Shown piece by piece: positions 1 to 64,000 of a stretch of DNA of 64,000 nucleotides. Positions within the stretch are counted from its first letter, which is position 1. Every line of letters begins with the position of its first letter. Origin of the DNA: an uncultured Methylophilus sp. (GTDB lineage Bacteria; Pseudomonadota; Gammaproteobacteria; Burkholderiales; Methylophilaceae); the NCBI GenBank assembly GCA_966248215.1, contig CBIMYT010000007.1, positions 26,167-90,166 on the forward strand. The letters run 5' to 3'. Made by a program: the position numbers and the translations under genes. The notes beneath the pieces are model-generated. The model worked only from the letters and a program-made list of their open reading frames with translations, ran no database searches and was not told where the DNA came from.

Positions 1-554
1 CTTCGGCACCGGTTGAGAATGCGAATGCCAAAGTTGCGACGGAAACTGTACCGGCACCGGCAAACATTGTTGAAACTGAGGTAAAGGTCTCCTCCAGGCC
101 AGCAGTTGAGGCAGAAGCTGTGGCGGATGTTGCGGACAAAGTGGCGGAAGCAAGCTCCGAGAAGCCGGCCCGCAGCCGCTCACGCACCGCCGGGAAAGCT
201 ACAGCTAAAACTCGCAGCAAACGCACCGAAGAAGCCAAGACAGCCGAATCCGGCATCGAACTGGTGGAAACATCCTCTGCCGGCAAGGTAGCGGATACAG
301 CGGAAGCCGTGACGGAAAAAACTGACGCTGCACCCAAAAAACCGGCACGCAAACGCAGAGCAGCTACGAAACCTGCAGCTGAGGCAGCCACTGATACCGG
401 CATTCAACTGGTGGAAACCAGTTCCGCTGTCAGCGCACCTGCCACTGACGCAGCTCCGAAATCCAGAAAGCCGCGCACGGCTGCCAAATGGAAAAAAGAT
501 GAAGCTGCTGCCGGAGACGAAGCGCAAATGGTGATGGTAGAAACACAGAAATAA
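1..554 (+). CDS. rne: Ribonuclease E, C-terminal non-catalytic tail (partial, ORF enters from left edge in frame with pos 3)
   Basis: No stop codon from pos 3 to 554. The product is an Ala/Lys/Pro/Glu/Thr-rich low-complexity tail with GI(E/Q)LVETSS present twice and a terminal MVMVETQK, as in proteobacterial RNase E scaffold tails. Two hairpins follow. The call rests on remembered resemblance only. Confidence 0.55.
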   Translation, partial: SAPVENANAKVATETVPAPANIVETEVKVSSRPAVEAEAVADVADKVAEASSEKPARSRSRTAGKATAKTRSKRTEEAKTAESGIELVETSSAGKVADTAEAVTEKTDAAPKKPARKRRAATKPAAEAATDTGIQLVETSSAVSAPATDAAPKSRKPRTAAKWKKDEAAAGDEAQMVMVETQK

Positions 555-610
555 GCTGCGTCACATAATCCCTGGCTTTGGTTATATATAATTGAAGCCA
601 GGACTCAAAA

Positions 611-636
611 AGAGAGCCGGATGGCTCTCTTTTTTT
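611..636. terminator. Rho-independent terminator between convergent rne and crcB
   Basis: Stem AGAGAGCC(611-618)/GGCTCTCT(623-630), loop GGAT, then a T6 run at 631-636. It is preceded by a second hairpin, CCTGGCTT(571-578)/AAGCCAGG(595-602). Confidence 0.6.
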
Positions 637-647
637 GTTTGGCTAAC

Positions 648-1019
648 TTACTGCAAGCGCATCACACACCAATAACCTGCCACAGTCAGCGCAATCGACA
701 CCACGACATGGCTGGCTATATACAATCCGGCCCAGCCGTAATCCTGCTTTTGCAGCAATGCAAAAGCTTCTGCCGAAAAAGTGGAGAATGTAGTCAGCCC
801 GCCCAGAAAACCGGTTGTTATCAGTAAACGCCATTCAGGCGACAGGCTGGGGACGCTTTGCAACACGCCCAATGCAACCCCCATCAGCAAACCACCCATC
901 GCATTTGCCAGAAACGTCCCCATCGGAATAGTACCTATGCCATTCAGGCTGACAGATAATCCCCATCTGACCCACGCACCAATACTCGCACCCAAGGCAA
1001 CTGCTAGCCAAGACTTCAT
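648..1019 (-). CDS. crcB: Fluoride ion channel CrcB/FluC
   Basis: 123-aa four-TM protein with the GxxGGLxTFSTF-type motif (GFLGGLTTFSTFS) typical of the CrcB family. Confidence 0.9.
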   Translation of the reverse strand: MKSWLAVALGASIGAWVRWGLSVSLNGIGTIPMGTFLANAMGGLLMGVALGVLQSVPSLSPEWRLLITTGFLGGLTTFSTFSAEAFALLQKQDYGWAGLYIASHVVVSIALTVAGYWCVMRLQ

Positions 1020-1112
1020 TATATTTTCCCTTCTAAAACCTCAGCAGGCAATGTATCATAATTTGGCAGCCGCACCGCCAGCTCCCTTGTCTGTTGATTT
1101 AAAGAGATTCCC

Positions 1113-2567
1113 TTGCGTTTATTATTTGCGACTTCAGAAGTTTTCCCACTGATCAAAACCGGAGGCCTGGCAGATGTCAGTGGCGCATTGCCAACTGCAT
1201 TGTTTGCGACCGGCCAGGATGTCCGCATCGTGTTACCTGCCTACCGTGGCATTCTGGAGAAATGCCAGTCGCCGCGCTTGCTTGGCTCGTTGCAGGCATT
1301 TGCAGACATCCGCTGCGACATTTACCAAACCGTGTTGCCCGGTACCCATATTCCGCTGCTATTGATTGATTATCCCCCTCTGTATGACAGAGATGGCGGT
1401 CCTTACCAGCATCCCCGATACGGCGACTGGGAAGATAACCCTTTGCGCTTTGGCCTGCTGTCCAAAGTCACGGCCCTGCTGGCTGCGCCTAATATGCTGC
1501 AGGACTGGCAACCGGAAGTCGTACATTGCAATGACTGGCAGACCGGCCTGGCACCTTACTATTTGCGCCAAATGGGCAGCATGGCCAAATCGGTTTTCAG
1601 CATCCACAACCTGGCATTCCAGGGCAACTTCCATTCCGACTGGCGTCATAGACTCACCTTGGATGAACAGGATTTCAAGCCGGAAGGCTATGAATTCTAC
1701 AGTCATGTATCATTTATGAAAGCCGGCCTGTATTTTGCCGATGCCTTGTGCACGGTCAGTCCGACCTACGCCAGAGAAATCCAGACTGATCAGTTCGGAT
1801 TCGGCTTTCAAGGCTTGTTGCAGCACCGTTCGATGGATTTAACCGGTATTTTGAATGGCATAGATACCCAGGTCTGGAATCCGGCCACTGACAGCTATTT
1901 GCCTGTGCACTATCACATCGATAAACTGGCTGCCAAGAAAGAGGTCAAACATGCCTTGCAAACTGAACTGGGGCTGAATCAGGACGCGCACGCTCCCTTG
2001 CTGGGCGTTGTCAGCCGGCTCACCTATCAGAAAGGCCTGGACATGCTGGGCGCCATTGCCCATGAATTGCTGGAGCATGGCTGTCAGCTGGCAGTGCTTG
2101 GCAGTGGCGAACAGGCACTGGAGCAGCAGTTCCAGGCACTGATGCAGCGCTATCCGGGGCAGGTTTCTGTCACCATCGGCTATCACGAGCCACTTTCACA
2201 CCGCATCATGGCAGGCGCAGATATTTTTGTAATGCCATCGCGCTTTGAACCATGCGGTCTGAACCAGTTGTATGGTTTACGCTACGGTACCATTCCGGTA
2301 GTCGCCAATACCGGCGGACTGGCAGACTCTATCCAGGGTGGCGAAGTTGCGCCAGACGGCACGCTACCAGCAACCATGACGGGCTTCATCATGCCGCAAC
2401 ACAACCCATGGACACTTTTGGTCACCTTGCGGCAGGCGCTGACTACATTTGCCAATGCCGGGCAATGGCAACAATTGCAAAAACAGGCCATGCGACAGGA
2501 TGTCAGCTGGGAAACCCAGGCGAAGCGTTATATGGACCTGTATCAACAGGTGTCACAGGCCAGATAA
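1113..2567 (+). CDS. glgA: Glycogen synthase (ADP-glucose type)
   Basis: N-terminus MRLLFATSEVFPLIKTGGLADV carries the KTGGL motif. Length is 484 aa and a C-terminal GT1 motif is present (EPCGLNQLYGLRYGT). TTG start with a weak AAGAGA upstream. Confidence 0.9.
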   Translation: MRLLFATSEVFPLIKTGGLADVSGALPTALFATGQDVRIVLPAYRGILEKCQSPRLLGSLQAFADIRCDIYQTVLPGTHIPLLLIDYPPLYDRDGGPYQHPRYGDWEDNPLRFGLLSKVTALLAAPNMLQDWQPEVVHCNDWQTGLAPYYLRQMGSMAKSVFSIHNLAFQGNFHSDWRHRLTLDEQDFKPEGYEFYSHVSFMKAGLYFADALCTVSPTYAREIQTDQFGFGFQGLLQHRSMDLTGILNGIDTQVWNPATDSYLPVHYHIDKLAAKKEVKHALQTELGLNQDAHAPLLGVVSRLTYQKGLDMLGAIAHELLEHGCQLAVLGSGEQALEQQFQALMQRYPGQVSVTIGYHEPLSHRIMAGADIFVMPSRFEPCGLNQLYGLRYGTIPVVANTGGLADSIQGGEVAPDGTLPATMTGFIMPQHNPWTLLVTLRQALTTFANAGQWQQLQKQAMRQDVSWETQAKRYMDLYQQVSQAR

Positions 2568-2640
2568 ACGGTCTGAAAAAGTTGGCATGGAAGATGCTTT
2601 TAATGAAACGAGCTTCTCCAAAGCTAACTTCTCCTCCTTA

Positions 2641-2667
2641 AGACGCCTGTGCAGGCGTCTTTTTTTA
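2641..2667. terminator. Bidirectional hairpin terminator between convergent glgA and orn
   Basis: AGACGCCTG(2641-2649)/CAGGCGTCT(2652-2660) followed by a T7 run at 2661-2667. Confidence 0.6.
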
Positions 2668-2675
2668 TGTGTATT

Positions 2676-3269
2676 TTATTCTGCGTTGTTCACGGGAGCC
2701 ATGATCAGGAAGTGATCACGGTAATACTTCAGCTCATCAATAGACTCATAAATATCTGCCAGCGCTTCATGACGGCTGGCTTTCTTGAAACCTGCATAAA
2801 TATCCGGCCGCCAGCGACGGGACAGCTCCTTAAAGACGCTGACATCAAGGTTACGGTAATGAAAAAACTGTTCCAGGCGTGGCATGTAGCGTGCCATAAA
2901 ACGTCTGTCCTGACAGATCGAATTTCCACACATGGGTGATTTGCCGGCGGTCACATGTTCCTTGAGAAAGGCCAGCATGGTGTCGGTGGCTGCTTCCTCG
3001 TCCAGCGTGGACGCCTTCACCTTCTCAATCAGACCACTACGACCATGCGTCCCCTTGTTCCACGCGTCCATGCCATCCAGCACGGCATCAGACTGATGCA
3101 CCACCAGCACCGGCGACTCTGCGATCACATTCAGCTGAGCATCTGTCACCACCGCAGCCAATTCAAGAATACGATCGGTATCCGGCTGCAAGCCACTCAT
3201 TTCCATATCCAGCCAGATTAAATTGTCCTGATTAGTTGCCAATTGCGCACCTCTTGTCATGATTTCCAT
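2676..3269 (-). CDS. orn: Oligoribonuclease
   Basis: DEDDh exonuclease motifs: [11 protein letters not shown], and H in the FHYRNLDVS context. 197 aa. The C-terminal region resembles Orn. Confidence 0.9.
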
Positions 3270-3353
3270 TAAAATAAAACATTATATTCAGTTCAGTGAA
3301 CAAGGTGGATATAAATCCATCAAAATAGCTACCCAATAATTACATTAAATCCA

Positions 3354-4610
3354 GTGACCGTTATGTCTGAACTCTTTACCCAAATTTTCGTGGCTGTCAT
3401 TGTCATCAGCCTCGCAGTTCGCTTCTGGCTGGGACTGCGCCATATCCGCCATATTCAGCAAAATCGCGCACAAGTGCCTCCTGCATTCAACCAGACCATC
3501 AGTCTGGAAGCGCATCAGCGTGCCGCTGATTACACGACAGCCAAAGTGAAATTGCGGCTGGCCGAAACCGGCATGGAAATGGTCGTGCTACTGGCCTTGA
3601 CGCTGGGTGGTATTTTGCAAGGCCTGGATCAATTGTGGCAGCAGTGGCTGCCCGGGCATGAAATTATCCGCGGCGCACTGGTCATTTGCTCCGCCCTACT
3701 GATTTCCAGTGCCATGACCCTGCCTTTCGAATATATCCAGACTTTCAATATCGATGAGAAATTTGGCTTTAACAAGATGTCGCGCTCCATGTTTTTCAGT
3801 GACCTGGTCAAACATACCATTGTCGGGCTGCTGCTGGGCGGCCCCATTCTATTCGCCGCTTTATGGCTGATGCAAGGCGCTGGCGACTGGTGGTGGCTGT
3901 ACCTGTGGCTGATCTGGAGCGCATTCAACCTGTTCATGCTGGCGGTCTATCCGATCTGGATTGCCCCTTTGTTTAACAAATTCACTCCCATGCAGGACCA
4001 GAGCCTGAAAGCACGTATCGAGGCGCTGTTACGCAAGTGCGGCTTTGCCAGCCAGGGATTGTTTGTGATGGATGGCTCCACGCGTTCAGGACACGGCAAC
4101 GCTTACTTTACCGGCTTTGGCAAAAACAAGCGCGTAGTGTTTTTTGACACCCTGCTTGAAAAACTCAATGCAGATGAGATTGAAGCCGTCCTCGCACACG
4201 AACTGGGGCATTTCAAGCATAAACATGTGATCAAGCGCATTATCATGATGTTCGGGCTCAGCCTGCTTGGCCTCGCATTACTTGGCTTCCTGGTCAAACA
4301 GGACTGGTTCTATCAAGGCCTGGGTGTGGCAGAAGCCAGCAACCATATGGCATTGCTGCTGTTTGTGCTTGTGAGCCCGGTATTCATGTTTATCTTGCGT
4401 CCATTGCTGGCCGCCTATTCCCGTATCAATGAATTTGAAGCGGATCATTATGCTTCCCAGCAATCCAGGCCACAGTTTCTGATTGATGCCCTGGTCAAGC
4501 TGTACCGCGACAATGCGTCCACATTGACGCCTGACCCGTTGCACTCGGCTTTTTATGACTCGCATCCGCCAGCCAGCTTGCGCATTGCGAAATTGCAAAC
4601 TTACGCATGA
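3354..4610 (+). CDS. M48 family zinc metallopeptidase (Ste24/HtpX-like, multi-TM)
   Basis: HELGHFKHKH (HExxH) zinc motif, several N-terminal TM helices, 418 aa. GTG at 3354; an alternative ATG lies at 3363. Confidence 0.8.
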   Translation: MTVMSELFTQIFVAVIVISLAVRFWLGLRHIRHIQQNRAQVPPAFNQTISLEAHQRAADYTTAKVKLRLAETGMEMVVLLALTLGGILQGLDQLWQQWLPGHEIIRGALVICSALLISSAMTLPFEYIQTFNIDEKFGFNKMSRSMFFSDLVKHTIVGLLLGGPILFAALWLMQGAGDWWWLYLWLIWSAFNLFMLAVYPIWIAPLFNKFTPMQDQSLKARIEALLRKCGFASQGLFVMDGSTRSGHGNAYFTGFGKNKRVVFFDTLLEKLNADEIEAVLAHELGHFKHKHVIKRIIMMFGLSLLGLALLGFLVKQDWFYQGLGVAEASNHMALLLFVLVSPVFMFILRPLLAAYSRINEFEADHYASQQSRPQFLIDALVKLYRDNASTLTPDPLHSAFYDSHPPASLRIAKLQTYA

Positions 4611-4903
4611 AAGTCTTTTTCACCCTCTTGTTATCCAGCGTGATAGTTAACGCGCAGGCGGCTGACAGCCCCGATCTGGCAGCCGGCAAGAAACTGGTTG
4701 AAGCACACTGCATCTCCTGCCACGCCAGCAGTTTTGGGGGCGATGGCAGCGGGATTTATACACGTGAATATCGCAAGGTACGCTCACTCTCCGGACTGAA
4801 AGTCCAGGTCACCAACTGCAGCACCATGCTCAATCTCAAGTGGTTTGATGACGAAGAGCAGCAAGCGGTACAGTATCTCAATCACACCTATTACCACTTT
4901 TAA
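4607..4903 (+). CDS. Small periplasmic c-type cytochrome-like protein
   Basis: Signal peptide MKVFFTLLLSSVIVNAQA plus a single CxxCH haem-binding motif (CISCHA). The start overlaps the stop of the M48 gene (ATGA). Confidence 0.6.
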   Translation: MKVFFTLLLSSVIVNAQAADSPDLAAGKKLVEAHCISCHASSFGGDGSGIYTREYRKVRSLSGLKVQVTNCSTMLNLKWFDDEEQQAVQYLNHTYYHF

Positions 4904-4904
4904 C

Positions 4905-5780
4905 ATGCTGCAAGAAGGATTGATTGTTGCTGCCTATGGCAAGCGTTATAACGTTGAACTGGCTGATGGCCGCATCCTCAGTTGCGTGACCAGGGGGAAA
5001 AAGGTCGATAACGCGGCAGGTGACCGCGTCATGGTGAAACTCACCTCGACCCAGGAAGGCGTGATCGAGAAAACGACAGAGCGTCACACTCTGCTCTACC
5101 GCAGCAATGCATATAAAAGCAAAATTCTTGCAGCCAATGTCACACAGATACTGATAGTACTGGCGACCCAGCCCAGTTTTTATGAAGACTTGCTGAATCG
5201 TTGCCTGGTCGCGGCAGAAGCCAGCGGCATACGTGCAGTGATTATCCTGAACAAATGCGACCTGCCCAATCCGCAGGCCATGCAAAAGCTGGCGGAATAC
5301 GCCTCGCTGGGCTACCTGACAGTGCAACTGAATGCCAAAGACTCGGTAGAAACATTACGTCCTATACTCACCGGGCATACCAGCATACTGGTCGGTCAGT
5401 CCGGCATGGGAAAATCCACCATCATTAATGGCCTTCTACCCGATGCACGCAGTAAAACCCAGGAAATCAGCACCACGCTGGACAGTGGCAAACACACCAC
5501 AACTGCGACACATTTATATCATCTGGATAGCAATAGTGCGATTATCGATTCGCCGGGCTTGCAGGAATTCGGCTTGTACCATATAGACACCATGGCGCTC
5601 GAATATGCCTTTGTAGAATTCCGGCCATTCATAGGCCACTGCAAATTCAACAACTGCACGCATACCCATGAACCAGGCTGTGTCATTCTGGACGCTGTAG
5701 CCAGCCATAAGATTGCCTCGCAGCGGCATCAGATTTTCCAGCAAATACGCTGCGAAAATGCGATACAGGTGTATGGCTGA
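4905..5780 (+). CDS. rsgA: Ribosome small-subunit-dependent GTPase A
   Basis: Circularly permuted GTPase motifs (NKCDL, GQSGMGKST), a C-terminal zinc cluster (CKFNNCTHTHEPGC) and an OB-fold-like N-terminus. Start trimmed from 4845 to the ATG at 4905, just after the stop of the upstream gene. Confidence 0.85.
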   Translation: MLQEGLIVAAYGKRYNVELADGRILSCVTRGKKVDNAAGDRVMVKLTSTQEGVIEKTTERHTLLYRSNAYKSKILAANVTQILIVLATQPSFYEDLLNRCLVAAEASGIRAVIILNKCDLPNPQAMQKLAEYASLGYLTVQLNAKDSVETLRPILTGHTSILVGQSGMGKSTIINGLLPDARSKTQEISTTLDSGKHTTTATHLYHLDSNSAIIDSPGLQEFGLYHIDTMALEYAFVEFRPFIGHCKFNNCTHTHEPGCVILDAVASHKIASQRHQIFQQIRCENAIQVYG

Positions 5781-5852
5781 TCTTTCTCGCCTGCAGATAT
5801 CCGTTTTCTGGGCCGGTGCATCCCGCGCTTAAATCTTCTTTATATCCACCAT

Positions 5853-5897
5853 AAAAAAACACCCCGAAGGCTGGCTATATGACCGACCTTCAGGGTG
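5853..5897 (-). terminator. Rho-independent terminator of the PepSY gene
   Basis: On the minus strand, an 11-bp stem (5887-5897 / 5860-5870, one G-U pair) is followed by a U7 run (complement of A7 at 5853-5859). Confidence 0.55.
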
Positions 5898-5957
5898 CAA
5901 TTCACTTCGTGGTGACTGTTATCGTGACCAGGTTTTCACAATAACAGCCCTGTCATA

Positions 5958-6485
5958 TTACTCCTGACCGATTTGGTAAACCTCGTAACTGGTTTCCACG
6001 ATCTTGCCTGTGGTCGCATCGACTTCCACTTTGATTTCTTCCTTATCGGCTTCCAGGATATCAAACTCGTAAGAAGCTTTGCCATCCGGCTCTAACTCAT
6101 ACTCTGTTTCCACCACTGTGCCTGGATGCGCAGCCAGTGCAGTCGCTTTTGCATCTTCTTCAGATACTTTAGCCAAAGCCTTGAATCTTTCATCATCTGC
6201 AGTGACCTCTTCTTCCACTTCAGTAATCTTGCTGGTTCTGGCATCACACTCGATATCCCAGGCCTTGCCATCTTTAGTTTCCACGTCAAACTCGTATACC
6301 AATTGCTTGCGCTCGGACTTGGCTTCAACCTTGACGATTTTGCCATCATGTTTGGACAAAACAGCTTTTACACACTTGCCCAGGCTATCGTAAGCTTTTG
6401 GTTTCAGTGTTTCGTGGTCAGCAAATGCCGGACCTGACAACAGACCGCAAACAGCTGCGGCGATAAGTGACATTTTTATTTGCAT
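5958..6485 (-). CDS. Periplasmic PepSY domain protein (two PepSY-like repeats)
   Basis: Signal peptide ending AFA, then two acidic repeats of the type KxxxxV(E/K)xExEx..YEFD. Family call from memory. Confidence 0.65.
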   Translation of the reverse strand: MQIKMSLIAAAVCGLLSGPAFADHETLKPKAYDSLGKCVKAVLSKHDGKIVKVEAKSERKQLVYEFDVETKDGKAWDIECDARTSKITEVEEEVTADDERFKALAKVSEEDAKATALAAHPGTVVETEYELEPDGKASYEFDILEADKEEIKVEVDATTGKIVETSYEVYQIGQE

Positions 6486-6658
6486 TATGATCTCCTTGTT
6501 TAAAGTTATGCGTGTTGAACATGATGCAAGTCAAGAGCCTGCATGTCTCAGTCATAACGCGCAGAAGGATATCAAAAATGTGATAGATTGTTGTAAATAT
6601 TACAACTGGTTAACAAGATGGCTGAAAAAAACCATTCCTGCAACTTTGACAGCCTGGT

Positions 6659-7453
6659 CTATACGGCGACTGGTGCCTTGATCGCAGGATGAGGGTCATA
6701 GTTCTCCAGCGTGAAATCTTCATATTTAAAGGCGAAAATATCTTTCACATCCGGATTAATACGCATGACAGGTAATGCGCGGGGCGCGCGTGACAACTGC
6801 TCCTTAACCTGATCCATATGGTTGCTATAGATATGGGCATCACCCAAAGTATGCACGAAGTCTCCGAGTTGCAAGTCGCAGACCTGCGCCACCATCATGG
6901 TCAGCAGCGCATAGGACGCAATATTGAATGGCACGCCGAGGAAAATATCGGCACTGCGCTGGTACAGCTGGCAGGAAAGCTTGCCATCCGCCACATAGAA
7001 CTGAAAAAAAGCATGGCAAGGTGGCAACTTCATCTGATCCACATCGGCCACATTCCAGGCAGACACAATCAATCGACGTGAATCCGGCGTATTCTTGATC
7101 TGGTTAATCACCTGTGTCATCTGGTCAATATGCGACCCATCCGGCTTAGGCCAGTTGCGCCATTGATAACCATATACCGGTCCCAGATTGCCTTCCGCAT
7201 CCGCCCACTCATCCCAGATACTGACGCCATTTTCCTTCAGGTAGGCAATATTGGTGCTGCCTTGCAGGAACCACAGCAGTTCGTGAATAATGGACTTTAA
7301 ATGCACCTTTTTGGTGGTCAGCAAAGGAAAACCTTCTGCCAGGTTAAAGCGCATCTGGTAACCGAATACCGAGAGCGTACCGGTACCGGTACGGTCGGTT
7401 TTCTGGTGCCCGTGTGCAAGCACATGATTAAGCAGATCGTGATACTGTTGCAT
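6659..7453 (-). CDS. thyA: Thymidylate synthase
   Basis: 264 aa with DRTGTGT, the LPPCH active-site cysteine motif ([11 protein letters not shown]) and the C-terminal [10 protein letters not shown]. Confidence 0.95.
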
Positions 7454-7473
7454 ACGCGGGCTCCCTGATGATA

Positions 7474-8907
7474 TTAAGTATTAGCAACAATAAAGGCCTT
7501 GATGGCATCGACACTGACATCCATCACAGTGGATTTCTGCGGCAGATCTTCCAGGCCATCCAGGCTGGCCGGACGTTCCGGTCTCTCACCCAGTGCCTCG
7601 ACAATCGCATCTTCAAACTTGGCAGGTAAGGCAGTTTCCAGCACCAGCATCGGCACTTGCGGATTGCGTTTTTCCAAAGCCACTTTCAGGCCATCGGCAG
7701 TATGCGTATCAATCGTCACCCCATATTTCTCTTTAGTGGCACGTATGGTCTGCAAACGGTTGGCATGATTGCTGCTGCCGGACACAAAACCAAAACTGCC
7801 CACCTTGCTGAAGTCACCGCTGGCGTTCAGGTCAAACTTGCCGCCCTTATCCACTGCAGACCATAGCTCGCGTACTTTGGCACTATCCTGTCCGACCAGG
7901 TCGTAGACAAAACGCTCAAAGTTGGAAGCCTTGCTGATATCCATGGAAGGACTGGAGGTATGATAAGTATTGGCCGAACCGCGCGGTGCATAGACACCGG
8001 TTTTGAAAAACTCGTCCAGCACATCGTTTTCATTGGTCGCCACAATCAGCTGATCCACCGGCAAACCCATCATGCGTGCAATATGTCCGGCACAGATATT
8101 GCCGAAATTGCCGCTAGGCACGCTGAAACTGACTTTCTGGCTGTTATTGCTGGTGACTGCCAGATAGCCTTTAAAGTAATACACAATCTGCGCCGCAATC
8201 CGGCCCCAGTTGATGGAGTTCACGGCACCGATTTTGTACTGTGCCTTGAAAGCATGATCATTGGACACGGCTTTCACCATATCCTGCGCATCATCAAACA
8301 CGCCTTTCACGGCGATATTAAAGATGTTGTCATCTTGCAGGCTGAACATCTGCGCCGTCTGGAAACGGCTCATTTTCTGGTATGGCGACAACATGAATAC
8401 ACGCACGCCTTTTTTGCCGCGCATGGCGTATTCTGCCGCAGAGCCGGTATCGCCGGAAGTCGCGCCCAGGATATTGGTGGTCTGGCCGGTTTTTGCCAGC
8501 ACATATTCAAACAGGTTGCCCAGCAACTGCATCGCCATATCTTTAAAGGCCAGCGTTGGGCCATTGGACAGACTCAGCAAATACAGATTATCTTCCAGCT
8601 TGAGCGTAGGCGTAATGTCCTCAGCACTCTGGCCTGGACGGGCATACTGATACACTTCGGCACGGTAGGTCTTGTCGATAATCGCCTTGAAATCGCTATG
8701 CGGAATATCGCTGTTATCCACCAGGCGGGACAAAATCGCAAATGCCAGCTCGCGGTAATTCATACTGCGCATGGCGGTCAAATCGGCATCGCTGAATTGC
8801 GGATATTGCTCAGGCAAATACAAACCGCCATCCGGCGCCAGGCCGCCCAGCAGAATTTCACTAAAACTCAAGGCAGGCGATTGCCCGCGGGTACTGATAT
8901 ATTTCAT
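7474..8907 (-). CDS. thrC: Threonine synthase (long form)
   Basis: MKYISTRG start, the PLP-lysine context (PTLAFKD) and 477 aa. Located downstream of hom. Confidence 0.93.
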
Positions 8908-8922
8908 GACGTGTTAACCTAA

Positions 8923-10248
8923 TTAGCGGGACAGTGTTTCCATGCGGATTTTAATCGCAGTGCCGGTAATGGCAGGCAGTGCTTCAATACGGGCAATCGC
9001 CGCATCCATGATTTTTTCCTGCGTACCATGCGTCAGGATGACAATATCGGCTTCAACCTCACCCTCTTGCGGCTCTTTCTGCAACATGGCGTCAATCGAA
9101 ATCTGTTGGTCAGCCAGTATCTTGGTGATATCTGCCATCACCCCCGGCTTGTCAGAAGCGTGCAAGCGCAGGTAATAAGCGGATTGCACTTCGGCAATTG
9201 GCAGGACTGGCAGCGCTTGCTGCTGGTCGAGCTGATAGCCCAGGTAAGCCACACGCTGCTCGGCAGTCGTGCCTTGCAGACGCGCGATATCAACCAGATC
9301 TGCCACCACGGCACTGGCGGTCGGCTCAGCACCGGCACCGGCACCGTAGTACAAGGTCGGTCCGACGGCATCGCCCTTCACCACCACCGCATTCATGGCG
9401 CCATCAACATTGGCAATCAGCCGTTTTTCCGGAATCAGGGTAGGATGCACACGCAATTCCACACCTGCCGCTGTTTTCTTGCTGATACCCAGCAACTTGA
9501 TACGGTAGCCCAGCTCTTCAGCGTACCGGATATCCTTGGTTGTCAGCTGGGTAATCCCTTCGGTGTAGGCTTGCTCGAACTGCACCGGCATGCCGAAAGC
9601 AATGCTGGCCATAATGGTCAGCTTGTGTGCGGCATCAATGCCTTCCACGTCAAATGTAGGATCGGCTTCGGCATAGCCCAGGCGCTGCGCTTCTTTCAGC
9701 ACATCGGCAAACGCCAGGCCTTTGTCACGCATTTCGGTCAGGATAAAGTTGGTGGTGCCGTTGATAATGCCGGCTACCCATTCAATCCTGTTGGCGCTCA
9801 GACCTTCACGCAAGGCCTTGATAATAGGAATGCCGCCGGCTACAGCCGCTTCAAACGCCACAATCACACCCTTTTCGGCGGCGGCCTTGAAAATTTCGTT
9901 ACCATGCACGGCCAGCAACGCCTTATTCGCTGTCACCACATGCTTGCCATTGGCAATCGCTGTTAATACCAGCTCTTTGGCAACGGTGTAGCCGCCTATC
10001 AGTTCAACCACCACATCAATGTCAGGGTTATTCACCACGGCAAATGCATCATCTGTCACTGCCACCTGACCACCGGTGACCTGTCTGGCCAGTTCCAGAT
10101 TGCGGTCTGCCACCTGCACAATATGAATTTTGCCGCCAATGCGGCGCGCAATATCAGCCTGGTTACGGCTGACAACGGTGTATGTACCGCCCCCAACAGT
10201 GCCTATGCCTAACAACCCTACTTTTAATTCTTTCATACTTATACTCAC
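8923..10248 (-). CDS. hom: Homoserine dehydrogenase with C-terminal ACT domain
   Basis: N-terminal Rossmann motif GLLGIGTVGGG, a conserved central domain and an ACT-like tail. The start may instead be the internal MKELKVG four codons downstream. Confidence 0.93.
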   Translation of the reverse strand: MSISMKELKVGLLGIGTVGGGTYTVVSRNQADIARRIGGKIHIVQVADRNLELARQVTGGQVAVTDDAFAVVNNPDIDVVVELIGGYTVAKELVLTAIANGKHVVTANKALLAVHGNEIFKAAAEKGVIVAFEAAVAGGIPIIKALREGLSANRIEWVAGIINGTTNFILTEMRDKGLAFADVLKEAQRLGYAEADPTFDVEGIDAAHKLTIMASIAFGMPVQFEQAYTEGITQLTTKDIRYAEELGYRIKLLGISKKTAAGVELRVHPTLIPEKRLIANVDGAMNAVVVKGDAVGPTLYYGAGAGAEPTASAVVADLVDIARLQGTTAEQRVAYLGYQLDQQQALPVLPIAEVQSAYYLRLHASDKPGVMADITKILADQQISIDAMLQKEPQEGEVEADIVILTHGTQEKIMDAAIARIEALPAITGTAIKIRMETLSR

Positions 10249-10277
10249 TATTGATGGCTTGCGTACACGCGCTCACC

Positions 10278-11504
10278 TTATTTTGAATGTTTCTTTCGAT
10301 AGCTGTCCAGATAGCGTCCAATACGGGTCATCGCCTCGGTCAGGTCATCGATATTCGGTAAAAATACCACGCGGAAATGATCTGGCGTTTTCCAGTTAAA
10401 CCCGGTGCCCTGCACCAGCAGCACTTTTTCTTCCAGCAACAGATCCAGGATAAACTGCTGGTCATCCGCAACCGGATACATCTCCGGATCCAGTCTGGGA
10501 AACAGATACATGGCTGCTGCCGGTTTGACACAGGTCACGCCCGGCATCGCCGTCAGCATGTCATAGGCCAGATCACGCTGTTTGCACAAGCGGCCACTAG
10601 GCGCCACCAGGTCATTAATGCTTTGATAGCCGCCCAGTGCGGTCTGGATGGCCAGCTGCCCTGGCACGTTGGCACACAGACGCATGGAGGCAAGCATATT
10701 CAGGCCTTCGATATAATCTGTGGCATCTTTTTTCTCGCCGGAAATAATCATCCAGCCGGCACGATAACCGCAGGCACGATAGTTTTTCGACAGGCCATTA
10801 AAGGTCACGAACAACACGTCATCTGCCAGCGAAGCGATAGACGTATGCGTGTTACCGTCATACAGCACCTTGTCATAAATCTCGTCAGCAAAAATCACCA
10901 GACCATGGCGGCGCGCAACCTCGATAATGCCTTCCAGCGTTTCTTTGGGATACAGTGCACCGGTCGGATTGTTCGGGTTGATAATCACAATGCCTTTGGT
11001 ATTCGGCGTGATCTTGCTCTCGATATCCTGCAGATCAGGCAACCAGCCAGCCAGCTCATCGCAAACATAGTGACGCGCAGAACCGCCGGCCAGGTTGACC
11101 GCCGCCGTCCATAACGGATAGTCAGGCATGGGCACCAGAATCTCGTCGCCATTATTCAGCAAACCCTGCATGGCCATCACAATCAGCTCGGACACGCCGT
11201 TGCCGACAATGATGTCGTCAATAGTGACACCGGCAATATTTTTCTGCTGGGTGTAATGCATGATGGCTTTGCGCGCGGCGAACAGGCCCTTGGAGTCGGT
11301 GTAGCCGGAAGCCTGATCCATATTGCGGATCACATCCTGCACAATTTCTTCCGGCGCATTGAAACCGAACGGCATGGGGTTGCCGATATTCAGCTTGATA
11401 ATGCGCTGCCCGTCCTCTTCCATCTGGCGCGCACGTTGCAGCACCGGACCACGGATGTCGTAGCAGACGTTGCTTAATTTGTTTGATTTATTGACTGGCG
11501 GCAT
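10278..11504 (-). CDS. alaA: Glutamate-pyruvate (alanine) aminotransferase, AlaA/YfbQ-like
   Basis: Colinear resemblance to E. coli AlaA (KLSNVCYDIRGPV, NIGNP, NPNNPTG, the PLP-lysine in SKNYRACGYR, and LVQGTGFNW). Confidence 0.85.
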   Translation of the reverse strand: MPPVNKSNKLSNVCYDIRGPVLQRARQMEEDGQRIIKLNIGNPMPFGFNAPEEIVQDVIRNMDQASGYTDSKGLFAARKAIMHYTQQKNIAGVTIDDIIVGNGVSELIVMAMQGLLNNGDEILVPMPDYPLWTAAVNLAGGSARHYVCDELAGWLPDLQDIESKITPNTKGIVIINPNNPTGALYPKETLEGIIEVARRHGLVIFADEIYDKVLYDGNTHTSIASLADDVLFVTFNGLSKNYRACGYRAGWMIISGEKKDATDYIEGLNMLASMRLCANVPGQLAIQTALGGYQSINDLVAPSGRLCKQRDLAYDMLTAMPGVTCVKPAAAMYLFPRLDPEMYPVADDQQFILDLLLEEKVLLVQGTGFNWKTPDHFRVVFLPNIDDLTEAMTRIGRYLDSYRKKHSK

Positions 11505-11665
11505 ACTTGTTTAACAAACACGTTTAACGTGTGTCCAAGCCTTAAAAATAAAACTTTCATTTTACCTGCAAACCCCTGCTTCATCAATGAACTACCCGAC
11601 TGAAACATGGTCTTGTCCGGTACAATGCAAGCTTTACTGTTCAACACAACAGGCAGTTTTTCCGC

Positions 11666-12055
11666 ATGAAATTACACCTGCATAAAAGCGATCAGCAATA
11701 CCAGATTAATGGCGTTGACGCCGGGACAATGACCATCAATCACCAGCCCTATACGCAAAGCATCATTGTCAGTGCGGATGCATTGAACAGCGACTGGTTT
11801 AGTGGCACATGGGAAACACTGGGTGCCGAAAAACTTTCAGCGATTCTGGCGTTCAAGCCCGAAGTGGTGTTACTGGGCACGGGTGACAAACAACGCTTTC
11901 TTCATCCCAGACATCTCCAGGCTTTCCTGGCGCAGAATATTGCGGTGGAATGCATGACCACACCAGCAGCCTGCCGCACTTTCAATATCCTGACGGCTGA
12001 AGGGCGTCATGTGGTTGCAGCGTTACTACTGGAAAAACATCTGGCTGCAGGTTAA
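11666..12055 (+). CDS. Mth938-like (DUF498) domain protein
   Basis: 129 aa with the pattern EVVLLGTG ... AVECMTTPAACRTFNILTAEGRHVVAALL characteristic of that family. Confidence 0.65.
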   Translation: MKLHLHKSDQQYQINGVDAGTMTINHQPYTQSIIVSADALNSDWFSGTWETLGAEKLSAILAFKPEVVLLGTGDKQRFLHPRHLQAFLAQNIAVECMTTPAACRTFNILTAEGRHVVAALLLEKHLAAG

Positions 12056-12067
12056 TTCCGCAATACA

Positions 12068-12616
12068 TTATTGCGGCTTGAGTTTCACCTGCACTTCATC
12101 GGCAGTCAATCGTATTTCTGTCGGCTGGTAATGCACACCGGCATAGGTCAAATCTTCCGGTTTCACTTCATATAACACCATCTGGTTCAACCACCTGGTG
12201 CCTGCTTCTCTGGCGACCTGTTGCAGCATACCATTAAGCTCAGGGCTGGCATTATCCAGCTGAATCGCATCGATCACAGGCTGATCCAGCATCACAGCCT
12301 GGCGTGCAGCATCAAACCTGAGCAAGCCAGATACACTTGTCCTGCCAGTAGCCGTATCCGCCAGCATCTCGCTGCCAAGACTGGCATCCAGAGTAGTATG
12401 TATCCGTCCGGAAGCCGGGTCCAGCGTCACCTGTGCATTGGAAAACTGGAGATGCAATACACGCATCACCGTCAATGGCTTCGCCAGTTTATGGTTGAGT
12501 TTTTGCTGGAGCTGGCTAGCACTGATGCTGACCGTGCGTTCGCCCATCATGGTGGCACACTGGCTCAATAACATAGCCAGTATCAATCCTGACAATACGG
12601 ATTTAAATAAGCGCAT
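12068..12616 (-). CDS. Exported protein, DUF1439-like
   Basis: Signal peptide with Cys (LLSQC), 182 aa. The family assignment is from memory of overall sequence character and is weak. Confidence 0.45.
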   Translation of the reverse strand: MRLFKSVLSGLILAMLLSQCATMMGERTVSISASQLQQKLNHKLAKPLTVMRVLHLQFSNAQVTLDPASGRIHTTLDASLGSEMLADTATGRTSVSGLLRFDAARQAVMLDQPVIDAIQLDNASPELNGMLQQVAREAGTRWLNQMVLYEVKPEDLTYAGVHYQPTEIRLTADEVQVKLKPQ

Positions 12617-12695
12617 GGTGAATGGTTACCTCATTTTCCGCAGGCAGCGAAAAACGACGAAGTGTGCTTCCAGCGGGAAACACACTTCCATCTCA

Positions 12696-13922
12696 TCAGA
12701 GGTTTTTGGTAGACAGCGTCAGTGAGGCGTTGGTACCACCAAAGCCGAAGCTGTTGGACAAGGCCGTTTGTACACGCGTGGAAGGAATGGCCTGGCGCAC
12801 GATATTCAAGCCTTCCGCAGCCGGGTCCAGATTGTCGATATTGGCAGAGGCAGCGATAAACCCATGCTGCATCATCAACAAAGTGTAAATCGCTTCATTC
12901 ACACCAGCCGCGCCCAGTGCATGTCCGGATAATGACTTGGTTGACGCAATCGCCACCTGACTGTCATCACCAAATACCGCACGAATGGCTTCCAGCTCTT
13001 TGGTATCGCCTACCGGTGTACTGGTTCCATGCGTATTGATGTAATCAATATCATTGACATCCAGACCCTGCAATGCCTGTTGCATGCAGCGTACCGCACC
13101 TTCGCCGCTGGGTGCGACCATGTCGTAACCATCAGATGTCGCCCCATAACCCACAATTTCAGCATAAATGTGCGCACCACGGGCTTTGGCATGTTCATAC
13201 TCTTCCAGCACGACAATCCCGCCGCCACCTGAAATCACGAAGCCATCACGATCTGCATCGTAAGTACGTGAAGCCTTGTCCGGTGTTTCGTTATATTTGC
13301 TGGACAAAGCGCCCATGGCATCAAACAGATAGCTCATGGTCCAGTGCTCTTCTTCACCACCACCGGCAAACACAATATCCTGCTTGTCGAGCTGGATCTG
13401 CTCCACACCGGCGCCAATACAGTGTGCGCTGGTAGAACAGGCAGAACTGATTCCGTAATTGACACCCTTGATTTTCGCACCGGTCGCCAGGCAGGCTGCA
13501 ATCCCGCTACTCATGGTTTTAGTCACCATATAAGGACCCACGCGACGAATACCCTTTTCTGCCAGCGTGTTGGTGCCTTCCAGCATACTCTCGGTAGAAG
13601 TACCACCGGCACCGACAATCAGGCCGGTACGCACATTGGACACCAGCTCTTCAGGCAGCTGCGCATCGGCAATTGCCTCCTGCATGGCCAGCCAGGCGTA
13701 GGCATGACCTTTGGCCATAAAACGCAACAGTTTGCGATCTATGAGTGCCTCGATATCCAGATTCCTGATAGAACCAGCCACATGCGAACGCAAGCCGCGC
13801 TCGGCATATTCCGGCTGGTATGTAATACCTGAACGGCCTGCTTTCAGGCTGTCCAGTACTTCCTGTTTGTTATTACCGAGACTTGATACGATACCAAATC
13901 CTGTAATTACTACGCGACGCAT
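12696..13922 (-). CDS. fabB: 3-oxoacyl-ACP synthase I
   Basis: [13 protein letters not shown] start, active-site Cys (SSACSTS), His motifs ([19 protein letters not shown]) and 408 aa. Immediately downstream of fabA. Confidence 0.9.
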
Positions 13923-13934
13923 TGCGCCTCCTTA

Positions 13935-14450
13935 CTAGAAATTATCTGTGGTGGTAAACAACCCAACACGCAGGTCACTGGCATTATAAATCTCGCGACC
14001 ATCCACTTCCATACGTGCATCCGCAATTCCCATGACCAACTTGCGCATAATCACACGCTTCAGGTCAATGTGATAGCGCACCAGCCTGGCCTTTGGCAAC
14101 ACCTGTCCGGTAAATTTGACTTCGCCAGACCCGAGCGCACGACCACGACCCAGCCCGCCTTTCCAGCCCAGGAAAAAACCCACCAGCTGCCACATGGCAT
14201 CCAGCCCAAGGCAGCCCGGCATTACCGGATCGCCGGTAAAATGGCACTCAAAAAACCACAGGTCGGGTGTAATATCAAGCTCTGCGATAATTTCACCCTG
14301 GCCGTATTTGCCGCCTTCGTCAGAAATTTTAACGATGCGGTCAAACATCAGCATGGGCGGCAAAGGCAGCTGCGCATTCCCCTCCCCAAACATTTCACCC
14401 CGGCCACAGGCCAATAGCTCTTCTTTACTGAAACTGCTTTTCCTAGACAT
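13935..14450 (-). CDS. fabA: 3-hydroxydecanoyl-ACP dehydratase/isomerase
   Basis: 171 aa with the [24 protein letters not shown] active-site region diagnostic of FabA. Confidence 0.95.
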
Positions 14451-14529
14451 GTAAATTTAAAGTTTTTAGTATAAAGCTGCATTTTCGCCGGAAATTGCGT
14501 TTAGTGAAAGCTTTTTGTCATGATGGGGA

Positions 14530-14545
14530 TATACAGACCTGTATA
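14530..14545. promoter_or_regulatory. Perfect 7-2-7 palindrome TATACAGACCTGTATA in the fabA / moxR divergent intergenic region
   Basis: Read directly from the sequence. It lies about 80-95 bp upstream of the fabA start. Candidate operator; the binding factor is unknown. Confidence 0.3.
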
Positions 14546-14657
14546 CTTTTACATCAAATCTGGGTAATATCCGTAGATATTGTTACCGAATTTTACATAT
14601 TGATCCTTGTTCACGTTTAAAGGTTTCAGCAATATCTGTAGTCAACAGGCAATTACA

Positions 14658-14679
14658 CAGTTACAATTCAGTTACAATT
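14658..14679. promoter_or_regulatory. Tandem 11-bp direct repeat CAGTTACAATT x2 upstream of the MoxR gene
   Basis: Read directly from the sequence. It lies 34-55 bp upstream of the ATG at 14713. Further TTACA pentamers start at 14653 and 14690. Confidence 0.3.
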
Positions 14680-14712
14680 TATTCTTAAATTACATCTCGT
14701 CAGGAATCAGGA

Positions 14713-15729
14713 ATGCAAGATCAACAACTAGCCGATTGGCGCACACAGGCGTTAAAACTTGAGTCAGAAGTCAACAAAGTAGTGGTGGGTCAGGAAAATC
14801 CGGTACGCCTGATCACCATTGCCGTTTTTGCGCGCGGCCACGTGCTGCTGGAAGGCGATGTCGGCGTCGGCAAAACCACCCTGCTGCGTGCGTTTACCCG
14901 TGGGATTGGCGGTGGCTATCAGCGGATTGAAGGTACCATTGACCTGATGCCTAATGACCTGGTCTACCACACCTATCTGGGCGAAGACGGCAAGCCACAT
15001 GTCAGCCCTGGTCCATTGCTGATGTCGGGCCAGGACCTGTCGATTTTCTTCTTTAACGAAATCAACCGTGCCCGGCCACAGGTGCACTCCCTGATGTTAC
15101 GTGTCATGGCAGAACGTACCCTGACCGCCTTCAACAAAGAACACACCTTCCCGCATATGCTGGTATTCGCTGACCGAAACCAGGTTGAAAAAGAGGAAAC
15201 TTTCGATATTCCGTCAGCGGCGCGTGACCGTTTCATGATGGAAATCCCGATTGTGGTACCGCCAGCGCATGACATTATGGAGTCGCTGATTTTCGATACG
15301 CGCTTTCATGATGTGGATCAGCTGATTACCAATGTCGAAGCGGATGTGCTGAAGTTTGACCAGTTGAACAGCTTTGCCAAAGTAATCCAGGAAAATATTT
15401 TCGCCAGTCCTGCACTGCGCAAATATGCGCTTAACCTGTGGCTCGCGACCAAAGACCCGGTAGCCTACGGCGTCAATGTTGCCAACGTCGACATGAAGCG
15501 CCTGGTGTTGTCTGGTGCCAGCCCGCGCGGCATGGGGATGCTGCTGCGTGCAGCGCGCGTCAATGCCTGGCTGCATAATCGAAATGCCGTGGTGCCTGAA
15601 GACATTCATGCCGTGTTGCATGAAACCATCGCGCACCGCCTGGTATTCAGTCCGGTCTACGAAATGCGCCGTACCGAAATCGCGCGTGAAATGCTGTCCG
15701 GCATCGTCAACGCCGTGGCCGCACCTTAA
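14713..15729 (+). CDS. MoxR-family AAA+ ATPase (MxaR-like)
   Basis: Walker A GDVGVGKTT, Walker B-like FFFNEINRA, 338 aa. First gene of a MoxR/DUF58/vWA cluster. Confidence 0.85.
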   Translation: MQDQQLADWRTQALKLESEVNKVVVGQENPVRLITIAVFARGHVLLEGDVGVGKTTLLRAFTRGIGGGYQRIEGTIDLMPNDLVYHTYLGEDGKPHVSPGPLLMSGQDLSIFFFNEINRARPQVHSLMLRVMAERTLTAFNKEHTFPHMLVFADRNQVEKEETFDIPSAARDRFMMEIPIVVPPAHDIMESLIFDTRFHDVDQLITNVEADVLKFDQLNSFAKVIQENIFASPALRKYALNLWLATKDPVAYGVNVANVDMKRLVLSGASPRGMGMLLRAARVNAWLHNRNAVVPEDIHAVLHETIAHRLVFSPVYEMRRTEIAREMLSGIVNAVAAP

Positions 15730-15755
15730 TTCCGGATTGAACTGACAGCATCGTT

Positions 15756-16613
15756 ATGGATTACATCAAGGAATTCAGCTATCACATCAGCTGGCGCTCA
15801 CGCTCCCGTCGGCCTGGTCGCCATAAAAGCAACCAGCGCGGCATGGGGATGGAGTTTCGCGGGCACACCACCCTGCTCTCGTACCCGGATCCACGCCGGA
15901 TTGATATTCGCCAGACCATACGCGACCCGATGGAACAGGTGTATGTGCGTATCTTTAACCAGAAAAGTGCCACGCCTGTATTTGTCATATGCGATTTGTC
16001 CGGCTCCATGCAGTACGGCATGCCACATACAAAACTGACCACGGCAGCGCATATCTCGCGCTCGGTGGCACAGTCAGCCACCCGTAACGGTGACCCGGTG
16101 GCATTTGTCGGCTTTGATGACGAATTACGCGATGAGTGGCTATCCACGTTATCGGCCAGGCCGCACAGCATGCTGGCACTGGCAGACCGGCTGGAGAATC
16201 ACCTGCCGGATGAGGTAGGTGCCAGTGCCCTGGCAGACAGCGCCCGACTGCTGCCGCGGGAACGGGCACTGATTTTCATGGTGTCTGACTTTCACATGCC
16301 GCTGGCCCAGCTGGAAGAGGCCTTGCTGCTGATGCTGAGACACCATATTGTGCCGGTGGTGTTATGGAACAGTACCGAATACAAGAATCTGCCGGAATTT
16401 GGCATCACCAGCATCAATGACCCGGAGACCGGCGAACGTCGCACATTGTTTTTGCGCGGCTCTTACAGGCAGCGCATATTTGAAGCCTTTGCGGCACGCC
16501 GCCAGGCCATCCAGGATATGTTTATGAAATTTGATATGCAGCCATTTTTCGTGGAAGACCAGTTTGACGCAGACCTGCTGTCTGATTATTTCCACCAATA
16601 CGTGACTGCCTGA
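15756..16613 (+). CDS. DUF58 protein with vWA-like MIDAS motif (MxaS-like)
   Basis: DxSxS motif in ICDLSGSM, 285 aa, in the canonical position directly after the MoxR ATPase. Confidence 0.7.
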   Translation: MDYIKEFSYHISWRSRSRRPGRHKSNQRGMGMEFRGHTTLLSYPDPRRIDIRQTIRDPMEQVYVRIFNQKSATPVFVICDLSGSMQYGMPHTKLTTAAHISRSVAQSATRNGDPVAFVGFDDELRDEWLSTLSARPHSMLALADRLENHLPDEVGASALADSARLLPRERALIFMVSDFHMPLAQLEEALLLMLRHHIVPVVLWNSTEYKNLPEFGITSINDPETGERRTLFLRGSYRQRIFEAFAARRQAIQDMFMKFDMQPFFVEDQFDADLLSDYFHQYVTA

Positions 16614-16625
16614 GGAAAGCGATTG

Positions 16626-17618
16626 ATGAAAGCGCCCAACCCCTTATTTGCCGGCCTGTTTGCTGCTACATTATTTGCCCTCGCTACATTGCCAGCCATG
16701 GCCGATGTGGTCTTGCCGTCAATTGATGAGAAGTATGTCAGCGTGCAGGAAATCAACCCAACCCGCGATGCCGGTTATGTGGTCGGTGACAAACTTGAAC
16801 GTACCATTATCCTGACAGTGAAAAAGCCTTATGAGCTGATCAAGGAATCCCTGCCTATCGTCGGCTATGAACACCGTTTTCGTGGTGAGGTCTCCGGTAT
16901 AGAGCTGGCCAGTATTGATGCGGACGAGGAGAAGTTTTCGGACCGTAGCGTGCATACCATCCATCTGGCATACCAGGTATTCAAATCAGGCAGAGTCGCC
17001 AAGCCTGCCATCCTGCGCGGTGAAATCGTCAAATTGCGCCAGCCTGGCAAGACAGAACTGCGCCAGTACCGTATCCCTTCGTTTAATTTCAGGATCTCCC
17101 CTTTATCGGTCTATGGTGAAGTCAATCTGAAACAGGAGTTGAGCCCGTTTATCCCACCCTTCACGATCAGCACAAGCAGGGAACAACAGGTATTCAATAT
17201 CGCCGCCGGCGTGCTGGTGTTGAGCTTGCTCGCGCTACTGTATATTCTGGGTGCACGCACCTGGCTGCCGCGCATGGGTGGTGCATTTGCCAAAGCCTAC
17301 CGCACAATCGGCAAACTGCCGGATAACGAACAGGGCCTGCAACAGGCGATTGAGATCGTCCACCAGGCCATGCAGCAGGTGGCGGGACATAGTGTATTTG
17401 GCAATAATGTAGAACGTTTCCTGCAGGAAAAACCGGCTTACCAGCCTGCCAAACCGGAAATCCAGCGCTTTTTCAATCTTTCGCGCCAGGTATTTTTTGA
17501 TGCCAGTACTCCGCTGGACCTGGGGCTGCCTGCTAAAGACTGGCTGAGAAAGTTCTGCCGCCATATGCGCGATTGCGAACGTGGTCTGACCCCAGACCTG
17601 AACACAAGGGTGAAATAG
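16626..17618 (+). CDS. Membrane-anchored exported protein, MxaA-like by position
   Basis: Signal peptide (ATLPAMA), one internal TM helix (IAAGVLVLSLLALLYILG). Size and position match mxaA in mxaRSACKL. No motif was recognised. ATG at 16626 preferred over TTG at 16623. Confidence 0.35.
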   Translation: MKAPNPLFAGLFAATLFALATLPAMADVVLPSIDEKYVSVQEINPTRDAGYVVGDKLERTIILTVKKPYELIKESLPIVGYEHRFRGEVSGIELASIDADEEKFSDRSVHTIHLAYQVFKSGRVAKPAILRGEIVKLRQPGKTELRQYRIPSFNFRISPLSVYGEVNLKQELSPFIPPFTISTSREQQVFNIAAGVLVLSLLALLYILGARTWLPRMGGAFAKAYRTIGKLPDNEQGLQQAIEIVHQAMQQVAGHSVFGNNVERFLQEKPAYQPAKPEIQRFFNLSRQVFFDASTPLDLGLPAKDWLRKFCRHMRDCERGLTPDLNTRVK

Positions 17619-17621
17619 CAT

Positions 17622-18608
17622 ATGGCCTTTAATCATCCGTGGGTGTTGTGGGCGATACCACTGGCCCTGTTACCACTGCTGCTGGAGCGTTCACACAGCA
17701 AGCATTATTCCTGGGTAGGTTTGCTGCCACCTGATCCACTTTCCAGCCTGATTGGTCTTCTGCTGAAAATGCTGGCCGCCATCAGCATCCTTTTTGTGAT
17801 CCTGGGCCTGGCAGGCCCGCATACCCTGGAACAGCAGGTACAGCGTACCGGTATTGGCGCCCAGATCGGCCTGGTGCTGGACCGCAGCGCCAGTATGGAT
17901 GACCCTTTTGTCGGCGATAAGGACGGGCATATCGGCGAAACCAAGTCGGTGGCCGCTGCCCGTATCCTGACCAATTTCGTTAAAAGCCGCCACAACGACA
18001 TGATGGGTGTGATCACCTTCAGCAACTCCGCCATGTATGTGCTGCCACTGACCGAGAACAAGGAGGCCTTGCTCTCCGCCATCCAGGCCACTGCGGGTAA
18101 CTCGCTGTTTCAAACCAATATTGGCGGCGGCCTGACCAGTGCCGTGGAGCTGTTTAAAAACGTACCTGATTCCGGCTCACGCGCCATCATTCTGATTTCG
18201 GATGGCGCAGGCCGGGTCAGTGAGCTGGTACAGCAGAAATTACGCGACTGGTTGCAGCGCTACGATATCGGCCTGTACTGGATTGTGCTGCACCAGCCAG
18301 GTGGCGTCACTATTTTTGACCCCAAATACGCGCAAAGCAGTTATATCGGCCCAATGCCTCCTGAAGTATTGTTGTACCAATATTTCCAGACCCTGCGTAC
18401 ACCATTCAACGCATATGAAGCTTCAGATCCGAAATCTCTGGAAGCGGCGATTGCCGATATCAACAGCAAGGAAAAGAAACCGATTCAATATATGGAAAAA
18501 ATCCCCGGCCACGACTACACCCATGTGTGTTACTGGATTGCAATCGCCATGATTGTCATCCTGCTGGCCGTTAAATATCTGGAGATCAATACATGGCGCT
18601 CAGCGTAA
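17622..18608 (+). CDS. vWA domain membrane protein (MxaC/BatA-like)
   Basis: Two N-terminal TM helices, MIDAS DxSxS in VLDRSASMDD and a C-terminal TM helix. Confidence 0.7.
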   Translation: MAFNHPWVLWAIPLALLPLLLERSHSKHYSWVGLLPPDPLSSLIGLLLKMLAAISILFVILGLAGPHTLEQQVQRTGIGAQIGLVLDRSASMDDPFVGDKDGHIGETKSVAAARILTNFVKSRHNDMMGVITFSNSAMYVLPLTENKEALLSAIQATAGNSLFQTNIGGGLTSAVELFKNVPDSGSRAIILISDGAGRVSELVQQKLRDWLQRYDIGLYWIVLHQPGGVTIFDPKYAQSSYIGPMPPEVLLYQYFQTLRTPFNAYEASDPKSLEAAIADINSKEKKPIQYMEKIPGHDYTHVCYWIAIAMIVILLAVKYLEINTWRSA

Positions 18609-19135
18609 ATAAACTGGTCACCGGTCTGATTGTGGTAGCAGTCGCCGCCTCCGCCACCATGGCTTATACCTGGCAGCGGATAGAACAGACGGAAGCATTC
18701 AATGAAGCAATTACCTCCGCTAAAACACCGCAAACAGACAGGCAGAGTTTCGAGGCAAAATATGCCGTCGCCTACTGGCTGGCAAACAATGAACGTTACA
18801 AGGAAGCCACCCTGTTATTTTCCAAGCTGATCGATAACAGCACACCTGCGCAACGGGCAGCCATCCTGCATAACATCGGCAATATGTTCTTCCTCAAGGC
18901 CATTCAGCTCACTGGCGGCAATGACAACAGCACGCGTGATGAAATGGAATACCTGCTGACGCAGGCCATGTCTTCCTACAAGAGTGCACTGAAAGCCGAC
19001 AACTCCAATTGGGGCACGCGCCGCAACTATGATCGCGTGATCAGCCTGTTACCAGAAAAGCCGACGCCTGGCGTCAGTAATGATTCAGAAAATCCTGGCC
19101 TGATCATGGGCAATATCCCGAATGGACTGCCTTAA
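18593..19135 (+). CDS. TM-anchored TPR-like protein (MxaK/BatC-like by position)
   Basis: N-terminal TM helix, helical repeat-like body, 180 aa. Overlaps the upstream gene by 16 nt. Confidence 0.35.
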   Translation: MALSVNKLVTGLIVVAVAASATMAYTWQRIEQTEAFNEAITSAKTPQTDRQSFEAKYAVAYWLANNERYKEATLLFSKLIDNSTPAQRAAILHNIGNMFFLKAIQLTGGNDNSTRDEMEYLLTQAMSSYKSALKADNSNWGTRRNYDRVISLLPEKPTPGVSNDSENPGLIMGNIPNGLP

Positions 19136-19174
19136 TAACAAGGCTTCCGGCGCATTCACTCATACACTGCATAT

Positions 19175-20209
19175 ATGAATAATCTCTGGTTCAGACGTTT
19201 TGTTAAACATCGCGACTCCGCGTTGCTGGTGCTCGCGCTGCTGTTTCTGATAGCGGCCATTTTGCGCCCTGCCATCCCGTTCAGGCACAATATTTATACT
19301 TATTTCCTGATCGCGGATATTTCGCAAAGCATGAACGCCTCGGACATGACCTTGCATGGTAAAAAAGTCACGCGCATGGCTTACATGCAAAACATGATGC
19401 ACGAAGTGATTTCCGCCTTGCCTTGCGATACCAAGGTCAGCATAGGCCTGTTTGCCGGAAACTCTGTCGCTGCCATGTATGCACCGATTGAAGTTTGCAA
19501 AAACTTTGCCGCGATCCAGGACACCATAGACCATCTGGACTGGCGCATGGCATGGGCCGGCAACAGCCGTTTTCGTGAAAGCCTGTTTGTCACTGCCAAA
19601 GTCATACGTGACATGCCTGAACCCGCCCAGGTAGTGTATTTTACCGATGGTGAAGAAGCACCTAAACTGCACGCATTCAACACCAAGAATCTGGAAGAGT
19701 TCCAGGGCGGTGATGACTGGATATTTGTTGGCCTGGGTAGCGAAGAAGGCACATCCATTCCCAAACTGAGTGAAGACAACCAGGTCATTGGCTACTGGTC
19801 AAATGAAAGTTTTGCCATGCAACCTGGCATTGCGCAAATTTCCGAAAGCACCATGGGCGTAAGGGATGATAATGTCGCAGTCGGCGAACACGATCGTTTT
19901 ATTTCCAAGCGCGCCTCGGAATATATGGAAAGCGTGGCCCAGGAAATCGGTGCCAAATATATCAAGGGAGATAGCAGTCACGCCGTGTTGCAGGCCATGA
20001 AAAAACAAAAACCTGCCCGACGTGATATTGCACCCCTGGCGCTGGACTGGCTGTTTGCCACGCTGGCCGGTCTGTGTATTCTCGGGGTCTACGCCAGTCG
20101 CCACCCTTTCCGCCAGATCAGGCAGAATCTGAAGATTTATCGCCAGGATATTAAATCCAGATTCTTCACCCGTAGCGAAGCCGTGGCCCACGACAATCAT
20201 TTTCAATAG
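19175..20209 (+). CDS. vWA-like membrane protein, MxaL-like, copy 1
   Basis: N-terminal TM helix, DxSxS in IADISQSMN, a C-terminal TM helix and the conserved tail VAHDNHFQ. Paralog of the next gene. Confidence 0.55.
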   Translation: MNNLWFRRFVKHRDSALLVLALLFLIAAILRPAIPFRHNIYTYFLIADISQSMNASDMTLHGKKVTRMAYMQNMMHEVISALPCDTKVSIGLFAGNSVAAMYAPIEVCKNFAAIQDTIDHLDWRMAWAGNSRFRESLFVTAKVIRDMPEPAQVVYFTDGEEAPKLHAFNTKNLEEFQGGDDWIFVGLGSEEGTSIPKLSEDNQVIGYWSNESFAMQPGIAQISESTMGVRDDNVAVGEHDRFISKRASEYMESVAQEIGAKYIKGDSSHAVLQAMKKQKPARRDIAPLALDWLFATLAGLCILGVYASRHPFRQIRQNLKIYRQDIKSRFFTRSEAVAHDNHFQ

Positions 20210-20260
20210 CGTCTTTCTCGCTATTTCTCTGAAAACTCCGGTCGCCAGGCAAACAGAATA

Positions 20261-21304
20261 ATGACCATCAGCAAGCAATGGAAAAATCTTTGCCTGCGAC
20301 ACCGCGATACCGGCTTGCTTGTGCTCGCCCTGCTCAGCCTGTTAATCGCGGTCATGTCTCCTGGCATCCCGATCAAGCGGGATATCCATACCTACTTCAT
20401 GATTGTCGATATCTCGCAAAGCATGAATGCCATGGACATGACACTGGATCACCGCCCTGCCAGCCGCCTGGAATACACCAAGCGCATGATGCACGACATC
20501 ATCGCCCAGTTGTCCTGCCATAGCAAACTAGGCATAGGCGTATTTGCGGGAAGCACTGTCACTGCGCTGTATATGCCGGTACAGGTCTGCCAGAATTTTT
20601 CGGTGATTGGCGAAACCATTCAACACCTGGACTGGCGCATGGCCTGGAGCGGCAACAGCCGATTACGGGAAAGCCTGTTCAGCACCGCAGAACTATTGCA
20701 CCAGATGCCGGAAATCACCAGTGTGGTTTATTTTACCGATGGCGAAGAAGCCCCGTTATTGCATGCGTATAACACGCATGACCTTGGAGACTTTAAAGCA
20801 GGTAAAGGCTGGCTCTTTGCCGGCATAGGCTCGGAAAAAGGTATCGCCTTGCCTAAGCTGACAGAACATAACCAGGTCATCGGTTACTGGTCGAATGAAA
20901 GTTTTGTGGTGCATCCCAATACTGCGCAAATTTCAACCACCAAGCAGAGCAGCGGTCGCAGCGACGAGGTCGCAGTTTCTGATTACGACAGGTTTATTTC
21001 CAGGCGCGATTCCCATTACCTGCAAACACTGGCCGCCGAAATCGGAGCGCAATATATTAATGCTGATCGCACGCATGCAGTATTGCAGAAAATGCAGCAA
21101 CATGACACTTTCCGCTACGAAGTCACACCGGTCGCGATTGACTGGCTATTTGCCATATTCGCAGCAATATGCCTGCTCGCCGCTTATATTCGCCGCACTT
21201 CCGTGCGCGATATGCAGCACACGCTGAAGCTATATCGCAAACAAGCCAACACCAGACTCTTTTCACGTCGCGATACGGTTGCGCACGAAAATCATTTCCA
21301 GTAA
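20261..21304 (+). CDS. vWA-like membrane protein, MxaL-like, copy 2
   Basis: Colinear with copy 1 over its full length, roughly half the residues identical by eye (IVDISQSMN, HLDWRMAW, VVYFTDGEEAP, NQVIGYWSNESF, tail VAHENHFQ). Confidence 0.55.
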   Translation: MTISKQWKNLCLRHRDTGLLVLALLSLLIAVMSPGIPIKRDIHTYFMIVDISQSMNAMDMTLDHRPASRLEYTKRMMHDIIAQLSCHSKLGIGVFAGSTVTALYMPVQVCQNFSVIGETIQHLDWRMAWSGNSRLRESLFSTAELLHQMPEITSVVYFTDGEEAPLLHAYNTHDLGDFKAGKGWLFAGIGSEKGIALPKLTEHNQVIGYWSNESFVVHPNTAQISTTKQSSGRSDEVAVSDYDRFISRRDSHYLQTLAAEIGAQYINADRTHAVLQKMQQHDTFRYEVTPVAIDWLFAIFAAICLLAAYIRRTSVRDMQHTLKLYRKQANTRLFSRRDTVAHENHFQ

Positions 21305-21313
21305 TTATCCGGT

Positions 21314-21805
21314 TTATTCACGTAAGCCCCATTTCAGCCAGACGCGTAACGCACGCTGCGCGTCAGCATCCGCATGATCAGGCAAGACTAGCAGGCGCGT
21401 GGGCCGTAACCATCGCCACAGCGGCAGCACACCCTCTTTTCCATGCGCTGTTTGCAACTCCAGGTAAGCAATATGCAAGACGATACACCGGTAATGCACT
21501 ACACTGTCAGGCAATACCCGGATACGCCATATTTGTCCAAGGGTATTACGAATGCTCATCTGGCCGAAAACATCCACACGCAGCGCCTGCACACTGAATA
21601 TCCAGCGCGTCGCCAGCCATTGCGTCCATTGCCATCCGCAGGCCATGGCATACATCAGTGTCAGCCCGGCTGCCCAGGCGACAGGCAGGCATAGCCACAG
21701 AGAAAACAGTACTGCAATTGAAAATAGCAGGCACCATCCCCATAAAAATTTAGAGGGATGAAAGCGCAGCACGATTTCACTTGATAAAATGTTTTTTTTC
21801 ATCAC
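21314..21805 (-). CDS. Two-TM inner-membrane protein, YgfX/CptA-like (DUF1434-like)
   Basis: 163 aa with two adjacent TM helices followed by a soluble Arg/Leu-rich C-terminus (LVLPDHADADAQRALRVWL). Topology and position divergent from ygfZ recall E. coli ygfX. Weak. Confidence 0.35.
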   Translation of the reverse strand: MMKKNILSSEIVLRFHPSKFLWGWCLLFSIAVLFSLWLCLPVAWAAGLTLMYAMACGWQWTQWLATRWIFSVQALRVDVFGQMSIRNTLGQIWRIRVLPDSVVHYRCIVLHIAYLELQTAHGKEGVLPLWRWLRPTRLLVLPDHADADAQRALRVWLKWGLRE

Positions 21806-21857
21806 GTTTGTATACGGTGACTGATCATAATCTCACTCACCCATAGGAAGGTCGTAT

Positions 21858-22862
21858 ATGTCCAGCACAGCATGGCAACAATTTTTAGTCGCCCGAGGCG
21901 CCCGATTCACCCCCCAGCTGGAAGCTGCGTTTGCCCTGCCGGAAACACCGGCCCCCGCCCAGTTATTCGATCTGTCCACTTATGGCCTGATCGCCGTGAG
22001 TGGCGATGATGCGCAGGCTTTCCTGCAAGGTCAACTGACCAATGATATTAACCAGCTTGGCCAGGCGGCACAATTCACTGGTTACTGTACGGCAAAAGGC
22101 CGCTTGCTGGCGCTGTTTTATGCGTTCAGTATCAGCAGTACTATTTACCTGCAGTGCCCCCGCGCACTGATTCCTGACCTGGTCAAGCGCTTGCGCATGT
22201 TTGTGTTGCGCAGCAAGGTAGTGATAGATGATGCCAGTGAGCAATTTGTGATACTGGGGCTGGCCAGCGCCGATTCGGCCACGCCTATACAGCACCTGCC
22301 ATTACACCCACACCAAAGCAGCCGGACACCACTGGGCACCGTTATCCGGCTGGCGGACAGTCATGGCAAACAGCGTGCGCAGCTCATCGTGCCGGCAGAA
22401 CAGGCCGAACAGGCATGGCAAACGCTGACAGCCAGCTTTCAGCCAGCCAGTACCAGTCAATGGGACGTGCTGGAAATCCAGGCCGGCATTCCACAAGTCT
22501 ATCCTGCCACCCGGGAGCAATTCGTGCCTCAAATGGTCAACCTGGATGCCCTGGACGGCATCAATTTCAAAAAAGGATGTTATACCGGTCAGGAAATTGT
22601 AGCGCGCACCCACTACCTGGGCAAAGTGAAACGCCGTACCCTGCTGGCAAGCCTGCCTGAAGGAACAGCCGTACCCCAGGCAGGCGATGCCCTGCAAGAC
22701 GCACAACAACAGGAAGCCGGCCAGCTGGTGCGCGTGGCGCCTAAGCAGCAGGGCGACTGGTGGGTACTGGCAGAATGCAGGCTGGAAGCGCAGCAGGCCG
22801 GCAGCATTTTCTGGCAGGAATACGCATTGGTTTTTGCAGACTTGCCCTATTTGCTACCCTGA
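21858..22862 (+). CDS. ygfZ: Folate-binding Fe-S cluster repair / tRNA-modification protein YgfZ
   Basis: Diagnostic KGCYTGQEIVAR motif, aminomethyltransferase-like fold length (334 aa). Confidence 0.85.
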   Translation: MSSTAWQQFLVARGARFTPQLEAAFALPETPAPAQLFDLSTYGLIAVSGDDAQAFLQGQLTNDINQLGQAAQFTGYCTAKGRLLALFYAFSISSTIYLQCPRALIPDLVKRLRMFVLRSKVVIDDASEQFVILGLASADSATPIQHLPLHPHQSSRTPLGTVIRLADSHGKQRAQLIVPAEQAEQAWQTLTASFQPASTSQWDVLEIQAGIPQVYPATREQFVPQMVNLDALDGINFKKGCYTGQEIVARTHYLGKVKRRTLLASLPEGTAVPQAGDALQDAQQQEAGQLVRVAPKQQGDWWVLAECRLEAQQAGSIFWQEYALVFADLPYLLP

Positions 22863-22883
22863 ATCACTTTCCGGGCATAAAAA

Positions 22884-22908
22884 ATGGCGCATCAAGCGCC
22901 ATTTTTTT
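22884..22908. terminator. Bidirectional terminator between convergent ygfZ and ftsB
   Basis: ATGGCGC(22884-22890)/GCGCCAT(22896-22902), flanked by an A-run upstream and a T7 run downstream. Confidence 0.6.
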
Positions 22909-22931
22909 GTCTGTTGAACGCTTTACCGGCT

Positions 22932-23303
22932 TCATTGCGCAGCAGGCTCACTACCAGGAAGAATCGCGCTGGCTGTACCTTTGGGAGGGATATTATTAAT
23001 CACGCCGGCATTGGCTGCCGGCTTTGATGCCTTACGCTGAATCACCTGATAAAACACTTCATCCTGCTTGATCATGCCCAGTTCGCTGCGGGCACGCTCT
23101 TCAATCGCCGATTGACCCTGCTTCAGGTCGCGCACTTCAGCGCGCAAGGTCTCATTGCGTTGCCGGTAATAATCGTTGCGTTTTTCCTGGGTCTCAATCT
23201 GCTGCGAATACTGCCAGACTCGTGACCAGCTGCCTTTGCCCAGCCACAATGGATATTGCAGCAGGGCAATCAGGACAATGAAGATTACGGTCAGTTTACG
23301 CAC
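22932..23303 (-). CDS. ftsB: Cell division protein FtsB
   Basis: N-terminal TM helix, coiled coil and the ERARSELGMIKQDE motif. GTG start. Downstream of eno, as in many proteobacteria. Confidence 0.85.
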   Translation of the reverse strand: MRKLTVIFIVLIALLQYPLWLGKGSWSRVWQYSQQIETQEKRNDYYRQRNETLRAEVRDLKQGQSAIEERARSELGMIKQDEVFYQVIQRKASKPAANAGVINNIPPKGTASAILPGSEPAAQ

Positions 23304-23330
23304 ATTATCCCAGGCAGTGAATTGAATGAA

Positions 23331-24617
<1,287 letters not shown>

Positions 24618-24655
24618 TTATTTTCCTTTTAAAGTCAAATTCAAAAACGTTTTGG

Positions 24656-24720
24656 CCGCCGATAAATACGGATAACTATGTTTTTTTGTATCATCGGCGT
24701 TTATCCGCATTTATCGGCGG
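24656..24720. repeat. Long inverted repeat (20-bp arms, 19/20 paired, 25-nt loop) between kdsA and eno
   Basis: CCGCCGATAAATACGGATAA (24656-24675) pairs with TTATCCGCATTTATCGGCGG (24701-24720). Read directly from the sequence. Confidence 0.7.
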
Positions 24721-24737
24721 TGAAAAGTATTTAATTT

Positions 24738-25577
24738 TTATAATGTCTGCTCTGCAAACCCGGCCTTCTTCACCAGTTTGTCGAGGTCAACCAATAAGTG
24801 CAGTAAGTCTTCCATTTTGCCCAATGGCCAGGCATTCGGCCCATCTGACAAAGCCTGGCTTGGGTCAGGATGCGTTTCCATAAATACACCGGCGATACCA
24901 CTGGCGACCGCAGCGCGCGCCAATACCGGCACAAACTCGCGCTGGCCACCGCTTTTCTCGCCCTGGCCACCAGGCTGTTGTACCGAGTGGGTTGCATCAA
25001 ACACCACCGGGCAATGGGTTTCACGCATAATCGCCAGGCCACGCATATCGGATACCAGCGTGTTATAACCGAAAGACGCACCACGCTCGCAGACCATGAT
25101 ATTGTCCACGCCACCATTGGCTTCCTTGGCTTTATTCACCACCTGTTTCATATCACCAGGCGCCAGGAACTGGCCTTTTTTGATATTGACCGGTTTGCCG
25201 GATTTGGCACAGGCCACAATAAAATCGGTCTGACGGCACAGGAATGCCGGAGTTTGCAATACATCGACCACGGCGGCGACATGCGGCACCTGCTCTTCGG
25301 TATGCACATCGGTCAGGATAGGCACGCCAATCTGCGCACGTACGTCATCCAGAATTTTCAGGCCCTCTTCCATGCCGAAACCACGGAATGTCTTGGTCGA
25401 ACTGCGATTGGCTTTGTCGTAAGAGGACTTATAGATAAATGGCACACCTACACGTGCTGCCATTTCCTTCAATTGACCTGCCGTATCAATCGCCATTTGT
25501 TTGGACTCAATGACGCAAGGCCCTGCAATTAAAAATAATGGATGGTCCAGACCAGCCTCAAAACCACATAACTTCAT
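24738..25577 (-). CDS. kdsA: 3-deoxy-8-phosphooctulonate synthase
   Basis: 279 aa with [22 protein letters not shown] and [11 protein letters not shown]. Confidence 0.95.
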
Positions 25578-25603
25578 GATAATCCCTTGTTTAAATTCAG
25601 GTA

Positions 25604-28218
<2,615 letters not shown>

Positions 28219-28242
28219 GCGCAAAACCGCGCAGGCAGATAA

Positions 28243-28698
28243 TTATCGTCCGTGCTGCTTGTTTTTCAGCAGCTGGCTTTGCTCGCGTTTCCAGTCTTTT
28301 TCACGCTCGACATCACGCTTGTCATGCTGTTTCTTGCCTTTGGCCAGACCGATCTGCACCTTGATACGGCCACGCGTAAAGTGCATATCCAGCGGCACGA
28401 TGGTGTAACCGGCACGTTCCACCTTACCGATCAATTTGGCGATTTCTTCATTATGCAGCAGCAGCTTGCGCGTACGAATCGCGTCAGGACGTACATGGGT
28501 GGATGCCGCTCCCAGTGGCGTAACATGGCAGCCAATCAGGTACAGCTCACCCTTGAGAATCACGACATATGCCTCTTTCAGGTTGACGCGGTTATCGCGG
28601 ATCGCCTTGACTTCCCAGCCTTCAAGCACGATACCGGCTTCATGCTTTTCTTCGATAAAGTAGTCAAAAAACGCTTTTTTGTTTTGCGCGATGGTCAT
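28243..28698 (-). CDS. smpB: SsrA-binding protein
   Basis: 151 aa with [20 protein letters not shown] and a basic C-terminal tail. Confidence 0.95.
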
Positions 28699-28781
28699 AA
28701 CGCTGGTCTGCAGACTTAAATCACTTAAAATAGCATTTTAACCCAAAACCAGCCCCGTTCCGGCGCTAAACTGAATTCCCG

Positions 28782-29216
28782 ATGGCTCAAGTAGAAAAAA
28801 CCGTATTGGTGATGCATTCCTGTGAAACCATGTTTCAACTGGTGGATGCCGTTGAAGATTACGCAAGCTTCCTGCCCTGGTGTGGCGGTAGCGAGATTAT
28901 CGAACGTACAGAACAGGTGACGCAGGCCACTATCCACATCCGTTATCATGGCATCGTCCAGCACTTCACTACGCGCAACCACAAGCAGTTTCCGCACAAA
29001 ATGGATATCTCGCTGGTAGACGGCCCTTTCAAGCACCTGACCGGCCACTGGCAATTCACAGCCCTGCGTGAAGACGCCTGCAAAATCGAATTCAAGCTGG
29101 AATACGTATTTGCCAACGGCCTGATCGAGCGCATCATTGCGCCGGTGTTCAGCCATATTGCCAACACTTTTGTCGACAGCTTTGTCAAACAGGCAGACAA
29201 ACTGAACTCTAGATAA
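28782..29216 (+). CDS. ratA: SRPBCC/START-fold protein of the RatA (YfjG, Coq10-like) family
   Basis: 144 aa with DVEDYASFLPWC. Conserved position divergent from smpB and upstream of rnfH. Confidence 0.8.
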   Translation: MAQVEKTVLVMHSCETMFQLVDAVEDYASFLPWCGGSEIIERTEQVTQATIHIRYHGIVQHFTTRNHKQFPHKMDISLVDGPFKHLTGHWQFTALREDACKIEFKLEYVFANGLIERIIAPVFSHIANTFVDSFVKQADKLNSR

Positions 29217-29224
29217 TTATTCAG

Positions 29225-29548
29225 ATGACAGGGAATGCTGCGAAGACAATCTTGGTAGAAGTGGCTTATGCCTTGCCACACAGGCAAGTCATTATTTCGC
29301 TGCAGGTCACCTGCGGCACCACAGCACTGGCAGCGATTGAGCAATCCGGTATTCTGCAGCAGTTTCCGGAAATCTCACTGGCGGCGTCAAAAATAGGCGT
29401 ATTCGGCAAAATCATTCCCAAGGAGACCGTATTAAATTTCATGGATCGTGTCGAAATCTATAGGCCGCTGATTGCCAATCCCAAGGAAGCGCGCCGGCTA
29501 AGAGCGGCAGAAAAAAATAAAACGGCTGCCAAAACTGGGCAGCCCTAA
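29225..29548 (+). CDS. rnfH: RnfH family ubiquitin-fold protein (YfjF/RatB-like)
   Basis: 107 aa with VEVAYALP ... GVFGK ... DRVEIYRPL ... PKEARR. Confidence 0.8.
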   Translation: MTGNAAKTILVEVAYALPHRQVIISLQVTCGTTALAAIEQSGILQQFPEISLAASKIGVFGKIIPKETVLNFMDRVEIYRPLIANPKEARRLRAAEKNKTAAKTGQP

Positions 29549-29580
29549 CCAGAAAATCGTGCGTAATTTAACAGGCCGCG

Positions 29581-30126
29581 CTATTGAAGCGGACAATTTT
29601 CGTCAATGTCCCGCTGCGCCTGCGCCAGCCCTTCACGAATCTGCTCATCGGTTAAATATTCTTTTTCGCCCTGCTCATTCACATTCTGCATGCGCCCGCC
29701 CACCGCATAATTGCGATAGTTGGATCGCGCCGCAGCGCAGTTTTGTGCTTTGATACGTGCTTCCATCGCCCGGACTTTCGCATCACTTTCTTCCGCAGGC
29801 AGATTTTCCGTCTTGACCTGATTCGCTGGCGACTCTTTATCTGAAGCGGGCTTGTCTGCTTTATAAGCATCAGAACGGGTCAGGGGAAATCCATTCGACA
29901 CCGTTGTTGCCTGGATAGGCAGGGCGTTCTTCTGCCCCGCAGGCGGTGGCGTATCGGAATAATTCATGATGCCTTTTGCATCCCGCCATTTATAAATTTC
30001 GGCATGCACCGGCATGTGCAACAAACATGCAATAAACACCAGTTTCGGGATAACTTTGACTACGTTCAATTTGGATTCCTGCTTGCAAGGCACACGCCCG
30101 CCTTTATTATAAAGAAAGCCATGCAC
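29581..30126 (-). CDS. DUF4124 domain exported protein
   Basis: The motif EIYKWRDAKGIMNYSDTPP follows a signal peptide. The real start is probably the TTG at 30069 (AGGA 7 nt upstream), giving MNVVKVIPKLVF... Confidence 0.6.
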   Translation of the reverse strand: MHGFLYNKGGRVPCKQESKLNVVKVIPKLVFIACLLHMPVHAEIYKWRDAKGIMNYSDTPPPAGQKNALPIQATTVSNGFPLTRSDAYKADKPASDKESPANQVKTENLPAEESDAKVRAMEARIKAQNCAAARSNYRNYAVGGRMQNVNEQGEKEYLTDEQIREGLAQAQRDIDENCPLQ

Positions 30127-30219
30127 AAATCATGCCAGACAGCAGCCATACGCTTTGAAGAAATGCAAATCGCTTTGTCAAGACAAGACGAAATCGGTAT
30201 AATTATATTTTGGAGATAA

Positions 30220-31689
<1,470 letters not shown>

Positions 31690-31708
31690 ACATTGTTTAA
31701 ACACAAAA

Positions 31709-31736
31709 GCGCAGCAGTTTTGACCGCTGCGCTTTT
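31709..31736 (+). terminator. Hairpin plus T-run after guaB
   Basis: GCGCAGC(31709-31715)/GCTGCGC(31726-31732) followed by TTTTG. Confidence 0.55.
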
Positions 31737-31761
31737 GTTCATTCTAGTGACCTGAAAATTT

Positions 31762-33366
31762 ATGCACTCAAAAATCCTGATTCTTGACTTTGGTTCGCAA
31801 GTAACGCAGTTGATTGCGCGTCGTGTCCGCGAAGCCCACGTTTATTGTGAAATTCATCCCTGCGATGTTTCGGATGAATTTGTCCGTAACTTTGGGGCGG
31901 ACGGCATTATCCTGAGCGGCAGCCATGCCAGCGTCTATGAAGAAGAAACCGACAAGGCCCCACAAGCTGTATTTGAGCTTGGCGTGCCGGTCATGGGCAT
32001 TTGCTATGGTATGCAAACCATGGCGCAACAACTGGGCGGCAAAGTGGAAGCCGGCCACAAACGTGAATTCGGTTACGCGCAAGTGCGCGCCCGCGGCCAC
32101 TCTGCCCTGTTCCGCGACATCCAGGATGCCACCAACGCAGAAGGCCACGGCCTGATTGACGTATGGATGAGCCATGGCGATAAAGTGACTGAATTGCCAG
32201 CTGGCTTTAAAGTGATTGCCAGCAATGACACCACACCGATTGCGGCGATGGCAGATGAAGACCGCAAGTTTTACGCGGTGCAGTTCCACCCGGAAGTGAC
32301 GCATACCAAACAAGGCCAGGCCATGCTGCAACGCTTTGTGCTGGATATCTGCGCTGCCAAACCTGACTGGATCATGGGTGACTATATTGCCGAAGCGGTA
32401 GCAAAAATCAAAGCCCAGGTCGGTGATGAAGAAGTCATTTTAGGTTTGTCTGGCGGCGTGGACTCTTCTGTAGCAGCCGCACTGATTCACCGCGCCATTG
32501 GCGATCAGCTGACTTGCGTATTTGTGGATCATGGCCTGTTACGCCTGGATGAAGGCAAGATGGTGATGGAAATGTTTGCCGGTCGCCTGCATGCCAAAGT
32601 CATTCATGTCGATGCCACGGCACAATTCATGGGTCAACTGGCAGGCGTCAGCGACCCGGAAGCCAAACGCAAGATCATAGGCCGCGAATTTGTGGAAGTC
32701 TTCAAGGCCGAAGCGGCCAAACTCAAAGCCAGCGGCGCTGGCCACAAAGGTGCCACTTTCCTGGCACAAGGCACGATTTACCCTGATGTCATTGAATCCG
32801 GTGGTGCCAAATCCAAAAAAGCCGTGACCATCAAGAGCCATCACAACGTTGGCGGTTTACCAGAGCAACTGGGATTGAAACTGCTGGAACCATTGCGTGA
32901 CCTGTTTAAAGACGAAGTGCGTGAACTTGGGGTTGCTTTGGGATTGCCACGCGAAATGGTCTACCGTCATCCATTCCCCGGCCCGGGCCTGGGGGTACGT
33001 ATCCTGGGTGAAGTGAAAAAAGAATTTGCAGATTTACTGCGCCTGGCAGATGCCATTTTCATTGAAGAGTTGCGTAATACTGTTGATGAAAAATCCGGCA
33101 AAACCTGGTATGACCTGACCAGCCAGGCATTCACCGTGTTCCTGCCGGTCAAATCCGTAGGCGTGATGGGCGATGGCCGGACTTACGACTATGTGGTCTC
33201 CCTGCGTGCCGTGATTACCAGCGACTTTATGACTGCACACTGGGCAGAACTGCCATACAGTCTGCTGGGCAAAGTCTCCAACCGTATTATTAATGAAGTG
33301 CGCGGTATTAACCGCGTGGTTTATGATATTTCCGGCAAACCACCTGCAACCATTGAGTGGGAATAA
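31762..33366 (+). CDS. guaA: GMP synthase (glutamine-hydrolysing)
   Basis: 534 aa with the GATase motif GICYGMQ, the ATP-PPase motif SGGVDSS and the C-terminal PPATIEWE. Confidence 0.97.
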
Positions 33367-33414
33367 CCTCTTAATTACCCGATTCGAACTCACCTTAAAA
33401 CAGAGCATAAAACG

Positions 33415-34434
33415 ATGAGCACAAAATCCATTATCCTCACCGGCGACCGCCCTACCGGCCCATTACATTTAGGCCACTTTGTCGGCAGCCTGCGTAACCG
33501 TGTCAAATACCAGCATGAATACAAGCAATATGTGATGCTGGCTGACGCGCAGGCACTGACCGACAATATGGATGATATTGATAAGGTACATCGTAATGTG
33601 GTGGAAGTGGCGCTGGATTATCTGGCCGTTGGCATAGACCCCAAGTTATCCACCATTTTTATCCAGTCCCAGGTGCCTGAGCTGACTGAACTGGCGTTTT
33701 ACTACCTGAATCTGGTCACCGTTGCACGCCTGGAAAGAAACCCGACCGTGAAAGAAGAAATCCGCCTGCGTGATTTCGAACGTGATATTCCAGCCGGTTT
33801 CCTCACCTATCCCGTCAGCCAGGCAGCAGATATCACGGCATTTAAGGCAACATTGGTACCGGTTGGTGAAGACCAGATTCCGATGATTGAACAGACTAAC
33901 GAAATCGTGCGCCGTTTTAACCGCACTTATAAACACGCCAGCACCAAACAGGAAATCCTGGTGGAAACCAAAGCGCTGGTGCCTGAACTTGGCCGCTTGC
34001 CCGGCATTGATGGCAAAGCCAAAATGAGTAAATCTCTGGGCAATGTGATTAATCTGGGCGCGACTGCCGATGAAGTCACCAAAGCCGTGAAACGCGTGTA
34101 CACCGACCCGTTGCACCTGAAAATTGAAGACCCGGGCCATGTTGAAGGCAATATCGCCTTTACCTACCTGGATGCGTTTGATACGGACAAGGCCGCTGTG
34201 GCCGAACTGAAAGCGCATTACACGCGCGGCGGCCTGGCAGACAGCATTGTGAAAAAACGCCTGGAAGCCGTGTTGCAGGAAATGCTGGAACCTATCCGTA
34301 CCCGTCGTGCCGAGCTGGCGAATGATAAGGGCTACATCCTGCAATTGCTGCGTGAAGGTACTGAACAAGCGCGGGAAGTCGCGGCACAGACCATGAGTGA
34401 AGTCCGCGCAGCACTGGGCCTGACCTATTTCTGA
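33415..34434 (+). CDS. trpS: Tryptophan--tRNA ligase
   Basis: HIGH-type motif ([10 protein letters not shown]) and KMSKS present, 339 aa. Confidence 0.93.
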
Positions 34435-34453
34435 TGGCATGTAAACAGCTGAC

Positions 34454-34951
34454 ATGAGTCGCGGATTTGTCAAGGAAGATGACCTCGAGCTGGCAGGCAC
34501 CGATTTACCGGAACGCCCGCTCAGCCCGCACGTCAACTATGTCACGCCCAACGGTTTGCAGCAGTTGCAGCAGACCGTGAGATCGCTGGAAAAAGAACGT
34601 ACCAACTATGCTGCGCGTAAGGAAGACCCGAATGCGCAGCAGAAACTGGCAGAAATTGACCGCGACCTGCGTTACTTTGTCGCCCGACTGGAATCGGCGC
34701 AACCGGTAGACCCGGCCCAGCAACCGCGCCATACCGTGTTATTTGGCGCAACCGTGACTGTTGAAAATGAAGAAGGTGAACAACTGTTATTCCGGATTGT
34801 GGGTGAAGACGAAGCAGAAATTGCACAGCAGAAAGTCAGCTATGTTTCGCCCGTCGCCAAAGCCCTGCTGGGACGCAAAGTCGGCGACAGTACCCTGTGG
34901 CAACGTCCGGCTGGCCCATTACAGCTGGAAATTTTAAAGATTGAATATTGA
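34454..34951 (+). CDS. GreA/GreB-family transcript cleavage factor homolog
   Basis: 165 aa with a coiled-coil N-terminus and a C-terminal FKBP-like domain (VSYVSPVAKALLGRKVGD). Confidence 0.7.
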   Translation: MSRGFVKEDDLELAGTDLPERPLSPHVNYVTPNGLQQLQQTVRSLEKERTNYAARKEDPNAQQKLAEIDRDLRYFVARLESAQPVDPAQQPRHTVLFGATVTVENEEGEQLLFRIVGEDEAEIAQQKVSYVSPVAKALLGRKVGDSTLWQRPAGPLQLEILKIEY

Positions 34952-34959
34952 AGAACCCA

Positions 34960-35565
34960 ATGAACGTATCACAAGCCATACAAGAGCGTCGCTCCATTAA
35001 AGCCTATGATCCCAGTCACCGCATGACAGAGGCTGAAATCCAGCAACTGCTGTCGTTAGCCATGCTGGCCCCTACTGCCTTCAATATCCAGCACTGGCGC
35101 TTTGTAGTGGTGACCGATCCGGTGTTGCGTCATCAGATTCGAGCTGTCAGCTGGAACCAGGCACAGGTCACTGATGCCTCATTACTGATTGTGCTGACTG
35201 CTGACCTGAAAGCCTGGGAAAAAGACCCGGCCCGCTACTGGGTCAACGCCCCACAGCAAGTGGGTGAATACCTGGTGAATGCCATTCACGACTATTACAC
35301 CGACCATGAACAGGCCCAGCGCGACGAAGGCATGCGCTCCGGCGGCATGGCAGCGATGACGCTGATGCTGGCAGCCAAGGAAATGGGCTACGACACCTGC
35401 CCCATGGACGGCTTCGACTTTGATGCTGTGGCCAAACTGATTAATTTGCCCGCAGACCATACCCCGGTCATGTTTGTGGTGGTGGGCAAAGCCATGGAAG
35501 AAGCTAAAGCCCGTGGCGGCCAGTTGCCCATGAACGAAGTCGTGGTTTATAACCGGTTTGAGTAA
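34960..35565 (+). CDS. Nitroreductase family protein
   Basis: RRSIKAY near the N-terminus plus the APTAFNIQHWRF motif. ATG at 34960 preferred over the TTG at 34948. Confidence 0.8.
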   Translation: MNVSQAIQERRSIKAYDPSHRMTEAEIQQLLSLAMLAPTAFNIQHWRFVVVTDPVLRHQIRAVSWNQAQVTDASLLIVLTADLKAWEKDPARYWVNAPQQVGEYLVNAIHDYYTDHEQAQRDEGMRSGGMAAMTLMLAAKEMGYDTCPMDGFDFDAVAKLINLPADHTPVMFVVVGKAMEEAKARGGQLPMNEVVVYNRFE

Positions 35566-35621
35566 TAGCGCGCCTGCTTTCAAGCGCGCATTTCTGTTAA
35601 TTACTGATTGAGAGTTCTTGC

Positions 35622-37217
35622 ATGTTAATTGCAAACAATATCACCATGCAGTTCGGCGCCAAGCCGCTGTTTGAAAATATCACCGTTAAATTTGGGGATG
35701 CCAACCGTTATGGCCTGATCGGCGCCAACGGTTGCGGCAAATCCACCTTTATGAAAATCCTGGCCGGTGTGCTGGAACCATCCAGCGGCAACGTCACCAT
35801 TGATACCAATGAGCGCATGGCATTCCTGAAACAGGATCAGTTTGCCTACGAAGACCAGCGTGTGCTGGATGTGGTCATGATGGGCCACGAACAGATGTGG
35901 GCCGCCATGCAGGAGCGCGATGCGATTTACGCCAACCTGGAAGCGACTGAAGATGACTACATGCGCGCTGCCGAACTGGAAACCGTGTTTGCAGAATATG
36001 ATGGCTATACCGCTGAATCCCGTGCCGGTGAATTGCTATTGGGCGTGGGTATTCCGACCGAACAGCATACCGGTCTCATGAGTGCGGTAGCGCCGGGCTG
36101 GAAACTGCGGGTATTGCTGGCACAGGCCCTGTTCGCCAATCCGGATATCCTGCTGCTGGACGAACCGACCAACAACCTGGACATTAACACCATCCGCTGG
36201 CTGGAAGATGTGCTGAACAACCGTAATTGCACCATGATTATCATCTCGCATGACCGTCACTTCCTGAACCAGGTCTGTACCCATACCTGCGATATGGATT
36301 ACGGCACCCTGAAGGTCTATCCAGGCAATTACGACGACTATATGGAAGCCGCACAAGCTGCCCGCGCCCAGGCCGCCAAGGATAACCAGCGCGCAAAGGA
36401 TAAAGTAGCCGAACTGCAGGAATTTGTGCGCCGCTTCTCGGCCAACAAATCCAAAGCCAAGCAGGCGACCAGCCGCATGAAGATGATAGATAAGATCAAG
36501 ATCGAGGAATTTAAACCTTCCAGCCGCCAGTATCCGTTTATCCGCTTCGAGTTTGACGACAGGGAAAAACTGCATCGTAATGCACTGGAAGTGGAGCATT
36601 TAACTCACGGCTACGACCATCCGCTGTTCAAGGATTTCAATATCATTATCGAAGCAGGTGAGAAGGTCGCCATTATCGGTGAAAACGGTATTGGTAAAAC
36701 CACCCTGCTCCGTACCCTGGCTGGCGATCTGGCACCTAATAAAGGCCAGGTCAAATGGGCGGAAAAAGCCAAACTCGGCTATTTTGCCCAGGACCATGAG
36801 TACGAGTTCGAACAGGGCGAACCGCTGTTTGAGTGGATGACACAGTTCACCCAGGAAGGTGACGACGACCAGGCTGTGCGCAGCATGCTGGGACGTTTGC
36901 TGTTCAGTGGCGAAGAAACCAGGAAATCCGTCAAGGTGCTGTCAGGTGGCGAAAAAGGCCGCATGCTGTATGGCAAACTGATGCTGGCTCGTACCAATGT
37001 GCTGCTGATGGATGAACCGACCAACCATATGGACATGGAATCCATCGAAGCGCTGAACACCGCACTGGACCGTTATAAAGGAACGCTGCTTTTTGTCAGC
37101 CATGACCGTGAGTTCGTCAGTTCGCTGGCAACCCGCATTCTGGAAATCAAACCGGATGGCATCATTGATTATCGCGGCAATTACGAGGATTACCTCTCCA
37201 GCCAGGGTATCGAATAA
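35622..37217 (+). CDS. ybiT: ABC-F family ATPase, YbiT-like
   Basis: Two ABC cassettes ([18 protein letters not shown], two LSGGE signatures) and no TM domain. Colinear with E. coli YbiT from MLxxNNxTMQFGxKPLFEN to [12 protein letters not shown]. Confidence 0.85.
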
Positions 37218-37285
37218 ACCGATACATTCCGATACATAGCATCGCCGTCCTGACAAACACCCGATACATTCGGGTGTTTAAATGT

Positions 37286-37309
37286 CAACATTGCAATTTC
37301 GCAATGTTG
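37286..37309. promoter_or_regulatory. Perfect 9-6-9 palindrome CAACATTGC-AATTTC-GCAATGTTG just upstream of the CpxP-like gene
   Basis: Read directly from the sequence. It ends 13 nt before the ATG at 37323. Candidate operator or 5-prime UTR hairpin. Confidence 0.35.
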
Positions 37310-37322
37310 ATTGAAAGGATAC

Positions 37323-37781
37323 ATGATGAAACTGAAAAAACTGGCAATCGCAGGCGCGTTGATTTTAATGTCCGGAACTGCTTTTGCAGGTCAGGGGCAT
37401 GCTTGTAACAAAGGTCATTTTGATAAAGCCAAATGGCAGGAACACAAACAGGAATTCTTCCAGCAGCGTCAGGAACGACTGCACACCGTGTTGCAACTGA
37501 CAACAGCACAGGAAGGCGCCTGGAAATCCTATCAGGACCAGATCAAACCGCAAGCAAAAACAGAGCAGCCGGATCATAAGGCTTTTGCCAAACTGACTAC
37601 TCTGGAGCGCCTGGATAAAATGGAGGCCTGGGACAAGGCACGTGATGCCCGTGCAGCACAACGCTCCAAAGCGATTCGTACGTTCTATGCGCAACTGAAC
37701 GATGCCCAGAAAAAAGTATTTGATGAAAATGCTTTCCCACATCGAGGCCATCGCGGCCATGGCAACCAGCACCATAAATAA
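37323..37781 (+). CDS. Periplasmic Spy/CpxP-family (LTxxQ motif) protein
   Basis: Signal peptide ending AFA, two LTxxQ-type motifs (LQLTTAQEGAW, QLNDAQKKVF) and a His-rich tail. Sits upstream of a two-component pair. Confidence 0.6.
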   Translation: MMKLKKLAIAGALILMSGTAFAGQGHACNKGHFDKAKWQEHKQEFFQQRQERLHTVLQLTTAQEGAWKSYQDQIKPQAKTEQPDHKAFAKLTTLERLDKMEAWDKARDARAAQRSKAIRTFYAQLNDAQKKVFDENAFPHRGHRGHGNQHHK

Positions 37782-37806
37782 ACCATCTCTGGTTTAAGCG
37801 ACAAAA

Positions 37807-37828
37807 CCGGCCACCATGGCCGGTTTTT
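37807..37828 (+). terminator. Rho-independent terminator after the CpxP-like gene
   Basis: CCGGCCA(37807-37813)/TGGCCGG(37817-37823) followed by a T5 run. Confidence 0.65.
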
Positions 37829-37876
37829 GTGCTCCAATATGGACTTTTCTTTTAGCTATCCGTTGAGAACACAGGA

Positions 37877-38641
37877 ATGACTGAGACCAACCACGATACC
37901 CATGTGCTGGTAGTAGATGATGACGATGCCATTCGCGACCTGCTTTGTGATTTTCTGCACGAGAATCAACTCAGTACGCAACAAGCCGCCAATCATGCAC
38001 AGATGTGGCAGGCCTTGCAGCAACAACTGCCGGATGTGGTGATCCTCGATATCAATATGCCGCAGCGCAATGGCATTGAGTTATGCCGGGAACTGCGTGA
38101 GTCGCCTGCATACCACCGCATCCCCATCATTATGCTGACAGCCCGTACCAGTTCGCTGGATACTATTATGGGGCTGGAAACCGGTGCAGATGACTATGTA
38201 GCCAAACCTTTTGAACCGCTGGAGCTGCTTTCCCGTATCCGCAGCGTGGTTCGTCGTAGTCGAATGTCTGCAGATATCGCGGGCAATCACGCCCAGCAAG
38301 AGGTCAACAATGATATTGTGCGCTATATCGCCTTTAATGACTGGACACTGGATATCCAGAACCGCACACTGATTGATAAAAGCAATCTCGGTATTGCGCT
38401 GTCGAATGCAGAATTCAAGTTTTTACGTTTCATGCTGCTGCATGCCAATCGCGCGCTTAGTCGCGATCAGCTGATGGAAGAAATGCATGGTCGCGAAGCC
38501 GGCCCCTTTGACCGTTCCATCGATCTGCAGATCAGCAGACTCAGGCAGAAAATCGAAGTCGACAGCAAAAATCCTTCCATTATCAAAACGTTGCGCAACG
38601 AAGGCTATTTGCTCACAGCCGATGTGCGCTATCTCCAATAA
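37877..38641 (+). CDS. OmpR/PhoB-family response regulator
   Basis: Receiver domain (VLVVDDD, phosphoacceptor D in VILDINMP, KPF) plus a winged-helix output domain (LSNAEFKFLRFM ... TLRNEGYLL). Confidence 0.9.
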   Translation: MTETNHDTHVLVVDDDDAIRDLLCDFLHENQLSTQQAANHAQMWQALQQQLPDVVILDINMPQRNGIELCRELRESPAYHRIPIIMLTARTSSLDTIMGLETGADDYVAKPFEPLELLSRIRSVVRRSRMSADIAGNHAQQEVNNDIVRYIAFNDWTLDIQNRTLIDKSNLGIALSNAEFKFLRFMLLHANRALSRDQLMEEMHGREAGPFDRSIDLQISRLRQKIEVDSKNPSIIKTLRNEGYLLTADVRYLQ

Positions 38642-38653
38642 GGAAAACCGGGC

Positions 38654-40039
38654 ATGTTAAAAAGATTGCTGGGCGCCATGTCGGTGCGGATTTTCCTGAT
38701 TACCGCCATCGGCATCCTGCTGACGGCTGCGGTGGTCAATATGCTGGGGCAGCGCGACTCGCGGGAAAACGAATCCCAGCTAAGGGACCAGTTCGTCTTT
38801 GACCGCATTGAAAGCATTATTCGCATTCTGGAAGTCACCGTTCCCGAAAAGCGCTCGGAAATTCAGGATGTGTTCAAACGCATGGGCAGCTCCATGCAGC
38901 TGAATGTAACCCCGCCCAGCCACACGCCCCCGCTGCCGGTTGAATTAAGCCATCTGAATGAACTGCTGGTTCCCGAGATTGCAGACAGTGTCAGCATTAC
39001 TCACGCTGCCAATTGCATACAACGCAAGGGAGCATCTCCCGCCCGGCCAGCAAAATCAGAATCCTCGCAGTCCCGCAGCCGAAGTTATTGCCTGATGGTA
39101 TATACCCATCTGCAAGACAGCACGCCGGTATTGATTCAATTACGTTACGGCGGGCATCGTCCTCCTGCCCACCCACCTGCCGAACGCAGTCCGTTAACCA
39201 TTTTTCTGGTGCTGCTGGGCTTGATCACGATTATCTGGGTGGTTGCTTCTGTCGCCACCCAGCCTTTACGCAAGCTGGCCAATGCTGCCTTGCAACTCGC
39301 TCGTAATATTGAACATCCACCGTTACCGGAAAACGAAGGCTCTACCGAAGTACGGCATGCCGCCAAAGCATTTAATGAAATGCAGCGCAGCATCGTTAAT
39401 CAGGTGCAGGAACGTGGCTTTATCCTGGGCGCCATTGCACACGACCTGCAAACACCACTCACGCGCCTGCGCCTGCGCCTGGAAAAAGTCAAAGATCCAG
39501 AACTTAAACAAAACCTGGTCAATGACCTGACTGCCACCCAGGAAATGGTGCGTGAAGGCCTGGACTTTGCCCGCCTGTGCAGCGAGCACATTGATAAAAA
39601 CCGCATAGACCTGGCCGCACTGGCAACTGCCATCTGCGACGACTTTGAAGAAGCAGGTCATCCTGTCCACAAAACATTGCCCGCTACGCCGGTCACTGTC
39701 ATGGGATCAGCTCATTTACTGACGCGCTGCCTGAACAACCTGCTGGGAAATGCCATCAGTTATGCGCAGTCCCCGGCACTCACGCTGGAACTCAGGGACA
39801 ATAATATCCTGTGCACGATTGCTGATGATGGCCCTGGCATCCCCGAGCAGGAACTTGAGTCAGTACTGGAACCCTTCCGCCGCGTAGAAGACTCGCGCTC
39901 GCGTCAGACAGGCGGCACTGGCCTGGGCTTGTCCATCGCGCGCATGATTGTGGAAAAACATGGTGGCCGCATGAGCCTGAGCAATAAACCCACACCGGCT
40001 TCCGGCTTGGTGATTCGCATCGAGTTGCCAGTCAGCTAA
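38654..40039 (+). CDS. Sensor histidine kinase
   Basis: Two TM helices, HAMP-like linker, H-box GAIAHDLQTPLT, N-box LLGNAISY and G-box DDGPGIP ... GTGLGLSI. Confidence 0.9.
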   Translation: MLKRLLGAMSVRIFLITAIGILLTAAVVNMLGQRDSRENESQLRDQFVFDRIESIIRILEVTVPEKRSEIQDVFKRMGSSMQLNVTPPSHTPPLPVELSHLNELLVPEIADSVSITHAANCIQRKGASPARPAKSESSQSRSRSYCLMVYTHLQDSTPVLIQLRYGGHRPPAHPPAERSPLTIFLVLLGLITIIWVVASVATQPLRKLANAALQLARNIEHPPLPENEGSTEVRHAAKAFNEMQRSIVNQVQERGFILGAIAHDLQTPLTRLRLRLEKVKDPELKQNLVNDLTATQEMVREGLDFARLCSEHIDKNRIDLAALATAICDDFEEAGHPVHKTLPATPVTVMGSAHLLTRCLNNLLGNAISYAQSPALTLELRDNNILCTIADDGPGIPEQELESVLEPFRRVEDSRSRQTGGTGLGLSIARMIVEKHGGRMSLSNKPTPASGLVIRIELPVS

Positions 40040-40142
40040 ATATGCGATATTAATTTTCATATTGATGTTCATCACTGTCACAGTGTAGACTAGCGCCCTT
40101 GCCAGCTAATCGTCAGCAGATAATTGCCGGCAAACCAGAACA

Positions 40143-40233
40143 GGAGAAGTGGCAGAGCTGGTTGAATGTACCTGACTCGAAATCAGGCATACGTGAAAGC
40201 GTATCGGGGGTTCGAATCCCCCCTTCTCCGCCA
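40143..40233 (+). tRNA. tRNA-Ser (anticodon CGA)
   Basis: 91 nt. Acceptor GGAGAAG/CTTCTCC plus G-CCA, anticodon arm CCTGA-CTCGAAA-TCAGG, long variable arm, T-arm GGGGG-TTCGAAT-CCCCC. Folded by eye. Confidence 0.9.
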
Positions 40234-40448
40234 GGATTTCCAAGTGATCAATTCCTGATCATCCATAGACTCATAGAAGCCGCAGTGTTGCACTCCACTG
40301 TTACACAAAGGTTTTTCTTGCGATAACAAATTGTCGCAATCCAGTTACCAAATACGGTTCCTCAGCCCGCCATATTCCAGGCGCTTATTAATTTCTATTC
40401 AGTAAAACGTAAACTTCTCATGTGATAAATACATAGGAATGACAGGCA

Positions 40449-41063
40449 TTATGAGATTTTTCGTCGGGAAAAAATGACGGGAATACCCAAGGCAAAACAG
40501 AGTAATGCGGAAGGTTCGGGCACGGGGGCGATGCGCGCAGTTAAAGGTTGACTGGAGATAAGGAAATGCCTGCTTTCAAGTATGTCTCCATTGGCTTCAT
40601 ATGGTGGGCCGCAAAAACCCTCTCTGCAATTAAATCCGCTATAAATAGTTCGCGACAAGTCCGCTCCCCATAACAATGTGGCGTTTGACCCGGCCACGAA
40701 TGAACCGGGTAACTCAAGAAAGAATGAATAATCCTGTTCAAAATATTTCCCGCTACCACCAATTGCTGCAGAGTGATAGTCAAAAGTCGCTTTAACAGGA
40801 TTCACAGAAGAAGTATTCAAGTGGTTAATATTAAATGCATAGCCAAAGGTGCCGGGATCAAACATAGGATCTGAACTGAACTTAATATCTACATTTGAGA
40901 ATTGCCGAGACGCTGAGTCAAATATGAACGAGCCTTGTAACCAGTCTTGTTCAAAATCCAGATATTTCGCTTCTAGAATTTCGACCTTGAATTGAGCACT
41001 GTTTGAAGTCGAGGAAATGACACTAAGAAAAATGCAAAGGATAACTTTAAGATAGCTGATCAT
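40449..41063 (-). CDS. PEP-CTERM sorting-signal exported protein
   Basis: N-terminal signal peptide. The C-terminus VPEPSALLCFALGIPVIFSRRKIS gives the PEP motif, a TM helix and a basic tail. The gene is visibly A+T-richer than its neighbours. Confidence 0.8.
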   Translation of the reverse strand: MISYLKVILCIFLSVISSTSNSAQFKVEILEAKYLDFEQDWLQGSFIFDSASRQFSNVDIKFSSDPMFDPGTFGYAFNINHLNTSSVNPVKATFDYHSAAIGGSGKYFEQDYSFFLELPGSFVAGSNATLLWGADLSRTIYSGFNCREGFCGPPYEANGDILESRHFLISSQPLTARIAPVPEPSALLCFALGIPVIFSRRKIS

Positions 41064-41249
41064 TGGCCTTCTCCACGTGATTAAATCTGTAGCGGTATGC
41101 CCAATTCAGTGCTGCTTATCCGGATTAACGTAACCGGGCTGTTGATAGGTTAGACCTTCGTTGTTACCAATAGACCATTTAGATCATCCAGATTGTTGGA
41201 TGTTAAGAAAATCAAATAGTTTCCGCTACTTACTTCTCCTTCGGGCAAT

Positions 41250-41270
41250 AAAAAAACGCCCAAAGGCGTT
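41250..41270 (-). terminator. Rho-independent terminator of the phosphoribosyltransferase gene
   Basis: AACGCC/GGCGTT hairpin (41255-41270), followed on the minus strand by a U-run (A-run 41250-41256 on plus). Confidence 0.6.
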
Positions 41271-41286
41271 TTCCTATTTATCTGGG

Positions 41287-41838
41287 TCAATCTTCCCGCA
41301 ACGCCCGGATTTCCGGCAAGTTGCGCCACCAGCCATAAACATCCATTCCGCAACCAAACACATAGCGGTTCGGGACAATTAATCCAACCACATCGGCCTC
41401 CAGCGGCTTCTGCAAACCATTGTCCTTTTCACTGAGTACTGCAGTAAATACCTGTTTGGCGCCAGCCTGCTGGCAATGACGCACGACTTCAGCCAGCGTG
41501 ATGCCTTCATCGAGGATATCATCCAGCACCACCACGGTCTGGCCTGCCAGTTCCAGCTCCGGTAGTTTGGCCCAGGTAATTTCGCTGCCGCTTGTACCGT
41601 GATAACGATTGGCTTGCAGATAATCCAGCCGTGCCGGTACTTGCAGCCTGTGCATCAATTGCCCGGCCAGGTAGGTGCCGCCGCGCATCACGCATAGCAG
41701 GACCACTGGCTGGCCAGATAATTTTTCCTGCAACACACTGGCCATGCGATCCAGCGCCTGCTCTACCTGCGGGGTAGAGAAAATGACATCAGACTGCGAT
41801 AGCCAGTGATCAGGAAGTCGGGTATGTGGATCGGTCAT
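41287..41838 (-). CDS. hpt: Hypoxanthine/guanine phosphoribosyltransferase-family protein
   Basis: PRPP-binding motif VVVLDDILDEGITL, 183 aa, C-terminal FGCGMD-type region. Confidence 0.75.
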   Translation of the reverse strand: MTDPHTRLPDHWLSQSDVIFSTPQVEQALDRMASVLQEKLSGQPVVLLCVMRGGTYLAGQLMHRLQVPARLDYLQANRYHGTSGSEITWAKLPELELAGQTVVVLDDILDEGITLAEVVRHCQQAGAKQVFTAVLSEKDNGLQKPLEADVVGLIVPNRYVFGCGMDVYGWWRNLPEIRALRED

Positions 41839-41849
41839 GATCTGATCTA

Positions 41850-42719
41850 TCAGAGTTGCAGGGTTTTCAGGTAGTCTTTGAAGCTGCTTGCAATCTCCGG
41901 ATGTTGCAAGCCCAGCTCAACGTTAGCCTGCATGAAACCCAGCTTGCAACCGCAATCATAACGCTTGCCCTTGTAGCGATAGGCTTTCACTTTTTCATAT
42001 TTCATCAGGGCGGAAATACCGTCAGTCAGCTGGATTTCCCCGCCTTTGCCAGGTTGAACATGCTCCAGGCAGTCAAAAATACGCGGCGTTAATATATACC
42101 GGCCGACCACGGCCAGGTTGGAAGGCGCTTCTTCCGGTTTTGGTTTTTCCACCATGCCTTTCACTTCCAGCAGGTCGTCGGATTCAGGCACGGCATCCAC
42201 TACACCATAGCTGCTGGTTTCTTCAGGCGCAACGGTTTCAATGCCGAGGATGGAGCATTGATGTTGCTCATAGACATCCACCATTTGCTTGGTAATGGAA
42301 ACATCTCCGCATAACAGGTCATCCGCAAGCAATACCGCAAACGGCTCATCACCCACGACAGGCTTGGCGCACAATACGGCATGCCCAAGTCCCAGCGCCT
42401 GGGACTGGCGGATAAAGATGCAACTGACTTCCTTGGGCAGAATACTGTGCACGACATTCAGCAGCTTCTGTTTATTGGCCGCTTCCAGTTCAGACTCCAG
42501 CTCGTAAGCTTTGTCAAAATGATCTTCAATGGAACGCTTGTTACGGCCGGTAATAAAAATCAGCTCGGTGGCACCTGCTGCAATGGCTTCTTCTACCGCA
42601 TACTGAATCAGTGGTTTATCAACGACAGGCAACATCTCTTTTGGGCTGGCCTTAGTGGCAGGTAAAAAACGGGTACCTAATCCGGCTACCGGAAAGACTG
42701 CTTTTGTAATTTTTTTCAT
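41850..42719 (-). CDS. galU: UTP--glucose-1-phosphate uridylyltransferase
   Basis: [34 protein letters not shown], 289 aa. Confidence 0.95.
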
Positions 42720-42859
42720 GGATGTATCCTAAATCAATGGTAGTTATCAAATCATCAACGGTTGTCAGACAGCACGCCTGCAAAATAAATTTCACTCTGC
42801 ATTGAATTTTAACAAAAGAATCACAGTGGCTATTGCATCTGCAGGCGCAATAGCCATCA

Positions 42860-44893
<2,034 letters not shown>

Positions 44894-45043
44894 AACATCA
44901 ATCTGGGAATAGTCGAGGGGTTTATTCTAAACTGTTTTCACGCCTGCGGCGCGGGATTTACAATTCTCAGGCTGCAGTCCGAACTTCCATTGACTGAACG
45001 AGTCATTTCAGCACACGCCGCCATGTTCCGAGGAGAGACTAAG

Positions 45044-46093
45044 GTGCGACTTCTGCTTTTAACTTTGATCGCTTTGCCTGCCTTGGCCGCCCACGCTTAT
45101 GACCAGCACGCGCTTATGGACGCCTATTTCGGGGTGGTCATGATACGTGGCTACAATGAAAATGGCAGCATGGCGTATGGCTCCGGTGTGGTGGTGGCTG
45201 AACATACCATCGTCACTAATTGCCATGTCTTGCGCGGAACCAGACAACCCTGGGTATCGCGCGGAGAGGAAAACTACCCGATTACCACCGTGCGCGCCGA
45301 TACCTGGCATGACCTGTGCCTGGTCAGCTCACCTACGCTCCCCTTCAAACCCGTCACACTTGGCAATAGCCATGCATTAATGCGCGGCCAGGAAATTACT
45401 GCCATCGGGCACTCCAATGGCGTTCCTGCCCCCATTACTTCGGTAGGCGAAATTCAGGGACTTTACCCGGCATCTTCCGGAAATGTCATACGCAGCAGCG
45501 CCAAATTCCTGATGGGTGCCAGTGGCAGCGGACTGTTTGACATGGAAGGCCGACTGGTCGGCATCAATACTTTCAAGACCGCTGGCCACGGTCATAGCAT
45601 CTATTTCGCATTACCCGTTGAATGGCTGGACACCCTGGAAAAAATGCCAGCCAGCAGCGAATTTCCCGTCAAAGGCCAGGCTTTATGGGAAGCAGATGAA
45701 AACAAAAAACCCTATTACATGCAGGCTGCCATTCCCGAATCACGGCAGGACTGGGCAAGTCTGGAGAAAATGAGCGCCCTGTGGACACAGCAGGAAGCCG
45801 ACAGTCCTGATGCCTGGTTCAGCCTGGGATTAGCCAGGCAGTCACTGAACCAGCTGGACGCTGCAGCAGACGCGTATCAGAAAGCGCTGACGCTGGACAG
45901 GCAATTTGCCGAGGCCTGGTTCAGACGCGGCGCAATTGCCCAGGCACTCGGAGACATTCAAACCCTGCAGTATATTGAAACGCAACTGCAGGAAATTGAT
46001 CCTTTGCTGGTTTCTGTTTATCACAATTATCTGCAGTGCGAAAAAGATTGCAGAAATCTTGATCAAACAGATGCTAAAAACCCTGCTCACTGA
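45044..46093 (+). CDS. Secreted trypsin-like (S1) serine protease fused to a C-terminal TPR region
   Basis: Signal peptide ending AHA. Catalytic residues in TNCHVL, HDLCLV and GASGSGLF. TPR-like repeats (AWFSLGLA ... AYQKAL, AEAWFRRGAIA). GTG at 45044 has AGGAG 8 nt upstream. The longest ORF starts at 44990, and an ATG lies at 45023. Confidence 0.7.
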   Translation: MRLLLLTLIALPALAAHAYDQHALMDAYFGVVMIRGYNENGSMAYGSGVVVAEHTIVTNCHVLRGTRQPWVSRGEENYPITTVRADTWHDLCLVSSPTLPFKPVTLGNSHALMRGQEITAIGHSNGVPAPITSVGEIQGLYPASSGNVIRSSAKFLMGASGSGLFDMEGRLVGINTFKTAGHGHSIYFALPVEWLDTLEKMPASSEFPVKGQALWEADENKKPYYMQAAIPESRQDWASLEKMSALWTQQEADSPDAWFSLGLARQSLNQLDAAADAYQKALTLDRQFAEAWFRRGAIAQALGDIQTLQYIETQLQEIDPLLVSVYHNYLQCEKDCRNLDQTDAKNPAH

Positions 46094-46197
46094 CTTCCAC
46101 GCCAACTGGTTTTTGCGTAAAATATTCTGTTTTCATTTTTTTCGCAGGCCTTTTCGTTCCGCCTGTTTATGCCACTACGATCAACAAGGAAGCCATC

Positions 46198-47409
46198 TTG
46201 AGCAAACCTGCCGCCAACGTGCTGTCTGCGCGTGTTCTATCCATCAAAGAATCTCCTACTTTGGCGATTACCGCCAAGGCAGCCAGGTATAAAGCTGAAG
46301 GTCGCCCGATTATTGGCCTGGCAGCAGGAGAACCGGATTTTGATACGCCGCAGCATATTAAAGACGCGGCAAAAGCGGCGATTGATGCGGGCTATACCAA
46401 ATATACGCCGGTCAGCGGTATCCCGGCGCTGAAAAAAGCCATCGTCAGCAAATTCAAAAACGAAAATGGCTTCGACTATGCCTTGAATGAAGTGATTGTA
46501 GGCGTAGGCGGCAAGCAAACCATTTTCAATTTGTGCCTGGCAGTATTAAATGCTGGCGACGAAGTGATTATCCCGGCACCTTACTGGGTCAGCTATGCCG
46601 ATATCGCCATGGTGGCCGAAGCCAAACCGGTGGTGCTGGAGTGTGGCATTGAACAAGGGTTTAAACTGCTGCCGGCACAACTGGAAGCGGCGATCACCCC
46701 GAAAACCAAACTGGTGATGTTCAACTCCCCTTCCAACCCGACTGGTGCAGTCTACTCACTGGAAGAGCTGAAAGCCCTGGGTGAAGTATTGCTCAAACAT
46801 CCGCATGTGCTGGTTGCCACTGACGATATGTATGAACACGTCAACCTGAGTGGCCAGCCATTCCACAACATTCTCAATGCAACCCCTGAACTGAAAGAGC
46901 GCTGCATTGTGCTGAACGGCGTATCCAAAGCCTACTCCATGACCGGCTGGCGTATTGGCTATGCCGCTGGGCCTGCCTACATTATTAAAGCGATGGAAAT
47001 CCTGCAAAGCCAGTCCACCAGCAACCCGACCTCAATTTCGCAATATGCTGCCGAAGCCGCTTTAAGTGGCTCGCAGGACTGTATCAAACCCATGGTAACT
47101 GCCTTCCGTGAACGTCACGAATATGTGGTTAACCGTTTCAATGCCATGCCAGGCTTGAGCTGCCTGATGGCAGGTGGCGCATTCTATGCCTTCCCGGATG
47201 CACGCCAGGCAATTGCCAATCTGCATCAGGCTGGAAAAATCAAGGAAACCACCGACATGGCCTTTGCCGAATATCTGCTGGAACAGCATAACGTCGCCGT
47301 GGTGCCGGGCTCCGCTTTTGGTGCCGAAGGTTATTTCCGCATTTCGTTTGCCACCAGCATGGACAACCTGCGTGAAGCGCTGGATCGTATCGAAAAAGCG
47401 CTGGTTTAA
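46198..47409 (+). CDS. Class I PLP-dependent aminotransferase (aspartate aminotransferase-like)
   Basis: SPTLAITAKA, GEPDFDTP, NSPSNPTG and the PLP-lysine in GVSKAYSMTGWRIGY. TTG start with AAGGAAG upstream. Confidence 0.85.
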   Translation: MSKPAANVLSARVLSIKESPTLAITAKAARYKAEGRPIIGLAAGEPDFDTPQHIKDAAKAAIDAGYTKYTPVSGIPALKKAIVSKFKNENGFDYALNEVIVGVGGKQTIFNLCLAVLNAGDEVIIPAPYWVSYADIAMVAEAKPVVLECGIEQGFKLLPAQLEAAITPKTKLVMFNSPSNPTGAVYSLEELKALGEVLLKHPHVLVATDDMYEHVNLSGQPFHNILNATPELKERCIVLNGVSKAYSMTGWRIGYAAGPAYIIKAMEILQSQSTSNPTSISQYAAEAALSGSQDCIKPMVTAFRERHEYVVNRFNAMPGLSCLMAGGAFYAFPDARQAIANLHQAGKIKETTDMAFAEYLLEQHNVAVVPGSAFGAEGYFRISFATSMDNLREALDRIEKALV

Positions 47410-47425
47410 AATCACCCAGTCAAAC

Positions 47426-47457
47426 AAAAAAGCGCCGTCATCAACGGCGCTTTTTTT
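47426..47457. terminator. Bidirectional terminator between the convergent aminotransferase gene and the 192-aa ORF
   Basis: GCGCCGT(47432-47438)/ACGGCGC(47444-47450), flanked by an A6 run upstream and a T7 run downstream. Confidence 0.65.
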
Positions 47458-47471
47458 GTTCCAGCCACATG

Positions 47472-48050
47472 CTAGTCATTCAGTAAATTGTTTAACGGAT
47501 TGTCTGCCAGCCCCATATCCAGTGCGACCGTCGTTTGTGTTACCAGATCCGAAAGCTCTGCAACAGAAAGCGCCTGCGGAGAGGCGGCAGCCTGGCTTTC
47601 CACTGGCATCAGTACATCATTGATATGTAAAGCCCCACTCTGTTCGGAGGCGGAAAACAGCGATGCGGACACTGAAGGATGCGTAATAGACACAAAAGCC
47701 TCAGCATCTTCCCGCAACGCGGAAACCAGAGATAATGGCAAAATATCGGTGTCGTCCCACTGCAATGCCGCCAGCACATGCTGAACCACTGCCGGATTGA
47801 CAGCCTGCTCACTGATATCCATTTCACCGGAAGCAAGCAACGCTTCTGACAGCCGGACGGTCTGTTGCTCGGCAAACTGCACCATTTCACCATTCGGTGT
47901 CTGCATGGCAAGCTGGCTGCCGGTAGTCGTGACAAGCTGATCACCATCATGCAGGCTATCGCCTGCCTGAAGCAATACTCGCCGGCCATTCGCATCCACT
48001 ATTTCCACCATGCCGGTCAGGCTGACCACTGTTCCCAAAACTGTACACAT
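47472..48050 (-). CDS. Hypothetical 192-aa protein whose N-terminus resembles the retention module of LapA-type giant adhesins
   Basis: ATG at 48050 has AAGGAG 7 nt upstream. The N-terminal approx 70 aa (VLGTVVSLTGMVEIVDANGRRVLLQAGDSLHDGDQLVTTTGSQLAMQT) recall the N-terminal retention domain of type I secreted adhesins. The rest is acidic and Ser/Ala-rich. No repeats or C-terminal secretion signal recognised. Confidence 0.35.
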   Translation of the reverse strand: MCTVLGTVVSLTGMVEIVDANGRRVLLQAGDSLHDGDQLVTTTGSQLAMQTPNGEMVQFAEQQTVRLSEALLASGEMDISEQAVNPAVVQHVLAALQWDDTDILPLSLVSALREDAEAFVSITHPSVSASLFSASEQSGALHINDVLMPVESQAAASPQALSVAELSDLVTQTTVALDMGLADNPLNNLLND

Positions 48051-48279
48051 ACTTATCTCCTTCAGGCGCACATTATAAATGACTCGCCTTCAGAACAAAT
48101 TAGCTCATCCGGGTAACATTAAGCGTAATCTCCCATGCAGACTCTTGACTTTTTCAGCCGCCTTTGCACAAAAAACAGCGTTTTAAAGTACCACTCGAAA
48201 AATATAAAGAAATTCGCAAAAAGTGGTTGACCAAGGCGCGTGGTCTCAGTAATATAGCGCCTTCAAACGACGTACCGAT

Positions 48280-48355
48280 TCCTCAATAGCTCAGTCGGTA
48301 GAGCGCCGGACTGTTAATCCGTAGGTCCCTGGTTCGAGCCCAGGTTGAGGAGCCA
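48280..48355 (+). tRNA. tRNA-Asn (anticodon GTT), intact
   Basis: 76 nt. Acceptor TCCTCAA/TTGAGGA plus G-CCA, D-arm GCTC-AGTCGGTA-GAGC, anticodon loop CTGTTAA, T-arm CCTGG-TTCGAGC-CCAGG. Folded by eye; C27-U43 is unpaired. Confidence 0.92.
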
Positions 48356-48358
48356 AAT
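48310..48358 (+). repeat. Left copy of the 49-bp direct repeat (tRNA-Asn 3-prime 46 nt plus 3 nt), attL-like
   Basis: ACTGTTAATCCGTAGGTCCCTGGTTCGAGCCCAGGTTGAGGAGCCAAAT is identical base for base to 58005-58053. Confidence 0.9.
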
Positions 48359-49939
48359 TGATGCAAAAGTGGGCACTGTTAATTCAGCGCCCATTTTTTT
48401 CGTCTCAACAATCGCACTGGCCATCGCGTCATAGCTTCCGGATATAGTCGCCTCGCCATCTTTCAGCACAATCTCATGGACAAGCCCTTTCAAGTATTGC
48501 TTGCCGAAATTAGACTTGCGATCTGTCAGCTTACTTTTTAACACCTGCGTGAACACGTTGATGTTTTTATTATTCAATGCGTCAACTGGCATATCTTGCT
48601 GCCGTTTCATAGCTGCAATCTCTAATAAGATATCCTGCCGCCTTGTTTGAATGCTTCTTGATCTGCTCTGTAATGTTTCATCCATCGGCAGAAAGCCCTT
48701 CTCCACAGCTTCAAATAACCGTTCGTTACGTTGGTTTAACTCCTCCAGCTCTTTTTGTAGCGGCTGCGCGTGATTGGACTGGTCTTTGTTGCGCTGCACG
48801 ATCCGTTTTCGCATTTCTTGCATCATCGTGGAAACTCGCGCGGGCGTAAAAACCCTGTCTGCAAGGTTGGTCAGCACAAGATTGTCCAGTTTTTCCATTG
48901 AAATGGCAGGCATGGTGCACAAATGATTGCCCTTCCCGATGCGGGTATTGCATTTATAGTACCGATAGCGCCCGCCTTTACCCGTTGCCAGCGTCATGCC
49001 AGCACCACAGATGCCGCATTTCAATATGCCAGTGAGCAGTGTCGGGGAATTGACTAACCTCGGCGCCACTTTTGCGGGCGCGCGGTCCGCTCTGCGGATC
49101 CGTGCGTCCTCAAAGGTGCTCGCCTCGATGATCGCAGGTATCTCTACCTTGATCCATTCGCTTTCTGGTTTGAGCTCGCCGGTCTTGTTATTGCGCTTAT
49201 TAAAGTAATACTCGCCAATGTAGGCTTTGTTTGAAAGCACCTCATGCACGCGGCTGCGGTTCCATTTCTGAGTGCGTAACAGGATGTTTTTGCTATTTAG
49301 ATAGGTAGCGATCTCTTTCGCACCCATATGGCCTTGTTCGTTGCCGAACAGATATAAATGAAAAATCTTTTTGACCAGTTCTGATTCAACCGGATCAATA
49401 TCTATTTTCTTTTTCTTTTTGCTTTTAGCACCCATGACTTCAATTTCAACTGCGCGATAGCCAAATGGTGCCCGTGATCCATTCATGTACCCGCGTCTGG
49501 CGTTTTCTTTCATGGCGCGGATGGTGTGTTTACCGTTTTCTTTACTCTGGTACTCATCGAATAAACTAAAAACCTTACTAGCCATTTCCCCGGCTGGGTC
49601 ATCGCTTGTGATCTGAGTAATAGAGATCAGCTTGCAATGCGCCCTTCTCAGTTTTCGTTCATAGCTTAAAAACTCATACATATCGCGAAAGAAGCGTGAC
49701 CGACTATGTACGATGATGGCCTCATAGGGTTCGCTGTCGCTTGTGGCATCGGCAATCATCTGTTGAAACGCAGGTCGCCGGTCATCGGTGGCGGATGCAC
49801 CTGGCTCGATATATTCCATCGCCACGACATAACCATTTGCCTGACACCAGTCACGCATTTGATTGATCTGATCTGGGATTGATAAATCCTTTTCAGCCTG
49901 CCTGACTGTAGATACTCTCGCATAAAGTGCAACTGCCAT
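48314..49939 (-). CDS. Large serine recombinase (resolvase domain + recombinase domain + zinc ribbon + coiled coil)
   Basis: N-terminal YARVSTVRQ catalytic-serine motif. Cys-rich zinc ribbon CGICGAGM ... YYKCNTRIGKGNHLC. 541 aa. The last 15 codons (including the stop) lie within 48314-48358, antisense to the tRNA-Asn 3-prime end. Confidence 0.85.
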   Translation of the reverse strand: MAVALYARVSTVRQAEKDLSIPDQINQMRDWCQANGYVVAMEYIEPGASATDDRRPAFQQMIADATSDSEPYEAIIVHSRSRFFRDMYEFLSYERKLRRAHCKLISITQITSDDPAGEMASKVFSLFDEYQSKENGKHTIRAMKENARRGYMNGSRAPFGYRAVEIEVMGAKSKKKKKIDIDPVESELVKKIFHLYLFGNEQGHMGAKEIATYLNSKNILLRTQKWNRSRVHEVLSNKAYIGEYYFNKRNNKTGELKPESEWIKVEIPAIIEASTFEDARIRRADRAPAKVAPRLVNSPTLLTGILKCGICGAGMTLATGKGGRYRYYKCNTRIGKGNHLCTMPAISMEKLDNLVLTNLADRVFTPARVSTMMQEMRKRIVQRNKDQSNHAQPLQKELEELNQRNERLFEAVEKGFLPMDETLQSRSRSIQTRRQDILLEIAAMKRQQDMPVDALNNKNINVFTQVLKSKLTDRKSNFGKQYLKGLVHEIVLKDGEATISGSYDAMASAIVETKKMGAELTVPTFASIWLLNLGSNQGPTD

Positions 49940-49945
49940 TTGTAC

Positions 49946-50074
49946 TTACTCCCCTTCTATTTCAATACGCTGTAACAACTCAGCTAAAATTTCAGAAAAA
50001 AAAGTGCTGATCAACTGCATCTCGATTTCTTTCACACTCTCAGAAACAAAACTATGATGAAGAACCGCTACCAT
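49946..50074 (-). CDS. Possible 42-aa ORF between the Rep-like and recombinase genes
   Basis: Hand translation gives MVAVLHHSFVSESVKEIEMQLISTFFSEILAELLQRIEIEGE. Its ATG overlaps the Rep-like stop (ATGGTAG), and its stop lies 6 nt before the recombinase ATG. No homology recognised. Confidence 0.2.
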   Translation of the reverse strand: MVAVLHHSFVSESVKEIEMQLISTFFSEILAELLQRIEIEGE

Positions 50075-51150
50075 TCGCCCAACCTCATTTCATTCGCCCT
50101 GCGGTCAACTTCTTGCTGCCATGTTAGTGGATCGTGGATTTCAGAAACAATATTGAATAAATGCTGAAACGCTTCATCCATATATGACTTTGGATTACCT
50201 GAATACAAAACATCAATGGCCGCTACTCGCTTGATGTAGCCATATACGCTTAATGCAATTCTGGTTAATCGCTCATCGTAAAGATCAAGCGGCTTATGCT
50301 CTCGTTTAATGCCTAGACCTTGGAGGGTATCAATTTGAGCTAATAAATCCTTCCAAAGCGGATGTATTGCCCAGCGTGAACGATTGCTGTCATCGCCCTT
50401 GATTCGTAATGATGTGTGATTTGTTGAAAGGGAACGAAGCAAATCTGCCTGTCGCTCCTCAAGTGATTGCATGGATGAAATGCCCAATTTGCGAAGCTGA
50501 TCTTTTCGGACTTGCCATTCAATGCGCCACACATCTTGATCAATGCCCCAAAGTCTAAAAAGCCAGCTTTTTTGACTTTTCTCATTGATCTCATCTACTT
50601 TGTTGTACACCCTGAGAACGACATTTTCAGTACCAAATTTGAAAGTTTGGACTTTGCCATCCTTCCGATATTGGCTATCTTTGGTTGACCTTGATACAAA
50701 ACTATCCTCATCAAAATCAATCAGTGGGAGATGGTAGTCAAACGCGTAATCTACGCGTGACAATCTTTCGGGCTGGGCTTGAGTTAATCCAACTGATGCA
50801 GCCCAATTTAAGAAACGCTGATGCAATGTCAGCAAATCGTTATGCCATAACGCAATGCTGCGAAACTTAACGAAGAAGTTCGGTCGGTTAAACTCACCAA
50901 ATTGAATAATGAAGACATCATTTTCAATCAGGAATGGATAACCGCTAGCAGTGCCATGTGAAGCAAGCAAGAAATCCTCACAACCAAGCTTTATTGGTTT
51001 TGGTTTTTTTATCTTGGCTTTAGCAAGCGATTCTTTTTTCGATGCTAGATCAACAAAGTCTAATTTTGAGATACCTAAAGGGATTAAGTAATAGGCACAC
51101 TCAATTGTATCGAAGCCAGATAACAGAAATTGTGATAAGGGTTTTTTCAT
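50068..51150 (-). CDS. Divergent replication-initiation-factor-like (Rep_trans-like) protein
   Basis: The motif order matches the clearer Rep at 55372-56346: GFDTIECAYY versus IDWLAFT, LSRVDYAFDY versus ITRIDLAHDD, VLRVYNKVDE versus ILRIYEKGKQ, and WRIEWQVRKDQL versus WVRAEVEFKDKD. The family call is tentative. Confidence 0.45.
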   Translation of the reverse strand: MKKPLSQFLLSGFDTIECAYYLIPLGISKLDFVDLASKKESLAKAKIKKPKPIKLGCEDFLLASHGTASGYPFLIENDVFIIQFGEFNRPNFFVKFRSIALWHNDLLTLHQRFLNWAASVGLTQAQPERLSRVDYAFDYHLPLIDFDEDSFVSRSTKDSQYRKDGKVQTFKFGTENVVLRVYNKVDEINEKSQKSWLFRLWGIDQDVWRIEWQVRKDQLRKLGISSMQSLEERQADLLRSLSTNHTSLRIKGDDSNRSRWAIHPLWKDLLAQIDTLQGLGIKREHKPLDLYDERLTRIALSVYGYIKRVAAIDVLYSGNPKSYMDEAFQHLFNIVSEIHDPLTWQQEVDRRANEMRLGEW

Positions 51151-51164
51151 ACCCCTTATCTTAA

Positions 51165-51196
51165 ACCAAAAACAAAGGGGTCATCAAGACCCCTTT
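51165..51196 (-). terminator. Hairpin plus U-run immediately upstream of the Rep-like gene
   Basis: AAAGGGGTC(51174-51182)/GACCCCTTT(51188-51196). On the minus strand it is followed by GUUUUUGG. Confidence 0.45.
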
Positions 51197-51319
51197 AGAT
51201 AAATTTAATTAGAAATTATTCTACGATCTTCAATTTTTATATCGCCGCTGACGACTTTCCAAAAATTACCGATTTTCTTTGCCAGATTTAAACCAACTGA
51301 ACGACTTGATTGCGATCCC

Positions 51320-51562
51320 TCATCTGGAAAAAATTCTTTGTTCATATTTTCTAATGGTTCGTTTGTTATGGACAATTAATAAAACACGCCACCCGTAGTA
51401 ATCGCCAAATCTTAAAAAACCTAATGCCGCCTGAAGTTCGTCAAGCGAACCAGAAAAGTTTGCAACGGCATCACGCTCAATCTTTAAAAGCTCTTGCTCG
51501 CGCTCGCTAGTCCTGTCAGGCATTAATGCGAGATTATGATCTTTATGCGGATTCGTGTTCAT
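51320..51562 (-). CDS. Hypothetical 80-aa protein, divergent from the methyltransferase gene
   Basis: ORF only; no motif recognised. A 46-aa alternative ORF (51205-51345, MNKEFFPDEGSQ...) overlaps its 3-prime end. Confidence 0.3.
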   Translation of the reverse strand: MNTNPHKDHNLALMPDRTSEREQELLKIERDAVANFSGSLDELQAALGFLRFGDYYGWRVLLIVHNKRTIRKYEQRIFSR

Positions 51563-51660
51563 ATGAGGTTTCTCTTTTGATTTTTATACCATATCAAAAT
51601 AAGGGGTACACATCAACCCTATAAGTTCCTAAAAAACTCTCTTGTTTAACCAGTTCTATA

Positions 51661-51670
51661 AATGTACATT
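51661..51670. promoter_or_regulatory. 10-bp perfect palindrome AATGTACATT in the divergent promoter region of the R-M module
   Basis: Read directly from the sequence. A CCCCCG/CGGGGG hairpin (51691-51713) follows, 23 nt before the methyltransferase ATG. Confidence 0.3.
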
Positions 51671-51735
51671 GTTGATTATGTATTTTGAGCCCCCCGTGTT
51701 ACATAATCGGGGGTTGTTAATAGGGTAGAAAGTTT

Positions 51736-52995
51736 ATGAGTTTGAAGGTTTTGGATACTTTTGCGGGCGCTGGCGGGTTCAGCCTTGGATTTGAAATGGC
51801 GGGTGCGTCAATCATTGGCGCTATTGAAATGGATAGTTGGGCATGTGAAACCTTTAAGCATAACCATCCTAATTCATTGGTGCTTCAAGGAGATATTACT
51901 CAAATTACAGATGCTCAAATCTTAGAAACTTTCAATAATTCTAAACCAGATGTAATACTAGGAGGTCCTCCTTGCCAGGGATTTTCTATCGCTAATAAAA
52001 GGAATGGTGATCACAAAGATCCTAGAAACTCATTGTTCAAAGAGTTTATTCGAGTGGGTAAACTTTTAAATCCTGAGTTTATGATAATGGAGAATGTTCC
52101 AAATCTAATAAAAGCACAAACAGAATCTAAAGAATTGGTTATAGATATCATCTGTGATGAATTAAGAAATTTAGGTTACTTTGTAGACTATCGGATTCTT
52201 GAAGCTACTAATTATGGCGTTCCACAAATTAGAAAGAGGCTTTTTGTTATTGCATCAAAAAAGAAATTAGCAAGGCCCTTCCCTGATCGAACACACACAC
52301 TCTATCCAAAGCTGGATTTACTTGATGCGGATCTTTTGCAATGTCCAAGCGTATGGGACGCTATATCCGATCTACCAGAGTTAGAAGCTCGGGAAGGTGC
52401 TGAAGAATTAAATTACACCACTAGCGCAAAAAATGAATACCAAAAAATGCTTCGTGGAAACTCTCCATTTGTGTTCAATCATAAAGCAATGAATCATTCG
52501 AAAAGATTAGTTGATAGATTTTCTTCAATGAGCTGGGGAGATTCAACATCTGATGTTCCTGACCACTTGCGGCCATATAAAAGAAATAGCAAAGAGTTTT
52601 CCGAAAAGGCATATGATCAGAACAATAGACGCATGCATCCTGATAAGCCTTGTCACACTATAGCAGCGTCGTTCTATGCAAACTTCGTTCATCCCTATAA
52701 AAATAGAAACTTCACGGCTCGAGAAGGAGCCAGAATTCAATCGTTCCCTGATTGGTTCGTTTTTAAGGGAAAGCCAACTGTAATCAGTCATAAGCTTTTA
52801 CAAAGAGAAGGTAGGCATGAGGAGAAACACTTGTGCCAATACAACCAAATTGGAAATGCTGTACCCCCGCTACTCGCAAAAGCAGTAGCATTGAATATTA
52901 TTAATCAATTCAAAAAAGAAGAGAGGATCGAGAGTGTTCGTACATGGGAACAATTTGGAGCAGAAAGAAACTCATACGACGAAGTACAGGGATGA
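51736..52995 (+). CDS. DNA (cytosine-5)-methyltransferase
   Basis: Motif I LDTFAGAGGFSLGF, motif IV GGPPCQGFS, motif VI ENVPNL, motif VIII QIRKRLFVI, motif X QIGNAVPPLL. 419 aa. Confidence 0.92.
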   Translation: MSLKVLDTFAGAGGFSLGFEMAGASIIGAIEMDSWACETFKHNHPNSLVLQGDITQITDAQILETFNNSKPDVILGGPPCQGFSIANKRNGDHKDPRNSLFKEFIRVGKLLNPEFMIMENVPNLIKAQTESKELVIDIICDELRNLGYFVDYRILEATNYGVPQIRKRLFVIASKKKLARPFPDRTHTLYPKLDLLDADLLQCPSVWDAISDLPELEAREGAEELNYTTSAKNEYQKMLRGNSPFVFNHKAMNHSKRLVDRFSSMSWGDSTSDVPDHLRPYKRNSKEFSEKAYDQNNRRMHPDKPCHTIAASFYANFVHPYKNRNFTAREGARIQSFPDWFVFKGKPTVISHKLLQREGRHEEKHLCQYNQIGNAVPPLLAKAVALNIINQFKKEERIESVRTWEQFGAERNSYDEVQG

Positions 52996-53803
52996 AGGAT
53001 CTATTGTCTACCTAAAAGAAATTAGAGCGCGCTATGATGAATGGAAATCTGCAAACCTAGCGCTTATTGGTCCAACTAAAATTTTAGCTGACAATGATAG
53101 TGAAATTATTAAAAAAAGAGTTGAGCTTCTTAACGATTATAAAGATTTTATTGACCAGCAACATTACGCTGAACAATTCGACTCTCGCTCAAATTTACAC
53201 TCGTCTGTATTAGAAGAGTTTATGTATTACCTTTTTAAGGATTTAGAAAATTCAATTTCAAACTCAGCTTTAATCGGTAAATCTCACACATTTAAAGATT
53301 TATTTTTTAGCGCAGATAGTTATGCAGATATGTTAGATACCCCAACAATTAGGGTTGAACGGAAAGATCATGACTTTGCTATTGGGGTAAAAATCGAAGC
53401 CAGTTTTAAGACTGCTGGCCAGACGAAGGCAGAAACAAACGTTTGGGATTTGCCAGCAATAGCAATTGAATGCAAAACATATCTTGATAAAACAATGTTG
53501 CAAGACGCATCAACGGCTGCGGAAATCATTAAGCACAGAAATCCAAATGCTCTTTATATCGTAGTAGCTGAATGGCTGAAACTAACAGAGGCGGTTAATA
53601 TTCGCAAATTTAAAATTGATCAAATATATGTACTTAGAAAACAGAAAAATACTGATCGCGAATATAGATACAAGGAAACTTATGTAAAAAACCCTATTCA
53701 TCATGACGCAACTATTCATTTATATGAAACTGTTCGTCAATTCCTTACTACCCCGTGGGAAGGCAGTGTGAATCACGGATTGCAAAGAGGGTATCTGCTG
53801 TAG
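52934..53803 (+). CDS. Candidate type II restriction endonuclease partner
   Basis: GTG start with GAGAGGA 6 nt upstream, overlapping the last 62 nt of the methyltransferase gene. Candidate PD-(D/E)xK elements (HDFAIGV ... AIAIECKTY). No family recognised, and there is no in-frame ATG until far downstream. Confidence 0.45.
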   Translation: MFVHGNNLEQKETHTTKYRDEGSIVYLKEIRARYDEWKSANLALIGPTKILADNDSEIIKKRVELLNDYKDFIDQQHYAEQFDSRSNLHSSVLEEFMYYLFKDLENSISNSALIGKSHTFKDLFFSADSYADMLDTPTIRVERKDHDFAIGVKIEASFKTAGQTKAETNVWDLPAIAIECKTYLDKTMLQDASTAAEIIKHRNPNALYIVVAEWLKLTEAVNIRKFKIDQIYVLRKQKNTDREYRYKETYVKNPIHHDATIHLYETVRQFLTTPWEGSVNHGLQRGYLL

Positions 53804-53883
53804 ATTTAGTTAAAGAATTCATTGTAGAGCTATCAATCTATCAAGATTAATACTTTCCAGTTACCAGATTTAATAGTATTGGT

Positions 53884-53933
53884 GAGCCAAATAAAAGAAG
53901 CCTTGCAGAGATGCAGGGCTTTTTGCTTTTCTG
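53884..53933 (+). repeat. Partial att copy: GAGCCAAAT plus a diverged duplicate of the tRNA-Asn terminator region
   Basis: 45 of 50 positions are identical to 58045-58094 (hand alignment, no gaps). Substitutions in the stem preserve pairing (G-U). Confidence 0.7.
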
Positions 53934-53957
53934 TCTCTGTCACCATTTTGTCAACCA

Positions 53958-54953
53958 TTAACCACGTATAAAGTTTTCCAATCGCTTACTTGCCCCTTTG
54001 ATTTGTTCAGGAGCGATATGCGCATACCTTTCGACCATAGCAGAGGTTTTCCAACCACCTAGCTTTTGCAGCTCATGCGTAGGTGTGCCAGCTTGCCTAT
54101 GCCATGTTGCCCAAGTATGCCGCAAGTCATGCCAGCGGAAATCTTCAATCCCAGCACGTTTAAGCGCTTCACGCCATGCGCGTGTATTCAGGTTTGCAAT
54201 TGGGTTTCCTTTATACGTAAAAACGTTTTTAGGATGTTTGCCCTTTTGCTTAAGAATAATTTCCTTGGCTGTTTCTTCGAGATAGACAGGAATCGGACTA
54301 CCATTTTTTGACTTATCCGCTGGCACTGTTAAATAGCCAGTTTCCAAGTCAATCCATGACCATTCCATATTTGAAATATTGCCTTGCCGCAAACCAGTCA
54401 TGGCTGCAAACAAAACAATATCCTGCATATGATCAGGTAATTCCTGCATCAATTGTTCAAACTGCTGTTTTGTTAAAGAACGTTCTCGCCCTCTGGGTTC
54501 TCGGTAGAGTTTGATAAATACAACTTTATCCACCCACTCCCATTCATTCTGGGCTTTGCGCAAAATCGCACGTATTAAAGCAAGGTAGCGATTAACGGTC
54601 GTTTTTTTAGCCTCTTTGAGTTTGGTTACTTTTACCTTATCAATCACCTGTAAGGTAATTTCATCCAGCGTCAAATTGCCAAAAAAAGCATCCAGCCATT
54701 TCAGCTTTTTAATGTCCTCAAGATGCGTTCTTTTGTCACTGGTTTCTTGAAGCCACCTTGTAACCGCCTCATGCCAATAACGTTTAGGTTTAATCCCTAA
54801 GCGTTTTTGCAACCATAAATCAGCAGTTAACTTGTCGTGATACTCTTGCGCCAAGGCTTTATCTGTCGTGCCTGTAGTTTTATAGAGTATCTGACCGTCA
54901 ATGCTAATTTTTGCCCACCAGTTAGGTGAGCCCTTCCGTCGATATAAAGACAT
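53958..54953 (-). CDS. Tyrosine-type site-specific integrase
   Basis: The C-terminal catalytic region has WHDLRHTWATWH (HxLRH) and the tyrosine in MVERYAH. The N-terminal SAM-like arm/core binding region is present. 331 aa. Confidence 0.9.
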   Translation of the reverse strand: MSLYRRKGSPNWWAKISIDGQILYKTTGTTDKALAQEYHDKLTADLWLQKRLGIKPKRYWHEAVTRWLQETSDKRTHLEDIKKLKWLDAFFGNLTLDEITLQVIDKVKVTKLKEAKKTTVNRYLALIRAILRKAQNEWEWVDKVVFIKLYREPRGRERSLTKQQFEQLMQELPDHMQDIVLFAAMTGLRQGNISNMEWSWIDLETGYLTVPADKSKNGSPIPVYLEETAKEIILKQKGKHPKNVFTYKGNPIANLNTRAWREALKRAGIEDFRWHDLRHTWATWHRQAGTPTHELQKLGGWKTSAMVERYAHIAPEQIKGASKRLENFIRG

Positions 54954-54964
54954 AAACTTCCTTT

Positions 54965-55384
54965 CTATGCCTTTACGTCATCCGCTGGTCGATTGTGGCA
55001 TGTACGCGACTTGCCCACAAGCTCCACAGCCTTGCCTTTGGCAACCCGATCGGCTGCCCGTGCGTGGCTGTCGCCCCGCAGCCGATCAGGCGTTGGGCTA
55101 TGGATTTGTGGACAATCGCTCAAGCCAAGCACTTTTAAATATTCTGATTTGGTGGGCGTGATTACAACATCGCTTCTTGTACGCTGTTCTTTTACGATTA
55201 CGTTTTGCTTTTGTTGGTCAGGATTAAAGTTACCACGCAGGAAATCGACAAGATGGCTTTTAAGAAATAGCCATCTCTTACCGGGCTTTGCTGCTGGAAT
55301 AATCCCTGCTTTTGCTTTCTTCGTAAGTGTGATCGGGTGCATTTGCAGTAAAGCTGCGGCCTGTTTGATATTCAGGATTTCCAT
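54965..55384 (-). CDS. Helix-turn-helix (excisionase/MerR-like HTH_17) DNA-binding protein
   Basis: The N-terminus LNIKQAAALLQMHPITLTKKAKAGIIPAAKPGKRWLF is typical of excisionase-family HTH proteins. Its start overlaps the rep stop by 13 nt, and its stop lies 11 nt before the integrase start. Confidence 0.6.
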   Translation of the reverse strand: MEILNIKQAAALLQMHPITLTKKAKAGIIPAAKPGKRWLFLKSHLVDFLRGNFNPDQQKQNVIVKEQRTRSDVVITPTKSEYLKVLGLSDCPQIHSPTPDRLRGDSHARAADRVAKGKAVELVGKSRTCHNRPADDVKA

Positions 55385-56346
55385 GTTTCGTCCTCCTGCA
55401 ATACAGTCGGCAAAAGCGCTGCATAGTTTTCTAAGCGTTTAGGCGTACCCTCACGCCTAATGAGACTTACTACCTCAGCCGCATCACCACGATGTTGCAT
55501 GAGTAAAACATTCACTAACTTTCCCCCCATGTTTCGGAGGTGGTATGTTGCAGCCTCAATGCTAGTTTTTGCTGCTTTACTAATGGTTTTGATTTTTACC
55601 TGTACTTGCGACAAGAAACCTAAACAGGGATATGCAGCTGCCAAGTAGTGAGCAGGATTAGTCAGGATATCCCAAGGAATGATTCTGTCTTTGTCTTTGA
55701 ACTCAACCTCAGCGCGAACCCACAGACTAGACTTATCACCTAACTGTTTGCCCTTCTCATAAATGCGCAATATCTTTCCAGACCCCCTACGCCCTATATA
55801 AAAGGTTCTACCATCACCACTGGCCAAGTCGTCAATCAACGTCGCTTTAACCGCTGTATGCCCTTCCCTTGCACCGTTATGGCTATACATGCCTTGAGAA
55901 TGCCACTGCAATGCTTGTGCGATACTCAATACCTGACCTTCAAAGTCATCGTGAGCTAAGTCTATACGGGTGATTTTACGGGCATGTTCCATACACCATG
56001 CTTGCAGCAATTTCCAATCTGCAATCAATGCACAGCCTTGTGCATTTAGTTGTATGGATGCGGTGCCGCGTTGATTACTGCCGCCATGTGCGATCAAGCC
56101 TAAATTGACTTGACCATCCAAGTGGTGAATGTCGTGGCGCTCTTTGTAGCCGAACCAGCCTTTGCCTGTAGGCTTTAATTCTATTTTTGGGATAAATCGA
56201 CGTAGCTCATTAATCAACCAGACAATGTCGCTGGTTTCAGACAGCTGCACAGTGAAAGCAAGCCAGTCGATATGGGCTATTTGTGGGGAATTGATTCCCC
56301 CCGTAGTTACTAGGCGGGGGGATGATGACGCATTGCTATTTTGCAT
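55372..56346 (-). CDS. Replication initiation factor (Rep_trans / RstA-like)
   Basis: IDWLAFT, ITRIDLAHDD, TFYIGRRGSGKILRIYEKGKQ and WVRAEVEFKDKD, in the family order. ATG at 56346 (GAGG upstream) preferred over the longest ORF start at 56394. Confidence 0.8.
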   Translation of the reverse strand: MQNSNASSSPRLVTTGGINSPQIAHIDWLAFTVQLSETSDIVWLINELRRFIPKIELKPTGKGWFGYKERHDIHHLDGQVNLGLIAHGGSNQRGTASIQLNAQGCALIADWKLLQAWCMEHARKITRIDLAHDDFEGQVLSIAQALQWHSQGMYSHNGAREGHTAVKATLIDDLASGDGRTFYIGRRGSGKILRIYEKGKQLGDKSSLWVRAEVEFKDKDRIIPWDILTNPAHYLAAAYPCLGFLSQVQVKIKTISKAAKTSIEAATYHLRNMGGKLVNVLLMQHRGDAAEVVSLIRREGTPKRLENYAALLPTVLQEDETWKS

Positions 56347-56664
56347 GTTCTCAACCTCATAAAACTTGGGTTGAAAACAGAAAAACCTGCACAACCCAAT
56401 AGTTAATTGGATTGTTAACAGGTTTGCTTTTCCATTATCGGCTTGTTAACTTGCCGGGGAGCTTACCCCGACGGCCGCCTTGCTCAAGGGACGCACTTCG
56501 AGCCTTCGTTTTCAATTATGTTTGCGTAATTTCTGCACCTATACTAAACGATTAAAATCCAGAATGTCAACATAAGATGTGCAGGATGTCGCTGTGCGCA
56601 CTGCCGTGCGCAGCAGGGAGCATCCTGACACATCAACTGTTTTGTTTTATCTATCTTATTGCCT

Positions 56665-57756
56665 TTAAATTGCAGCTTTCAATTTACGTAATACCCCTCT
56701 CTTACCTGCTTTTATAATTTGGCTCTTTAGATATTCTGGAGCTTCAATTTCTTCACCCAGTAAAAATTGAGCAAATGCGCGTGCCAATTTTGATTTTCCT
56801 ATTTTCAAATATTCTCGCAGGTATCTATTACGAAAAAATGGGCTACGTACTGCTTTATACATAATAAGCATTGCATCGTCTTTGCTAGAAGAAATCTCTT
56901 CTTGCAGGCCCAGCCCTGCGAATGATTGCAATTGATTTAAACGATCTGCAGTTATATTGGGAAGCCCATTTTTAACGCATAAAATTAAATGCTGATCATA
57001 CAATGCACCGCCAATTGTTTTTGCAGGTAAGATTTTCGCAATGTGGTAATTCTGAAAACCAAATTCTGAGGCTTTCTTAACCCCATCAGGAGTTCTCTTA
57101 ACGCTATTATGACTTATAAGCATTCCGTCTGTAGCAAGATGATTCATAGCGAATGACACATATGCTTGAGCAGTCTTCGCAGGCATTTCTCCAAAACTTG
57201 AAAAATTTAATATCAAGTCAAATTTATCCAATGAGTCGATATTTTCTGGCTTGCGAAAATCATAGTTTGCATCAGGATGAATTTCCCTTAAATAGTATGT
57301 TGAAAGCTGCAACATTTCAGGCAAATCTATTATTGTATAACTTGCCGGAGTTAACATTCGTGTCAGAATTTCAGCCATTCCTCCGTAGCCAGCTCCAATT
57401 TCAAGAATTCTTAAATTCCTTCTATTTTCGAGTTCAAAAACAATTTTTGCTAATGACAAATTTTTAATATATGGGACGCTGGCCTTGTACCCGAGATGAT
57501 TTATGATCAAGGGCTGTCCAGCTGCAGGTTCAGGATATAAATCTAAATCTTGTGGTGATACATGATGCTTATAACGTTCAACCCAACTTTCAAATTGCTT
57601 TGTATACTCTGCTTCGTCAGTAACGCTCATACCAATACCAATTGCAGCAGCTTTCGATGGATTAAGAAAATCAGGACTCACTGTTTTACCTTGCGAAAGC
57701 TCTTTCCACATTATTGATTTTTCACCGAACATACCCACCCCTTTTTTATATAACAT
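56665..57756 (-). CDS. Class I SAM-dependent methyltransferase (substrate unknown)
   Basis: Motif I LRILEIGAGYGGMAEIL and post-I IIDL. No DPPY/NPPY or C5 motifs, so it is not an obvious DNA methyltransferase. 363 aa and very A+T-rich. Confidence 0.7.
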   Translation of the reverse strand: MLYKKGVGMFGEKSIMWKELSQGKTVSPDFLNPSKAAAIGIGMSVTDEAEYTKQFESWVERYKHHVSPQDLDLYPEPAAGQPLIINHLGYKASVPYIKNLSLAKIVFELENRRNLRILEIGAGYGGMAEILTRMLTPASYTIIDLPEMLQLSTYYLREIHPDANYDFRKPENIDSLDKFDLILNFSSFGEMPAKTAQAYVSFAMNHLATDGMLISHNSVKRTPDGVKKASEFGFQNYHIAKILPAKTIGGALYDQHLILCVKNGLPNITADRLNQLQSFAGLGLQEEISSSKDDAMLIMYKAVRSPFFRNRYLREYLKIGKSKLARAFAQFLLGEEIEAPEYLKSQIIKAGKRGVLRKLKAAI

Positions 57757-58004
57757 TCCATGTTTTTCAATAGACAGGCCGTTGTAATTTTACTTTAACA
57801 ACTATTCGTCCAACTTTCCTGATTTTTCTATTTTGTAATCTTCCCTTGTATCCAAACATTCTAGAATTGAGTGTATAAAATGTCACCATTTTGTCACTCA
57901 AACATAATAGCAATTATAAAATTGTAGCTAATTAACATTACTCTAAGTTAAAGCGGATAACGTAAGGCATTGTTTTTTAGATAACTATTAGAAAATGATT
58001 TAAA

Positions 58005-58053
58005 ACTGTTAATCCGTAGGTCCCTGGTTCGAGCCCAGGTTGAGGAGCCAAAT
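58005..58053 (+). repeat. Right copy of the 49-bp direct repeat (tRNA-Asn 3-prime fragment), attR-like
   Basis: Identical to 48310-48358. The base before it differs (A versus G), and the bases after it differ. Confidence 0.9.
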
Positions 58054-58060
58054 ATAAAAA

Positions 58061-58085
58061 GCCTTGTAGAAATGCAAGGCTTTTT
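58061..58085 (+). terminator. Native tRNA-Asn terminator, now displaced about 9.7 kb from the tRNA
   Basis: GCCTTG(58061-58066)/CAAGGC(58075-58080) followed by a T5 run. Confidence 0.6.
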
Positions 58086-58287
58086 GCTTTTCTGCAGATA
58101 GTCCATTCTTCTCCTGCTTGCCGACCCGCTCTCCTGCAATGCCTGCCAAAAATTCACCTGCGTGGCTAGATGTATATTCAACCGATTAAGACCAACCTAC
58201 ACATTAATCGGAAATACCACCCTTTTTTGTGCCTACGCATGGCTTTAGAGTTGATGCTTTCAACTTGATGAAGGCAAAGGAGTGGTT

Positions 58288-59454
58288 ATGCGCGCATTGA
58301 CTTATCACGGTAGCAAAGATGTCAGAGTAGAGACCGTGCCTGACCCGGTAATCCAGGCTTCTGATGATGTGATCCTGCGGGTGACGGCCACGGCCATTTG
58401 CGGTTCCGACCTGCATCTTTATCGCGGCAAAATACCAATGATGGAAGATGGAGATATTCTCGGTCACGAATTTATGGGTGTGGTGGAGGAAACCGGCCCT
58501 ACAGTCACCAAGATTAAAAAGGGCGACAGGGTCATCATTCCATTTGTCATTGCCTGCGGCCAGTGCTTTTTTTGTGCCAGAAGCCAATATGCGGCATGTG
58601 AGAATACCAATCCTGACCGTGGTGCTTCACTGAACAAGAAAAGCGCCAAACCGCCTGCCGCCTTGTTTGGATATAGCCATCTGTATGGCGGGGTTCCTGG
58701 CGGCCAGGCAGAGCTGGTGCGCGTGCCCAAGGGTAATGCAGGCCCTTTTAAAGTGCCAGGCTCACTGAGCGACGAACAGGTATTATTTCTCACCGATATC
58801 CTGCCTACCGGATACCAGGCTGTGCTCAATGCAGAGATTGGACCAGGCTCGACTGTCGCCATTTTTGGTGCCGGTCCGGTAGGCCTGATGGCAGCCGCCT
58901 GCGCCCGCATGCTGGGTGCGGAAACCATTTTCATGATTGACCACCACCAGTACCGGCTGGATTATGCAGAACAGGTATACGGCACCACGGGCATTAATTT
59001 CGATCAGGTGGACGACCCGGCCGAGGTTATCCTGCAACATACCGGTCATCGCGGTGTAGACGCAAGCATTGATGCCGTGGGTTTTGAAGCCAAAGGCAGT
59101 TTGCTGGAAACCACACTGACGAGCTTGAAAGTCGAAACCAGCAGCGGTGAAGTATTACGCCAGTGCATTGCCGCCACGCGTCGCGGAGGTGTTGTCAGCG
59201 TTCCCGGTGTATATGCCGGCTATATTCATGGCTTCCTGTTCGGTGATGCCTTCGATAAAGGGTTGACTTTCCGCATGGGGCAAACCCATGTGCATCGCTA
59301 TTTATCAGAACTGCTTAACTATATCGAAGAAGGCAAATTGCAGCCGGCAGACATTATCACGCACCGCATGTCGCTGGAAGATGCTGCAAAAGGTTATGAA
59401 ATCTTCAACAACAAGGAAGAAGACTGCCGGAAAGTGGTACTGACGCCCGGCTGA
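58288..59454 (+). CDS. Zinc-dependent medium-chain dehydrogenase (glutathione-independent formaldehyde dehydrogenase-like)
   Basis: GHEFMG zinc ligands, structural zinc Cys cluster ([15 protein letters not shown]), GAGPVGL Rossmann motif. AGGAG lies 6 nt upstream of the ATG at 58288. Confidence 0.78.
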
Positions 59455-59663
59455 TAAACAACTCGTCCCGCCACTGTGCATGATGACCGCCCGCTGCGCA
59501 TGCAACTATCCTTGTCAAATATGCTCAATATAATAAAGCCGGCGACCATTTCATTACACGGCGGTCAGGTTTAAAATATCTGACATATCTCTGACGGGCT
59601 ATTTCACGGCGTCATCCGTCAACGTGAACAGCCCTTGCCGGTTACGTTCTTCAAAGGATAAGA

Positions 59664-61124
59664 ATGTCTGATTTAGCATTAACGTTGGCCAGATTCCAGT
59701 TCGGGTTCACCATTTCTTTTCACATCATTTTTCCGGCGATTACCATAGGCCTGGCCAGCTACCTCGCCGTACTGGAAGCCAGCTGGTTAAAAACAAAAAA
59801 AACCGTCTATCTGGATCTCTATCATTTCTGGATCAAGATCTTTTCCCTGTGCTTTGGAATGGGTGTGGTTTCAGGCCTGGTCATGGCCTATCAATTCGGC
59901 ACCAACTGGTCCGGCTTCTCCAGTGTGGCTGGCAGTGTCACCGGTCCTTTACTGGCCTATGAAGTGCTGACGGCTTTTTTTCTGGAAGCCGGATTTCTGG
60001 GAGTAATGTTATTCGGCTGGAACAAGGTCGGTCCGGCACTGCACTTTACTTCGACTGTGATGGTCGCGCTGGGGACACTGGTTTCCGCCACCTGGATTCT
60101 GGCATCCAACAGCTGGATGCAGACACCGCAGGGATTTGAACTTATTGATGGCAAAGTCGTGCCGCTGGACTGGTTTCAAATCATTTTCAATCCTTCCTTT
60201 CCTTACCGCTTGGTCCATATGGTGATTGCTGCCTATCTGGCTACCGCATTACTGGTCGTCGCAGCCGGCGGCTGGCAATTGCTACGTGGCAAAAACAACC
60301 CTGCCGTACGCAAAATGCTGTCCATGGGCTTATGGCTGATTCTGCTGCTTGCGCCGTTGCAAGTAGTGGTTGGCGATATGCATGGCTTGAATACACTGAA
60401 ACATCAGCCGGCCAAAATCGCCGCCATCGAAGCCCACTGGGAGAACAAAGGCGAAGAAGCGACGCCACTGGTGCTGCTGGCCTGGCCGGACATGGCACAG
60501 GAGAAAAATCATTTTGCCGTGGAAATCCCGGTGCTGGGCAGCCTGATCCTGCGTCACTCCCTCACAGAACAGATTCCTGCCCTGAAAGAGTTCCCTGTCC
60601 ATGACAGGCCCAACGCTACCATTATTTTCTGGAGCTTCCGGGTGATGGTCGGGTTGGGCATGCTGATGATACTACTGGCAGGAATTTCTGCCTGGCTACG
60701 CTGGCAAGGCAAGCTGTATGAAAACCGCACTTTCCAGAAATTCTGTATCGCCATGGGGCCAGCCGGTCTGGTTGCCATCCTGGCTGGCTGGTTTACTACA
60801 GAAATCGGCCGCCAGCCGTGGGTGGTATATGGCTTGTTGCGCACGGTGGATGCGGTCACACCGCATACCACCGGCGAAGTCGCCCTGACACTGGGCTTAT
60901 TTGTGGCGATTTATTTCGCGCTGTTTGGCATGGGAACAGTCTATGTTTTACGGCTAATCAACATTGGGCCAGCCACAGGTGAAGCACTGCAAGGAGATGC
61001 GATGTCCATCAATCGCACCGAACTGGATGAGTTTATGGTCGCGCCCGAGTTTCACCCGGACACCCAGCCATCATCGGGCAACACAAACCAATCAACCGAC
61101 AATAAAGCATCAAAGGATCACTAA
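59664..61124 (+). CDS. cydA: Cytochrome bd-type ubiquinol oxidase subunit I (short Q-loop, CIO-like length)
   Basis: LSRFQFGFTISFHIIFP, the GWFTTEIGRQPW motif, 486 aa, multi-TM. Confidence 0.92.
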   Translation: MSDLALTLARFQFGFTISFHIIFPAITIGLASYLAVLEASWLKTKKTVYLDLYHFWIKIFSLCFGMGVVSGLVMAYQFGTNWSGFSSVAGSVTGPLLAYEVLTAFFLEAGFLGVMLFGWNKVGPALHFTSTVMVALGTLVSATWILASNSWMQTPQGFELIDGKVVPLDWFQIIFNPSFPYRLVHMVIAAYLATALLVVAAGGWQLLRGKNNPAVRKMLSMGLWLILLLAPLQVVVGDMHGLNTLKHQPAKIAAIEAHWENKGEEATPLVLLAWPDMAQEKNHFAVEIPVLGSLILRHSLTEQIPALKEFPVHDRPNATIIFWSFRVMVGLGMLMILLAGISAWLRWQGKLYENRTFQKFCIAMGPAGLVAILAGWFTTEIGRQPWVVYGLLRTVDAVTPHTTGEVALTLGLFVAIYFALFGMGTVYVLRLINIGPATGEALQGDAMSINRTELDEFMVAPEFHPDTQPSSGNTNQSTDNKASKDH

Positions 61125-62126
61125 ATGGATTTATCTCTGGTCTGGGCAGTCATTATCCTGTTTGGCATCATGATGTATATCATCATGGATGGCTTTGATT
61201 TGGGCATAGGTATCCTCTATGCATTTTTTAAAGAAAAGGGCGACCGCGACCTGATGATGAATACCGTTGCACCGATCTGGGATGGCAATGAAACCTGGCT
61301 GGTGCTGGGTGGTGCCGGTTTACTGGCGGCCTTTCCACTCGCCTACTCAGTGATCTTGAGTGCTCTTTCGTTGCCATTACTGTTTATGCTGATGGCGCTG
61401 ATTTTCCGTGGCGTCGCCTTCGAGTTCAGATTCAGGGCGCATGATGCTGAACGTCACTTCTGGGACAAGGCGTTTCTATGCGGCTCCATTGCAGCGACAT
61501 TCTTCCAGGGCGTGACGCTGGGCGCCTATTTGCAAGGCATCAAAGTGGTCGATCAGTCCTATGCTGGCGGCCCGCTGGACTGGATTTCACCTTTTTCAAT
61601 TTTCACCGGTTTCGGTTTGCTGGTCACTTATGCCCTGCTGGGCTGCACCTGGCTGATCATGAAAACCGAGGGGGATTTGCAGGCACTCTGTTATAAACTT
61701 TCGCAACGCATTTCAGTCGGTCTGCTAGCCATTATCATGGTGATCAGTATCTGGACGCCATGGATGGATAGCCGCATCGCCGAACGCTGGTTCAGCATGC
61801 CTAATATCCTGTGGCTATCACCGGTCCCGTTGCTGGTGGCTATCGTTTTTTACCGCTTGCAGAAGGCATTGCAGGCAGGTTCGGAAACCACGCCTTTCAT
61901 TTACACTCTCTGCCTGATCCTGCTGGGCTATATGGGTCTGGGGATCAGCATCTGGCCGAATATCATTCCGCCTGACATTTCCATCCAGGCTGCTGCTGCG
62001 CCATTGCAAAGCCAGCTGTTTGCCCTGATAGGCGCGCTTATTATTATTCCGGTTATCCTGATCTACACTGGCTGGGCTTATTATGTTTTCCGTGGCAAGG
62101 TAAATCCTGGCGAGGCTTACCATTGA
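61125..62126 (+). CDS. cydB: Cytochrome bd-type ubiquinol oxidase subunit II
   Basis: MYIIMDGFDLGIGIL, WDGNETWLV, 333 aa. The start directly abuts the cydA stop. Confidence 0.92.
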   Translation: MDLSLVWAVIILFGIMMYIIMDGFDLGIGILYAFFKEKGDRDLMMNTVAPIWDGNETWLVLGGAGLLAAFPLAYSVILSALSLPLLFMLMALIFRGVAFEFRFRAHDAERHFWDKAFLCGSIAATFFQGVTLGAYLQGIKVVDQSYAGGPLDWISPFSIFTGFGLLVTYALLGCTWLIMKTEGDLQALCYKLSQRISVGLLAIIMVISIWTPWMDSRIAERWFSMPNILWLSPVPLLVAIVFYRLQKALQAGSETTPFIYTLCLILLGYMGLGISIWPNIIPPDISIQAAAAPLQSQLFALIGALIIIPVILIYTGWAYYVFRGKVNPGEAYH

Positions 62127-62266
62127 TGGCGGAGACAGGTGCCAAAAGCAGTCTGGGTAAAAAAATCGGCTGGCTGGTCCTGATATGGGCGGCAAGTGTT
62201 GCCAGCCTGGCCGCTGTCAGTCTGTTAATTAAATTATTGATGAAGCTTGCCGGCTTTCACAGTTAA
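62126..62266 (+). CDS. Small membrane protein, DUF2474-like (not in the supplied ORF track)
   Basis: Hand translation gives MAETGAKSSLGKKIGWLVLIWAASVASLAAVSLLIKLLMKLAGFHS (46 aa). The ATG overlaps the cydB stop (TGATG). It resembles small proteins that follow cioB-type genes. Confidence 0.55.
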   Translation: MAETGAKSSLGKKIGWLVLIWAASVASLAAVSLLIKLLMKLAGFHS

Positions 62267-62495
62267 GACAACAGAACTCTGGGGGCTATCAAACACAGCT
62301 CTTTATTGAGGCAATAAACCCGGAAAAGCTGGCCAGACACGAAACCTGCACCGTACAGTGTGAAACTTTCCACCGTTAACGATAGCCTATCCCTTTTAAA
62401 TAAATAATATTTTTTGCGCAGCGTTTTGCTTGCCTGTTCAAATCCAATACGTTTACCATGCGACTAGTGATTCCCATACTGACTTCACCTACCGT

Positions 62496-63770
62496 ATGAC
62501 GACCCAGCAAAAAACAACATGGAGACGTTTGCGAGCCTGCAGCGCCTGCGACATGGTCAGCGCCATTCCGGTATTGCGGCCAGGCGAGCATGCCAGTTGC
62601 CCTCGTTGCGGGCATATACTGGCCAGACGGCATTTACATCCGATCCAGCGCAGCATTGCCCTGGCCATCAGCGCCCTGCTCAGTTTGCTGATCGCGATTG
62701 CTTTCCCGTTTATCAGCATGGATACCAATGGACTGGATGCACAAATTGAACTGCCACAGACCGCTGCTACCCTGCTAGATGTGCATCAGCCCGTCGTCGC
62801 ACTGATCGTCAGCTGCACCGCCATCGTCCTGCCTGCCCTCTACCTGATCGGTGTTATCGTCATGCAGGCCAATATCCTGCGTACCGTGCCACGTGCCTAC
62901 AGCGATGTGATTGCCCGCCTGTTCTCACGCCTGCATCCGTGGATGATGGCAGACGTTTTCATGATTGCCGCCCTGGTAAGCCTGGTCAAACTGACAGAGA
63001 TTGGCGAAGTGCAACTCGGTATCTCATTCTGGGCCTATTGCGTATTTGCCGTGTTCTTGCTGATGACTACCCGCTCGGTGGATATCGACTGGTTATGGTT
63101 CCGGCTGGCAGGCGAACCGCCTGCGGATACCAGTCTCCGTTGCGGCATCAGTGCCGCTTCACAGCATGCTGCCGGATGTACCACGTGCGGACTGGTCAAT
63201 GTGCTGCCGATAAACGCTACAGAGTCCGGGCATACCTGCCGGCGCTGCGGCAGTACGCTGCATATGCGCAAACGAAACAGCCTGGAATTTACCTGGGCCC
63301 TGCTATTAACCGCAGCGATTCTCTATATCCCCGCCAATGCCTACCCAATGATGATCACCACCTCGCTGGGACAGACGCACGCTTCCACCATTATTGGCGG
63401 CATGCTGGAATTATGGCGACATGGCTCCGAGCCGATTGCGGTCGTTATTTTTGTGGCCAGCGTGCTGGTACCAGTGATTAAAATGCTGATACTGGTACTG
63501 TTATCCTGGCTGGCAAAACATCCCGGACCATTAAATGCACAGCAGAAAACCAGGCTTTACCGCCTGACCGAACTGATAGGCCGCTGGTCCATGGTGGATG
63601 TTTTTGTCGTGGCCATTATGGTGGCATTGATACAATCCGGTAACCTGATGTCGGTATTGCCCGGCCCGGCCGCCCTGGCTTTTTGTGCGGTCGTGATTAC
63701 TACCATGCTGGCCGCCATGACGTTTGACCCGCGTCTGCTCTGGGATACCCAAGGAAACACACATGACTGA
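62496..63770 (+). CDS. pqiA: Paraquat-inducible protein A (two PqiA repeats)
   Basis: Two CxxC ... CxxC zinc-ribbon-like motifs (CSACD ... CPRCG and CTTCG ... CRRCG), each followed by four TM helices. ATG at 62496 preferred over the longest ORF start at 62430. Confidence 0.85.
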   Translation: MTTQQKTTWRRLRACSACDMVSAIPVLRPGEHASCPRCGHILARRHLHPIQRSIALAISALLSLLIAIAFPFISMDTNGLDAQIELPQTAATLLDVHQPVVALIVSCTAIVLPALYLIGVIVMQANILRTVPRAYSDVIARLFSRLHPWMMADVFMIAALVSLVKLTEIGEVQLGISFWAYCVFAVFLLMTTRSVDIDWLWFRLAGEPPADTSLRCGISAASQHAAGCTTCGLVNVLPINATESGHTCRRCGSTLHMRKRNSLEFTWALLLTAAILYIPANAYPMMITTSLGQTHASTIIGGMLELWRHGSEPIAVVIFVASVLVPVIKMLILVLLSWLAKHPGPLNAQQKTRLYRLTELIGRWSMVDVFVVAIMVALIQSGNLMSVLPGPAALAFCAVVITTMLAAMTFDPRLLWDTQGNTHD

Positions 63771-64000
63771 TTCAAATAACCACCGTCCATTACTGGCCAA
63801 AGTTGGCAAACAGGCAAAACTGTCACCCATCTGGATAGTACCGATTGTCGCACTGCTCATCGGCCTGTGGCTGGCTTATGACAACTACACCAAAACCGGC
63901 AAGCAAATCACCTTGTCCATGACCAACGCCGAAGGCATTGAGGCCGGAAAAACCAAAATCAAGGTGCATAGTGTGGATATCGGCCAGGTCGAACAGGTCA
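63763..64000 (+). CDS. pqiB: PqiB/MCE-domain protein, N-terminal fragment (runs off right edge)
   Basis: Hand translation gives MTDSNNHRPLLAKVGKQAKLSPIWIVPIVALLIGLWLAYDNY ... GIEAGKTKIKVHSVDIGQV. The ATG overlaps the end of pqiA, and there is no stop before the window ends. Confidence 0.7.
   Translation, partial: MTDSNNHRPLLAKVGKQAKLSPIWIVPIVALLIGLWLAYDNYTKTGKQITLSMTNAEGIEAGKTKIKVHSVDIGQVEQV

Follow-up and report, generated by a model that had tools for sequence, protein, structure and literature searches.

A tRNA-Asn gene of Methylophilus and its displaced terminator probably enclose a tandem array of two plasmid-like integrative elements

Background

How do two unrelated site-specific recombinases come to lie behind a single tRNA gene, and do they belong to one element or to two? 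The question is raised by the window analysed here, a stretch of 64,000 nucleotides from an uncultured Methylophilus sp., in which an island separates tRNA-Asn(GTT) from its native terminator (Table 1). An earlier note on this DNA had read the island as two stacked elements: one with a tyrosine integrase (here B), followed by one with a serine recombinase (here A). Our comparison drew on related genomes and metagenomes; the empty and single-element states all come from related species. We consider it probable (about 0.85) that the 9.7 kb from tRNA-Asn to the native terminator consists of two independent integrative elements, both plasmid-like and arranged in tandem. Direct support comes from the anatomy of the locus, from homologies, from the empty and single-element states, and from a family-wide linkage between recombinase type and junction.

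Table 1. Positions, in the window, of features of the tRNA-Asn locus
Feature	Position	Strand	Basis or remark
Promoter-like site TTGACC-17-TAATAT of tRNA-Asn	48227-48255	+	consensus scan
tRNA-Asn(GTT), intact	48280-48355	+	ARAGORN; Rfam 68.7 bits; 3' 46 nt within 49-bp repeat
B identity block, left copy (anticodon loop to CCA + AAT)	48310-48358	+	49/49 to 58005-58053
Large serine recombinase (LSR) of A, 541 aa	48314-49939	-	Pfam Resolvase + Recombinase + Zn_ribbon_recom
attL core of A, GAGCCAAAT	48350-48358	+	9-nt repeat with 53884-53892; GAGCCAAATA at both ends in L009
Element A, 5,525 bp, 40.7% G+C	48359-53883	.	serine-recombinase integrative element; Rep_trans-fold initiator; R-M cargo
A-borne hairpin + T-run	48366-48402	+	fold -17.8 kcal/mol, z -4.5; now terminates tRNA
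Putative 42-aa ORF between recombinase and Rep genes	49946-50074	-	gene calls, translation
Predicted Rep_trans-fold rolling-circle initiator of A, 360 aa	50068-51150	-	AlphaFold + Foldseek
Accessory gene of A	51205-51582	-	125 aa in L001, L018; frameshifted in window
C5 DNA methyltransferase, A cargo	51736-52995	+	Pfam C5 DNA methylase; TIGR00675 dcm
RE_Bpu10I-domain endonuclease, A cargo	52934-53803	+	Pfam
Right end of A: P half-site CCAGTTACCAGA, then 15 nt to core	53857-53883	+	motif comparison
attR core of A, GAGCCAAAT	53884-53892	+	also the final 9 nt of the identity block in the original attL of B
Element B, 4,112 bp, 41.8% G+C	53893-58004	.	tyrosine-integrase integrative element
B-borne tRNA terminator, belonging to the attP arm of B	53893-53933	+	fold -19.0 kcal/mol
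Tyrosine integrase of B, 331 aa	53958-54953	-	Pfam Phage_integrase 2.6e-26
HTH_17 protein of B	54965-55384	-	Pfam HTH_17; excisionase PHROGs
Rep_trans replication initiator of B	55372-56394	-	Pfam 94.8 bits (cut-off 29.6); phrog_453 2.7e-80
SAM-dependent sugar-O-methyltransferase-like protein, B cargo	56665-57756	-	TIGR04371, 80 bits (cut-off 44)
Right arm of B beside attR	57953-58004	+	conserved with L026
attR of B: right 49-bp identity-block copy, partial tRNA	58005-58053	+	repeat comparison
Native terminator of tRNA-Asn gene	58054-58094	+	displaced 9.7 kb from gene; fold -17.7 kcal/mol

Results

Anatomy and gene content of the island

The intact tRNA-Asn gene reported in the earlier note is found by both ARAGORN and Rfam, and its 3' part recurs at the far end of the island without a mismatch, as had also been seen. 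All remaining repeat families in the 13-kb region compared are shorter or much less exact, so this 49-bp repeat is no chance match. The island, previously described as richer in A+T than its surroundings, has a G+C content of 41.2%, against 50.9% and 52.3% in the two flanks; elements A and B are both at about 41% and the genome at about 51%. Three att copies are present in direct orientation, and the 9-nt repeat is nested, as predicted, inside the 49-nt repeat. The middle copy (53884-53933) is identical to 58045-58094 at 45 of 50 positions, the figure given before, with similarity reaching 55 nt at 87%; the hairpins of the middle copy and the native terminator have z of -4.3 and -5.8, respectively. 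Their two stem substitutions do keep pairing, as had been claimed, but by way of G-U wobbles produced by single-sided transitions and not by compensatory double changes.

Pfam domains bear out the presence of two unrelated recombinases, and catalytic motifs are present in both. The translated B integrase shows TGLR, HDLRH and VERYAH motifs, and R8 and S10 of the LSR are invariant across its family alignment; the best NCBIfam match of the LSR is CcrB (1e-39, far under the cut-off). Two Rep_trans-like genes had likewise been recognised from the start. That of B is clear from Pfam, and its relatives (29-42% identity) are found mainly on IMG/VR contigs of 5-10 kb. That of A matches Pfam Rep_trans below threshold (2.8e-5, 24.3 bits against 29.6) and is assigned to the Rep_trans fold by structure, on a model with pLDDT 86 that resembles 4CIJ and 4CWC, both Rep_trans initiators (Foldseek E 6e-12); its motif R180-x-Y182-x-K184 does not vary among 26 relatives. 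The HTH_17 protein of B falls below the cut-off of TIGR01764 and is likely an excisionase or regulator. At a position equivalent to that of the 42-aa ORF, relatives have an ORF of 48-52 aa (gene calls in L001, L018, L009, L013 and L014).

The restriction-modification (R-M) pair proposed for the island is confirmed by Pfam; this cargo (51736-53803) has a G+C content of 36.9% and is missing from the A-like element of L009. What had been taken for an orphan methyltransferase is instead a putative sugar O-methyltransferase, not a DNA methylase. In other B-like elements the cargo is not the same (GmrSD/FRG in L026, a faint HNH match in L115), and across A-like and B-like relatives the core modules are kept while the cargo varies.

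Empty and single-element sites

Two empty sites (L112 and L113) have the order AAT, a 186-aa gene, tRNA-Asn, AAAT plus terminator, and cydAB. The tRNA is joined directly to its terminator, as the earlier note had predicted, and these terminators are homologous to 58054-58094. The promoter-like sequence upstream of tRNA-Asn is found at both sites, and TTGACC-17-TAATAT is presumably its promoter.

Each element also has relatives that stand alone. In L009, a 4.56-kb A-like element whose recombinase is 93% identical lies directly 3' of the tRNA. It is homologous to the window over 48198-50023 (86%) and 50068-51063 (81%), shares CCAGTTACYAGATT..ATTGGW at its right end, and closes with ..ATTGGA and the 10-bp repeat GAGCCAAATA, followed by the native terminator. 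B is found alone in L026 (integrase 75% identical; homology over 53884-56504 at 71.5% and 57953-58054 at 82%), where the 49/49 repeat has identical limits, ACTGTTAAT..GAGCCAAAT, and in L115 (integrase 88% identical; homology over 53884-56494 at 77%), where the intact tRNA matches that of the window at 78 of 78 positions. The L115 junction consists of tRNA, AAAT, AAAAGAAGCCTTGCAGAAATGCAGGGCTTTTTGCTTTTCTG and int, is 1 nt off the middle copy of the window and, judged by its sequence, is the predicted attL of B prior to the arrival of A. These B-only junctions indicate that the middle terminator travels with B, in agreement with the proposal that attP of B had carried a diverged homologue of the host terminator. 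Hairpins equivalent to it occur in L025 and L026, and the attL of the B family is constant: tRNA, hairpin, CTGT..CCA..GTCACCA and int.

These sites bear on the suggestion that the 9.7 kb is one element within the 49-bp repeats, driven by the tyrosine integrase, with the middle copy as an internal relic and the serine recombinase acting as resolvase or invertase, or being a passenger. In its favour, the outer repeats agree at 49 of 49 positions, and the composite is present as a whole, about 99.9% identical, in all three assemblies of the species that reach the site (the window, L001 and L018), among which there is no presence/absence polymorphism; moreover, the B integrase could in principle excise A and B jointly (cis-mobilisation). 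However, A-like modules stand alone at tRNA-Asn, between short repeats and without a tyrosine integrase, in L009 and L013, and B-like modules stand alone in L026 and L115, so that in related species the interval is not always one unit. The serine recombinase has a full LSR architecture, unlike a small resolvase, and its family is linked to the 3' ends of tRNA genes. A single element is therefore quite improbable. The A+B composite could have been acquired as one unit, formed earlier in another host. We found no excised circle or attP junction, and the attP(A) pattern had no match in IMG/VR.

Order of integration

Under the two-element reading, each element would bring its own recombinase, Rep_trans-type rolling-circle initiator, cargo and replacement tRNA terminator. 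The order tRNA-A-B points to B as the first arrival, this being the sole simple route; B would have used about 49 bp of tRNA identity, as had been proposed. B, with its tyrosine integrase, excisionase-like HTH_17 protein and Rep_trans initiator, would have recombined through a 49-bp block common to attP and the tRNA, leaving an intact tRNA followed by the terminator and int of B on the left and the 49-bp partial tRNA with the native terminator on the right. A would then have recombined with GAGCC at the acceptor/CCA end of the rebuilt tRNA, splitting attL of B so that just GAGCCAAAT and the B terminator remained at 53884-53933, and placing its recombinase gene antisense over the 3' half of the tRNA. 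Homology to the B-only sites L026 and L115 begins exactly at 53884, and A now separates the left 49-bp copy from B, in accord with the later insertion at the acceptor end that had been suggested.

Each junction was presumably made by the recombinase of its own element, and the symmetry of the sites and the limits of identity suggest where strands were exchanged. The two exchange sites are likely about 40 nt apart, that of B in the anticodon loop and that of A downstream in GAGCC, and not on the same few bases as the earlier note had supposed.

It is very improbable that A preceded B, or that DNA of A-only and B-only strains was joined by homologous recombination through similar terminators. 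Arrays of the reverse order do exist: an A remnant lies distal to B in L026, L046 has tRNA, Tyr island, partial tRNA and A, with at least six further loci that look alike, and L014 is counted with the first two. Host and element terminators are also 87-96% alike across about 40-50 nt. Nevertheless, entry of B through the anticodon-loop block after A would give tRNA-B-A, not the tRNA-A-B of the window. The joint at 53884 is exactly the right end of A, the 9-nt core and the B terminator, which is the expectation of conservative site-specific insertion into attL(B), and homologous recombination acts poorly on 40 nt of imperfect identity. Stacks of serine- and tyrosine-recombinase elements at tRNA-Asn recur in the clade in both orders; they are ordinary and not exceptional there. 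What the earlier note had called less common was the use of the same few bases by two mechanistically different recombinases.

The serine recombinase family and its attachment sites

The LSR of A has at least 567 relatives in its clade. At 45 of 80 sampled loci of this clade, the gene runs antisense into the 3' end of a tRNA gene that is itself intact, and ends there (25 Asn, 13 Arg, 6 Glu and 1 Lys). In the window, the ORF extends 42 nt into the tRNA, its final 14 codons and stop codon lying antisense to it, and translation stops at the codon that reads TTA on the tRNA strand, in the anticodon loop. Identity between attL and attR in the family is just 9-14 nt. The attP of A would be an imperfect palindrome of about 55 bp, centred on GAGCC, with the half-site motif A(G/T)TGCCCAGA. 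This inverted motif is present in six elements, CCAnTnnCyAGA-N15-GAGCC lies at the far end of six family members, and the dyad centre is the A of GAGCC in five of six reconstructed elements. The A-borne hairpin also contains the P' half-site GTGGGCACT and the recombinase-tail codons ..VPTF... Such short identity, together with dyad symmetry around GAGCC, is typical of large serine recombinases.

These features leave barely credible the idea that A is non-autonomous and owes its integration to a tyrosine integrase acting in trans, for which the 9-14-nt core was a short attachment site. A tyrosine recombinase could work on a core of 9 nt, and the conserved 125-aa accessory gene of A is frameshifted in the window by a 20-bp deletion near 51340, so that A may have lost its autonomy there. 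Yet at A-only loci no tyrosine integrase lies inside the element, and the recombinase gene, invariably on the attL side, keeps a constant distance to the core. On either side of the core the sequence makes up a dyad with half-sites 16-25 nt from the centre, which is the geometry of a serine-integrase attP and not that of a core with arm sites. Rolling-circle replication or mobilisation after excision may be supposed, as may present-day activity; Rep may act as replicase or as relaxase.

Comparison with known systems

Integration of serine recombinases into tRNA genes has been termed rare (PMC3218068), and against such surveys a large, scarcely described LSR clade tied to tRNA 3' ends is unexpected. 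Tandem accretion at one att site is known from ICESt1/ICESt3-CIME arrays of Streptococcus and from IME-IME and ICE-IME tandems (PMC5704250), which share with our locus three directly repeated att copies and the potential excision of a unit or of the whole array. Classical arrays involve related tyrosine integrases acting on the same core, whereas here unrelated superfamilies appear to exchange strands about 40 nt apart in one tRNA.

Islands at ssrA in Dehalococcoides carry the CcrB-like serine recombinase DsiB (McMurdie 2011, PMC3146451). As in A, a recombinase of about 540 aa lies on the reverse strand, adjoining attL where a tRNA-like gene has its 3' end. There are short direct repeats and tandem arrays, and the islands have been interpreted as integrative and mobilisable elements. 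The window LSR also matches CcrB best. The DsiB islands differ in their tmRNA target (T-loop, 20-bp repeat), in a second small recombinase, DsiA, and in that a Rep_trans gene is not reported.

As cited in PMC3218068, the Ralstonia inovirus phiRSM1 at the 3' end of tRNA-Ser and Mycobacterium AICEs at tRNA-Leu also enter a tRNA 3' end by a serine recombinase without inactivating the gene, and phiRSM1 is, as A is predicted to be, a rolling-circle replicon of a betaproteobacterial host. The phage phiRSM has a small resolvase-like enzyme and is a complete filamentous phage, whereas A has a 541-aa LSR and lacks virion genes. A minimal core of integrase and rolling-circle initiator, with variable cargo and without conjugation machinery, is shared with Streptococcus Rep_trans-relaxase IMEs (PMC7563843) and pSAM2-type AICEs (PMC2440964), whose core is Int, (Xis) and a rolling-circle Rep or relaxase. 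The elements of the window differ in having no transfer gene and in their Gram-negative hosts, which, judged by the relatives that bear names, are probably Methylophilaceae-like.

Myxophage Mx8 (intP/intX) has a tyrosine recombinase as its Int. Its attP is contained in the 3' end of the gene for this enzyme, so that integration at a tRNA locus rewrites the C-terminus. The LSR of A is alike in this swap, its exchanged tail being 11 residues from the antisense strand of the tRNA. The B integrase we take to belong to the anticodon-loop sublocation class. As in that class, the B block starts in the anticodon loop and stops just beyond CCA, int adjoins attL, and the 3' half of the tRNA is restored. 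Among elements of this class (sublocation classes of tRNA-targeting tyrosine integrases: Williams 2002, as cited in PMC3218068), B shows nothing unusual, being a small (4.1-kb) element with an inovirus-like Rep_trans gene and without phage structural genes.

Anatomy of the island

The island is bounded by an intact tRNA-Asn(GTT) gene (ARAGORN and Rfam) and by a second copy of the last 46 nt of that gene plus AAT, the two copies agreeing at 49/49 positions. A third, partial copy between them consists of GAGCCAAAT, a hairpin and a T-run, and is 45/50 identical to positions 58045-58094. The island has 41.2% G+C, against 50.9% and 52.3% in the flanks. The earlier note had described these features, the composition as visibly A+T-richer than the flanks, and it had added that substitutions in the terminator stem preserve pairing; pairing is kept, though only through G-U wobbles. 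Each of the three hairpins downstream of the tRNA or a tRNA fragment is a strong fold, with energies of -17.8, -19.0 and -17.7 kcal/mol and z from -4.3 to -5.8.

Every one of the 10-11 genes in the island is accounted for. Pfam confirms two unrelated site-specific recombinases, a large serine recombinase (LSR) in element A and a tyrosine integrase in element B, and also finds an HTH_17 protein, a Rep_trans protein, a C5 DNA methylase and a RE_Bpu10I-domain nuclease. By ORF and Pfam inventory (48359-58004) the island encodes its own integration module without conjugation apparatus, as an IME does. A PHROG scan of seven of its proteins (core and B cargo) gave no structural match, and we do not class the island as a prophage or inovirus.

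The Bpu10I system consists of two endonuclease subunits and two methylases. Element A carries a single RE_Bpu10I-domain protein and a single C5 methylase; its cargo is thus not that system but an R-M pair whose nuclease domain is Bpu10I-like. The cargo gene of B, previously taken for an orphan methyltransferase, encodes no DNA methylase but a protein that matches a putative sugar O-methyltransferase subfamily (TIGR04371), in a region of 36.8% G+C. In other B-like elements this position is taken by GmrSD/FRG or by a small gene for which the HNH match is faint.

Two further observations concern the window itself. Compared with L001 and L018, the two further assemblies of this species, element A lacks 20 bp here, which shifts the frame of its conserved 125-aa accessory gene and leaves an 80-aa ORF; the cause is either an error of assembly or decay of the element in the strain. 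Elsewhere, downstream of another tRNA gene, tRNA-Ser(CGA), G+C drops to 0.44-0.46 for about 1.3 kb; this stretch contains a 204-aa ORF without Pfam match, and no integrase lies nearby.

Features of the tRNA-Asn island and other sites in the window
Feature	Position (strand)	Remark
tRNA-Ser(CGA)	40143-40233	
tRNA-Ser(CGA) with the lower-G+C stretch after it	40143-41500	lower G+C for about 1.3 kb after the tRNA
tRNA-Asn(GTT)	48280-48355	intact
49-bp block, left copy	48310-48358	anticodon loop to CCA, plus AAT
Serine recombinase of A	48314-49939 (-)	LSR
Element A	48359-53883	
Terminator of A	48366-48402	directly after tRNA
9-mer ACTGTTAAT	48375-48383	equals first 9 nt of the 49-bp block
Rep protein of A	50068-51150	360 aa
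Accessory gene of A	51205-51582 (-)	frameshifted
Site of 20-bp deletion	51332-51345	
Middle copy	53884-53933	9-nt core of A plus terminator of B
Terminator of B	53893-53933	
Element B	53893-58004	
Tyrosine integrase of B	53958-54953 (-)	
Rep_trans protein of B	55372-56394	
Cargo of B	56665-57756	TIGR04371
49-bp block, right copy	58005-58053	attR of B
Native terminator	58054-58094	

Each element occurs alone at the same site

The A+B composite is about 99.9% identical in L001 and L018. Among related species, rather than within this strain, we found each unit alone at the same site as well as the empty site, the pattern of a tandem array. At the empty site (L112, L113) the same tRNA promoter and gene are joined directly to AAAT and the terminator; beyond this, L112 has cydAB, and it shares with the window the neighbourhood of an aminotransferase gene, a 186-aa gene and the tRNA. 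The A-only state is represented by L009 (recombinase 93% identical), in which the tRNA is followed by a 4.56-kb A-like element and the native terminator. The right end of A reads ..CCAGTTACTAGATTCATCTAGATTGGA before the boundary and GAGCCAAATA after it in L009, then the native terminator, and ..CCAGTTACCAGATTTAATAGTATTGGT before and GAGCCAAAT after it in the window.

The B-only state was found twice, in L026 (integrase 75% identical) and L115 (integrase 88% identical). In L026 the tRNA and its own terminator are followed by int, HTH_17, Rep_trans and different cargo, and then by a perfect 49-bp repeat with exactly the limits of the window's. In L115 the tRNA is 78/78 identical to that of the window and is joined to AAAT, AAAAGAAGCCTTGCAGAAATGCAGGGCTTTTTGCTTTTCTG and int. 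Its terminator differs from the middle copy by one base, so the middle terminator belongs to B. That it might be the host's own was rejected, as conserved B sequence runs on from it without a break and as it lies 3' of the tRNA in B-only L115. The 53884 junction is accordingly best read as the remainder of B's attL after insertion at GAGCCAAAT.

No polymorphism within the species was found by searching for exact copies of the flanking aminotransferase and alcohol dehydrogenase proteins; the contigs recovered either bear the composite or are short and break off within the tRNA or repeat. In IMG/VR nothing matched the attP(A) junction pattern of an excised A circle. One IMG/VR contig (L116; 6.6 kb, recombinase 57% identical) was considered as a possible free form and set aside as uninformative, since terminal repeats are lacking and the recombinase gene runs up to a decayed tRNA-like stretch.

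Three related loci show other peculiarities. In L009 (JGI 3300075941) the block of 186-aa gene, tRNA-Asn, element A and terminator is inverted relative to both flanks (the aminotransferase and cydAB sides), as judged against the window and the empty site L112, and an additional HAEPLYID-domain gene lies at one end of the block. L111 (VFQP010002575.1, 2-77) is a hybrid tRNA-Asn whose 5' acceptor TCCCCGA faces the 3' strand TTGAGGA with one C-A mismatch; the following terminator is 99% identical to the native terminator of the window, and the hybrid looks like an attL made by an element that carried in a tRNA 3' half from a different host. The 75-nt ARAGORN tRNA-Asn call in L114 (VFQN01001511.1, reverse complement 13189-13263) is really an attR, composed of element DNA and a 52-bp tRNA 3' fragment; the element end is thus close enough to a tRNA 5' half for the tool to score it.

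Attachment sites and order of integration

Serine-integrase attP sites span about 50 bp, with imperfect inverted half-sites and a short attP/attB identity around the central crossover. For six family members both ends could be located and attP and attB reconstructed. Identity between attL and attR is just 9-14 nt and always includes GAGCC; the left attP arm carries a half-site A(G/T)TGCCCAGA and the right arm the complement of it, in inverted orientation, and the dyad is centred on the A of GAGCC in five of the six. As reconstructed, the attP of A has the architecture expected of a serine integrase, with strand exchange probably at GA/AG, in the last acceptor-stem bases. The predicted attP(A) junction in excised A is ..AATAGTATTGGTGAGCCAAATTGATGCAAAAGTGGGC... 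The 9-mer ACTGTTAAT inside A was tried as a relic att site and rejected; it lies within A's terminator stem-loop and is absent from the A-like elements L012 and L013.

Element B is an ordinary small tRNA-targeting tyrosine-integrase element. Its integrase has a Phage_integrase catalytic domain (Pfam 2.6e-26) with TGLR, HDLRH and VERYAH in the translation (R..HxxR..Y), and int lies directly after the tRNA in three related loci (L025, L026, L115). In the window and L026 the 49-bp block starts at ACTGTTAAT, as in the class of integrases that use the anticodon loop, and by analogy with that class B is presumed to exchange there. With one exchange at GA/AG and the other in the anticodon loop, the two enzymes would share the tRNA and not the same few bases, a point on which the earlier note must be corrected.

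If A had arrived first the order would be tRNA-B-A. The order in the window, tRNA-A-B, makes B the first arrival and A the one that later inserted into the rebuilt tRNA. This argument assumes that B exchanges within the block from anticodon loop to 3' end. The sequence of events already proposed is borne out by this order and by the pre-A junction in L115. B would have integrated at tRNA-Asn, and A would then have split B's attL at GAGCCAAAT; on excision of A the restored attL(B) would read ..GGTTGAGGAGCCAAATAAAAGAAGCCTTGCAG... Each element brings a replacement intrinsic terminator that stands directly after the tRNA, so the tRNA gene remains complete, terminated and functional whichever element is proximal. 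Once excised, each element would presumably be replicated, or nicked for transfer, by its own Rep_trans protein. We infer from comparative anatomy both the crossover positions and which enzyme made which junction. Judged by sequence comparison, the stack is real and the two-element model was right on all main points.

Rep proteins of the two elements

The earlier note counted two Rep_trans-like genes. That of B is a clear member of PF02486 (94.8 bits against a gathering score of 29.6), with kin at 29-42% identity mostly on inovirus-sized IMG/VR contigs, whereas that of A falls below threshold (24.3 bits against 29.6). Neither BLASTP nor hhalign linked the two sequences significantly, and a PDB sequence search was marginal (E 0.095). 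In Foldseek, the AlphaFold model of A's protein (pLDDT 86) matches 4CIJ and 4CWC, both of them Rep_trans initiators, at E 6e-12 with probability 1.00. LRVYNK in A aligns with LRIYEK in B, and R180, Y182 and K184 (R-x-Y-x-K) are invariant. As modelled, A's protein has the Rep_trans fold, which the structure comparison alone settled, and it carries the conserved active-site tyrosine motif. Throughout the A family this partner is annotated 'hypothetical protein'.

The recombinase family of element A

The recombinase of A has the sequence features of an LSR, namely a Resolvase catalytic domain (Pfam 1.4e-28), C-terminal Recombinase (PF07508, 1.5e-18) and zinc-ribbon (PF13408, 4.3e-17) domains, and a short-identity dyad attP. 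Y6-A7-R8-V9-S10-T11, which includes the serine nucleophile, is invariant in 13 family members. CcrB is its best-scoring named relative, although at 136.7 bits against a cut-off of 900 for the CcrB equivalog (NF047343) it is no member of the CcrB/DsiB subgroup at that level. Serine-integrase excision needs a directionality factor, and conserved small ORFs adjoining the recombinase gene are candidates.

Homologues 56-93% identical and about 538-541 aa long are abundant in Betaproteobacteria. Scanning species-representative genomes brought up at least 567 relatives, whose hosts belong to the Beta-, Alpha- and Gammaproteobacteria, Geobacterales, Nitrospirota and Armatimonadota. Going by named relatives of the element proteins, the host of the island itself is, loosely, Methylophilaceae-like. 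We surveyed the loci of the best 80 of these at least 567 relatives (40-71% identical). In 45 of the 80 the recombinase lies antisense over an intact tRNA 3' end (25 Asn, 13 Arg, 6 Glu, 1 Lys), and in 10 the gene reaches a contig edge; at least six of the remainder adjoin a partial tRNA-Asn starting at ACTGTTAAT, distal to a tyrosine-type island. Target tRNA seems to change with clade, and sub-clades appear to have switched among Asn, Arg, Glu and Lys. More distant members among L031-L110 lie antisense on tRNA-Arg (ACG, CCG, CCT, TCG), tRNA-Glu (TTC, CTC) and tRNA-Lys (CTT), in Alphaproteobacteria, Burkholderiales, Bdellovibrionales and other hosts.

Stacking of serine-type and tyrosine-type elements at tRNA-Asn is recurrent and occurs in both orders. 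L046 holds a whole array, in which tRNA-Asn is followed by about 8 kb of tyrosine integrase island, then by a partial tRNA and last by an A-type element. In L026 (reverse complement 14934-15140), right after B's attR, lie a frameshifted remnant of about 200 bp of an A-type recombinase C-terminus (..SVPTFVSIWLLNLGSNQGHMD*) and an A-type terminator; the A element came first here and was truncated later. Janthinobacterium sp. Marseille-P9896 (L012, reverse complement 16244-17159) has the nesting of the window. Its A-like element, whose 9-nt repeat is GGGGAGCCA, is followed by no more than 0.87 kb with one 75-aa ORF and then a 47-bp tRNA 3' repeat. The 0.87 kb is probably what decay has left of a tyrosine-type island, resembling a cis-mobilisable element.

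Many homologues end in ..VPxFxxxW-L-x-x-L-x-SNQGPxD, the antisense translation of the tRNA 3' half, in which W corresponds to CCA, SNQ to the T-loop and the stop codon to the anticodon loop TTA. As the gene spans attP, the last 11-18 residues of the enzyme are encoded by the tRNA antisense strand when A is integrated and would be encoded by the far end of the element when it is excised; the tail reads ..WLLNLGSNQGPTD in the integrated form and is predicted to read ..WLTNTIKSGNWKVLILID in the excised form. Conservation of the VPxF...W tail was rejected as evidence for a functional peptide, since GTGCCCA (= VP) is the P' half-site and TGG complements CCA; a constraint on the DNA accounts for it, and the conserved frame requires no functional explanation. 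In its strongest version, the reading of A as an essentially undescribed clade holds that the tail swap may be functional, so that the state of the enzyme would tell an integrated element from an excised one and would bias directionality. The complete proposal, of a large, essentially undescribed LSR clade with the tRNA 3' tip (..GAGCCA) as natural attB, target switching among sub-clades, an attP-spanning gene and, at the extreme, a functional tail swap, is one we consider unlikely, at perhaps one chance in eight.

Comparison with described systems

Tandem accretion is well described (PMC5704250), and the stack itself is a fresh example of this known process; it is a clean and fully dissected case of accretion at a tRNA hot spot, with empty, A-only, B-only and A+B states all documented. 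Serine-type and tyrosine-type elements repeatedly co-occupy tRNA-Asn, in both orders, and do not destroy each other's sites. Rep_trans proteins can serve as relaxases in Streptococcus IMEs (PMC7563843).

For serine recombinases, an IME review describes integration within genes, which are disrupted (PMC5704250), the main LSR survey does not mention tRNA targets (PMC10083194), and an actinobacterial survey calls integration into tRNA genes 'rare' (PMC3218068). As precedents, that survey (PMC3218068) cites phiRSM1, which uses tRNA-Ser, and the Mycobacterium AICEs, which use tRNA-Leu. Within the limited literature accessible to us we found no description of the A-type clade, its Rep_trans-fold partner or the overlap of gene and tRNA; the TIGER/Islander database may well list such serine-integrase tRNA islands already. 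An LSR family whose landing site is the handful of best-conserved tRNA bases, and whose attP is short and readable, alters the published picture, and A-type LSRs could serve as off-the-shelf integrases in bacteria for which no landing pads have been engineered. With its new form of serine-recombinase integration, the A-type family deserves its own study. A further precedent at a tRNA-like gene is DsiB of Dehalococcoides, a CcrB-like serine recombinase of 540 aa that is encoded at the tmRNA gene, beside attL and on the reverse strand, in tandem islands (PMC3146451).

Follow-up and report, generated by a model that had tools for sequence, protein, structure and literature searches.

A family of small elements with a large serine integrase that ends in tRNA 3' ends: element A of a Methylophilus genome and its integration-dependent integrase tail

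Results

Gene content of the locus

The window, i.e., the whole analysed stretch of 64,000 nucleotides, contains a 5.5-kb mobile element (element A) with restriction-modification cargo, which is inserted in the 3'-terminal six bases of a tRNA-Asn gene. The element spans positions 48359-53883 plus one copy of its core. The tRNA-Asn(GTT) gene (48280-48355, plus strand; found by ARAGORN) is intact. Its last 6 bp, GAGCCA (48350-48355), appear to be the recombination core of the whole family, as judged from the sequence and the intersection of cores across loci. Directly 3' of the tRNA lies a terminator-like hairpin with a U7 run (48365-48400, plus strand; RNA fold -21 kcal/mol, z -5.7), which is supplied by the element and is antisense within the coding sequence of its recombinase.

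This large serine recombinase (LSR) is encoded in the inserted state by an ORF of 541 aa (48314-49939, minus strand). It contains the Pfam domains Resolvase (PF00239, 1.4e-28, residues 3-150), Recombinase (PF07508, 1.5e-18) and Zn_ribbon_recom (PF13408, 4.3e-17). The nucleophilic serine motif YARVS10T is invariant in an alignment of 57 sequences, and the AF2 model has coiled-coil helices at residues 366-413 and 421-446. The protein thus combines a catalytic domain with its serine, a Recombinase domain, a zinc ribbon and an inserted coiled coil. In Foldseek the model best matches complexes of full-length serine integrases (E 1e-20 to 1e-15). By domain architecture and predicted fold we regard the protein as a large serine integrase; it reaches the cut-off of no NCBIfam equivalog (137 bits for CcrB vs the required 900).

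The LSR ORF overlaps the tRNA gene by 42 nt. Its last 13 codons (WLLNLGSNQGPTD) and the stop TAA are antisense to the tRNA; the stop is the complement of anticodon-loop bases, and the CCA end is read as a Trp codon. The first-pass annotation of this DNA had correctly described an ORF that crosses the left junction with its tail antisense to the tRNA, but it gave 14 tRNA-antisense residues instead of 13 because it included the Ile codon, which lies opposite the AAT trailer. Residues 516-541 are modelled by AF2 as disordered.

The LSR has a conserved partner gene upstream on the same strand (50068-51150, minus strand), whose 360-aa product is probably a distant Rep_trans or phage G2P-like rolling-circle initiator. 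Its match to Rep_trans (2.8e-5, 24.3 bits) is below the curated Pfam cut-off of 29.6. The Rep-like gene precedes the LSR gene on the same strand in 78 loci, at a distance of 126-976 nt (mostly ~130-560). Among 21 members of the Rep-like family, 11 match Rep_trans and eight match Phage_CRI, all weakly. A 42-aa ORF (49946-50074, minus strand; called as a gene in L081 and L179) lies between the two genes and has no family match; small ORFs fill the same gap in locus L170. No directionality factor was recognised among the small ORFs of element A, and the 42-aa ORF might at most be put forward as a candidate.

Another small gene (51205-51562, minus strand) is frameshifted here by a 20-bp deletion after 51336 and is intact (125 aa) in a 99.85%-identical contig. 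The cargo is a type II restriction-modification pair, namely a C-5 cytosine DNA methyltransferase (51736-52995, plus strand; PF00145, 8.4e-69) and a Bpu10I-like restriction endonuclease (52934-53803, plus strand; PF09549, 1e-29).

Element boundaries and the neighbouring element B

A 9-bp repeat had been reported at both ends of element A, and a sequence scan of the window agrees: GAGCCAAAT occurs on the plus strand at the tRNA-side junction (48350-48358) and at the far junction (53884-53892). The wider contexts, TTGAGGAGCCAAAT at 48345-48358 and TTGGTGAGCCAAAT at 53879-53892, are also as described. Two further copies had been overlooked. One (58045-58053, plus strand) is within a 49-bp repeat of the tRNA-Asn 3' end; the other (56717-56725, minus strand) is within an ORF and is probably there by chance. 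Since 0.87 copies are expected per window and four are seen, the 9-mer is by itself weak evidence, and its weight comes from comparison with other loci rather than from the copy count.

Outside element A, at 53893-58004, lies element B with tyrosine integrase (PF00589; 53958-54953, minus strand), HTH_17 Xis-like, Rep_trans and methyltransferase-like genes. Its left end is a terminator-like hairpin (53893-53935, plus strand) that would have served as the B arm when element A was inserted. This hairpin differs by only a handful of substitutions from the native terminator at 58054-58095. The native terminator follows a 49-bp 3' fragment of tRNA-Asn (together 58005-58095, plus strand), and this fragment (58005-58053) repeats 48310-48358. 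Elements A and B are at present both enclosed between the intact tRNA 3' half and the 49-bp repeat. LSR relatives sit at exactly such tRNA-Asn fragments, and by its sequence 58005-58095 appears to be an unoccupied copy of the LSR attB.

We also considered element A as a tyrosine-integrase tRNA island and rejected this assignment: neither A nor its relatives have a PF00589 gene, and the repeat is 9 bp long for A vs 49 bp for B.

Relatives in other bacteria

About 160 relatives in many bacteria appear to share the layout of element A. Their insertion sites, whose comparison had been proposed as a check, are of the same kind: an intact tRNA lies at the LSR 3' end in 90 of the 160 homologous loci, and a tRNA 3' fragment in a further 27. 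Seven tRNA identities are represented (Asn, Arg, Glu, Ala, Lys, His and Ser). CCA is read in frame as Trp in all but two of the 90 loci with intact tRNAs (88/90), and a hairpin with a T-run follows the tRNA in 41 of these 90, vs 0.3 expected from shuffles.

In loci L170-L172, of a related genome, the LSR is 93% identical, and a 4557-bp element lies between tRNA-Asn and the native terminator. It is flanked by a 10-bp repeat, ATTTGGCTCn, containing ATTTGGCTC; it has other cargo, and there is no element B. The same core without B supports the reading that element A is independent of the tyrosine integrase. Likewise, the proposed discrete element bounded by a short core has its counterparts in homologous elements bounded by the same type of core at the same type of site. 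Some relatives are inserted next to tRNA-Asn fragments that tyrosine-integrase islands have left behind, and thus form tandem arrays in both orders. Defence-type cargo genes are found in the relatives too. Element A seems to be one of a widespread family of small integrative elements with a Rep_trans/G2P-like initiator, one or two tiny ORFs, the LSR, and variable, mostly anti-phage cargo.

Architecture of attP

Far ends were located for about 37 of the 160 loci. Each consists of the last 6-18 bp of the tRNA followed by CTGGGCACTGG, which is the mirror image of GTGCCCAG beside the LSR end. The mirror motif stands at a fixed distance in these ~37 loci, and GTGCCCAG / CTGGGCAC form an inverted repeat whose axis of symmetry, in 37 loci, is at offset +4, on a base (tRNA position 72). 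In element A the P' arm is on the element side of the tRNA junction (48359-48380) and includes GTGGGCAC at 48369-48376, or GTGCCCAC on the LSR strand, encoding Val-Pro. This is the invariant motif of the family at offsets -21..-14, in which GTGCCC is conserved in 35-37 of 37 loci. The P-arm motif, CCAGTTACCAG at 53857-53867 (family consensus CCAGTGCCCAG), mirrors the P' motif. The predicted attP is ~55 bp long and imperfectly palindromic; its LSR strand reads GTGCCCAG-N13-TGGCTC-N16-CTGGKMACTGG. The mirror arrangement of GTGCCCAG and CTGGGCACTGG is what an attP of the LSR type is expected to look like, and we interpret it as such.

The identity between attP and attB is as short as 6 bp. Only GAGCCA (tRNA positions 71-76) is obligatory family-wide, and the additional AAT of element A is lineage-specific. 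The crossover would take place somewhere within these last six bases of the tRNA. The dyad falls on a single base, not between two, and therefore does not single out one crossover dinucleotide. The candidate dinucleotides are mostly palindromic where the core is that of tRNA-Arg (TGGCGC).

Two C-termini of the integrase

The LSR gene crosses the insertion site, and because of this the tail of the integrase differs between the inserted and the free state. As attP lies within the 3' end of the gene, the last 16 codons of the gene end up at the opposite end of the element upon integration. These 16 codons and a stop (TNTIKSGNWKVLILID*) are found at 53833-53883 (minus strand) and would complete the ORF in the excised circle, so that the reconstructed free form ends in ...TVPTFASIWL|TNTIKSGNWKVLILID*. 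A hand translation of the same segment in the first-pass annotation is matched by ours, and its suggestion that the C-terminus depends on the integration state is true at the sequence level. On insertion the tail is replaced by 11 tRNA-antisense codons (13 in all with the two shared W-L codons of the core).

Throughout the family the free-form tail has the conserved pattern W-x4-D-E/K-S-G-H/N-W followed by a hydrophobic strand. The tails of 35 sequences align without gaps at 24-86% identity, and both Trp are invariant. Contiguous ORF fragments in the attP state, with this conserved tail, also occur naturally (P0127, P0150, P0139, P0142, P0165, P0176, P0216 and locus L009); those that were checked are chromosomal remnants, not circles. 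A model of the free-form fragment, of low confidence (pLDDT 58), places the last eight residues in a strand. The inserted form of the LSR would have no such C-terminal strand, and its activity or stability may be altered.

It is almost as probable as its opposite, though a little less so, that the exchange of tails is a neutral by-product: the overlap of attP and gene would be merely a convenient compact int-attP module, the tail would owe its conservation to the DNA-binding motif in the P arm, and the two variants would act alike. The residues SGHW, which make up much of the conserved tail, are encoded by the P-arm motif CTGGGCACTGG itself. Inserted-state tails range from three to 21 residues, a length set only by the tRNA and evidently tolerated, and the inserted tail of element A is within the segment modelled as disordered. 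Early stops also shorten some free-form tails, namely in L041 and in P0090, whose tail ends at SGH.

However, beyond the DNA motif only two T's are conserved in the tail, at +43 and +49, each in 35 of 37 loci. They are 39-45 bp from the dyad, have unconserved neighbours and no mirror partner in the P' arm, and occupy second codon positions, thus encoding hydrophobic residues. This pattern indicates selection on the protein. Furthermore, most of the ~37 reconstructed free-form ORFs (11 of the first 14) end 17-19 codons past the Trp codon despite divergent DNA, and the alignment is gapless even at low identity. In our reading, these are signatures of protein-level selection on the free-form tail and not on the tRNA-encoded one, and the free form (546 aa) would be the evolutionarily selected full-length integrase.

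Discussion

Proposed history and present mobility

The best overall explanation, which we hold to be very likely from the sequence comparisons, is insertion of a family element at the tRNA-Asn 3' end by its LSR, with displacement of the LSR tail. Element B would have come first, through its tyrosine integrase, and element A next, between the rebuilt tRNA and B. The LSR would have recombined its ~55-bp attP with the tRNA-Asn 3' end, restoring this end and bringing a new terminator hairpin; the last 16 LSR codons would have gone to the far end, and 11 tRNA-antisense codons would have taken their place.

The same history may have ended in a fixed relic, with an inactive inserted-form LSR and a merely resident restriction-modification island, which we consider rather unlikely. 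Neither an excised circle nor an empty site of element A was found: scans for the attP pattern gave no match in metagenome contigs and, in viral contigs, only chance matches, there were no circular contigs among those examined, and the site is occupied in every contig of the source population that crosses it. The backbone gene with the 20-bp deletion and the attB copy at 58005-58095, which remains unused, also fit a relic. On the other hand, the LSR ORF is intact and retains all family-invariant residues, including the YARVST serine, and the small gene is intact in the nearly identical contig. The 93%-identical LSR with different cargo at the same site of a relative implies recent activity of the lineage.

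It is highly improbable that A and B travel as a single composite island of 9.7 kb, through the tyrosine integrase and the 49-bp tRNA repeats, with a coincidental 9-bp repeat and the LSR as cargo or resolvase: although 49-bp direct repeats (48310-48358 and 58005-58053) bracket both, a 9-mer has ~0.9 chance copies per window, and the tyrosine integrase is at present probably able to excise only A and B jointly, the same type of LSR element ends at the same core without B, the mirror motif specific to the family stands correctly spaced at the far end, and the pattern holds over 160 loci and seven tRNA species.

Comparison with known systems

The LSR of element A resembles phiC31, Bxb1, Listeria A118/LI, TP901-1 and CcrAB in its coiled coil and its resolvase, recombinase and zinc-ribbon domains, and full-length serine integrase-att complexes match it with a Foldseek E of 1e-20. 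Large serine integrases also have a short attP with an imperfect inverted repeat, distal motifs ~18-25 bp from the centre, and a few bp of identity with attB. Unlike these integrases, which use protein-coding or intergenic sites, the family of element A targets the extreme tRNA 3' end; its identity block (6 bp or more) appears to be what restoring the tRNA requires, and attP is within the integrase's own ORF.

The earlier statement that tRNA targeting is unusual for serine recombinases agrees in part with the literature consulted. A 2022 LSR survey never mentions tRNA; nevertheless, there are precedents. The filamentous phage phiRSM integrates at the 3' 13 bp of tRNA-Ser by means of a small serine recombinase (PMC4471427), and for one Paracoccus phage tRNA-Met is the predicted target. 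Like phiRSM1/phiRSM3 of Ralstonia, element A has a short core at a tRNA 3' end, and its Rep-like protein weakly matches the G2P family of filamentous phages; phiRSM also relies on a rolling-circle initiator for its replication. However, the phiRSM integrase is small and lacks the recombinase and zinc-ribbon domains that the LSR has, its attP lies between orf14 and orf15 rather than within the integrase gene, and phiRSM is a complete inovirus, whereas the ORFs of element A include no virion genes. We therefore rejected element A as a phiRSM-type module: it has a 541-aa LSR, and its other ORFs are the Rep-like, methyltransferase, restriction endonuclease and small ones.

An att site inside the integrase gene ('suicidal', SSV-type) has been described as exclusive to archaea (PMC8371274). 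Element A also has attP inside the integrase ORF, and integration changes this ORF. Yet archaeal SSV-type integrases are tyrosine recombinases whose gene is inactivated and divided into two large pieces; the LSR of element A is a serine recombinase that exchanges only its last 16 codons and keeps its catalytic and DNA-binding domains intact. With all domains kept, it was not accepted as an SSV-type integrase.

In the cluster G/N/P mycobacteriophages (BPs, Brujita), Broussard et al. in 2013 reportedly proved experimentally an integration-dependent immunity with removal of a degradation tag. There, too, attP is in a coding sequence and the C-termini of the free and integrated forms differ, as do the properties of the two forms. 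The affected gene is the repressor and the integrase is a tyrosine recombinase, whereas in element A the change predicted from the sequence is in the LSR gene itself.

Integrative mobilizable elements with Rep_trans-family proteins are described in Firmicutes (PMC5704250, PMC7563843). Such elements are likewise small and combine an integrase, a Rep_trans-like protein and cargo without conjugation machinery; the Rep-like protein of element A differs in being below the Pfam threshold.

Tyrosine-integrase tRNA islands (Islander-type, such as element B) also enter a tRNA, rebuild it, leave a direct repeat and form tandem arrays at the same tRNA. Their recombinase belongs to the other family, and the 49-bp repeat of element B starts from the anticodon loop, as against 6-18 bp at the CCA end in the family of element A.

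Overlap of the recombinase gene with tRNA-Asn

The large serine recombinase (LSR) of element A, the serine-recombinase island of the window, is encoded on the minus strand by an ORF of 541 aa (48314-49939) with Resolvase, Recombinase and zinc-ribbon domains. The tRNA-Asn(GTT) gene predicted by ARAGORN lies on the plus strand at 48280-48355, and the two genes overlap by 42 nt. The LSR reads the TGG opposite the tRNA CCA as a Trp codon, continues with 12 more codons, which lie opposite the acceptor stem, T arm and anticodon stem, and ends with a TAA stop within the anticodon loop.

The sequence GAGCCAAAT is present at 48350-48358 and again at 53884-53892 on the plus strand. The wider contexts of both copies reported in the first-pass annotation agree with the window sequence. 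A 9-mer is expected by chance 0.87 times per window, so the repeat by itself is weak proof. A third copy (58045-58053) lies in the second of two identical 49-bp stretches of the tRNA 3' half (48310-48358 and 58005-58053). A fourth, at 56717-56725 on the minus strand, is probably a chance copy; located inside a methyltransferase-like ORF of element B and having no flanking att motif, it was rejected as a part of the system.

Excision of element A alone is predicted to give an attP junction containing ...TTAATAGTATTGGTGAGCCAAATTGATGCAAAAGTGGGCAC... and a restored site containing ...GGTTGAGGAGCCAAATAAAAGAAGCCTTGC.... The LSR ORF joined to the far end reads ...FASIWL and then, past the junction, TNTIKSGNWKVLILID and a stop, which would make the free-form protein 546 aa long; this recomputed tail is identical to the one translated by hand in the first-pass annotation.

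Insertion sites and att structure in related elements

Protein-guided scans gave 160 related loci (39-74% identity), 80 each from species genomes and metagenomes. At the LSR 3' end, 90 of these loci have an intact tRNA gene in opposite orientation and 27 a tRNA 3' fragment; 25 have another type of junction and 18 are not assessable. The tRNAs at the 90 intact loci are Asn (38), Arg (35), Glu (10), Ala, Lys and His (2 each) and Ser (1), and the CCA is in frame as Trp in 88 of them. The tRNA-encoded LSR tail comprises 3-21 residues, its length being set only by the position of the first antisense stop. More than 4600 database proteins match the LSR at E<=1e-30, and nearly all of the best 120 terminate in the tRNA-Asn antisense peptide. 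The family reaches several phyla, and its target is the last six bases of tRNA genes. Element A has no megablast match in complete E. coli genomes.

About 37 loci have a second copy of the terminal 6-18 bp of the tRNA, located upstream of the LSR gene at a distance of 4.1-9.8 kb. On the LSR strand, along which offsets are counted, this far-end repeat covers TGGC and two more bases in every case. Positions +22..+32 of the far ends carry CTGGGCACTGG. Its reverse complement, GTGCCCAG, is invariant at -21..-14 next to the LSR end. Per-position information content reveals additional mirrored positions, namely TT at -12/-11 versus AA at +19/+20. The attP has a single dyad axis at offset +4, i.e., at tRNA position 72. 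Repeat and mirror motif bound homologous elements at a core of the kind that the first-pass annotation had proposed for element A, and the recombinase-proximal junction, whose absence from homologs it would have taken as a refutation, is present in the form of the tRNA genes and fragments at the LSR ends. The window far end fits the family pattern (P-arm motif CCAGTTACCAG at 53857-53867, the P arm being the attP half at the far end) and is closely similar to those of three loci (L003, L008 and L048). Candidate far junctions in L015 and L114, with a shifted motif, were rejected as false positives.

The identity common to all loci spans offsets 0-5, which is GAGCCA in the tRNA, and the predicted crossover must fall inside this block. 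Rebuilding of the tRNA requires identity at bases 73-76. The dyad axis lies on a base and the tRNA-Arg cores are largely palindromic there; the crossover is placed only to the six-base block. Past the tRNA, the chromosomal arm shows only weak conservation and is T-rich, with CTTGAT in a subset. A possible, though rather doubtful, idea is that the family reads the encoded CCA end together with the universal T-arm; such recognition, if true, would account for the ease with which the family switches among at least seven tRNA species.

Four loci (L103, L111, L116 and L114) share, past TGGCTCCCCG, a common ...TGTAnCCTTTGCGnACC... sequence just after the LSR Trp codon; this sequence does not belong to a tRNA and differs from the usual P arm. 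This subgroup may have a different target or a different type of attP.

Two C-termini of the recombinase

On sequence grounds, the C-terminus of the LSR depends on the integration state through the att site in its own gene. The reconstructed free-form tails, i.e., those encoded by the excised circle, follow the pattern W-(L/R)-x3-(D/G)-(E/K)-x-G-(H/N/Q)-W-x3-h-x-h, with the stop mostly 17-19 codons past the first Trp (11 of the 14 first reconstructions). Thirty-five of these tails align without gaps, and both Trp are invariant. This conservation is in part that of the P-arm DNA motif. Beyond the motif, only T at +43 and T at +49 are conserved (35/37 each). They occupy second codon positions of hydrophobic residues and lie 39-45 bp from the axis with no mirror partner, features that indicate selection at the protein level.

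Free-form C-termini used as a search profile retrieved short fragments only, about eight of them with the free-form tail. Contiguous free-form tails occur in the database fragments P0127 (...WRARRDESGQWFEVLAVD), P0150, P0139, P0142, P0165, P0176 and P0216 and in locus L009; therefore, the reconstruction matches real DNA. The two fragments that were followed are chromosomal remnants. The LSR gene of L009 (10001-11635), in a 1.7-Mb contig, is full-length and in the free state with attP intact; the Rep-like gene of this locus is split by an insertion of ~2.8 kb. In another locus (L178, 6272-9670) the LSR gene is truncated by three tyrosine recombinase genes and keeps the attP-state tail.

The AF2 model of the window protein has the LSR fold, confirmed by Foldseek, with residues 516-541 disordered. 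In a low-confidence model of a natural free-form fragment (pLDDT 58) the last eight residues form a strand, which is only a hint of a C-terminal strand in the free-form tail. We regard as possible, though rather doubtful, a built-in switch in which only the circle encodes the full-length LSR with a conserved C-terminal strand, and integration, swapping this strand for a tRNA-antisense peptide, alters activity, directionality or stability. If so, the enzyme would "know" whether it is free or inserted, and the system would be for bacterial serine recombinases what the suicidal integrases are for archaea, with a further parallel in integration-dependent phage immunity. With an att site inside the integrase gene and a conserved free-form tail, integration state may feed back on a serine integrase.

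Searches for circles and empty sites

The family pattern of an intact attP, indicative of a free circle, gave seven chance matches in viral contigs, all of them without an LSR. A stricter Asn-type pattern gave no matches in metagenome contigs, and terminal overlaps indicating a circle were found in none of the related contigs. The flanking 192-aa gene led to no empty site in the same population: the contigs carry element A or break within the tRNA. In several assemblies of this population (L181 and L183-L187, all contig starts) the break falls within tRNA-Asn or at its end. These breaks are probably due to the 49-bp repeat, the alternative being population heterogeneity at the site.

Element B and the probable order of insertion

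Element B (53893-58004) carries tyrosine integrase, HTH_17 Xis-like, clear Rep_trans and methyltransferase-like genes, and is closed on its right by the 49-bp repeat of the tRNA, followed by the native terminator. The terminator hairpin at its left end (53897-53925) closely resembles the native tRNA-Asn terminator of the host (58057-58085). The attP of element B apparently includes a captured tRNA 3' half and a terminator copy. Tyrosine integrases typically use the identity from the anticodon loop to the 3' end of a tRNA. Element B would have been inserted first through such an identity, with element A following at the CCA end of the tRNA once this had been rebuilt; we infer that this is the only order of events yielding the present layout. 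The repeat at 48310-48358 and 58005-58053 is a mark of the original integration of element B. As a result of the insertion of A, the intact repeat pair now brackets both elements, so the tyrosine integrase probably excises only the 9.7-kb composite.

Three loci of a related organism (L170-L172) have an LSR 93% identical to that of the window in a 4557-bp element located between tRNA-Asn and a terminator homologous to the native one of the window. Nucleotide identity to the window is 78-84% in the flanks and 81-87% in the element-A backbone. The core of these elements, a 10-bp repeat ATTTGGCTCn containing ATTTGGCTC, matches the window core, and the P arm is of the window type; the cargo is different and the tyrosine-integrase island is absent. 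Elements of the A type are in this respect independent of element B.

In ten loci (L001, L002, L005, L015, L036, L048, L090, L091, L093 and L102) the LSR adjoins a tRNA-Asn fragment that ends exactly at the anticodon loop. Such fragments are scars of tyrosine-integrase islands inserted later or earlier, and the LSRs located at them mean that tandem arrays exist in both orders. Elements of the family stack with tyrosine-integrase islands at one tRNA. The tRNA-Asn 3' fragment with the native terminator at 58005-58095 is, by its sequence, an unoccupied copy of the LSR target. Several relatives (L001, L005, L090, L091 and others) are inserted at exactly such fragments.

The segment with the 192-aa gene, tRNA-Asn and the islands (47472-58100) is inverted relative to positions 5988-12443 of the close relative L170. 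The outer flanks, with an aminotransferase on one side and cytochrome bd oxidase on the other, are unflipped, and the neighbours differ (alcohol dehydrogenase in the window versus a HAEPLYID-domain gene in L170).

Gene content

Between its cores element A encodes the LSR, a 42-aa ORF, a 360-aa protein with a weak Rep_trans match, a small frameshifted gene, a C-5 cytosine methyltransferase and a Bpu10I-like endonuclease. No directionality factor was recognised among its small ORFs. The G+C content is 0.34-0.48 within the element versus ~0.52 in the flanks. In 78 loci the LSR gene is preceded on the same strand by a gene for a homolog of the 360-aa protein, at a distance of 126-976 nt (mostly ~130-560); among 21 scanned members of this protein family, 11 weakly match Rep_trans and eight match the filamentous-phage G2P family. 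Cargo in 10 sampled relatives includes an Mrr-type nuclease, an OLD/AbiEii-like ATPase, HerA, a SIR2-STAND protein, a reverse transcriptase and methyltransferases. The family members are small defence-gene carriers with a putative rolling-circle initiator, compact vehicles for restriction-modification and other anti-phage genes. They may replicate once excised, or a helper may mobilise them.

Compared with L081, a contig of 99.85% identity that comes from another sample, the window has a 20-bp deletion (TTTTATATTGATGTTGAGAA) at 51336/51337, which frameshifts a 125-aa gene located upstream of the Rep-like gene. Over 21.6 kb only 12 substitutions otherwise separate the two; they form clusters at 41955-42084 and 44474-44522.

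Comparison with known systems

tRNA genes are treated as targets of tyrosine integrases, and both island finders and the main LSR survey are built on that assumption. That survey, published in 2022 and covering thousands of LSRs, dealt with protein-coding targets and makes no mention of tRNA. The phiRSM phages have a small serine recombinase acting at the 3' 13 bp of tRNA-Ser (PMC4471427), tRNA-Met is the predicted site of a serine-recombinase phage of Paracoccus, and there is a mention, with no detail given, of mobilizable elements in Mesorhizobium that have serine recombinases. An att site within the integrase gene has been described as exclusive to archaeal "suicidal" tyrosine integrases (PMC8371274). 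Our literature search, with Mageeney et al. 2020 (TIGER) outside its scope, found no description of the LSR family of element A.

Element A combines a presumably ordinary LSR mechanism with an unusual, family-wide target. Since this LSR family is aimed at tRNA 3' ends, many small tRNA-adjacent islands may have been misassigned or missed. For engineering, serine integrases that need no host factor and have near-universal targets would offer landing sites in almost any bacterium.

Terminator-like hairpin within the recombinase gene

Directly after the tRNA, the element supplies a hairpin followed by U7 (48365-48400, -21 kcal/mol, z -5.7). A stem with a T-run within 70 nt of the CCA is present in 41 of the 90 intact-tRNA loci versus 0.3 expected from shuffles; these were counted by a direct scan for stem and T-run, since in the MFE fold the U-tract is taken up by pairing with the A-tract. 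The hairpin is antisense in the last ~25 codons of the LSR, and the GTGCCC motif of attP both forms one arm of its stem and codes for an invariant Val-Pro. The same hairpin (48370-48393) is terminator-like on the minus strand, the one that encodes the LSR, too, with the stem followed by CTTTTG ~20 codons before the stop. If it terminates LSR transcripts, those transcripts would have no stop codon.
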